NCBI RefSeq assembly: GCF_020969955.1
Contig: NZ_JAHDSX010000003.1
Span: forward strand, 79,470-111,469
DNA from: Allobaculum fili
GTDB taxonomy: Bacteria; Bacillota_I; Bacilli_A; Erysipelotrichales; Erysipelotrichaceae
Length of the DNA stretch: 32,000 nucleotides
Reading direction: 5' to 3'
Under the pieces are notes generated by a model. The model was not told the DNA's origin. It saw only the letters and a list, made by a program, of their open reading frames with translations, and did not search any database. Of this stretch, positions 1 to 32,000 are shown piece after piece (the stretch's first letter is position 1; each line of letters starts with the position of its first letter). The position numbers were made by a program, and so were the translations under genes.

Positions 1-3000
1 GCCGGTCAAAGCATCCGCCAAATAACAGGGTCAGTTTCCCTTTGAAATGTGACTTCATCATAGCGTCGAAGCGTTCCGGGTCATTGGCAAGGGTGAATCT
101 TCGAAGTTCTTCTACTTCCTCGAGGGTCAGATTCCCTTCGTCCAGCTTTGATTTTTCTGTCTCGTGCAGTTTTCGGCTGGCCAGAGAAATGCGTTCCTTG
201 TCCTGAGGATGCCAGCCGAATACAAAATAAATATTGAAACCGGCTGTGTTGTTAATGATCCCGCTTAAAGGTCCGGCAGATCCGGCACTGAGATTCAGGA
301 TCAGATCCCCGTAATCGTCCACGAGAATAAACAGAGGCTCTGTTCTTCTTCGCATCTCTTTGCGGACGATTTTCAGGCTGGCGGCTTTTTTCCAGTCTTC
401 GATGCCTTTTTCCTTCTGGATTTCCAGGCGGATCGTTTTGCGCTCCTTTGCGATTTTCGCAAGCTGATTGACGAACGTGTTCACCGTCTGAGCGGTCAGT
501 TTTGTCCACTCGATTCCTTCTCGATGCGTTTTGGGAAGCTCAGAAGCACTCAGTCGAATCACAGAGCCCCCGCTCTTTTTGACGGCGGTCTGAATGGCGC
601 CCATGACGTAGTTCACAGCGTCTGGATTTCCAAAGTAGACAGGCAGGGTGCTCAGCTGCTGAAACGGCAGCGCAATCGGGCGCAGCCGGCTGCGGATAAT
701 TCCAAGCGGAATGCGTTCTGGTTTGAACGGCGCGATGAACTCCTCATACGTCTGTTCCGGATCGATCTGCGTCAGATGATCGGGCTCGGCTGCGTCTTTC
801 CAGATCGTATTCGCGGTTTCAATTTGCGAAAGGATCTGACCGTAGCGTTCGGCGTCATCGAGCTGAGGGTCGAGCGCGGCTGCCTGGAACTCTAAAACCC
901 GCTTGTCCTTTCGGATGTAGCCGCGTCCGGGAAGCGGATCGGGAAAGGCCTTCGGCCGGATATCCAGCAGATCCTGATACAGATACATATCGGTCAGCCG
1001 TAAGGGCAAAGACGTCTGAATGACGCTCTGCTGTCTGGCGGTCACATTGCGCACGTCCGCGACGAGAAGCATGAACTGAATGCCGAAAGCCGGTCCGTCC
1101 CTCAGCAGCCGAAGAAGCTGATCGAGCGCCTGACGGCCCTGTCCCCTGTCGGGGAAATCGTCAAATCCGTCAATGATAAAAAACGTCAGCGGAAGGCGCT
1201 GCACTCGGCGCATGGACGCAAAGCTCGTCCGGTTATACTGCGCAAACAGTTTTTTGCGTTTTTCGAGCAGATCGTACGCAAACTGAATGAGCAGGCAGAG
1301 TTCCTCTTCGGAAGGTCGGCTCATGCACATGCCGACATGTTTCAGTTGGGAAAACATGCCCAGTGACTTTCCCGTCAGGTCGGCAATATAAAACTGCAGA
1401 TCTTCCGGTGAATTTCTATCGATTGAAGTGAGAAGAATGGTTTCCGCCAGCCAGGTTTTTCCAGTTCCCGGCTCGCCGGCAATTAAAATGTTTCCCGCAT
1501 TGGCCAGATCCAGCGTATAGGGCAGCTGTTCCTGATTTTCCGGATCATCCGTCAGACCGATCGTTACCGAATAGGAATCTTCCGGCTGCTTCAGAGAGCT
1601 CAGGCTGATCTGCGGATTGAGCGGGTCGAGCCATAAGGAAGGCACTTCGATTCCCTTCTGTCTGGCCAGATCGGACAAATAGGTCACTAAGGAAACGAGC
1701 TGCGAGCGGCCTTTTTGCCGTCTGGTCTGAATCGGCTTGGTTTTAAAATACGGTTCGCCATTGGGATCGAGAAAAAGGATTTCCTTGTTTTCCGAAGACT
1801 GCGCTTCATCGGACGGCTTATACTCGGCGCCGGTCCACGCGGACTGACCCATCGCAAAGTACTCGTCGTATCCCACCAGCATGTAAAAGCGGCCGGTTTC
1901 CTTGATTTCGGCCGCATAAGGCCGGTTGATCATGTCATTGGAGTCGCTGCGGTCCTGAACTTTCAGGCTGACGCGGAATTTGGTGTTGCTTTTGATCTGA
2001 CCCGTGACGACACCCGCCGGTTTCTGGGTCGCCAGAATGAGGTGGACGCCAAGGCTTCGGCCGATACGTGCAGTAGAAACGAGCTGATCGAGAAATTCCG
2101 GATGCTGGTCATTCAGCTCCGCAAACTCATCGGAAATAATGAGCAGATGGGAAACCGGTTCGCTCACAACGCCGCGGCGGTAAAGCTGCTGGTAGCCGTA
2201 AATGTCCATCGTTCCTTCGTTGGCAATGGATTTGGCTTCATTGAATATTTTCTGGCGGCGCTTGAGTTCACTCTCGATCGATGCCAGAGCCCGGTTCATC
2301 GTGCTTTCGTCCAGGTTGGTAATCGTACCCGCAACATGCGGCAGCTTGATTCCGCGCTGCGGATCCACAAACGCGCCCGTAAGACCTCCGCCCTTGAAGT
2401 CGATCAGAATAAACGAGACTTCGTACGGATGATAGTTAACGGCCAGCGACAGAACGTAGGAAATGATGAACTCACTTTTACCCGACCCGGTCATACCGGC
2501 GATCAGGCCATGCGGGCCATGCTTTTTTTCATGAATATCCAGCTCAAACAAAGACCCGTCGGGATGGACACCGACTGGTGCAGCCAGCGTTTTCATCGGG
2601 TTGGAATCTTTCCAGCGCTGTTCAATATCGAGATGTTCAATACGGCCGGCTTTGTACATTTCCAGAAAGGTCAGCATCGCCGGCAGTTCTTCTTCCTTTT
2701 TCTCTTTGGGACGGCGGATATTGGAAATTTCGCTGAACGCCTTCATCAGAGCGTTTCTGGAAATCGAAGCGTCCAGACAGAACAGATCCGGCTTTTCCTG
2801 ATGTTCCAGCTGCAAAATATGAATGCCTCCCTCTTCGAGAGAAAAGACTTTCGTACACTCCTTAGGCAGGATGGTCGAAAAGCTGAAAATGCTGAAGCCA
2901 AGGTTGTGTCCGGCCGTGACTGCTGTCCAGAGCGATTTTGCGGATTCAAGCAGTTCCTGCGAAAAGGAGAAGACCAGATAGTACGGCGGGTTTTCCAGAA

Positions 3001-4579
3001 CCTGTTCGCGGCGGCCTTCCTTTTTCTGCGCTTCTTCCACTCGTTCACTCAGACGCTTGGATGCTTCGGCTGCATCGGCTTCGCTGGTAATAATCCAGCG
3101 AAACTCCTGCCGGTCATCCCAGATGTGGGGCAGAAATTTTAAAAACGGATTTTCCTCCAGCATATCGCGGTCCATGACCAGAATGATTTTCAGCTCTTCC
3201 GACGCATGCAAGTAGCAGATCTGAAACAGGAGCCGGTAAAACAAGGAGAGCTTTCTCTGCAGGCTGCCGCGCACGCCGCAAATGTAATCCTCGATAAAAT
3301 CGACTGTGATCGGCGCATCCGTCAAGGCGTAATCCTGTTCGACGAGCCCGTACATTTTGAGGGCCAGAGAATCTTCATCGACGCCAAACGATCGGGATGG
3401 ATACTGAATTTCACTTTTGAGCGGAACTTTTCCTTTGCCGATGCGCAGACGCAGAAAGTCCTGATGAACCGGTCTTCTTTCCCACAGCCGTCTACGGCTG
3501 GGCAGAAAGCGGAACAGATCGTCTTCCGACGGATTGTTTTCGTTGAGGTCCTGCAGTTCCATCGCCTGAACCGTTTCAATCTGATTCTGGATTTCACTGA
3601 GATATTCGTTGTAGCGAACATACCGGCGGTTTTCGTATTCTTTTCGTTCTTTCTCGGTAAACTTCGAAGTCAGCATGGGAAACATGACCGAACTGATCAG
3701 AGACGTGAAGTTTCCATTGAGCGCACTCATTCCGGAAAACACAGCCGGGCCGCCAAGGCGCAGCAGCAGAGGAATCTTGTTGGCGCTCATGGAAAGGGGC
3801 GGCAGGTCGACGGTAATTTTGACGGGATCAAAATGAAACGCACGTTCGCGCGGCTTGCGAAAAAACGGGATGCTTTCCCTTGGTTTGGGAAGAGAAGACC
3901 ATTCCTTTAACTGAATGGGGTCCGTCAGAGGCGTCAGGGAGCGCACGACCGTATGTTCGGTCAGGCTCTGGATCGATAAAAAGCCTAATCCGACGACAAT
4001 CAGACAGCCTGGAAATTCCAGACGGTCGCCGGCCTGAAGCGAACGCAGCGAAACAAATTCGCCGTTTACGCGCGTTCCAAACGAACTGTGCTCATCGCGC
4101 AGATGCATGCCCTCCGAGGAAAGATCGATCGTCGCATGCAGACGGGAGACGAGCGGATTATCGATTTGAATGTCGTTTTCTGACATTCGGCCGATGTGAA
4201 TCTGACCGGTGCGCGGCAGGAGAAAGTTTTTCATCAAAACGGTATCTTCCGCATCCTCGATCAGCAGAACCTGCAGCCGAATCGAACCGAATTCAATTTC
4301 AAAGGCTTCCAGATTCTGAAGATCCAGACTCGTCTGCGGCTGCGTCTGATCCCAGGCTTTCAGCCGCCCGTTTCCAAAAATGGAAATTCTCTGCTCCTTT
4401 TCGTTGCGTTCAAACCAGAGGTTGATGAAGCTGTATCGATCCGAAAGCCAGATGCGACTTCGTCCGATGGGGTACTGGGACAGAGATTTGACCGTGATCA
4501 GCTGCCCTTCATGAATGAAGTACAGATTTCTGGAGCATTCTGGTACCTGTTTTAAAGAGAGTCCCTGTTCTCGACCCAT
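1..4579 (-). CDS. essC: EssC/YukB-type type VII secretion ATPase (N-terminal FHA modules, membrane segments, three FtsK/SpoIIIE P-loop domains); C-terminus cut by the left window edge
   Basis: The ORF is absent from the supplied track because it is open to the window edge. My reverse-complement translation starts at ATG 4579-4577 (SD AGGAAG about 7 nt upstream) and reads without stops to position 1, about 1526 codons. It begins MGREQGLSLKQV. FHA motifs HIGR / SRLHA / TRVNG lie at aa 128-173. Hydrophobic segment: IPLLLRLGGPAVFSGMSAL. P-loop 1 is GLIAGMTGSGKSEF (nt about 2470-2500, in frame with 4579), with Walker B LLIISDEFAEL. P-loop 2 is ILIAGEPGTGKTW (nt about 1455-1480), followed by a third, degenerate domain. 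All listed minus-strand ORFs in 1-4579 are in other frames. Confidence 0.85.
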   Translation of the reverse strand, partial: MGREQGLSLKQVPECSRNLYFIHEGQLITVKSLSQYPIGRSRIWLSDRYSFINLWFERNEKEQRISIFGNGRLKAWDQTQPQTSLDLQNLEAFEIEFGSIRLQVLLIEDAEDTVLMKNFLLPRTGQIHIGRMSENDIQIDNPLVSRLHATIDLSSEGMHLRDEHSSFGTRVNGEFVSLRSLQAGDRLEFPGCLIVVGLGFLSIQSLTEHTVVRSLTPLTDPIQLKEWSSLPKPRESIPFFRKPRERAFHFDPVKITVDLPPLSMSANKIPLLLRLGGPAVFSGMSALNGNFTSLISSVMFPMLTSKFTEKERKEYENRRYVRYNEYLSEIQNQIETVQAMELQDLNENNPSEDDLFRFLPSRRRLWERRPVHQDFLRLRIGKGKVPLKSEIQYPSRSFGVDEDSLALKMYGLVEQDYALTDAPITVDFIEDYICGVRGSLQRKLSLFYRLLFQICYLHASEELKIILVMDRDMLEENPFLKFLPHIWDDRQEFRWIITSEADAAEASKRLSERVEEAQKKEGRREQVLENPPYYLVFSFSQELLESAKSLWTAVTAGHNLGFSIFSFSTILPKECTKVFSLEEGGIHILQLEHQEKPDLFCLDASISRNALMKAFSEISNIRRPKEKKEEELPAMLTFLEMYKAGRIEHLDIEQRWKDSNPMKTLAAPVGVHPDGSLFELDIHEKKHGPHGLIAGMTGSGKSEFIISYVLSLAVNYHPYEVSFILIDFKGGGLTGAFVDPQRGIKLPHVAGTITNLDESTMNRALASIESELKRRQKIFNEAKSIANEGTMDIYGYQQLYRRGVVSEPVSHLLIISDEFAELNDQHPEFLDQLVSTARIGRSLGVHLILATQKPAGVVTGQIKSNTKFRVSLKVQDRSDSNDMINRPYAAEIKETGRFYMLVGYDEYFAMGQSAWTGAEYKPSDEAQSSENKEILFLDPNGEPYFKTKPIQTRRQKGRSQLVSLVTYLSDLARQKGIEVPSLWLDPLNPQISLSSLKQPEDSYSVTIGLTDDPENQEQLPYTLDLANAGNILIAGEPGTGKTWLAETILLTSIDRNSPEDLQFYIADLTGKSLGMFSQLKHVGMCMSRPSEEELCLLIQFAYDLLEKRKKLFAQYNRTSFASMRRVQRLPLTFFIIDGFDDFPDRGQGRQALDQLLRLLRDGPAFGIQFMLLVADVRNVTARQQSVIQTSLPLRLTDMYLYQDLLDIRPKAFPDPLPGRGYIRKDKRVLEFQAAALDPQLDDAERYGQILSQIETANTIWKDAAEPDHLTQIDPEQTYEEFIAPFKPERIPLGIIRSRLRPIALPFQQLSTLPVYFGNPDAVNYVMGAIQTAVKKSGGSVIRLSASELPKTHREGIEWTKLTAQTVNTFVNQLAKIAKERKTIRLEIQKEKGIEDWKKAASLKIVRKEMRRRTEPLFILVDDYGDLILNLSAGSAGPLSGIINNTAGFNIYFVFGWHPQDKERISLASRKLHETEKSKLDEGNLTLEEVEELRRFTLANDPERFDAMMKSHFKGKLTLLFGGCFDR

Positions 4580-4765
4580 ACAATCACTTCCTAACTAAAT
4601 CTTCCCGATTTTTCCCTGTCCTGTCCTGCCTGCCTCGGCTTCTGCACAGAAAAACACGTCGGTACGTCGACGCCATCCGGCAAAACCGTCTTTATGGCCT
4701 GCCGAGCTTAGCGTTAAGCGCAGGTTCACCCTGAGACGGCTGGCGCATGAGGCTGGCGGAACTGG

Positions 4766-4918
4766 TCAGCTTTTCGCCCGGTATTCTTCGTGAATCGCCT
4801 GAAGAATCTGCTGTTCTTTTTTCTCTTTGACATTGTTCAGATAAATCAGAACGGCCAGACAGATCACAACGCCGACAATGGCAATTCCCAGGCAGATGAT
4901 TCCGATGGTTTTGTTCAT
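4766..4918 (-). CDS. 50-aa single-pass membrane micro-protein (MNKTIGIICLGIAIVGVVICLAVLIYLNNVKEKKEQQILQAIHEEYRAKS)
   Basis: It falls below the size cutoff of the ORF track. Its ATG overlaps the kinase TGA stop as ATGA (4915-4918). A GGAGG SD sits about 9 nt upstream, inside the kinase 3' end. The product is one strongly hydrophobic helix followed by a charged tail. Confidence 0.55.
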   Translation of the reverse strand: MNKTIGIICLGIAIVGVVICLAVLIYLNNVKEKKEQQILQAIHEEYRAKS

Positions 4919-6906
4919 TCGAGCCATCCTCCGTTTTCTACTTCTTCATGCTGGGTTTCGAGCAGATCCATCTCGGTATCTCCAGTCGAGCTGTCGTACT
5001 GCGCGAAAGCCTGCTGATAATACTGATCAAAGGTGTGGAACTCCCGGGCCGTAACCGGCGCCGCCAGCTGTCGATCGAGTTCCAGGAACGCGCGGCGTTT
5101 CGCATTGTTGTAATGACCGGGCTGTACTTCTTCCATGCGGGCAATGTTTTTTTCCACTTCATCAAAGCGGCCGAGTTTCTGGTTTACTACGGCCAGATTG
5201 TTCAGATCCTGATACGAGGCATAGTTCTGATTCACAATTTCCTGAAGAAGATCCGCCTCCTTCTGGAGATACTTCTTGTCTGGCGAATTTGAAGCCAGGC
5301 GCGAATAGACGCGAATCAGCCGCTGACGCATTCTTAATCCATACGCCTCGGGCAGTTTTTCGATCGCTTCTTCTAAAAGGCCGGCTGCTTTTTCATACTC
5401 GCCGACTTCCATTTTCCAGTCCGGAAGGCGGCAGTAAATCTGATACTGCATAGCCGGATCGGCTGTCTCCATTTTCAGCGCTTCAAGCTGTTCGATCGCC
5501 TGCGCGGTATTGCCCATCGCATGCTGGATCTCGCTCTGGGCAAGGACCAGATCGCCAGACGTCAGTCCGCCAGCCTGTGCCTGTTCCAGAACGGTATTCG
5601 CCTGATCGAAGTTTCCAAGATACGCCAGCGTGATGGCGTAATCGCGCGCCAGTGCGGCGTCGTCTTCCTGTAATTCGTAGGCTGAAGCGTAATTTTGCGC
5701 AGCCGGTTCATACTCGCCAAGCGCAAACTGCGACTCAGCCAGGTTTTTCAGCGCCTGCGCGAGATAGTTCGAATTTTTGGTAATGTCATCCATCTGCAAA
5801 ACGGTATCCGCCAGATACTGTTCATTTTCCGCATATTTTCCCTGCGCGATCAGCATGTCCGAGCGCAGCAGGTCCGCATAGCCTTTGGAGGAGCTGACTT
5901 CCTTGGCTTTCTGATACGTTTCCTGCGCCTGGGCATACTGTCCGTTTCGAATCTGTTCGGTCATGGCCGTCGTGAGATGGTCATACTGATCTTTTCCATC
6001 CTGCACGATCAGGTAGACCGAGAACGCGCCGAGCGCGATAAAGAACACCAGCCCGGCAGTACAGAGGGTTTTCAGCGTTTTGACGGTCTTTCGCCATTTG
6101 CGAATGCGGCTGCTGGATTCTTCCATCACCGACAGATCTTCCTTCATCTGCTCCGCGGATTCGTAGCGATCTTCCGGCTTTTGCGCGAGCGCCTTTTTCA
6201 GAATTTCCATAAACTCTTCTGAAGTTTTCGCGGCCAGCCCGTCCCATTGCGGATCTTCCGGGGTATAAATTTTTCCCATAGCCGCGTGATAGAGGGTGAC
6301 TCCCAGCGAGTAAATGTCGCTGCGCGGGCTGAGCGCGCGAAAGCCGGGCATGGATCCGTGTGCCTGGAACTGTTCAAACACCCGTTTCTGTTCGGGAGAG
6401 CAGTAGTCTGGCGTTCCGCCGATGCCTTCCGCGCTGTTTCCTTCCATCGACGCGTTCAGATCAATAAGAACCGCGTCTCCATTTTTTCGAATCATGATGT
6501 TGGCCGGCTTTACGTCCAGATGAAGAATCGGCTTTTCCTGACGATGGAGTTCGCTTAAGGCAGAGGCAATATCCATCCCCATCTGCCGCAGCTGCAGCAG
6601 TCCAAAGTTTTCGCCGCTTTCCAGAATCTTTTCGAGCGAGCGCCCGTCAATAAATTCCATGACGGTGAAAAACTTCCCGTCGACTTCGAGGTAATCGTAG
6701 ACGGCCGGCAAATACCGGCTTTTCAGTTTTTTCAGCAGGTTGGCTTCCATGCGGTTGGCTTCCTCATCGATCGAGGGGTTAAGAATCTGCTTTAAAACGA
6801 CATACCGCCTCAGGTTGATCTGATAGGCCAGAATCACCAGGCCGCCTGTTCCGCTCCCGATTCTTCCTTTGATCTGATACATTTTCGAAAGTTCCGCTGA
6901 TGTCAT
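4915..6906 (-). CDS. Membrane Hanks-type Ser/Thr protein kinase with C-terminal TPR-repeat domain
   Basis: Track ORF 4915..6942. Codon 6942 is TTG, so I prefer ATG 6906 (MTSAELSKMYQIKG). Kinase motifs seen: G-loop GSGTGG, VVLK lysine, catalytic loop HLDVKPANIM, DLN in place of DFG, GTPDYCSPE, DIYSLG, PEDRY. One TM helix follows (AGLVFFIALGAFSVYLIV). The remaining roughly 350 aa are TPR-like repeats (GQYAQAQETYQKA, GEYEPAAQNYASAY, GNFDQANTVLEQA, GEYEKAAGLLEEA). Confidence 0.85.
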   Translation of the reverse strand: MTSAELSKMYQIKGRIGSGTGGLVILAYQINLRRYVVLKQILNPSIDEEANRMEANLLKKLKSRYLPAVYDYLEVDGKFFTVMEFIDGRSLEKILESGENFGLLQLRQMGMDIASALSELHRQEKPILHLDVKPANIMIRKNGDAVLIDLNASMEGNSAEGIGGTPDYCSPEQKRVFEQFQAHGSMPGFRALSPRSDIYSLGVTLYHAAMGKIYTPEDPQWDGLAAKTSEEFMEILKKALAQKPEDRYESAEQMKEDLSVMEESSSRIRKWRKTVKTLKTLCTAGLVFFIALGAFSVYLIVQDGKDQYDHLTTAMTEQIRNGQYAQAQETYQKAKEVSSSKGYADLLRSDMLIAQGKYAENEQYLADTVLQMDDITKNSNYLAQALKNLAESQFALGEYEPAAQNYASAYELQEDDAALARDYAITLAYLGNFDQANTVLEQAQAGGLTSGDLVLAQSEIQHAMGNTAQAIEQLEALKMETADPAMQYQIYCRLPDWKMEVGEYEKAAGLLEEAIEKLPEAYGLRMRQRLIRVYSRLASNSPDKKYLQKEADLLQEIVNQNYASYQDLNNLAVVNQKLGRFDEVEKNIARMEEVQPGHYNNAKRRAFLELDRQLAAPVTAREFHTFDQYYQQAFAQYDSSTGDTEMDLLETQHEEVENGGWLE

Positions 6907-7074
6907 AGTCTTCCCTGCTTCCCTTTTTCTCTCTGTCTGCAAGGATAGACGCCTGCGCGCGTATGGTTTTGCCTGTTCGATTCCAATGGAAAGGAACGGG
7001 CTGCGTACACGCAGACTTCTGTCCTCGTTTTCTGCTTTAGCTTTTATTCCCTGCTTAAGCGTTTACTGGCCGGC

Positions 7075-9117
7075 TTAAGCTTTTTTCTTTTTCACACCGT
7101 CAGCAGCTTCCGCTGGAGCCTGTGAAGGCTCGTCTTCTTTTTTCTGGTCCTGCGATTTTTCTTCCTTTGCTTTCAGTTCTGCGCTGTCTTTTTCATCCGG
7201 AGTCTGCGTTTTTTCTTCCGCTTCTGAAATGGCATTAACCCCAGCGTTTTCATTCTGGTCAAAGCGAACCAGTTTCCATTTCCCGTTGATTTTTACCGGC
7301 GCAACGCTGCGAATCATCCAGCCGCCGTCTTCAAACTCTCCGGCGTATTCGACTTTCAGACTGCCGTCCAGCATTTCAAATCCTTTTTTGGAATACGTTC
7401 CGATTCCATGCAGACCGGGTCTGGAAACGTCCAGGATTCCCTCTTTGGATTTCTTTCCGTCTGCGGAAATGATCGTGAACGTCCGATCTGTGTTCAGCGC
7501 TAAGAAGGGGCCCAGAGCATAGTTTTCCGTATTCACTATGCTCATGGCGGGAACTTCGCGTTCGATCAGTGCAAAACAGGGAATCTGTTTTGCATCGTAT
7601 GGACCGTAGGCTTTCCGGTTTACCGGATTGTAAATATAGTAGACATCCTCTTTCGCTTTGTCCTTTGCAGCGGGTGCCTTCTCATCGGAAGCGGCCTTTT
7701 TCTCGACGCGAACCAGAATCGGTGCGGCAGGCTGCTGGATGGCCGCTTTCTCATTTACAGTTTTTTCATTCGCAGAGGTTTCGCCGGACGCCTTTTTTGT
7801 ATCGTCTGCTCCCGCATTCGGATCCGCTTTTCCATCCTGAGCGGCATCGGCAGCAGATGGATCGGAATCGGACGCGTCGTTGTTCTCCTTAGCAATCGGT
7901 GCTTCCTGGGAAGCAATTTTTTCCGAAGTGTTTCCGACTACGATAAGTTCGAGCTTTTCGTTGAGCGCGTAATGCGTCGTCTTTTCTGCAGCCGTTTTTT
8001 CATTCTTGTCGGCTGCAGCCGGCTTTTCTTCCTTCTTCGCGGAAGAGGGCTTTTCCTCTTTCTTGACGGGCACAGCTTTTGCTTCATGCAGATCTTTTGT
8101 AATTTCGTACTGTTTGCCCTGATCGTCCGCGCGCAGTGAAACAGACTGGATGCTTTCCGGAATTTTCGCCTGCGAATTTTTCAGCAGAATCTCGCAGCTG
8201 AGCTTTCGATCCGTACGGGTAACTTTTCCCTGCGGGGTCACAAAGCCGTAAACGCCGTCGGCGGCGATCAGCCAGCCCTGTTCGCCAATTTCAATCGGGG
8301 TAAAATCGAGCGGACCTAAATCCGCAACTTTCGTCCATCCCGGATCGGTTTTTCCGTCTTCTTCCGGTCTGGTTACATTGGCGAGCTGCGTATCAAACTC
8401 TTCCTGCTCACTGTCCGGCAGACTGGCATGCGCATCCGCAACGACCTGCTGGGCTTCAATCACATCTCCGCTTTCGATCAGGACCTGATAAAGAAGCAGG
8501 TAGGCGTCGGATCGGGCGGGATTGATTTCAATTGCGGAATTCAGAAGACGGACAGCGGTCGCCACATCCGCCTGTTCAAGGGAATCCATCGCCTCATTCA
8601 TATGCTTGCTGTACTGAATCGTATCGGCAGCCGCATTCATGACTTCTTCGATCGGTACGGCCTGACCCGCTTCGGCCATCTCGTTCACGTTTTGGGTAAA
8701 CGTATCGTTTTCCTGCTGATCCAGAACGGTCTGCGCTTCTTCTACGAGCCCGATGAGCTGTTCTTCGTCGCCCTGATTCGAATACAGAGAATAGAGCTGT
8801 TCGTACGTATCGGATCGTTTCGGATCAATTTTCTTGGCTTCCAGAAGCGCTTCTTCCGCTTTGTCGTAATCCTGAGTTTCCATATATTTTTCTGCAGCCG
8901 CAATCGCTGCTTCATAGGAGTTTCCAGAATTCATCGACCGGCCCATCCAGCTGCCAAGGCCTACCCCGGCAGCGACGACTGCAGCCGTGCATCCAATTAA
9001 GATTCCTTTTTTGGCGCCTTTGGAAAGGCCGCCTTTCTTTTCGGGAGCCGGTGCTCCGCAGTTCATGCAGAACTTCATGCCGTCTGGAATTTCTGCTTTG
9101 CATTTTGGACATTTCAT
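7075..9117 (-). CDS. Zinc-ribbon / single-TM / TPR-like / K-E-A-P low-complexity protein with beta-rich W/G-motif C-terminal region
   Basis: Track ORF 7075..9186 starts with TTG. I prefer ATG 9117 (MKCPKCKAEIPDGMKFCMNCG), which has AGGAAG 8 nt upstream. The domain order is a CxxC-N10-CxxC zinc ribbon, a TM helix (ILIGCTAAVVAAGVGLGSWM), two TPR-like blocks, a long KKEEKP/AAEK low-complexity linker, then segments such as GWLIAADGVYGFVTPQGKV and INGKWKLVRFD. These segments are reminiscent of WG/KWG repeats, with low confidence. Confidence 0.7.
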   Translation of the reverse strand: MKCPKCKAEIPDGMKFCMNCGAPAPEKKGGLSKGAKKGILIGCTAAVVAAGVGLGSWMGRSMNSGNSYEAAIAAAEKYMETQDYDKAEEALLEAKKIDPKRSDTYEQLYSLYSNQGDEEQLIGLVEEAQTVLDQQENDTFTQNVNEMAEAGQAVPIEEVMNAAADTIQYSKHMNEAMDSLEQADVATAVRLLNSAIEINPARSDAYLLLYQVLIESGDVIEAQQVVADAHASLPDSEQEEFDTQLANVTRPEEDGKTDPGWTKVADLGPLDFTPIEIGEQGWLIAADGVYGFVTPQGKVTRTDRKLSCEILLKNSQAKIPESIQSVSLRADDQGKQYEITKDLHEAKAVPVKKEEKPSSAKKEEKPAAADKNEKTAAEKTTHYALNEKLELIVVGNTSEKIASQEAPIAKENNDASDSDPSAADAAQDGKADPNAGADDTKKASGETSANEKTVNEKAAIQQPAAPILVRVEKKAASDEKAPAAKDKAKEDVYYIYNPVNRKAYGPYDAKQIPCFALIEREVPAMSIVNTENYALGPFLALNTDRTFTIISADGKKSKEGILDVSRPGLHGIGTYSKKGFEMLDGSLKVEYAGEFEDGGWMIRSVAPVKINGKWKLVRFDQNENAGVNAISEAEEKTQTPDEKDSAELKAKEEKSQDQKKEDEPSQAPAEAADGVKKKKA

Positions 9118-9815
9118 ATGGGTTCTTCCTGCCTTTTCTTCTCTTTTCACTACCGTAGAAACCGCCGTTTCCCGGTCTGCCTTCAAGCCTTGCGAAGGTT
9201 CGCCAGGAAATGCGTGCTTTATCTTTAACCGTTCTTTGTGCCGGTTGATTTGTTAGGACACTCCGAGCCTTTCCTCCGCTGTGATGTATAGGAAAGGCTC
9301 GAATTCGATCTAGATATAATCGTAATTAAAATTTACTGCCTTTCTTCGTTTCCCAAAAAGAAGGGGTGATTCTGTCGGCTTTCGAACTTGTTTTTGCCCA
9401 ATCTGCGCAGTTTTTGTGTCGTAAGTTTTCCATTCTCTCGCATGCCCTGGATCATCCGCTCGCGTTCCGACCGTCCGATTGGCCGATCCGGGTGTAATTC
9501 TTTCTTCGGTTTCTCTGGCTCTCACAGCGCCGGCCTTTTTTCGGAACAGAATTTCCGGTTTGGTCCTGCAAAAAAGAGCGCCTTCCAAAAGCGCCCGGAT
9601 CCTCTCCAAAGAAAGGGTTCGTCTTTGAAGATCTCTTCTGTTTGAGCTCAGAGCAGAATTTTTACCCCTCCAAAATTCAGTTTTCTCGTACTTCTATACT
9701 GAAAACCAGATACAGGTTCGGTTCCCCCGATCGCTTCTCTTTATCGCTGAGAAGCGAAGGAATCGAATTCGCGTTCCGTTCCTGGTTTCTCAGGGAAAAA
9801 AGGAGGAAATACATT

Positions 9816-10553
9816 ATGCATTACGACTATGCAGAAGAAACCCATAAATGGGTTCTGGATGCGTTTGAAGAAATCGGCATCCACAAATTCGACGACACGA
9901 ACGACGGCCTGATCCGCTTCTCCATGCTTGTGCCGAAGTCCAAATTCAGAGCCTACGATTTCGCGATCCGGCTGTGCGATCATACCCTCACCATGTACAT
10001 GATCGCTCCCTTCCGCGGGGATGACAGCGATCGCAAAATGATGACGAAACTGGCTGTTCTTCAGACGAATGCCAACTACGGGCTGCGCAACGGAAACTTC
10101 GAAATGGATTTGCGCGATGGAGAAATCCGCTACAAAACGTACATCAACCTGGAAAACAGTACCGTAAATCCAGACGTGCTCGATGACGCGATCCACATGT
10201 CCATCGCCGCCTTCGACGTCTATGGAAAGGATATGGCGAAGATCGTCTATGGATTCGGTCAGGAATCCGAAGACGAAGAATTGGATGACGAAAAAGACGA
10301 AACGGAATCCGTTTCCGTCCACAGCGATTCCCCGATCCGCCGGCTGCGCGCGAAAATCATCGAGGCGCTCGAGATGCAGCCGACAGAAAACTTCTTTGAA
10401 CATCTTTATCAGCTCTTTGGCGGCGAATCCCCCGAAGGGGAAACCGCGGACCCGGAAACCGTCATCGATCTGGTTGCGGAAACACTCGATCTGCCCCCTA
10501 CAAAGATTCTGGAAACGATCATGGACACGCTTCGCGAGTTCAGCGGGGAGTAA
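9816..10553 (+). CDS. YbjN / type III secretion chaperone-like domain protein with acidic C-terminal tail (function tentative)
   Basis: Track ORF 9642..10553. An in-frame ATG at 9816 is preceded by AAAGGAGGAAA (MHYDYAEETHKWV). The N-terminal roughly 150 aa show the YbjN-like pattern (LIRFSMLV, DFAIRLCDHTLTMYMIAP, ANYGLRNGNFEMDLRDGEIRYKTYI). The C-terminal 90 aa are very acidic (ESEDEELDDEKDETE). The family assignment is from memory and is not an HMM result. Confidence 0.6.
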   Translation: MHYDYAEETHKWVLDAFEEIGIHKFDDTNDGLIRFSMLVPKSKFRAYDFAIRLCDHTLTMYMIAPFRGDDSDRKMMTKLAVLQTNANYGLRNGNFEMDLRDGEIRYKTYINLENSTVNPDVLDDAIHMSIAAFDVYGKDMAKIVYGFGQESEDEELDDEKDETESVSVHSDSPIRRLRAKIIEALEMQPTENFFEHLYQLFGGESPEGETADPETVIDLVAETLDLPPTKILETIMDTLREFSGE

Positions 10554-10658
10554 GAGGCCGGATCGGCTGAACCCATCCGCAAACCAGACGGATCCAGAAG
10601 GTATTTTTCTCGTCTGAGGCTTTCTGATCTGGTGACGCTCAAATACCACAAAACCATG

Positions 10659-10697
10659 CAAGGTACAGCTCAAAAAGCTGTACCTTGTCTGTTTTCG
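10659..10697 (+). terminator. Intrinsic terminator after the YbjN-like gene
   Basis: Perfect 12-bp stem CAAGGTACAGCT / AGCTGTACCTTG with a 5-nt loop, followed by TCTGTTTTCGG. Confidence 0.7.
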
Positions 10698-10787
10698 GAT
10701 GTCCTGTCCGTCTGGATCTGTCTTTTGAGGAAAGATTTACAGAATATCTTGCTTTTTACGCTATACTTAAAGCAAGGAATTATACAT

Positions 10788-11150
10788 ATGACAATTGGTG
10801 ACCGTCTTAAATACATTCGAATTCAGCGCAAGAAAACTCTTGAAGAAGTCGCGGCAGCCGTCGGCGTCAACCCGACTTCCATTTCCAAATACGAGACCAA
10901 CCGCATCAAGAACATCCCCCAGAAAAAGCTCGAAGAGCTTGCCCGCTATTTTGACGTCTCCATTTATTACATTCTGGGACTGACCGATCCGGGAGACGCT
11001 TCCCCTCTGATTCTTTCGATTGATGAACAGATGCTCGTTGAAGACTATCGAAAGCTTTCCCATGAGGATCAGGTCACCGTGCAGATTCTGGTCAAGCGGC
11101 TGCTTGAAGTGGCGTCCGATCCGAAGGATTATGTGCAGCTGACGCTGTGA
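10788..11150 (+). CDS. XRE-family helix-turn-helix transcriptional regulator (120 aa)
   Basis: Track ORF 10632..11150, with an in-frame ATG at 10788 after AAGGAA. The sequence MTIGDRLKYIRIQRKKTLEEVAAAVGVNPTSISKYETNRIKNIPQKKLEELARYFDVSIYYILG is a classic HTH_3/XRE pattern. Confidence 0.85.
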   Translation: MTIGDRLKYIRIQRKKTLEEVAAAVGVNPTSISKYETNRIKNIPQKKLEELARYFDVSIYYILGLTDPGDASPLILSIDEQMLVEDYRKLSHEDQVTVQILVKRLLEVASDPKDYVQLTL

Positions 11151-11256
11151 CCTTTTCCTGCCAGATCCTGTTCTTTATCCAAAACAGACAGAAGAATCCG
11201 GATCCATCTGGATCCATAATTTCTAGCTTCGCAAATTTATAGCTTTACGCTTCGCG

Positions 11257-11310
11257 AAAAAAGCCGCAGTCCGACACATCGATCGTGTGTCCAACTGCGG
11301 CTTTCGTGTT
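11257..11310. terminator. Bidirectional intrinsic terminator between the XRE gene (+) and the Sir2 gene (-)
   Basis: Long hairpin GCCGCAGTCCGACACATCGATCGTGTGTCCAACTGCGGC. It is flanked by AAAAAA on the left (a T-run for the minus strand) and TTTCGTGTTT on the right. Confidence 0.7.
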
Positions 11311-11372
11311 TATCAGAGATTCAACAGGAACGAAGAAACCGGGCTGGAAACGGTCTTCCTTCCAGTTCTGTC

Positions 11373-12122
11373 CTATTCTTCGGCTTTGAGTTCCTTTACG
11401 GCTTCGCCGAGAACTTTGCCGATGGAATCGTGAATGACCAGATCCGCCTGATTGTCATACGGGGTGCTGTCCCGGTTGATCAGAACAAGGTAGCGGCCGC
11501 GGAAATACTGCAGAAGTCCGGCTGCCGGGTAAACCTGAAGGCTGGTACCGCCAACGATCATGCAGTCAGCCTGAGCGATAGCCGAAACCGCCTGGTTCAG
11601 AACGCTGCCGTCCAGGGATTCTTCATACAGAACGACATCCGGTTTAATGATGGCGCCGTCTTTCGGATCTCTTGGAATGCCGTCCTGATCGCGGTTTTTC
11701 ATCGTTTCTTCGAGCGTGAAAAACGTATGGTCTTTCGTACAGTAGTTGCGCAGAACGGATCCGTGCAGTTCCAGCACGTTGAGCGATCCGGCTTTCTGAT
11801 GCAGACCGTCAATGTTCTGGGTAATTACGGCTTTCAGCTTGCCCATCTTTTCCAGATCCGCCAGCGCGTAATGCGCGGCGTTTGGAACGGCGTCGAGATA
11901 AATCATTTCATTGAAGTAGAAATTGAAAAATTCCTTGGGGTGACGGACAAAAAACGAATGGGAAAGCATCGTTTCCGCTGGATAGGGATACTTGTTTTCC
12001 TTTTTCTCTCCATAGAGACCCGTCGGAGAACGGAAATCTGGAATATTGCTTTCGGTCGAAACGCCGGCTCCGCCAAAAAAGACAATATTGCTGGAATCGC
12101 GAAGAATATCTGTAAGCGTCAT
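11373..12122 (-). CDS. cobB: NAD-dependent protein deacylase, Sir2/CobB family
   Basis: Motifs seen: GAGVSTESNIPDFRS, QNIDGLH, ELHGS, and GTSLQVYPAA in the C-terminal Rossmann part. Length 249 aa. Confidence 0.9.
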   Translation of the reverse strand: MTLTDILRDSSNIVFFGGAGVSTESNIPDFRSPTGLYGEKKENKYPYPAETMLSHSFFVRHPKEFFNFYFNEMIYLDAVPNAAHYALADLEKMGKLKAVITQNIDGLHQKAGSLNVLELHGSVLRNYCTKDHTFFTLEETMKNRDQDGIPRDPKDGAIIKPDVVLYEESLDGSVLNQAVSAIAQADCMIVGGTSLQVYPAAGLLQYFRGRYLVLINRDSTPYDNQADLVIHDSIGKVLGEAVKELKAEE

Positions 12123-12166
12123 ATGGCTTTACTCCTTTATTTTCCTGCCTGGGCAGCCGTCAGGCT

Positions 12167-12199
12167 GAAAAAAGACCGGAAGAAAATCTCTCCCGGTCT
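12167..12199 (-). terminator. Intrinsic terminator after clpB
   Basis: On the minus strand the hairpin is AGACCGG-N13-CCGGTCT followed by TTTTTTCAG. It lies 10 nt after the clpB stop. Confidence 0.65.
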
Positions 12200-12209
12200 G
12201 ATTATAAAT

Positions 12210-14783
12210 CTAGTCTTCTTTTTTAATGATGCCGACGGTGAATTTTCCGTCTTTGATATCTACATAGATATCGGCGTCGTTCATGATGCCTTCTTCAATC
12301 ATCTTACGGGCGATGTCCGTTTCGAGATAACGCTGAATGTAACGCTTCATTGGACGAGCACCAAAGACAGGGTCTACGCCGTTTTCGGCGATCTTGTCGT
12401 AGGCTTTGTCGCTGACATGCAGGCGAATATTTTTTTCAGCCAGACGATGTTCGAGTTCGCCGACGAACTTGTGCGCGATCTTGATGAAGGCTTTGTCATC
12501 GAGTGCGTTGAAGACCACGATGTCATCAATACGGTTGATGAATTCTGGACGGAAGTGCTTCTTAACTTCTTCCATGTATTTCTCATGGAGAATTTCCGGT
12601 TCCTTGGCATACTCAAACGCATACTGAGCGCCGAGGTTGGACGTCAGAATGATAATCGTATTCTTGAAGTCGACGGTAACCCCCTTGGAGTCGGTGATAC
12701 GGCCGTCATCGAGGATCTGCAGCAGAACGTTGAAGACATCCGGATGGGCTTTTTCTACCTCATCAAAGAGGACGATCGAGTACGGATTACGACGAACGGC
12801 TTCGGTCAGCTGACCGCCTTCTTCGTGTCCAACGTATCCAGGAGGCGCTCCGATCAGACGGCTCACAGCGTGTTTCTCCATATATTCCGACATGTCGATT
12901 CGTACGATATGACGTTCATCATCGAACAGCTGCTGTGCCAGCGTCTTGGCGACTTCGGTTTTACCTACGCCGGTAGGACCGAGGAACAGGAAGGAACCGA
13001 TCGGCCGGTTTTCATCCTGAATCTGCGCTTTGGAACGAAGGATGGCATCGACAACCAGATTGATCGCATGATCCTGGCCGACAACGCGTTTTTCCATTTC
13101 GTTCTGGAGATTGAGCAGTTTCTTGCGTTCGCTCTCAACCAGACGGCTGACTTCTACGCCGGTCCAGCGGGAAATAATCTTGGCGATCATTTCTTCGTTG
13201 ACGGTTTCCTGAATCAGAGCATCTTCACCGGCTTCTTCTCCCTGACGGGCAGCAATGCGGGCTTCGAGCTCAGGAATTGTTGCGTAGCGCAGTTTGGCTG
13301 CATCTTCGTAGCGGGCTTCGTTCTGGGCAGTTTCCAGATCGAGCTTGGCTTTTTCAAGGGCCTGCTTGTCTTCTTTTGCGAGTTCAATTTCACGCTTTTC
13401 GTCTTCCCACTTGGAGTAGAGTTCATCACGCTTGGATTGCAGACGGCCCATTTCTTCTTCAATTTCTTTACGGCGTTCCGCGGCTTTCTTATCGTCTTCA
13501 TCCATCAGAGACGTTTTCTCAATCTGGAGAAGCATGATCTTACGCTGCAGTTCGTCGAGTTCCTGCGGCATGGATTCCATTTCGACTTTCAGCGTCGCAC
13601 AGGCTTCGTCGACCAGGTCGATGGCTTTATCCGGCAGGAAACGGTCGGTAATGTAACGATCGGAAAGCGCGGCGGCAGCAACGAGCGAATCGTCGTTGAT
13701 GTGTACGCCATGGTAGGATTCAAAACGGTCTTTCAAACCGCGCAGAATGGAAATGGTATCTTCTACGTTTGGTTCCTTGACCTGAACCTGCTGGAAACGG
13801 CGTTCGAGAGCCGCATCCTTTTCGATGTATTTGCGGTATTCGTTAAAGGTGGTGGCACCAATCATGTGCAGTTCGCCGCGTGCCAGCATTGGCTTGAGCA
13901 GGTTGGCTGCATCCATGGAACCTTCGGTCTTGCCGGCGCCGACCAGGTTATGAATTTCATCAATAAACAGAATGATCTGACCCTGAGACTGTTTGACTTC
14001 ATCCAGAATGGCTTTCAGTCGTTCCTCAAATTCGCCGCGGTATTTCGCGCCGGCGATCAGAGATCCCATATCCAGTTCGATCAGTTTCTTGTCTTTCAGA
14101 GATTCTGGAACATCATCCTTGAAAATACGCCATGCGAGTCCTTCAACAACAGCCGTTTTACCAACGCCTGGTTCACCAATCAGAACCGGGTTGTTTTTGG
14201 TTTTACGTGAAAGGATCTGCATCATCCGGCGGATCTCATCATCACGTCCAATGATTGGATCAATTTTGCCTTCGCGTACTTCAGCGACCAGGTCGCGTCC
14301 ATATTTTTTCAGGGCTTCAAGGTTTTCTTCAGAATTCGGGGTATCCATTTTACGTCCTCCGCGGCGTTCCAGTTCAGCCTGGTAGCACTGCTGCTCGGTC
14401 AGGTTGAAAATCTGAACCAGCTTGCGGGAGATATACGACTTGTTGAACATCAGAGCAATCCAGAGCGTAGCCGTACTGAGGTAGGTCTCTTCGTGTTCCG
14501 CTGCCCATTTGGACGCGGTCTCGATGGACTTCTGAACTTCATTGCTCAGGTTGATGTTCGCGGAGCTGGATTTAACGATATTCTTTTCTTCTTCACGGAT
14601 TACGGAAAGAGCAGTCTGCGGATTCACATTCAGCCGATCAAACAGGCCTTTGAGAGTACCGTCTTTGAACATCGCCTCGAGAACATCAATCGTATCCACG
14701 CTGGCATGAGATTTTGCTTTCGCATCATTCATGGCTTCAACCAGGATCTTCTGAAGATTCTCGGACATCTTATCAAATTCCAT
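12210..14783 (-). CDS. clpB: ATP-dependent disaggregase chaperone ClpB
   Basis: 857 aa. It has an N-domain and two AAA+ modules ([16 protein letters not shown]) plus the motif [33 protein letters not shown] long coiled-coil middle domain sits between NBD1 and NBD2, which is characteristic of ClpB. Confidence 0.95.
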
Positions 14784-14813
14784 ACTTTCCCTCCTTGTCT
14801 ATCTAACATCCTC

Positions 14814-14819
14814 ATTATA
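14814..14819 (-). promoter_or_regulatory. Candidate -10 box (TATAAT) for clpB
   Basis: An exact TATAAT on the minus strand lies about 30 nt upstream of the clpB ATG. The matching -35 is poor. Confidence 0.3.
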
Positions 14820-15273
14820 GGCGCAGGACTTCATTCCCATTTCGAGGATGCCTAAAACATTTATCACTCCGCAATGCAGACCGCCTAAGCCCGTCCTGTA
14901 CACTGAAACGCTTCCTCTAGCTCGTCAGTTTCAGCATTGTGTACAGGCCTGGCATCGTTTAAAAGCACATTGACCGTATTTCTATTCGGGCAAAGCCTCA
15001 TAACCTCTTCTTTTTAAAGACTACAGTGATCTTAGCGAGTTCTGCTCGATCCGATGGAAGCCCATTCCCCCAGAAGTAATGCCTTCAAGCCCGGTTTCTT
15101 TTTTTTCTGGACGTATTTGGCTTAGATAAACCGCTGACCAGAATTCAATTTTAGTCCCGGCTGCGAATGTTTTCTTTTTGTTCAGACTGCGCTTTCCAGA
15201 GATGATCCTGCACGTCATTCGCTCTTCCATTAAAATTTAAATTCCATAATATTTCACAGTCTGGAGAATAGAC

Positions 15274-16422
15274 ATGCCCATTTCCGACAACAAAACAATC
15301 ATTCGACTCGATTCCCAATTTTTCCCGGACGCTCAGTTTCGAAAAGCCGTCTGCAAGCAGTGCAAGCTGAAGGAAGGCGATGTTCTGAGTCTCGATATTC
15401 TTTCCCGGATCGAAAACCTCGACCTCTCCTCCCTTTTTATTGACAGTCTGGAAGGCATTGAACATTTCCGCTATCTCAAAAAGCTCGACGTCAGCCTCAA
15501 TTTTTTGAAAGCGCTCGATATTTCCAGCCTCGTTTATCTGGAAAATCTCAACTGCGATGGCAATTACCTCACCGAGCTCACCCTCGGTTCACATGAACAC
15601 CTGCGCAAGCTTTCCTGCCGGGAAAACCGGTTAACCTCTCTGAACTTAAGTGAAGTGCCGGCGCTCACGTCTTTATCGTGTCAGGAAAACCGCCTGCGCG
15701 GACTGGATCTGCGTGCCTGCCCCAACATTGAAAAAGTCCGCGTGTACGCCAATCCGCTGCGTCAGCTTTTCGTCGATGGATGCTCCCGTCTGCGCAAGCT
15801 CGACTGCCGCTGCGGCCGTCTGCAGTCTCTCGTATTCAAATCCAGCCCCGCATTAAAAGAACTCTTCTGCTCCGAAAACCTTCTGACGGAACTCGATGTA
15901 AAAAGCTGTCTGAATCTGCAGGTTCTCGACTGCTCCAGCAACCTTCTTTCTTCTCTGGATCCAGGCAACCTCGAAAACCTTACCGAATTCAACTGTTCCG
16001 ATAATCAGCTCAAGGAGCTGACCGTTTACCCATGGCAGGATCTCATCGATTTTGACTGCTCGAACAACCAGCTTCATGAACTGGAAATTGTTACCTTTGA
16101 AGAACTCGAAAAAATCGACTGCTCCAGCAACGATCTCGAAAAGCTGACCGTAAACGACTGTCCCTGGCTCATGTACCTCAAATGCCAGCACAATCATCTG
16201 AAGACGCTGAACATTCTCGACTGCCCGGATCTCGCCCATCTCAACTGCTCCGATAACCAGATTACGCAGCTGAACATTAACGACTGCATTTCTCTGGTCA
16301 GTCTCAACGCCTCCAGAAACGACCTTAAGGAAATTGATCTGCGGGAGTGCGAACAGCTTTCCCACGTCAACGCCGATCATAACGTCCGCGTTTACGCGAA
16401 AGACATTCCGTTAAACAGCTGA
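15274..16422 (+). CDS. Leucine-rich repeat protein, about 14-15 repeats of 21-22 residues, no signal peptide
   Basis: GGAG lies 8 nt upstream of the ATG. The N-terminal cap FFPDAQFRKAVCKQ is followed by regular LxxLxCxxNxLxxLxxxxCxx units (LRKLSCRENRLTSLNL, LTSLSCQENRLRGLDL, LQVLDCSSNLLSSLD, LIDFDCSNNQLHELE, LAHLNCSDNQITQLN and others). The first 40 aa contain no hydrophobic leader. Confidence 0.85.
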   Translation: MPISDNKTIIRLDSQFFPDAQFRKAVCKQCKLKEGDVLSLDILSRIENLDLSSLFIDSLEGIEHFRYLKKLDVSLNFLKALDISSLVYLENLNCDGNYLTELTLGSHEHLRKLSCRENRLTSLNLSEVPALTSLSCQENRLRGLDLRACPNIEKVRVYANPLRQLFVDGCSRLRKLDCRCGRLQSLVFKSSPALKELFCSENLLTELDVKSCLNLQVLDCSSNLLSSLDPGNLENLTEFNCSDNQLKELTVYPWQDLIDFDCSNNQLHELEIVTFEELEKIDCSSNDLEKLTVNDCPWLMYLKCQHNHLKTLNILDCPDLAHLNCSDNQITQLNINDCISLVSLNASRNDLKEIDLRECEQLSHVNADHNVRVYAKDIPLNS

Positions 16423-16462
16423 AGATCGTTTCATTCTTTCCATAAATCTATAAATCCGCTGC

Positions 16463-16495
16463 GGGGATCATTTATTCGATGATCCCCGTTTTTCT
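16463..16495 (+). terminator. Intrinsic terminator after the LRR gene
   Basis: Hairpin GGGGATCAT-loop-ATGATCCCC followed by GTTTTTCTC. Confidence 0.7.
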
Positions 16496-16577
16496 CTGCT
16501 TCTGAAAAGGGCGGACTTTTTTCTTCTGCTCAGTTTTTCAACGATTTTGACGAAAGACGATAGACGAAAGACGATAT

Positions 16578-16622
16578 AAGAAAAGCGAGGCAACTTACTT
16601 AGAAGATCCTCGCAGTTTTTTT
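16578..16622. terminator. Bidirectional terminator, mainly serving the nagA / transaldolase-like operon on the minus strand
   Basis: Hairpin GCGAGG-N17-CCTCGC. It has AGTTTTTTT on the plus side and TTTTCTTAT on the minus side. Confidence 0.55.
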
Positions 16623-16676
16623 ATGAATTCTCGCTTTTTAGAGCGGGCTTCTATCTGGTTTTGCTTAATAATCGGA

Positions 16677-17393
16677 TCAGCCGAGATTTTCCTCTTCGTC
16701 ATCGCTGGATTGGTCATCATCCAGAACTTCCATGCGGGCATAGGTGACGATCCATTCATCTCTGGCTGCCACGGATTCGGACTTGGTCAGAGGCGAATAC
16801 AGCATCTGATCGAAGACGCTTTTCGGAGCGCAGATATTCTGGGCGCCGGCCTGAATGGCCATATGGAACTGACTGGAATCGGAAACGACGACCAGAACGC
16901 GATCAGGATCATAGTCTTCGTTGGGCGAATAGGCACCAGCCGTATTGAGGACGTCTTCAACGAGGCCTTCAATTGGTGCAAAGCGGGAAATCTTTTCAAG
17001 ATCCAGAATGGTCAGCCACGCCTGGTTATGCATGGAGGCCATCGCCTGTTCGAGGGTAAAGATTCGGCCGCAGGCTGTCGGAATATGAAGCGTATGCGCG
17101 GCTTTGAGGGTCATGTAGCCCTGGGAATCCGCAGTGACCACGGGAATCAGACGCGGTGAGAATGCCTGCAGGTGTCTTCCCTCTTCAAGAATGCTGCGGA
17201 AGCTGGGAGCGATTGAATAGAGCAGGATATTCTGGCTTTCGCTCATGACTTCAAGAAGCGAATTCAGCGTCTCCTTGACGTTTTTATTCGATCTTGAAAA
17301 ATCCATGGGTTCGGTATAGACACCGCTCAGGGTAATCGCCTGATTGACTTCGAGAAATTCAGCGGGATCGATGGTCTGCAGGTAATACTTCAC
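16677..17393 (-). CDS. Transaldolase / fructose-6-phosphate aldolase-fold protein with substituted catalytic residues and an acidic tail
   Basis: 238 aa with a GTG start that shares 1 nt with the nagA stop codon. It is collinear with type 3B transaldolase/FSA as I remember them. [30 protein letters not shown] aligns with [54 protein letters not shown] aligns with [24 protein letters not shown]. Confidence 0.7.
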   Translation of the reverse strand: [238 protein letters not shown]

Positions 17394-18529
17394 TAGAATG
17401 CCTTCTTTCCTTTGGTGTAGGTCATGACTACGTCGTAGTTCGGATCGAGAACGACGAGGTCAGCGTCCTTTCCGGCCTGGATGGAGCCTTTGCGATCGTT
17501 GACGCCAAGCAGAGTAGCCGGGTTGATCGTTACGGAGTTGATGGCGGAAAGCCATGGAACCCCGGCTTCTTCAAGAACTTTCAGACCTTTGTTTACGTTC
17601 AGTGTGGAACCGGCAAGTCCGCCTGTGGATGTCAGGTGAGCGGATCCGTCCGGCATCAGTTCGATTTCGTTTCCGCCAAAGAGAACCTTAGTTCCAGTCG
17701 GCAGAGATTTAACCATCAGGGAGTCAGTAACCATGATGGCGAAGTTTGGACCTTTGGCTTTGTAGAAGTCGAAGATCGCTTCTTTTGTGGAATGGTTTCC
17801 GTCACAGATCAGTTCGCCGTATACGTCACTGAAGCGGAACGCTGCACCGACCAGTCCTGGTTCTCTGTGATGGAATTTGGTCATGCCGTTGTAGACATGC
17901 GTCATGGACATCGCGCCGTTGGCTACGCCAAGCAGTGCCTGTTCATAGGTGGCTCCGGAGTGACCCTGGCTGACTACAATGCCGTGATCCACGCAGAAGT
18001 GAGTCAGTTCATAGTCGCAGTCATGTTCGGTGGCCATGGTGATCAGCTTGATCAGATGATCGGAAGCTTCGTAGTAGCGCTTGAACTGTTCTACGTCCGG
18101 TTTTACGCAGTATTGTTCCGGCTGAGCGCCCTTATACACCTGATCAAGGTACGGACCTTCGAAATGGATACCGAGAATTTCAGCGCCTTCGTAGCCTTCG
18201 CGTACGACTTTGGCGACGTTCTTAACCGCAGCCGTCAGAACTTCTTCAGACTGGGTGATGGTTGTCGGCAGGATGCCGGTAACGCCTTCGCGAACGATGT
18301 TCTTCATCCAGTTGCGCAGGCCTTCTTCCGTAGCGTCATTGGTGTCCCATCCATAGGCGCCATGGGTATGCTGATCGATGAAGCCAGGAACGATGCGCAG
18401 ATCGCCATAGTCTTCGTCAACAGGCAGGGTTTCGTAAGGGAGAATCGCTTCAATCTTTTCGCCATTCGTCTTGATCTGGCATGGCATGAAAGTATCAACG
18501 ACCCATACTCTACGGCTTTGAATAATCAT
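17393..18529 (-). CDS. nagA: N-acetylglucosamine-6-phosphate deacetylase
   Basis: 378 aa amidohydrolase. It carries GFIDQHTHG (HxH metal site) and the typical NagA layout (GILPTT, HFEGPY, SQGHSGATY, THVYNGM). Confidence 0.9.
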   Translation of the reverse strand: MIIQSRRVWVVDTFMPCQIKTNGEKIEAILPYETLPVDEDYGDLRIVPGFIDQHTHGAYGWDTNDATEEGLRNWMKNIVREGVTGILPTTITQSEEVLTAAVKNVAKVVREGYEGAEILGIHFEGPYLDQVYKGAQPEQYCVKPDVEQFKRYYEASDHLIKLITMATEHDCDYELTHFCVDHGIVVSQGHSGATYEQALLGVANGAMSMTHVYNGMTKFHHREPGLVGAAFRFSDVYGELICDGNHSTKEAIFDFYKAKGPNFAIMVTDSLMVKSLPTGTKVLFGGNEIELMPDGSAHLTSTGGLAGSTLNVNKGLKVLEEAGVPWLSAINSVTINPATLLGVNDRKGSIQAGKDADLVVLDPNYDVVMTYTKGKKAF

Positions 18530-18575
18530 AAAATGTTTCCTCCGTGATCCAGTTCTGCTGGATCCTTGTATGGGT

Positions 18576-18599
18576 CAAAAGGCAGTCGTCCGGCTGCCC
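18576..18599 (-). terminator. Terminator-like hairpin between yitT-family gene and nagA (terminator or attenuator)
   Basis: On the minus strand the hairpin is GGCAG-N8-CTGCC followed by TTTTGACCC. It lies about 120 nt after the YitT stop and about 45 nt before the nagA ATG. Confidence 0.4.
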
Positions 18600-18716
18600 T
18601 TTGACAATGATCACCATTTATTTTATCCAGTTTCTGCCCTTGTAAATGTTAATAATTACAAATTTGTCAAAAACGATAAACAAGCATTTGATTCGCTACA
18701 GCTTTCAAAAACAGGA

Positions 18717-19658
18717 TTATTCCATTAACCGGCGTTCGTAATTTCCAAGGGCTGCCTTGGTCCGGTTGAGCAGAAGGAAAGCTTTCGGATCGTATTCCTG
18801 AATCAGCTTTTTCATGTAACGGACTTCGTAGCGGTTCATGACGCAGAGAAGAATTTCCTTGTCGTCGCCGGTATAGGCGCCGTTGCCTTTCCACCAGGTT
18901 ACGCCGCGGTGGATTCGATCGAGAATAACGTGTTTCAGTTCGGGGTTCGAGGTAATGATCATAGCTGTCATCGAAATGTTCTGCAGGTGTACCTGGTCGC
19001 TGACAAAGTACATGATGACGATGAACAGCGTGGAATACAGAGCGTTTTCCAGACCGTAGATCGAAATGGCGAACAGTTCAACGAACGCGTTAACGATGTA
19101 GGAAATCTTGCCGACGGAGAATCCGGGTTTGGTTACCGAGAAATAGACGCCGAGAATATCCAGACCGCCTGCGCTGCCCGCAGACTGCAGGCAAAGACCG
19201 ATGCCAAGACCGCCAAGGATCGCACCAAAGATAACGTTGGTGAGCGGATCCGCGAAGATCGGGGTTGTTGGAACGCTTAAGAAAGAAAGCAGAGTCGACT
19301 GAATCAGAATGGAAAGAATCGTTTTGAAAAGGAAGCTCTTGCTTAAGGCTTTCCAGGCCAGGATGAACAGCGGGATGTTCATCAGGGTGTTAAAAAGACC
19401 GGACAGCTTTACGGAACCGCAGATTATCTGCGAAGCGATCTGGGCGATACCGATCAGGCCGCCCGTATTGAATTTCCAGGGGGAAATAAAGACGTTGACG
19501 CCAATTGGAAAAAGAATGCTGCCGACGATCAGCAGAAAATACTGATACGCTTTGTGCTTTGTAAATATCTTTTTCTTTTTGGGTTCAAGATGTTTTGCAT
19601 CTTTTGGCATAACAGGATCGGACTGCAGCGTGCCGTTTTGGTTGGGGGATGAATTCAC
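18717..19658 (-). CDS. YitT-family membrane protein (DUF161 repeats plus C-terminal DUF2179)
   Basis: 313 aa with a GTG start and AGAGG 9 nt upstream. It is a multi-pass membrane protein (FLLIVGSILFPIGVNVFISPWKFNTGGLIGIAQI, GSAGGLDILG). The C-terminal soluble domain reads ITSNPELKHVILDRIHRGVTWWKGNGAYTGDDKEILLCVMNRYE. Confidence 0.85.
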   Translation of the reverse strand: MNSSPNQNGTLQSDPVMPKDAKHLEPKKKKIFTKHKAYQYFLLIVGSILFPIGVNVFISPWKFNTGGLIGIAQIASQIICGSVKLSGLFNTLMNIPLFILAWKALSKSFLFKTILSILIQSTLLSFLSVPTTPIFADPLTNVIFGAILGGLGIGLCLQSAGSAGGLDILGVYFSVTKPGFSVGKISYIVNAFVELFAISIYGLENALYSTLFIVIMYFVSDQVHLQNISMTAMIITSNPELKHVILDRIHRGVTWWKGNGAYTGDDKEILLCVMNRYEVRYMKKLIQEYDPKAFLLLNRTKAALGNYERRLME

Positions 19659-19887
19659 GTTGGTATACCTCTGTTTCTTTTCTTATCGACAGAATTTTTC
19701 TTGTTTGTTACCAGACCAAGACCGTCTCCTGTCTCTGACGGTTTTTCGTTTCGATTTTTGGGGCGTTCTGGGAACCCATCGTCTGTGCATGGATGAAATC
19801 CTCAGAACTGCACAAAACCAAAACGAAGGCAGGAATCATAAATTCCTTGTTCAGTTAAGCAACTCATCTTATTTAATAAGTATTTAA

Positions 19888-19916
19888 ATCTTAAGTCAGG
19901 GTTTTGGCTCTTTCAA
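19888..19916 (-). promoter_or_regulatory. Candidate sigma-70-type promoter for the YitT-family gene
   Basis: Minus strand TTGAAA-17 nt-TAAGAT in an AT-rich patch. It would give a leader of about 230 nt. Confidence 0.3.
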
Positions 19917-20323
19917 ACGGGCTGACCCTCTAACCGCGCCGCTCGTTTTCTGACCAAAAAGGCGATGTCTTTGGGGGAAAGGACTAGTCGTTCAAACATT
20001 GGACGCGTTTTCGTCCGTCTGTATTTTGCAATGGAAAAGCCTGTATTCTGACGTGCTTTTTGGAAGCGAACCAGCTCAGCTTCGGGTTTTTTTGTACTCT
20101 CCTCTTCCTTCGGTTTTTTGAGAAAGCCTTCCATATTCGAATGGCTTGCTCAGAAAAGAAGAAAAAGATCGTTCTGAATTTCCGCCTTCTGACGTCCGTT
20201 CACTCACTGCAACTGGAAAGCTTGCCGGAGGGGTTCGCCGGCTGTTCTGAATCTTTTCTGAGCAGTCTGTATGCGGTTTGTGACGCACCTCAAAACCGCC
20301 GGCTGTCCAGATTTTCTCGCGTT

Positions 20324-21787
20324 TTACGCCTTTGCTGGATCGTCTTCCGTTTTGCCGCCTTTTAAAATGGCGGAACCCGGCAGAAGCCGAAGGCCTTTGG
20401 GAAGCTTGTTGGTAATACGGCCGGCTGAGCTTTTTCCAAAGCCGTAAGGAATGCCCTGATAGCACAGCGCGCGAAAGCCGGCAGGCGCCTGAAGCGGAAG
20501 CTGCTGACCATGGTAATATGCATCCATTTCTTCGAGCAAGGTTTCCGTTTTCGTTTTCAGATGACGGGCGGCCGTTTCACTCAGATAAAAGGCGAAATCC
20601 GGTTCAAAGCGTTTGCGCAGCACGCTGCCGATTAAAACGCCCTGACGAATCACCTTTCCCTTTTTCAGATTCAGAAACGGATGATTCATCCCAAAGACCA
20701 GACTTTCGTCTTTTCGCTCGATCACGTGATAAAACGAATAGCCGCATACGCCGCGCTCATCGGCTTCTAGCTGTTCATCCAGAAAGGAAGCGGCTTCCTT
20801 AGGCAGCTTGTCTGCAGAGAGCCAGAGGCCCTTTGACCCTTTCCCCTTTTTTCGAGAGCTGCTGACTGGTTCAGCACTTTCTTCGGACTCGCCCGTTTTC
20901 ATAAAGCGCGCCATAAAGTGGCCTTCCCCGCCATCCATGGGAAAGACGCGGCGAACCAGAGCGGCTTTCGAAGCATCCAGTCCATTTGTCGCAAAGCCTT
21001 CTCTTCCCCAGATCACATCGACCGGAAGAAGTTTTGCATCTTCAAACGTGGAAAGAAGCCAGGCGACATTCCCCTCGTTTTCCTCTGGCGCATACGTGCA
21101 GGTGGAATAGACGAGTTCGCCGCCAGGTTTAAGCGCCTTCCAGGCTTCTTTCAGGATGTCCTTCTGTCTGGCCGCGCAAAGCAGAACGTTTTCGATCGAC
21201 CAGTCGTCGCGGGCGATTTCATGCTTTTTCATCATGCCCTCGCCCGAGCACGGCGCATCGACCAGAACTTTGTCAAACAGACCTTCCGTCTGCGAGCAGA
21301 TCGACGGACTGTCCATATTGGTCACACAGACGTTTTCCGCGCCCATGCGTTCCAGATTGCCAGCCAGAATCTGCGCTCGTTTCGGATCGATCTCATTGGA
21401 AACGAGAAATCCGTTCCTGCCAAGTTTCTCCGCGATCTGCGTGCTCTTGCTTCCGGGCGCGGCGCACAAATCGAGAACGGTATCGTCCGGCTGCACATTC
21501 AAAATGGAAACGGCACCGGAAGCGGACGGTTCCTGCAGGTAAATCAGCCCCTGCAAGTGTTCCGGCGTTAGTCCCGCTTTCTGATGGATGTACCAGGTAT
21601 GATCCGCAAACGGCGACACCTCCGAAAGAAACGGCAGATTTTTCCGGGTGATCTGTGGATCCTGCTTGGAGGAACTGATGCGAAGTCCCTGATAAAGCGG
21701 AGTCGAAAGACTGTTCTGGTAGGCATCAAATTCGTCACCCAGTAAAGTTCGCATTCGTTTTTCATATAAGGATTCAAGCTGTTCCAT
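20324..21787 (-). CDS. rsmF: RsmB/RsmF-type (NOL1/NOP2/Sun) RNA cytosine-C5 methyltransferase with C-terminal PUA-like extension
   Basis: Track ORF 20324..21814. I prefer ATG 21787 (MEQLESLYEKR), which follows AAAGGAGAG. It carries the SAM-binding motif DLCAAPGSKSTQIA and the catalytic cysteines in DAPCSGEGMM and LVYSTCTYAPEENE. Confidence 0.8.
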   Translation of the reverse strand: MEQLESLYEKRMRTLLGDEFDAYQNSLSTPLYQGLRISSSKQDPQITRKNLPFLSEVSPFADHTWYIHQKAGLTPEHLQGLIYLQEPSASGAVSILNVQPDDTVLDLCAAPGSKSTQIAEKLGRNGFLVSNEIDPKRAQILAGNLERMGAENVCVTNMDSPSICSQTEGLFDKVLVDAPCSGEGMMKKHEIARDDWSIENVLLCAARQKDILKEAWKALKPGGELVYSTCTYAPEENEGNVAWLLSTFEDAKLLPVDVIWGREGFATNGLDASKAALVRRVFPMDGGEGHFMARFMKTGESEESAEPVSSSRKKGKGSKGLWLSADKLPKEAASFLDEQLEADERGVCGYSFYHVIERKDESLVFGMNHPFLNLKKGKVIRQGVLIGSVLRKRFEPDFAFYLSETAARHLKTKTETLLEEMDAYYHGQQLPLQAPAGFRALCYQGIPYGFGKSSAGRITNKLPKGLRLLPGSAILKGGKTEDDPAKA

Positions 21788-22074
21788 AGGACGATCTCTC
21801 CTTTCCTGAAGCAATTGGACAAAAATGCGTACGGCGTATAAACCGAATACGCGCTGTATTTGTCTTCAATCCTTGAACAAAGTGAAATAAATCTTCGAGT
21901 TTGTCAAATAATTGTGAATTTACTCGAAATATGCGCGCTGCTCTTCCTGTCCTCATTGTATCGAGCCCATAGCTTCGTTCATTTTAAATGACTTTTTATC
22001 TTTTAAACGACAAGAAAGGCCTTCGTTTTCAGATGGCCTCCGTGTTCAGATTTCTGACAGTCTATAGATTTCCT

Positions 22075-23838
22075 TTAGCGGGAAAAATACTGTTCCGGCC
22101 GGACGCGGCAGGCGTATCTGGAGCACGTCGCCGGTGCGTTCCAGCCGCAGCCAAACGCAAAATCCGCCGTAGAGGAAAAGTAAGACGCGACGTCTTCAAA
22201 CGAGCTTTTGATTCGAAACAGCTCGATATGGGTATGCGGACCGGTGGAATTTCCCGTATTGCCCGATTTGGCCAGAAGGTCTCCCTGACGGACCTGCTGA
22301 CCGGCACGAACGTAAAGGTTCGATGAGAGGTGGGCAAAGGTAATTCCAAAAAGACCGTCTTCGGTGATCCCGATCATACAGAGCGAATTCCCCGCTCCGG
22401 CTGGATAGCCTATCCAGTTTCCCAGATACCCGCCGCTGTCTCCCACAGGGGCATTGGCGTACACAATCACGCCGTCGGTCGGCGCATAAATTGGCGTATA
22501 CATATTCAAAGCCAGATCCATGCCCAGATGCATCTGTCCAGAAGGATACGCCCAGGTCCCGGCAGAGATTACGCCTTTGGCAGGCATTTGAAGGCGAAGG
22601 CTGTCGCCATGGTCTTTGAGAAATTCATCTTCATAGTCGTAAGCCGGGCAGGCTCTGGAAAATCCGCCCTCCATATTTTTTTGACTCTGGGCAGACGCAG
22701 CAGACGGCTCCAGCACAGGCTGTGCTTTCTTATGGGGAACTGCCTCGTTTTCTCTGGCGAGCGGAACAGAAGAATTTGGAAGACTCCATCCAGCCATTCC
22801 TCCAGATCCGTCGATCGGAGTCTTTAGTCTGCTCGGATCAAAGTCGTCTTTGTATTGGCGGGGAGCTTTCTCTCGGCTTTCGGTCTGGTCTGTTTGAGAT
22901 GATTCGGCTGCTGGATCCGGCAGCAAAGCGGAAGATGAAGAGGACTCGAGCTGCGGCTCGTTTAAATCGCCTGCATCGTTCCGTTCACCAGAAGATGCTT
23001 CTCGCTTCGTTATAGAGACCGAATTATTCGAAATGGAAACCTGTTCGTCTAAAACAGAAGGACGCGAAGCCGGAAGCTGAATCTGACTGCCTGCCGTATG
23101 AAGCAGAGCTTCCTCTATCGCTTCTTCATGATTTTCCGGCTGCGCAGGTGCGAGGCGTTCCTGTAAAGACTGAAACAGACGATCCAGCCTGCGCAGACGG
23201 ATCGTCTGCTCACGCATTTCGTTCTGGATGTTTTCCAGACGGTTCTGTTCTTCCTGTCGGCGATTGAGCGCCTGTACTTTCTTTTCGATCCGTTTCAGCC
23301 CTTCCTCATTTCGCCGCAGTTTTTCAAAAAGGTCTTCACGCAAACCGCGCAAAAGACGCAGAACCAGCTGAGAAGGCAGATCGAAATCTTCGGAAGCGAG
23401 AGAATTCTCTGCTTCTGCATTTTTTGCGGGACCCTCCGATGGATTATTCAATGGGTCCTCATCCGGATTGCCTGCAGTTTCTAATTGTTCGGAGTTCAAG
23501 GCGAAGCTTTTTTCCAGAGAAGATCCTAGGGCGGAGCAGTTTTGATCTGTCGCAAGAGATTGAGCGGCTGTCAAAAACGGCCGGCTGACCGCTTCTTTTG
23601 GCAGCCATTCTCCGCACGGACCAAGGCTGATGGCCCCAGCCATCAGAAGGCAGATTTCTTTTTTCCGAAACGCCTGCAGAAAAATCGGTCCAGATACAGG
23701 AGCTGGGTTCCGGATTTTCTGTTTTGAAACCGTCTTGGAGCGTCTGGAAAGAAAATTGTTCAGGCTGGAGTTCCTGTATCTCTTATATCTCTTAAAAATG
23801 GATCGCTTTGGATGCGACTTATGGATTCGTGTTTTCAT
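22075..23838 (-). CDS. M23 family metallopeptidase with N-terminal region and coiled coil
   Basis: The C-terminal domain carries the M23 motifs HLGMD (HxxxD) and GPHTHIE (HxH) plus GNTGNSTG. The central region is coiled coil (LKRIEKKVQALNRRQEEQNRLENIQNEMREQ). The start codon is uncertain because ATG 23838 has no clear SD. Confidence 0.75.
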   Translation of the reverse strand: MKTRIHKSHPKRSIFKRYKRYRNSSLNNFLSRRSKTVSKQKIRNPAPVSGPIFLQAFRKKEICLLMAGAISLGPCGEWLPKEAVSRPFLTAAQSLATDQNCSALGSSLEKSFALNSEQLETAGNPDEDPLNNPSEGPAKNAEAENSLASEDFDLPSQLVLRLLRGLREDLFEKLRRNEEGLKRIEKKVQALNRRQEEQNRLENIQNEMREQTIRLRRLDRLFQSLQERLAPAQPENHEEAIEEALLHTAGSQIQLPASRPSVLDEQVSISNNSVSITKREASSGERNDAGDLNEPQLESSSSSALLPDPAAESSQTDQTESREKAPRQYKDDFDPSRLKTPIDGSGGMAGWSLPNSSVPLARENEAVPHKKAQPVLEPSAASAQSQKNMEGGFSRACPAYDYEDEFLKDHGDSLRLQMPAKGVISAGTWAYPSGQMHLGMDLALNMYTPIYAPTDGVIVYANAPVGDSGGYLGNWIGYPAGAGNSLCMIGITEDGLFGITFAHLSSNLYVRAGQQVRQGDLLAKSGNTGNSTGPHTHIELFRIKSSFEDVASYFSSTADFAFGCGWNAPATCSRYACRVRPEQYFSR

Positions 23839-23884
23839 GCCCGGTTATACGAACCGCAAACCTGCACAAAATCATTTCCGACAT

Positions 23885-23919
23885 AAAGAAAAGGCAGCTC
23901 TCCGCAATGGAAAGCTGCC
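23885..23919 (-). terminator. Intrinsic terminator after tRNA-Thr
   Basis: On the minus strand the hairpin is GGCAGCT-N13-AGCTGCC followed by TTTTCTTTAT. Confidence 0.7.
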
Positions 23920-23933
23920 TGATGGTTTCAAAG

Positions 23934-24009
23934 TGGTGCCGACGATAGGACTTGAACCTACGACCTACGCGTTACGAGTGCGTTGCACTACCAGCTGTGC
24001 TACGTCGGC
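23934..24009 (-). tRNA. tRNA-Thr (anticodon CGT)
   Basis: The reverse complement folds as a 76-nt cloverleaf. Elements are acceptor GCCGACG/CGTCGGC, D stem GCAC/GTGC, anticodon loop CTCGTAA, T arm GTAGG-TTCAAGT-CCTAT, and an encoded CCA. It closely resembles the E. coli Thr-CGU tRNA as I remember it. Confidence 0.9.
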
Positions 24010-24197
24010 GCCCTGCTATTGTAGCACAGGAATTTCAGAATCAAAACGAAAATTTCAATTCCTTCCTAAAGGAACGATCTGCTCGGGACTTCTGGAGGAG
24101 CCGGGCATCAAAAAAAAGAAGGATCTCTGCGGAAACCATCCGTTTTGATCCTTCGTATTCATTCATCTCTGTATTATCTTGTCTGTTCTGTCGGCTT

Positions 24198-25370
24198 CTA
24201 CTGACCAAGCTGGCTTTGGAGGTCGGCGATCTGGGCATCGTACTGCTGAAGAATGTCATCGGTACTCAGACCTTCTTCGGCCAGAAACTGCGCGTAATTG
24301 TCCCGGTCTGTACGCAGGGAATCGAGCTGTGCCTGAAGGGCATCCGTATTGTCTGCGGGCTGTGCAGCTGGATCAGAAGGATTTTCGCTGATCGGCTGTC
24401 CCGATACGTAGTCGTTATACACCTGAGTAAACGTTTTGCCGGTGGTGACTTTCATGGCTTCATCGATTTTGTTGCGCGCATCTTCTTCGAGCGCGTTAAA
24501 GACGTCGATTTTATCCACAATGGTGGCGCGCGTTGCTTCGTCTGCCGCGTTAAAGCCCTGGGCGAACGAAAGCAGATCCGCAAATTCCGGATTATCCACG
24601 GAAAGTGTATTGTCCTTCATTTCCGCAAGCAGATCCGTAAAGGATTTGCCGGTGTGCTTTGGATTAAGGAAGTACTCATCGATTTCCGTTTTCTTGGCCG
24701 CCGGGAGCGAGTTGTAGTCGTTTTCGAGATTGACCAGATTTCGCTTCTGGGCATCCGACATCATCGAGAATTCATCCGCATAGTTCACAAGCCGCTTGTA
24801 GGCTGCGTCCTGATCGACGCTGGCTACATGGGCCGGATCATATACGGTGACTTTCCAGGCATAAGCGCCAAAGAGAACGCCAAGCACGATGACGGCGGCA
24901 AGGATGACCTTGAATTTGGTCGTCTTATAAAACGGAACGGCTGAGGCCGGCTTTTTCGCAGCGCCTTCCTCTTTCGTATCTTTCTTAACTTCATAGCGGC
25001 TCGGCTCCAGATCTTCCCCTTTCGAAGCCTGTGCCTTTCCTTTGGAATGGCGCTTTTTGTTTGGTCTGGAAGAGGGATGCGAGCGGGCAAACTGGTTTTC
25101 TTCTTCTTCGATACTGACCTGACCGCGTTCCTTGCGCAGCTGATCGAGCGCCGAAAGCATCGTTTCTTCCGCAACACGCCGCTGTTCTTCGGACATGGTT
25201 CCTTCGAGAGACGACGTCGTTACATCGCTGTCGTCTTCGGGAAAGAGAAGATATTCTACCTGCTTATCGAGCAGTTTCTGCGTATAATCATCAATTTCAT
25301 TTTGATCCTTTGGAAAGGAAGAATCCGGATTTTCGGGAGTCTGGTTTTTATTCTGTTCTGAATCGGACAT
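24198..25370 (-). CDS. Hypothetical single-pass membrane protein (acidic N-terminus, basic juxtamembrane region, about 230-aa extracytoplasmic domain)
   Basis: Track ORF 24198..25448 starts with TTG. ATG 25370 (MSDSEQNKNQ) lies 9 nt after AGGAGG; ATG 25376 is an alternative. The TM helix is FKVILAAVIVLGVLFGAYAW. I do not recognise a family. Confidence 0.6.
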   Translation of the reverse strand: MSDSEQNKNQTPENPDSSFPKDQNEIDDYTQKLLDKQVEYLLFPEDDSDVTTSSLEGTMSEEQRRVAEETMLSALDQLRKERGQVSIEEEENQFARSHPSSRPNKKRHSKGKAQASKGEDLEPSRYEVKKDTKEEGAAKKPASAVPFYKTTKFKVILAAVIVLGVLFGAYAWKVTVYDPAHVASVDQDAAYKRLVNYADEFSMMSDAQKRNLVNLENDYNSLPAAKKTEIDEYFLNPKHTGKSFTDLLAEMKDNTLSVDNPEFADLLSFAQGFNAADEATRATIVDKIDVFNALEEDARNKIDEAMKVTTGKTFTQVYNDYVSGQPISENPSDPAAQPADNTDALQAQLDSLRTDRDNYAQFLAEEGLSTDDILQQYDAQIADLQSQLGQ

Positions 25371-25722
25371 ACCCATACACCTCCTGCGTTCTAACTGTAA
25401 CACACAATACCGCCGGCTTCCCCCCCATCCTGCTGCACCAAAATACAAAGGCTGTCTTCCTTATCTTTTCAAAATACGAAAGGCCCTTTTGATTTACGGC
25501 CGTCTGGCAAGACGAAACTAAAGTTCGGGAAAGTCAGTTTTCTGGTAACAAAGAGCCTATATTTTACCAGCCCTTTTGGATCGTGCATGAAAAAAGTCCT
25601 GAATTCCTACATTTTCGAATCCGTTATCAAAGTCAACTTTTGTTCATTGTTTTATTCATTAAATCCATAAATTTCAGTCTTTTTCGGGCGATCCGCTCAT
25701 CCGGATTTGACGGTTCGGCCGA

Positions 25723-25751
25723 TTGGCATAAGGGAATGTTCTTTCTATAAT
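25723..25751 (+). promoter_or_regulatory. Candidate sigma-70-type promoter TTGGCA-17 nt-TATAAT
   Basis: Near-consensus hexamers with 17-nt spacing. The -10 box ends 41 nt upstream of ATG 25793. Confidence 0.5.
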
Positions 25752-25792
25752 GAAGTCAGATTTAGTGAAATTCATGATAAAGGAGCAAAGGT

Positions 25793-26131
25793 ATGCATAC
25801 CAACTATGACTGCTTTGAAGATGAACTGATCGAATCCATTGCCCAGCCGATTCTTGAGGCTCTGCTGTCCCTTCAGGACGAACTTGCAGACCCTTATGCA
25901 GAGTCAAAAATTTCGATTGTCCCCCACGATTTCCATCCCGCCGATCTGGATGCGGAGGAAGTCTTCCCCATGGATCTGCCTGCAGAGACGGACACGGAAG
26001 TTCGACAGGTCATGATCAACTGTGATTTTGACGAAAATCTTCCAGGATTATCCGATGATTTTCTCGAAAAACTGCAGGATTACTTACAGGAAAAGCTCGA
26101 CGAACTGTCCATGCCCCGTGTTCTGCACTAA
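25793..26131 (+). CDS. Small, highly acidic hypothetical protein (112 aa)
   Basis: AAAGGAG SD upstream of the ATG. D/E-rich sequence (DLDAEEVFPMDLPAETDTE, DDFLEKLQDYLQEKLDE). I do not recognise a family. Confidence 0.55.
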   Translation: MHTNYDCFEDELIESIAQPILEALLSLQDELADPYAESKISIVPHDFHPADLDAEEVFPMDLPAETDTEVRQVMINCDFDENLPGLSDDFLEKLQDYLQEKLDELSMPRVLH

Positions 26132-26210
26132 AGAGAAGCGATTCTGCCAGATTGTTCTTATGTCTTTAAGATTTTGCGTTCGGCGCGAATCCATGTTTTA
26201 ATGTCGTCAT

Positions 26211-26293
26211 GCGGATGTGGTGAAACTGGCAGACACTCTAGACTTAGGATCTAGTGCTTCGGCGTGCAGGTTCGAGTCCTGTCATCCGCACCA
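26211..26293 (+). tRNA. tRNA-Leu (anticodon TAG), long variable arm
   Basis: Elements are acceptor GCGGATG/CATCCGC, anticodon stem CTAGA/TCTAG with loop CTTAGGA, an extended variable arm, T loop TTCGAGT, and an encoded CCA. Confidence 0.9.
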
Positions 26294-26302
26294 TAAGAAA
26301 GC

Positions 26303-26340
26303 AAGCCCGTCAGATTGAATCTGTTCGGGCTTTTGTTTTG
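26303..26340 (+). terminator. Intrinsic terminator after tRNA-Leu
   Basis: Hairpin AAGCCCG-N16-CGGGCTT followed by TTGTTTTG. Confidence 0.7.
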
Positions 26341-26527
26341 CCTGCGTGATCAATAGATCCGCAGATCTGCGCCGTTTCGTGTTTTTCAAAAAGAAAAATC
26401 CGAATTCGCCGGTCCGTACGAATGAACGAATTCGGATAGAAAGTTTCAAATCAGATTCTTCGGCCTGTCGTCTGCATTGTCCTTCGACGCTTCTGCAAAC
26501 GACTTTTCGGCTTTACTCAGAACCGGC

Positions 26528-27202
26528 TTATTTCTGAAAGAGCGGTTTTGGTTCCAGGCACATGAGCAGAGCCATCTTGAACGGGCCGTTGACCTGAATG
26601 GCGTGGCGGCCGTTTTTGGCAAAGAGAATTTCTTCGCCGGCATGAAGAACATGCTCGACCCCTTCATAAATTACCGTGGCTTCGCCTTCGAGCCCAAAGA
26701 GCAGAGCTTCGCCAGGCGCCGCGTGCTCGGAAAGACCGGTGCCTTCGTCAAAGGACATGACGACCAGTTTCATGCCCGGTGTGAAAAATACATCCCGGTT
26801 TACAATGGATCCGTTTTTGTACGGAACCAGATCTGCGAGTTTAAAAACCTCTCCAGGTGCAAGATTAAGATTCATGGATTCAGCATCTCCCGGCGCTATT
26901 TCTATATAAATAGCGCCTTTTTCGGTTTCTGTTCCCACAGGAACATTTTTCTCGGTCCAGCAGGCGTCCTGGGCGTTCAGTCGTACAACTTCCGTTTGCG
27001 AAGTGTGAACCGTCAGATCGCCGTCCATCACCCAGATCAGCTTGTTCTGACGATAGGTTTCCGGAGAAATATCCGTCTGGGCACCAAGAGAAAACACGAT
27101 GGCCATCCCTTTTGCGTCTGGCAGAAGGTCGTGCGAAATGGTGCAGCCATCGATTGGCTGATCGTCTTTCAAAATGGAAAAGACAGAACCCGGTGTAATC
27201 AT
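26528..27202 (-). CDS. Cupin-fold (apparently two-barrel) protein, function unknown
   Basis: 224 aa, beta-rich, with two similar halves. One is LIWVMDGDLTVHT...VPVGTETEKGAIYIEI. The other is GLSEHAAPGEALLFGLEGEATVIYEG..HVLHAGEEILFAKNGRHAI, which is cupin_2-like. The assignment is by eye. Confidence 0.55.
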   Translation of the reverse strand: MITPGSVFSILKDDQPIDGCTISHDLLPDAKGMAIVFSLGAQTDISPETYRQNKLIWVMDGDLTVHTSQTEVVRLNAQDACWTEKNVPVGTETEKGAIYIEIAPGDAESMNLNLAPGEVFKLADLVPYKNGSIVNRDVFFTPGMKLVVMSFDEGTGLSEHAAPGEALLFGLEGEATVIYEGVEHVLHAGEEILFAKNGRHAIQVNGPFKMALLMCLEPKPLFQK

Positions 27203-27404
27203 ATGCGTTATCTCCTTTATCCCTGCAGTCGGCTATTTCATCGTCGCCGCTTTCTGGACAATTCCACCCTAGCATACCCGTATTGTTTTATCGAAACGTC
27301 CTGACCGATCCGTTTTTACGCATATGGCGCGAAAAAGAAACGAGCCGTTTCTTTGGTCCGCTCTCAAAAGAAAACGCGCTGTCCTTTCGCACGTTCTGGA
27401 AAGA

Positions 27405-27439
27405 TAAAAAAAACACGCCAGGCGGTTAACCTGACGTGT
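27405..27439 (-). terminator. Intrinsic terminator after tRNA-Gln
   Basis: On the minus strand the hairpin is ACACGTCAGG-loop-CCTGGCGTGT followed by TTTTTTTTAT. Confidence 0.7.
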
Positions 27440-27448
27440 AAATTGGCT

Positions 27449-27524
27449 TGGCTGGGGTACGTGGATTCGAACCACGGAAATGGCAGATTCAGAGTCTGCT
27501 GCCTTACCGCTTGGCTATACCCCA
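27449..27524 (-). tRNA. tRNA-Gln (anticodon CTG)
   Basis: The reverse complement is TGGGGTATAGCCAAGCGGTAAGGCAGCAGACTCTGAATCTGCCATTTCCGTGGTTCGAATCCACGTACCCCAGCCA. It is almost collinear with E. coli tRNA-Gln(CUG) as I remember it. The variable loop has one extra nucleotide. Confidence 0.8.
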
Positions 27525-27657
27525 ATGCGCTCATTTAAGATAATCCATATCTTGGAAGATTGCAAGGAATTCTTTTAAAAAAAGTGAAAAAAAGTTTCGG
27601 TAAATATTTTTGATTTATTTATGGTCCCTGCGCATATTCAGCAGTTTCCAGTCCATT

Positions 27658-28170
27658 TCAAAGCCGTTCTTCCGGCTTTCCCAACCTGCCGGTCCGGTCT
27701 GCATCCACGAGAACCGCGTTTTGCGAAAGGATAAGATCCAGCTTTTCTTTTCGGCTCAGCTGTTTCAGGTGCCATTCCCGGCTGAGGGCATCGTGCCGGC
27801 TCAAAAAGACTTCGTGATAGACCAGAAGGACCGGAAGACGGCTTCGCGTATACCGCGCGCCTTTTTTCTGGTTATGCGCCTTCAGGCGGCGAGGAAGCCG
27901 ATTGGTGCTGCCCGTATAAAAGGTTCCGTCTCTGCAGCAGAGGATATAGACATACCAGAAGGGCTGGACAGCTTCCAGAACGGGATCAGGCGTTTCTATA
28001 TTGCTTTGGGATGAGTCGGACTGAACCGATGAGTTCTGATCTTTTCGAACGCATTGCGCGTTTTGTTTTTTTCGTGTGGTCACAGTCCCAGTTCTCCCCT
28101 CTCCCGTTTTGAATTTTGCACAGACAGTTTCTGCCTTTTTGGATCCCGTTTCACCGATTGACGGATTCAT
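27658..28170 (-). CDS. GIY-YIG domain protein (UPF0213/YhbQ-like) with a roughly 75-aa low-complexity N-terminal extension
   Basis: The C-terminal part WYVYILCCRDGTFYTGSTNRLPRRLKAHNQKKGARYTRSRLPVLLVYHEVFLSRHDALSREWHLKQLSRKEK matches the GIY-YIG (Y-x10-YTG..R..H..G..YT...E) pattern. The ATG directly abuts the TAA of the upstream gene. Confidence 0.7.
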   Translation of the reverse strand: MNPSIGETGSKKAETVCAKFKTGEGRTGTVTTRKKQNAQCVRKDQNSSVQSDSSQSNIETPDPVLEAVQPFWYVYILCCRDGTFYTGSTNRLPRRLKAHNQKKGARYTRSRLPVLLVYHEVFLSRHDALSREWHLKQLSRKEKLDLILSQNAVLVDADRTGRLGKPEERL

Positions 28171-28539
28171 TTACTGCCCGCAGATCTCTGCCAGTTTTTC
28201 CAGAAAGGCCGCTGTCTGTTCTTCCAGCTGGAAACGAAACAGAAATTCCTCGATCGCCTGATCCAGTTCAGAAAAAGTACGCAGCGAAAGAAAGCCGTCT
28301 TCGTTCTGTACCCAGACTTCATAGGAATCCTTATATTTCGACAGATGAACCGCATTCCTTGACCAACCCTTGGTCAAGGAATGCAGTTCGCCTTCTTCTT
28401 CGTGGATCCAGTACGCCTTCTCCTCCAGATTCAGGGCGCAAACCGCCGGTTTCAGGACGCTGTGCACAAAGGGTTTCCAATCTCTCTGCGCAGACGACTT
28501 TATCGTCTGGATCGGATCGGTATTTGAATCTTCCTTCAT
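28171..28539 (-). CDS. Hypothetical 122-aa cytoplasmic protein
   Basis: Track ORF with no recognisable motif. It appears translationally coupled to the GIY-YIG gene (TAA then ATG with no spacer). Confidence 0.5.
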   Translation of the reverse strand: MKEDSNTDPIQTIKSSAQRDWKPFVHSVLKPAVCALNLEEKAYWIHEEEGELHSLTKGWSRNAVHLSKYKDSYEVWVQNEDGFLSLRTFSELDQAIEEFLFRFQLEEQTAAFLEKLAEICGQ

Positions 28540-29038
28540 CTTTCTTCTTCCTTTCTTAGAACGGTTCCGCCCGCAAAAAGACTGCCGTGCCGCGTGCTTT
28601 TCATTTCTGCAAGGAGCAGTCCGGATCCATTTTGTATCCAGTCTGTCTCTCTTTGATCTTCCCGTTCAGGTATTGTTTTTCATGAATTGTTTTTCGGATT
28701 TGCGTGCTTTTCGGAACTGAAATGTATCCCGGATACGGTTTATGATCCGTTTCCAGCTTTCCTTTTATTTTTTCGTTTTTGTTTCCGGCGCAGGCGGCTG
28801 AAATACCCTCTTTGCCTGCATTTTGAAAGCTGTTTTCTGAAACATCTAGGAAAAGAAGGCAAAGCTTTTATAATAATCGCATTGTTTGTGAAATTTCCTC
28901 AGTCCAGCGCAGATCGTTTCCGGCTTTGCCTAATGCAAAATCGAGCCCGAACCGGATTTGCGAAGGCTGATCGTAACAGATCCCCAAACAGCCAGAATTT
29001 TTACTGGGTTTGGCGGAATCTTGAGGAGAGATAAGAAA

Positions 29039-30328
29039 ATGAAAAAACAAGGTCTTGGTACCATTGCGGTACAGGGCGGCTATACTCCGGGAAACGGCGA
29101 ACCCCGTCAGATTCCTATTGTACAGTCGACAACGTTCAAATACGCAAACGGCGATGAAATGGGCGCGCTTTTCAACCTCGAAGCTGAAGGCTACTTTTAC
29201 ACACGGCTTCAAAACCCGACCAACGACTCGGTAGCGGCCAAAATCTGTGCCCTCGAAGGCGGCAGTGCAGCGATGCTCACGTCCAGCGGTCAGGCGGCCA
29301 ACTTCTTTGCGATCTTTAATATCGCCAACTGCGGCGATCATGTCGTCTGCTCCACATCCATTTATGGCGGAACGTACAACCTCTTCAATGTCACCATGCG
29401 CAAGATGGGCATTGACTTCACCTTTGTGGATCCGGACGCTTCCCCCGAAGAGCTGGATGCGGCGTTCCGTCCCAATACGAAAGCTGTCTTTGGCGAAACG
29501 ATCGCCAATCCGGCGCTCACCGTTCTGGACATTGAAAAGTTCGCGGATGCGGCCCACCGTCATGGGGTGCCGCTGATTGTGGACAATACGTTCCCGACTC
29601 CGATTCACTGCCGCCCGTTTGAATGGGGCGCGGATATCGTCACCCATTCCACGACAAAATACATGGACGGACATGGTGCTGCCGTCGGCGGTGCAATCGT
29701 CGATTCCGGAAAATTCGACTGGACGGCGCATGCCGAGAAATATCCGGGACTGACCACGCCGGATGAATCCTACCATGGCATTACCTATACCGAACGCTTC
29801 GGTCTGGAAGGTGCCTATATCACCAAGGCCACCGCGCAGCTCATGCGGGACTTTGGAGCCATCCAGTCGCCACAGCACGCGTTCTACTTGAACCTGGGTC
29901 TGGAAAGCCTGCATCTTCGCATGAAACAGCACGCGATAAACGGCCAGGCGGTGGCGGAATTCCTGGAAAAGCATCCAGCCGTCAAGAGCGTTGAATACGC
30001 AGGGCTTCCTTCTTCCAAATACCATGCGCTCGCTCAGAAGTATCTTCCGGAGGGCGGATGCGGCGTTGTCTCCTTCCGTCTGAAGGGCGGTCGCGAAGCC
30101 GCACAGAAATTCATGGAAAACCTGAAGATCGCTGCTATTGAAACGCACGTAGCCGATGCCCGCTCCTGCGTTCTTCATCCGGCCAGCACCACGCATCGTC
30201 AGCTGACCGATGCGGAACTGGAGGCAGCCGGCGTATACAGCGATCTGATCCGCTTCTCCTGCGGCATTGAAGATACGCAGGATCTGCTAGACGACATTGC
30301 ACAGGCGCTCGAGGCGACAGAAGCATAG
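29039..30328 (+). CDS. metY: O-acetylhomoserine sulfhydrylase / aminocarboxypropyltransferase (PLP-dependent)
   Basis: Track ORF 28958..30328, with an in-frame ATG at 29039 after GAGGAGAG (MKKQGLGTIAVQGGY). It carries the Cys/Met-metabolism PLP family motifs, including the PLP lysine in HSTTKYMDGHG and the C-terminal IRFSCGIED. Confidence 0.9.
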   Translation: MKKQGLGTIAVQGGYTPGNGEPRQIPIVQSTTFKYANGDEMGALFNLEAEGYFYTRLQNPTNDSVAAKICALEGGSAAMLTSSGQAANFFAIFNIANCGDHVVCSTSIYGGTYNLFNVTMRKMGIDFTFVDPDASPEELDAAFRPNTKAVFGETIANPALTVLDIEKFADAAHRHGVPLIVDNTFPTPIHCRPFEWGADIVTHSTTKYMDGHGAAVGGAIVDSGKFDWTAHAEKYPGLTTPDESYHGITYTERFGLEGAYITKATAQLMRDFGAIQSPQHAFYLNLGLESLHLRMKQHAINGQAVAEFLEKHPAVKSVEYAGLPSSKYHALAQKYLPEGGCGVVSFRLKGGREAAQKFMENLKIAAIETHVADARSCVLHPASTTHRQLTDAELEAAGVYSDLIRFSCGIEDTQDLLDDIAQALEATEA

Positions 30329-30696
30329 TTTTCCTTTCCATTCGCTTTTATTCCCGTTTTGATTTTGATGTTCTGAACTTTTCCCGGATCGGCAGCTGCT
30401 GTCCTTACAGATAGGAACTGGGTTCTATCGTGCCGTCTCGTTCCTGTCTGAGGCCGCTTCTTCTGCCCGATCCGGTTTTCTTCCCTTTTGTATTTTGCAG
30501 CGCATTTCTCTATCGCCGTTTCGATATCATTTTTCTGTACCGTTTTGCAGAACCAGATCGCATCCTGGCGGACTTTATGTTTCCGGCTCTGGATTTTGTT
30601 CTGCCTCTGGCTTTTGGGTCCGGTCTCTTTTTGCGCAAAGGAGCACCATTAGAATCTGGACCTGACTTTGTACTTTTAGAAAGGAAGTCTGATTGT

Positions 30697-31668
30697 ATGC
30701 CGATTAAAATTCCTGAACAGCTGCCGGCGACCAAAACGCTGGTCGATGAAAACATCTTTGTGATGACCGAAACCCGGGCGACCAGCCAGGACATCCGCCC
30801 GCTTCATATTCTTCTGCTGAATCTGATGCCGACCAAAATTGAAACGGAGACGCAGCTGGCCCGCGTGCTGGGCAATACGCCTCTGCAGATCGAACTGGAT
30901 CTGCTGCAGACCTCTTCGTATGAGCCGTCTCATATTTCTTCTTCGCACATGCAGGCGTTTTATAAAACCTTTGATCAGATCAAGGATAAATACTACGACG
31001 GCTTTGTGATTACCGGAGCGCCGCTCGAGCATCTGGACTATGAAGAAGTCGACTACTGGAACGAACTTTGCAAAATTATGGACTGGTCGCTGACGCATGT
31101 CTTCTCCACCCTGCATATTTGCTGGGGCGCGTTTGCGGGGCTGTACTATCACTATGGCATCGGCAATGTGAAGCTTCCGGAAAAGCTGTTTGGCGTCTTT
31201 GAACATCACGTCGATCGTCCAAGTTCAATTCTGTTTCGCGGTTTTGATGACGTGTTCATGGTTCCCCATTCGCGCGGCATTGGTCTGCGCGAAGATCAGG
31301 TGCTCGCCTGCGACAAACTGAAAGTTCTCGCTTCTTCCGACAAAGCCGGTCTGTACTGTCTTTCTACAGAAGGGGGACGCCAGATTTTCGTAACCGGACA
31401 CAGCGAATACGATCCGCGTACGCTCGAAAAGGAATACCTGCGCGATGTCAACGCAGGCGTTCCCATTCACGTTCCGGACAACTACTATCCTGGCGATGAT
31501 CCGTCCAAGGATCCCGTCGTTCGCTGGCGTTCTTCCGGCAACCTGTTCTTTGCCAACTGGATCAACTACATCGTCTACCAGACGACACCTTACGATCTCG
31601 AACAGCTGCAGATCGTCAAGGAATTCATCAAAAACAAAAGCGCTCAGGATCATACGGCAGAGAAGTAG
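30697..31668 (+). CDS. metA: Homoserine O-acyltransferase (MetA family)
   Basis: Track ORF 30430..31668, with an in-frame ATG at 30697 after AAGGAAG (MPIKIPEQLPATKTL). Motifs seen: LNLMPTKIETETQ, the active-site region LHICWGAFAG, and HSRG. Confidence 0.9.
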   Translation: MPIKIPEQLPATKTLVDENIFVMTETRATSQDIRPLHILLLNLMPTKIETETQLARVLGNTPLQIELDLLQTSSYEPSHISSSHMQAFYKTFDQIKDKYYDGFVITGAPLEHLDYEEVDYWNELCKIMDWSLTHVFSTLHICWGAFAGLYYHYGIGNVKLPEKLFGVFEHHVDRPSSILFRGFDDVFMVPHSRGIGLREDQVLACDKLKVLASSDKAGLYCLSTEGGRQIFVTGHSEYDPRTLEKEYLRDVNAGVPIHVPDNYYPGDDPSKDPVVRWRSSGNLFFANWINYIVYQTTPYDLEQLQIVKEFIKNKSAQDHTAEK

Positions 31669-31812
31669 TCAGCCGGCTCTCTGAGTGATCCATACGAAAA
31701 CAAATCCTTCACCTCTCGCCTTCTTCTGAACAGTGCGCAGGACAGGTTTCTGTTTTCCATTGGTTTGATTTTTGCGGCTTTTGTATAAAATCTGTACCTT
31801 TTCTGAATTTCG

Positions 31813-31850
31813 AAAAAATGTCTGTCCATTTGCGGGCAGACATTTTTTCT
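31813..31850. terminator. Intrinsic (bidirectional-looking) terminator after metA
   Basis: AAAAAA, then hairpin ATGTCTG-N12-CAGACAT, then TTTTTTCTC. Confidence 0.65.
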
Positions 31851-31909
31851 CTGCAATCCATTCGAATTCGTTCGTAAGCGTCAAATAAAAGACGGGTATT
31901 TTCTCGACC

Positions 31910-31948
31910 GCCTCCTTGGGATAATTCCTTTATTCAAGGAGGCTTTTT
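31910..31948 (+). promoter_or_regulatory. Hairpin pairing an anti-SD (GCCTCCTTG) with the SD (CAAGGAGGC) of the next ORF, followed by TTTTT
   Basis: Perfect 9-bp stem (31910-31918 with 31935-31943). The 3' arm contains AAGGAGG, 7 nt upstream of ATG 31950. Confidence 0.45.
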
Positions 31949-31949
31949 C

Positions 31950-32000
31950 ATGGAATCAATCATCCCTGCAATCGATCTCGGTATCGATTTCTCCAAAGTT
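31950..32000 (+). CDS. 5' end of an unidentified ORF (MESIIPAIDLGIDFSKV...), truncated by the right window edge
   Basis: An ATG 7 nt after AAGGAGG, open to the window end. Only 17 codons are visible. IIPAIDL is reminiscent of HisA/HisF N-termini, but the following residues do not fit. Confidence 0.35.
   Translation, partial: MESIIPAIDLGIDFSKV

Follow-up and report, generated by a model that had tools for sequence, protein, structure and literature searches.

Several type VII secretion systems (T7SS) carry a membrane kinase: TscD, TsdD, TseD and TsjD have an EssB-like topology and a conserved active site (PMC11217815). Garrett, Higginson & Palmer (2024) tied these TsxD kinases to FHA domains on TsxC that are competent to bind phosphothreonine (pThr), and drew an analogy to type VI secretion (T6SS) (PMC11217815); in the EssC proteins of T7SSb, the GR and SxxH motifs are 0% conserved (Table S1 in PMC11217815). 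Among the published subtypes that carry a kinase, c, e and j each have a PP2C phosphatase, and T7SSj has been reported in a few Clostridium species only. Experimental evidence for control of an FHA output protein by a kinase through pThr comes from an actinobacterial Esx locus, described in a 2026 preprint (PMC13622651).

The window considered here is a 32,000-nucleotide stretch of DNA from Allobaculum fili, a gut member of the Erysipelotrichaceae. Positions 2-9117 hold genes of a type VII secretion cluster, all on the minus strand, encoding a Zn-ribbon/TM/TPR protein, a Hanks kinase with TM and TPR segments, a coupled 50-aa TM peptide and a tandem-FHA EssC ATPase:

2..4579, minus strand: EssC/TsxC T7SS ATPase (TIGR03928; FtsK_SpoIIIE, twice)
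4013..4198, minus strand: second FHA domain of EssC, residues 128-189 (Pfam FHA, E 5.6e-14)
4256..4531, minus strand: first, degenerate FHA-like beta-sandwich of EssC, residues 17-108 (AF2, Foldseek)
4656..4673, minus strand: weak predicted terminator-like hairpin with a 6-bp stem and T-rich tail (consensus scan only)
4766..4918, minus strand: 50-aa micro-protein with a single TM segment, residues 7-25 (sequence read)
4915..6906, minus strand: receptor-type Hanks Ser/Thr kinase, 663 aa, TsxD-like (Pkinase profile, AF2 fold)
7075..9117, minus strand: Zn-ribbon/single TM/TPR/low-complexity linker/conserved C-terminal domain protein, 680 aa as called (Pfam)

This region is probably the upstream half of a kinase-associated T7SS cluster of the kind defined as T7SSc/d/e/j (PMC11217815), with a phospho-switch gating the ATPase.

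The kinase, the ATPase and their neighbors

The genes described in the first-pass annotation are all present at these coordinates and on this strand, and its reading of the sequence holds. The kinase matches the Pfam Pkinase profile (E 1e-30, 107.5 bits) and starts at an ATG in public assemblies; a TTG start, giving 675 aa, is absent from the public assembly records. The Hanks motifs read by eye were correctly assigned, and the residues are invariant in an alignment of 42 homologues: G19 and G22 (GSGTGG), K39 (VVLK), E54 (alphaC), D131, K133 and N136 (HLDVKPAN), D149 (DLN), E172 (SPE), D197 (DIYSLG) and R247. DLN is the local form of DFN, which stands for DFG throughout the kinase family. The invariance of every catalytic residue at family identities of 23-40% argues that catalysis is used; judged from its sequence, the protein is a bona fide Hanks kinase whose catalytic residues are under purifying selection. 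A cytoplasmic kinase domain (~10-262) is followed by a single TM segment (283-301) and an extracytoplasmic, all-helical TPR domain of ~360 aa (302-663), which is the bitopic topology of EssB, as had been proposed. The AF2 model (pLDDT 90.8) has S. aureus PknB/Stk1 and Mtb PknA/PknI as its nearest PDB folds, PknB/Stk1 being the closest solved relatives by sequence as well as by fold.

The essC gene is cut by the left edge of the window, with the first 1526 of 1584 aa inside (full length from L002). The protein scores 803.9 bits against the NCBIfam model TIGR03928 (T7_EssCb_Firm), above the cut-off of 778.4. Among representatives of the published T7SS subtypes, the best match is TseC (29.5% identity over 570 aa, 204 bits), compared to 79 bits for TsjC; S. 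aureus EssC reaches 45 bits (N-terminal ~600 aa). The score against TseC does not exceed those of TseC against TsdC or TsiC (214-233 bits), and thus represents an inter-subtype distance. In the AF2 model, the N-terminus forms two beta-sandwich domains, for which the top Foldseek matches are the tandem FHA domains of Geobacillus EssC (5fwh), B. subtilis YukB (9qks) and S. aureus EssC (1wv3), each aligned over ~215 columns. The second domain keeps the pThr-binding GR (130-131) and SxxH (SRLH, 145-148) motifs as well as VNG (171-173), and is 37% identical (Foldseek) to FHA-2 of Rv1747, a proven pThr reader. The canonical Asn of its S-x-N-G-T loop is replaced by Phe (SSFGT), a change shared across the EssC subclade. 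The cluster also encodes a stand-alone 314-aa protein, in which a disordered, Thr-bearing region precedes a C-terminal FHA domain that is devoid of the canonical Asn of the pThr-peptide loop. With this residue replaced in one protein and absent from the other, pThr binding by the FHA domains is plausible, but not assured.

The ATG of the micro-peptide overlaps the kinase stop codon (ATGA), which indicates the translational coupling previously claimed, and its tail is short, basic/acidic and cytoplasmic. Peptides of 48-62 aa occupy the equivalent post-kinase position in L007, L009, L090 and L091, three of the four overlapping or abutting the kinase stop. The micro-peptide is a conserved partner of this kinase family, and is possibly TsdH/TseH-like. 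The 186-nt gap between its gene and essC contains the weak hairpin listed above. On the other side of the kinase, the Zn-ribbon/TM/TPR protein, correctly described as such before, matches Zn_Ribbon_1 (E 1.4e-7) and TPR_19 (E 3.8e-12) in Pfam and has one hydrophobic segment (38-56). Its orthologues in L090 and L091 (682 and 685 aa) match at both termini. Within the cluster it counts as a conserved component, possibly TsxK-like (Zn-ribbon plus TM) with an extracytoplasmic extension.

No WXG100, YukD, EsaA or EssA gene is found upstream of essC, as had been noted, but a YukD-like protein and, in addition, four small helical proteins are encoded directly downstream, just past the left end of the window. 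The YukD-like protein (Pfam YukD, E 4.4e-5) shares 31-37% identity with its small counterparts in L091, L093 and L094, and the L094 counterpart has a recorded YukD match. The small helical proteins are best called WXG100-like, their WXG100 matches being sub-threshold only. No EssB, EsaA or EssA was found at the locus, and a PP2C phosphatase was found neither within 10 kb left of the kinase nor to its right, where the window extends for 27 kb. With EssB, EsaA and EssA missing, and TseC a much better match to the ATPase than S. aureus EssC, the label of a T7SSb-like module with its EssB slot filled does not fit.

A possible switch and its alternatives

How might the kinase act on the ATPase? The TPR ectodomain would sense an envelope or extracellular cue, possibly aided by the micro-peptide and the Zn-ribbon/TM/TPR protein. 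The kinase would autophosphorylate and phosphorylate threonines on itself or its partners, with candidate sites in its juxtamembrane segment and in the disordered region of the 314-aa protein. These phosphothreonines could then serve as docking sites for two readers, EssC (through its second FHA domain) and the stand-alone FHA protein, and docking would gate the assembly or activity of the secretion ATPase. Given an intact kinase, its EssB-type topology and an adjacent EssC FHA domain that retains GR and SxxH and resembles Rv1747 FHA-2, such a switch appears to be the most reasonable mechanism. In this respect, the first-pass annotation was well founded. Its claim to novelty was not, since the kinases, the FHA link and the T6SS analogy are all in PMC11217815, and PMC13622651 provides an experimental precedent.

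Is EssC the main target? In five of seven sampled loci (the window, L008, L009, L090 and L091), a kinase homologue has an EssC no more than 10 kb away. Adjacency is not conserved, and there is no fixed EssB-type slot, since in relatives two or seven genes intervene, or the kinase is downstream of essC. In the closest relatives (39% and 37% identity), the kinase divergently adjoins an FHA-FHA-ABC transporter and a small FHA protein. The arrangement recurs in L007, where no EssC is in view, and L092 has neither FHA-ABC transporter nor EssC, its kinase being without any FHA partner. EssC, then, need not be the main or only target of this kinase family. The FHA/~100-aa/Zn-ribbon triad of the present cluster is also found with the ABC transporter of L090 and L091, and all three proteins have matches in L007. 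It is conceivable, if rather unlikely, that the kinase, micro-peptide, Zn-ribbon proteins and FHA protein constitute a self-contained envelope-signalling cassette, with its main output elsewhere: an FHA-ABC exporter, as in the established PknF-Rv1747 pair, or transcription via the stand-alone FHA protein, which is how a phosphorylated FHA output protein works in an Esx locus (PMC13622651). The proximity of essC would then reflect co-located envelope or conflict genes without direct control of the ATPase. However, no FHA-ABC transporter is seen at this locus, where EssC is the sole FHA-bearing membrane machine, immediately following the kinase-peptide pair. EssC is also only 2.5 to 8 kb away in L090 and L091, and the L007 contig stops 6 kb downstream of the kinase, so that L007 may have an EssC beyond the contig end. 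Furthermore, independent kinases accompany the same EssC clade: L093 and L094 have different Hanks kinases together with PP2C phosphatases, and the ectodomains paired with the clade are unrelated (TPR, PASTA, RCC1/NPCBM).

This variety, which favors the phospho-switch, also bears on the suggestion that the kinase is the counterpart of EssB, a constitutive hub on the EssC FHA domains with dispensable catalysis, representing the active ancestor of the EssB pseudokinase. The proposal has some appeal, considering the shared topology, the position beside essC in the present genome, the binding of the EssB/YukC pseudokinase to the FHA domains of EssC/YukB (PMC11217815, PMC13037476), and the superposition of TsxD models on a bitopic, EssB-like TraF dimer. 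It is nevertheless improbable. In Pfam profile searches, the kinase has no YukC/EssB match even at E<=10; its nearest folds are active PknB-type kinases, with no EssB/YukC in the top 50; its catalytic residues are invariant; and its gene position varies. Unrelated ectodomains across one EssC clade are more readily explained by recruitment on several occasions than by descent from an ancestral EssB. The kinase is thus likely to be a recruited PknB-type enzyme in an EssB-like role as FHA partner, and not a sequence-recognisable EssB homologue.

That the FtsK/SpoIIIE-type ATPase is a mobile-element DNA translocase, with the kinase as unrelated cargo, is hardly credible: relaxase and MobC genes do occur ~3.5 kb from the EssC-like gene of L008, and an integrase ~9 kb away in L094, but the present locus has no mobility genes, the ATPase passes the EssC equivalog cut-off and reaches just 54.5 bits against FtsK (cut-off 1566), it has tandem N-terminal FHA domains as in EssC/YukB, and a YukD-like gene and ~100-aa helical proteins follow EssC in every clade member examined.

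Comparison with known systems

T7SSe, found in Bacillota, comprises TseA1/A2, B, C, D, F, H, I, J and K (PMC11217815). The present cluster shares with it an FHA-bearing ATPase closest to TseC, with GR and SxxH; a membrane-bound Ser/Thr kinase whose active site is intact; a YukD-like protein; a tandem pair of ~100-aa helical proteins; an FHA domain at the C-terminus of a separate protein; Zn-ribbon proteins (TseK being Zn-ribbon plus TM); and a tiny, TseH-like single-TM protein. Unlike T7SSe, it has no PPM/PP2C phosphatase (TseF) or large Ig-like TseI in view, its FHA protein has no DUF6382 match, its kinase has a TPR ectodomain, an additional Zn-ribbon/TM/TPR protein is present, and the host belongs to the Erysipelotrichaceae. 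The TPR ectodomain rather resembles the C-terminal TPR domain described for TsjD of T7SSj (Clostridium acetobutylicum/C. felsineum, PMC11217815). The pThr-competent FHA motifs of TsjC and the J (FHA) and K components, with TseH lacking, are also counted as likenesses, whereas the ATPase is far from TsjC, and no TsjF phosphatase or TsjI is seen.

Canonical T7SSb (EsxA-EsaA-EssA-EsaB-EssB-EssC; YukE-D-C-BA) likewise has the tandem-FHA EssC N-terminus, a ubiquitin-like YukD/EsaB and a bitopic kinase-fold protein beside essC, but the locus is without EssB/YukC, EsaA and EssA, its PknB-like kinase is catalytically intact, and GR and SxxH are retained. The Esr threat-sensing pathway of Actinomycetales Esx loci (PMC13622651) also combines a Ser/Thr kinase with an FHA output protein within a type VII locus, and this protein, like the 314-aa protein, has a disordered Thr-bearing region and then a C-terminal FHA domain. 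Extracytoplasmic sensing coupled to threonine phosphorylation, as proposed here, would be a further likeness. Esr, on the other hand, belongs to another phylum, with beta-propeller filament, vWA, MoxR and transglutaminase sensors, a pseudophosphatase N-domain on the output protein, a mainly transcriptional readout and an EccC without FHA. In PknF-Rv1747 (M. tuberculosis, PMC3138270), as in PpkA-Fha1 and Agrobacterium TssL-Fha of T6SS, a membrane Hanks kinase stands beside an export machine under FHA-pThr control; the second FHA domain of the present EssC resembles FHA-2 of Rv1747, and relatives of the kinase adjoin FHA-FHA-ABC transporters. Here, however, the export machine is a T7SS motor of the EssC type, and the systems are alike in logic without belonging to one family.

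The locus is a variant of the kinase-linked T7SS already described in 2024 (PMC11217815) and introduces no new principle. What is modestly new is the Erysipelotrichaceae host, the absence of a PP2C phosphatase or Ig-like protein in view, the combination of a TseC-like ATPase with a TsjD-like TPR kinase, and a kinase/micropeptide/Zn-ribbon/FHA cassette that in relatives is also paired with an FHA-ABC transporter.

The kinase and the micro-protein coupled to it

The part of the cluster that lies in the window, all of it on the minus strand, includes the following genes.

Cluster genes in the window
7075-9117, minus: Zn-ribbon/TM/TPR protein, 680 aa, upstream of the kinase
4915-6906, minus: Hanks kinase, 663 aa, with one TM segment (283-301); its C-terminal half is all-helical TPR
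4766-4918, minus: 50-aa single-TM peptide, 186 nt upstream of essC, its ATG overlapping the kinase stop (ATGA)
From 4579 leftwards, minus: EssC, 1526 codons open to the window end (1584 aa in full on public contigs with the identical locus)

Gene identities, domain content, residue conservation, hydrophobicity-based topology, fold similarity and neighbourhood composition were all computed. The first-pass annotation had read the catalytic residues of the kinase by eye, and the reading was correct. In an alignment of 42 homologues (23-40% identity), two G-loop glycines, K39 (VAIK), E54 (alphaC), D131/K133/N136 of the catalytic loop, D149 (the DFG Asp), E172 (APE), D197 (subdomain IX) and R247 (subdomain XI) are all invariant. 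By its Hanks signatures, the kinase is intact, with every one of the residues looked for in place, and the original observation is accurate, beyond chance. The DLN motif noted at the same time is the local form of a family-wide substitution of the DFG Gly by Asn: DFN is found in essentially every family member, DLN in the window's kinase and DYN in a few. On these alignments, DFN is a clean signature of the kinase-TM-TPR family. RD status is mixed within the family, many members being HRD and the non-RD ones including the window's kinase (HLD) and others (HSD, HGD). The signature lies at window 6452-6460 (kinase residues 149-151) and recurs in the homologues collected (P0001-P0119), among which the generic PknB-like matches lowest in the list keep DFG. 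A 675-aa form of the kinase, read from a TTG start, has no exact database match; the 663-aa ATG form is the one on record. We infer that the protein would have kinase activity, a ligand for its TPR ectodomain and its own phosphorylation targets.

Could this kinase be an active ancestor of EssB, sitting in the EssB slot of a T7SSb locus, as had been proposed? The protein matches Pkinase at E 1e-30, whereas the Pfam YukC profile (PF10140) does not match it even at E<=10, nor does it match the other locus proteins. Structural comparison also went against the idea, the nearest solved folds to the AlphaFold model (pLDDT 90.8) being S. aureus PknB/Stk1 and M. tuberculosis PknA/PknI; by sequence, the best solved relative is PknB. 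No Pfam or NCBIfam match to EssB, EsaA or EssA was found among the genes within 10 kb on each side of the kinase and in the rest of the window. Assignment to T7SSb, in a locus without these three components, is unsupported, as is the ancestral-EssB reading, and no known facts on EssB are overturned.

A micro-protein of 48-62 aa, with a single TM segment, a basic stretch and a D/E-Y-x-R-K-like tail, is found 3' of the kinase gene in five loci, those outside the window being loci of kinase homologues.

Micro-protein copies
Window 4766-4918
L007 12010-12156
L090 11995-12141
L091 11030-11182
L009 12078-12266

In the window, L007, L090 and L091, its start codon overlaps the kinase stop or directly adjoins it; in L009 the start lies 17 nt past the stop. 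Since it is also present in L007, where no EssC is in view, it looks like a partner of the kinase rather than a T7SS-specific part.

The ATPase and the genes downstream of it

EssC matches the NCBIfam model TIGR03928 ("type VII secretion protein EssC") at 803.9 bits against a cut-off of 778.4, despite its truncation by the window. The ATPase part has two FtsK_SpoIIIE stretches and a third P-loop region, as expected of a type VII EccC/EssC ATPase. Pfam places an FHA domain at residues 128-189, and in the predicted model of residues 1-240 (pLDDT 84.8) there are two beta-sandwich domains. Among PDB entries, this model best matches, at 13-15% identity, the N-terminal FHA pairs of EssC from Geobacillus (5fwh) and S. 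aureus (1wv3) and that of B. subtilis YukB as solved within the T7b core unit (9qks). The hydrophobic stretch at 189-207 was rejected as a TM segment; it is made up of the last beta-strands of FHA2. The stop-free plus-strand ORFs at 1715-3142 and 11430-14210 (475 and 926 aa) are shadow ORFs antisense to EssC and ClpB.

Is the second FHA domain likely to bind pThr? When it is compared alone with the PDB, the first match is Rv1747 FHA-2 (37% identity, rmsd 3.2 A), with EmbR, GarA and OdhI next, and the modelled fold together with this identity favours pThr competence. The pocket motifs GR (130-131) and SRLH (145-148, that is, SxxH) are kept, and the later VNG is also there. According to Garrett, Higginson and Palmer (microLife 2024, PMC11217815), conservation of GR and SxxH is 98-100% in TsdC, TseC and TsjC, the ATPases associated with kinases, and 0% in EssC of T7SSb. 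In the canonical S-x-N-G-T loop, the Asn is replaced by Phe (SSFGT) in the window's subclade, and it is missing as well from the stand-alone 314-aa FHA protein of the cluster; more distant members of the EssC clade retain S-T/A-N-G. Control of the ATPase through kinase, pThr and FHA, put forward in the first-pass annotation as not known to be described for T7SSb, is a reasonable mechanism, though it is in print already as the working model for T7SS variants with associated kinases. We infer that FHA-pThr docking would take place and would affect secretion, and that the micro-peptide and the Zn-ribbon proteins would have roles of their own.

Contigs in 33 blocks of the collection carry the identical kinase. 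One public locus identical to that of the window (L002) reaches past its left end and has eight genes 3' of essC, followed by an acyltransferase.

Genes downstream of essC in L002
YukD-like protein, 83 aa (Pfam YukD E 4.4e-5)
Four small helical proteins (60, 106, 108 and 98 aa; WXG100 similarity sub-threshold)
314-aa protein with a C-terminal FHA domain
103-aa protein
157-aa Zn-ribbon protein

Within 10 kb of the kinase, the search beyond the window yielded a YukD-like protein, but neither EsaA nor a PP2C phosphatase, and the WXG100 similarity was below threshold. The YukD-like protein scores 24.6 bits, just below the Pfam gathering score of 27, and is 31-37% identical (E ~1e-13) to 82-85-aa proteins of L091, L093 and L094 (the latter two being loci of the EssC clade), of which the L094 copy has a recorded YukD match. 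It qualifies as a ubiquitin-like YukD/EsaB (TsxB) protein; its C-terminus is LYLL, without Gly-Gly. For the small helical proteins, Pfam WXG100 gives the sub-threshold values of E 0.058 (the 106-aa protein) and E 0.0016 (its L093 relative), and PDB profile matches to ESAT-6-like and EsxA proteins, at E 0.25-0.4, are below significance; the copies in the window's species have no WXG motif. From these genes, the locus has the near-universal type VII trio of ATPase, ubiquitin-like protein and ~100-aa helical proteins. The 314-aa protein has a C-terminal FHA domain (E 3.3e-14), while its N-terminal two-thirds are acidic and apparently disordered.

The rest of the window is housekeeping (HTH regulator, SIR2, ClpB, LRR protein, amidohydrolase, YitT, RsmF, M23 peptidase and MetA) and holds no further secretion genes. 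Divergent from the cluster is a gene (9816-10553, plus) for a protein of 245 aa that ends in an acidic tail, with no Pfam or NCBIfam match and no relative among the other loci examined. The LRR protein (382 aa, 15274-16422, plus; LRR_4 E 2e-29, EndoS-type LRR) is 6 kb away from the cluster; L008, L009, L091 and L093 also have LRR proteins near the kinase or EssC, which may be coincidence.

Neighbourhoods of relatives and origin of the cluster

The loci of kinase homologues differ in their arrangement. L091 (kinase 37% identical) has the kinase, the 50-aa peptide, two genes, EssC, the YukD-like protein and small proteins and, divergently upstream, an FHA-FHA-ABC transporter with a small FHA protein. 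L090 (39%) has the same ABC/FHA pair, then the kinase and a 48-aa peptide, seven genes and EssC (by tblastn, at the locus edge). In L008 and L009 (27-30%), two to four genes separate the kinase from an EssC gene upstream of it. L007 (32%) has an FHA-ABC transporter, an FHA protein, the kinase and a 48-aa peptide; EssC was not seen there, but the contig ends 6 kb downstream. L092 (30%) has neither EssC nor an FHA protein at the locus. In the EssC clade, L093 carries two PP2C genes and then kinases of 685 and 1196 aa, the larger of which is a PASTA kinase and directly precedes EssC; L094 has a PP2C and a 939-aa kinase with NPCBM/RCC1 domains downstream, and L095 has none of these. Linkage of the kinase with essC, which the first-pass annotation had proposed to survey, is frequent but not obligatory across seven kinase neighbourhoods, the window's included; in the sampled neighbourhoods, Hanks kinases are linked to the EssC clade in variable gene order and with differing ectodomains.

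Common to the window's cluster, L090 and L091 are the 680-aa Zn-ribbon/TM/TPR protein, the kinase, the micro-peptide, EssC and a triad of FHA, ~100-aa and Zn-ribbon genes. Confirmation of the YukD-like and small helical proteins is limited to the window's cluster and L091, because L090 ends inside the EssC gene. The triad downstream of essC in the window's species has its homologue beside the ABC transporter in L090 and L091, and all three of its proteins are matched in L007, but non-contiguously. The L007 transporter has two FHA matches on record.

FHA-ABC transporters and small FHA proteins beside kinase relatives
L090: transporter 7461-9890; FHA protein 6908-7402
L091: transporter 6050-8359; FHA protein 5491-5991
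L007: transporter 7091-9457; FHA protein 9470-9982

A contig search with the single kinase as query found no relative. A repeat scan with the family alignment gave only L010, L011, L012 and L016 as near-full-length relatives and is of no use for synteny statistics; generic Hanks kinases dominated its results, as the search patterns are universal kinase motifs. Two of the scanned loci, L014 and L060, happen to carry EssC-like genes. In L060, from a Chloroflexota MAG (Leptolinea sp.), an EssC-like ATPase (5838-9665) is directly followed by two Hanks kinase genes (10001-12860). By tblastn, this ATPase is 28.6% identical over ~1090 aa, with the FHA region unmatched. This suggests that kinase-linked EssC-like loci extend beyond Bacillota and Actinomycetota.

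Where did the cluster come from? ClpB (12210-14783, minus) is 89% identical to that of Allobaculum sp. and 88% to the Ileibacterium valens protein, which places the host in Erysipelotrichaceae. On this ground a Lachnospiraceae host, considered in view of kinase homologues that bear the names Merdimonas or Lachnospiraceae, was rejected. Where relatives of the kinase have names, they belong to Lachnospiraceae, Clostridia and Oscillospiraceae and are <=32% identical. For the kinase, EssC and the Zn-ribbon/TPR protein, the closest homologues found in other species are <=45% identical, some of them from Clostridia-class assemblies. The cluster may be a horizontal acquisition, or else may be sparsely sampled. 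The host is probably a gut bacterium, judging from sample names.

Subtype placement and comparison with known systems

The subtypes T7SSc to T7SSj were defined by Garrett and co-workers (PMC11217815), who reported membrane Ser/Thr kinases (TscD, TsdD, TseD and TsjD), cognate ATPases with pThr-competent FHA motifs, and separate FHA proteins and PPM phosphatases, and who proposed phosphoregulation by analogy with T6SS. In that work, TsjD is described with a TPR domain, TseK as a Zn-ribbon plus TM protein, and TsdH and TseH as tiny single-TM proteins. The matches of a homologue search with EssC were confined to a metagenomic clade and to distant EccC proteins of actinobacteria, and named TsjC or TseC references were absent from them, so that placement rests on partial sequences: the first 760 residues of EssC were compared with N-terminal representatives of ~640 aa, obtained by OCR from Fig. 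S2 of PMC11217815, and the scores are approximate.

Scores of EssC against subtype representatives (approximate)
TseC: 204 bits (29.5% identity)
TsdC: 118 bits
TsiC and TsfC: 100 bits
TsjC: 79 bits
S. aureus EssC: 45 bits

Compared with one another, TseC and TsdC, or TseC and TsiC, score 214-233 bits, and the ATPase, at 204 bits, is thus at about inter-subtype distance from TseC. The locus is best filed as a variant of the kinase-associated T7SS, with a TseC-like ATPase and a TsjD-like TPR kinase. Neither a phosphatase nor an Ig-like component is visible in it; the Zn-ribbon/TPR membrane protein and the kinase-coupled micro-peptide are part of it.

The most interesting leftover of the analysis is the kinase cassette, which may consist of the DFN-type TPR receptor kinase, the coupled 50-aa TM peptide, the Zn-ribbon/TM/TPR protein and the FHA, ~100-aa and Zn-ribbon triad. 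Gene neighbourhoods suggest that in related bacteria the same cassette is wired to an FHA-ABC exporter; the idea of portability between EssC and FHA-ABC exporters is based on seven sampled neighbourhoods. If so, the evolutionary unit would be the cassette rather than the secretion system. We consider it somewhat unlikely that the cluster, with L090 and L091, constitutes a T7SS subtype outside T7SSa-j, in which the cassette would serve as a pThr "plug-in" for two FHA-bearing export motors, the EssC-type ATPase and an Rv1747-like FHA-ABC transporter, without a dedicated PP2C. In Bacillota, phosphorylation as a control of type VII secretion remains for the most part a hypothesis from bioinformatics, and in the literature searched, experimental support was found only in a 2026 preprint, which deals with an actinobacterial Esx system (PMC13622651). 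Kinase-associated type VII systems now reach gut Erysipelotrichaceae, and the locus offers a compact test case, with kinase, partner peptide and FHA-bearing ATPase within 7 kb.

How does the cluster compare with known systems? It is unlike T7SSb in that the EssB/YukC pseudokinase, EsaA and EssA are all missing from the locus, and its kinase-fold protein has an intact active site. It shares the TPR kinase with T7SSj, but not a TsjC-clade ATPase, its own scoring 79 bits against TsjC and 204 against TseC. As in T7SSe, a membrane Ser/Thr kinase with a conserved active site (TseD) is present, but its ectodomain is TPR, the type reported for TsjD rather than TseD. Also unlike T7SSe, the PPM/PP2C phosphatase TseF was not found, with no PP2C in the 10 kb on either side of the kinase in L002 or at 9-32 kb of the window, although the relatives L093 and L094 have PP2C; one could be encoded elsewhere in the genome. 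The large Ig-like TseI (signal peptide, C-terminal TM) has no counterpart gene in the locus, and the 314-aa FHA protein lacks the N-terminal DUF6382 of TseJ (no match at E<=1). The kinase relatives beside an FHA-bearing ABC transporter recall PknF-Rv1747 of M. tuberculosis, the established precedent for such kinase/FHA-ABC pairs (PMC3138270). In Schaalia, an Esx-locus kinase was found experimentally to phosphorylate a threonine in the disordered region of an output protein with a C-terminal FHA domain (PMC13622651), and the architecture of that protein is as in the 314-aa FHA protein described here.
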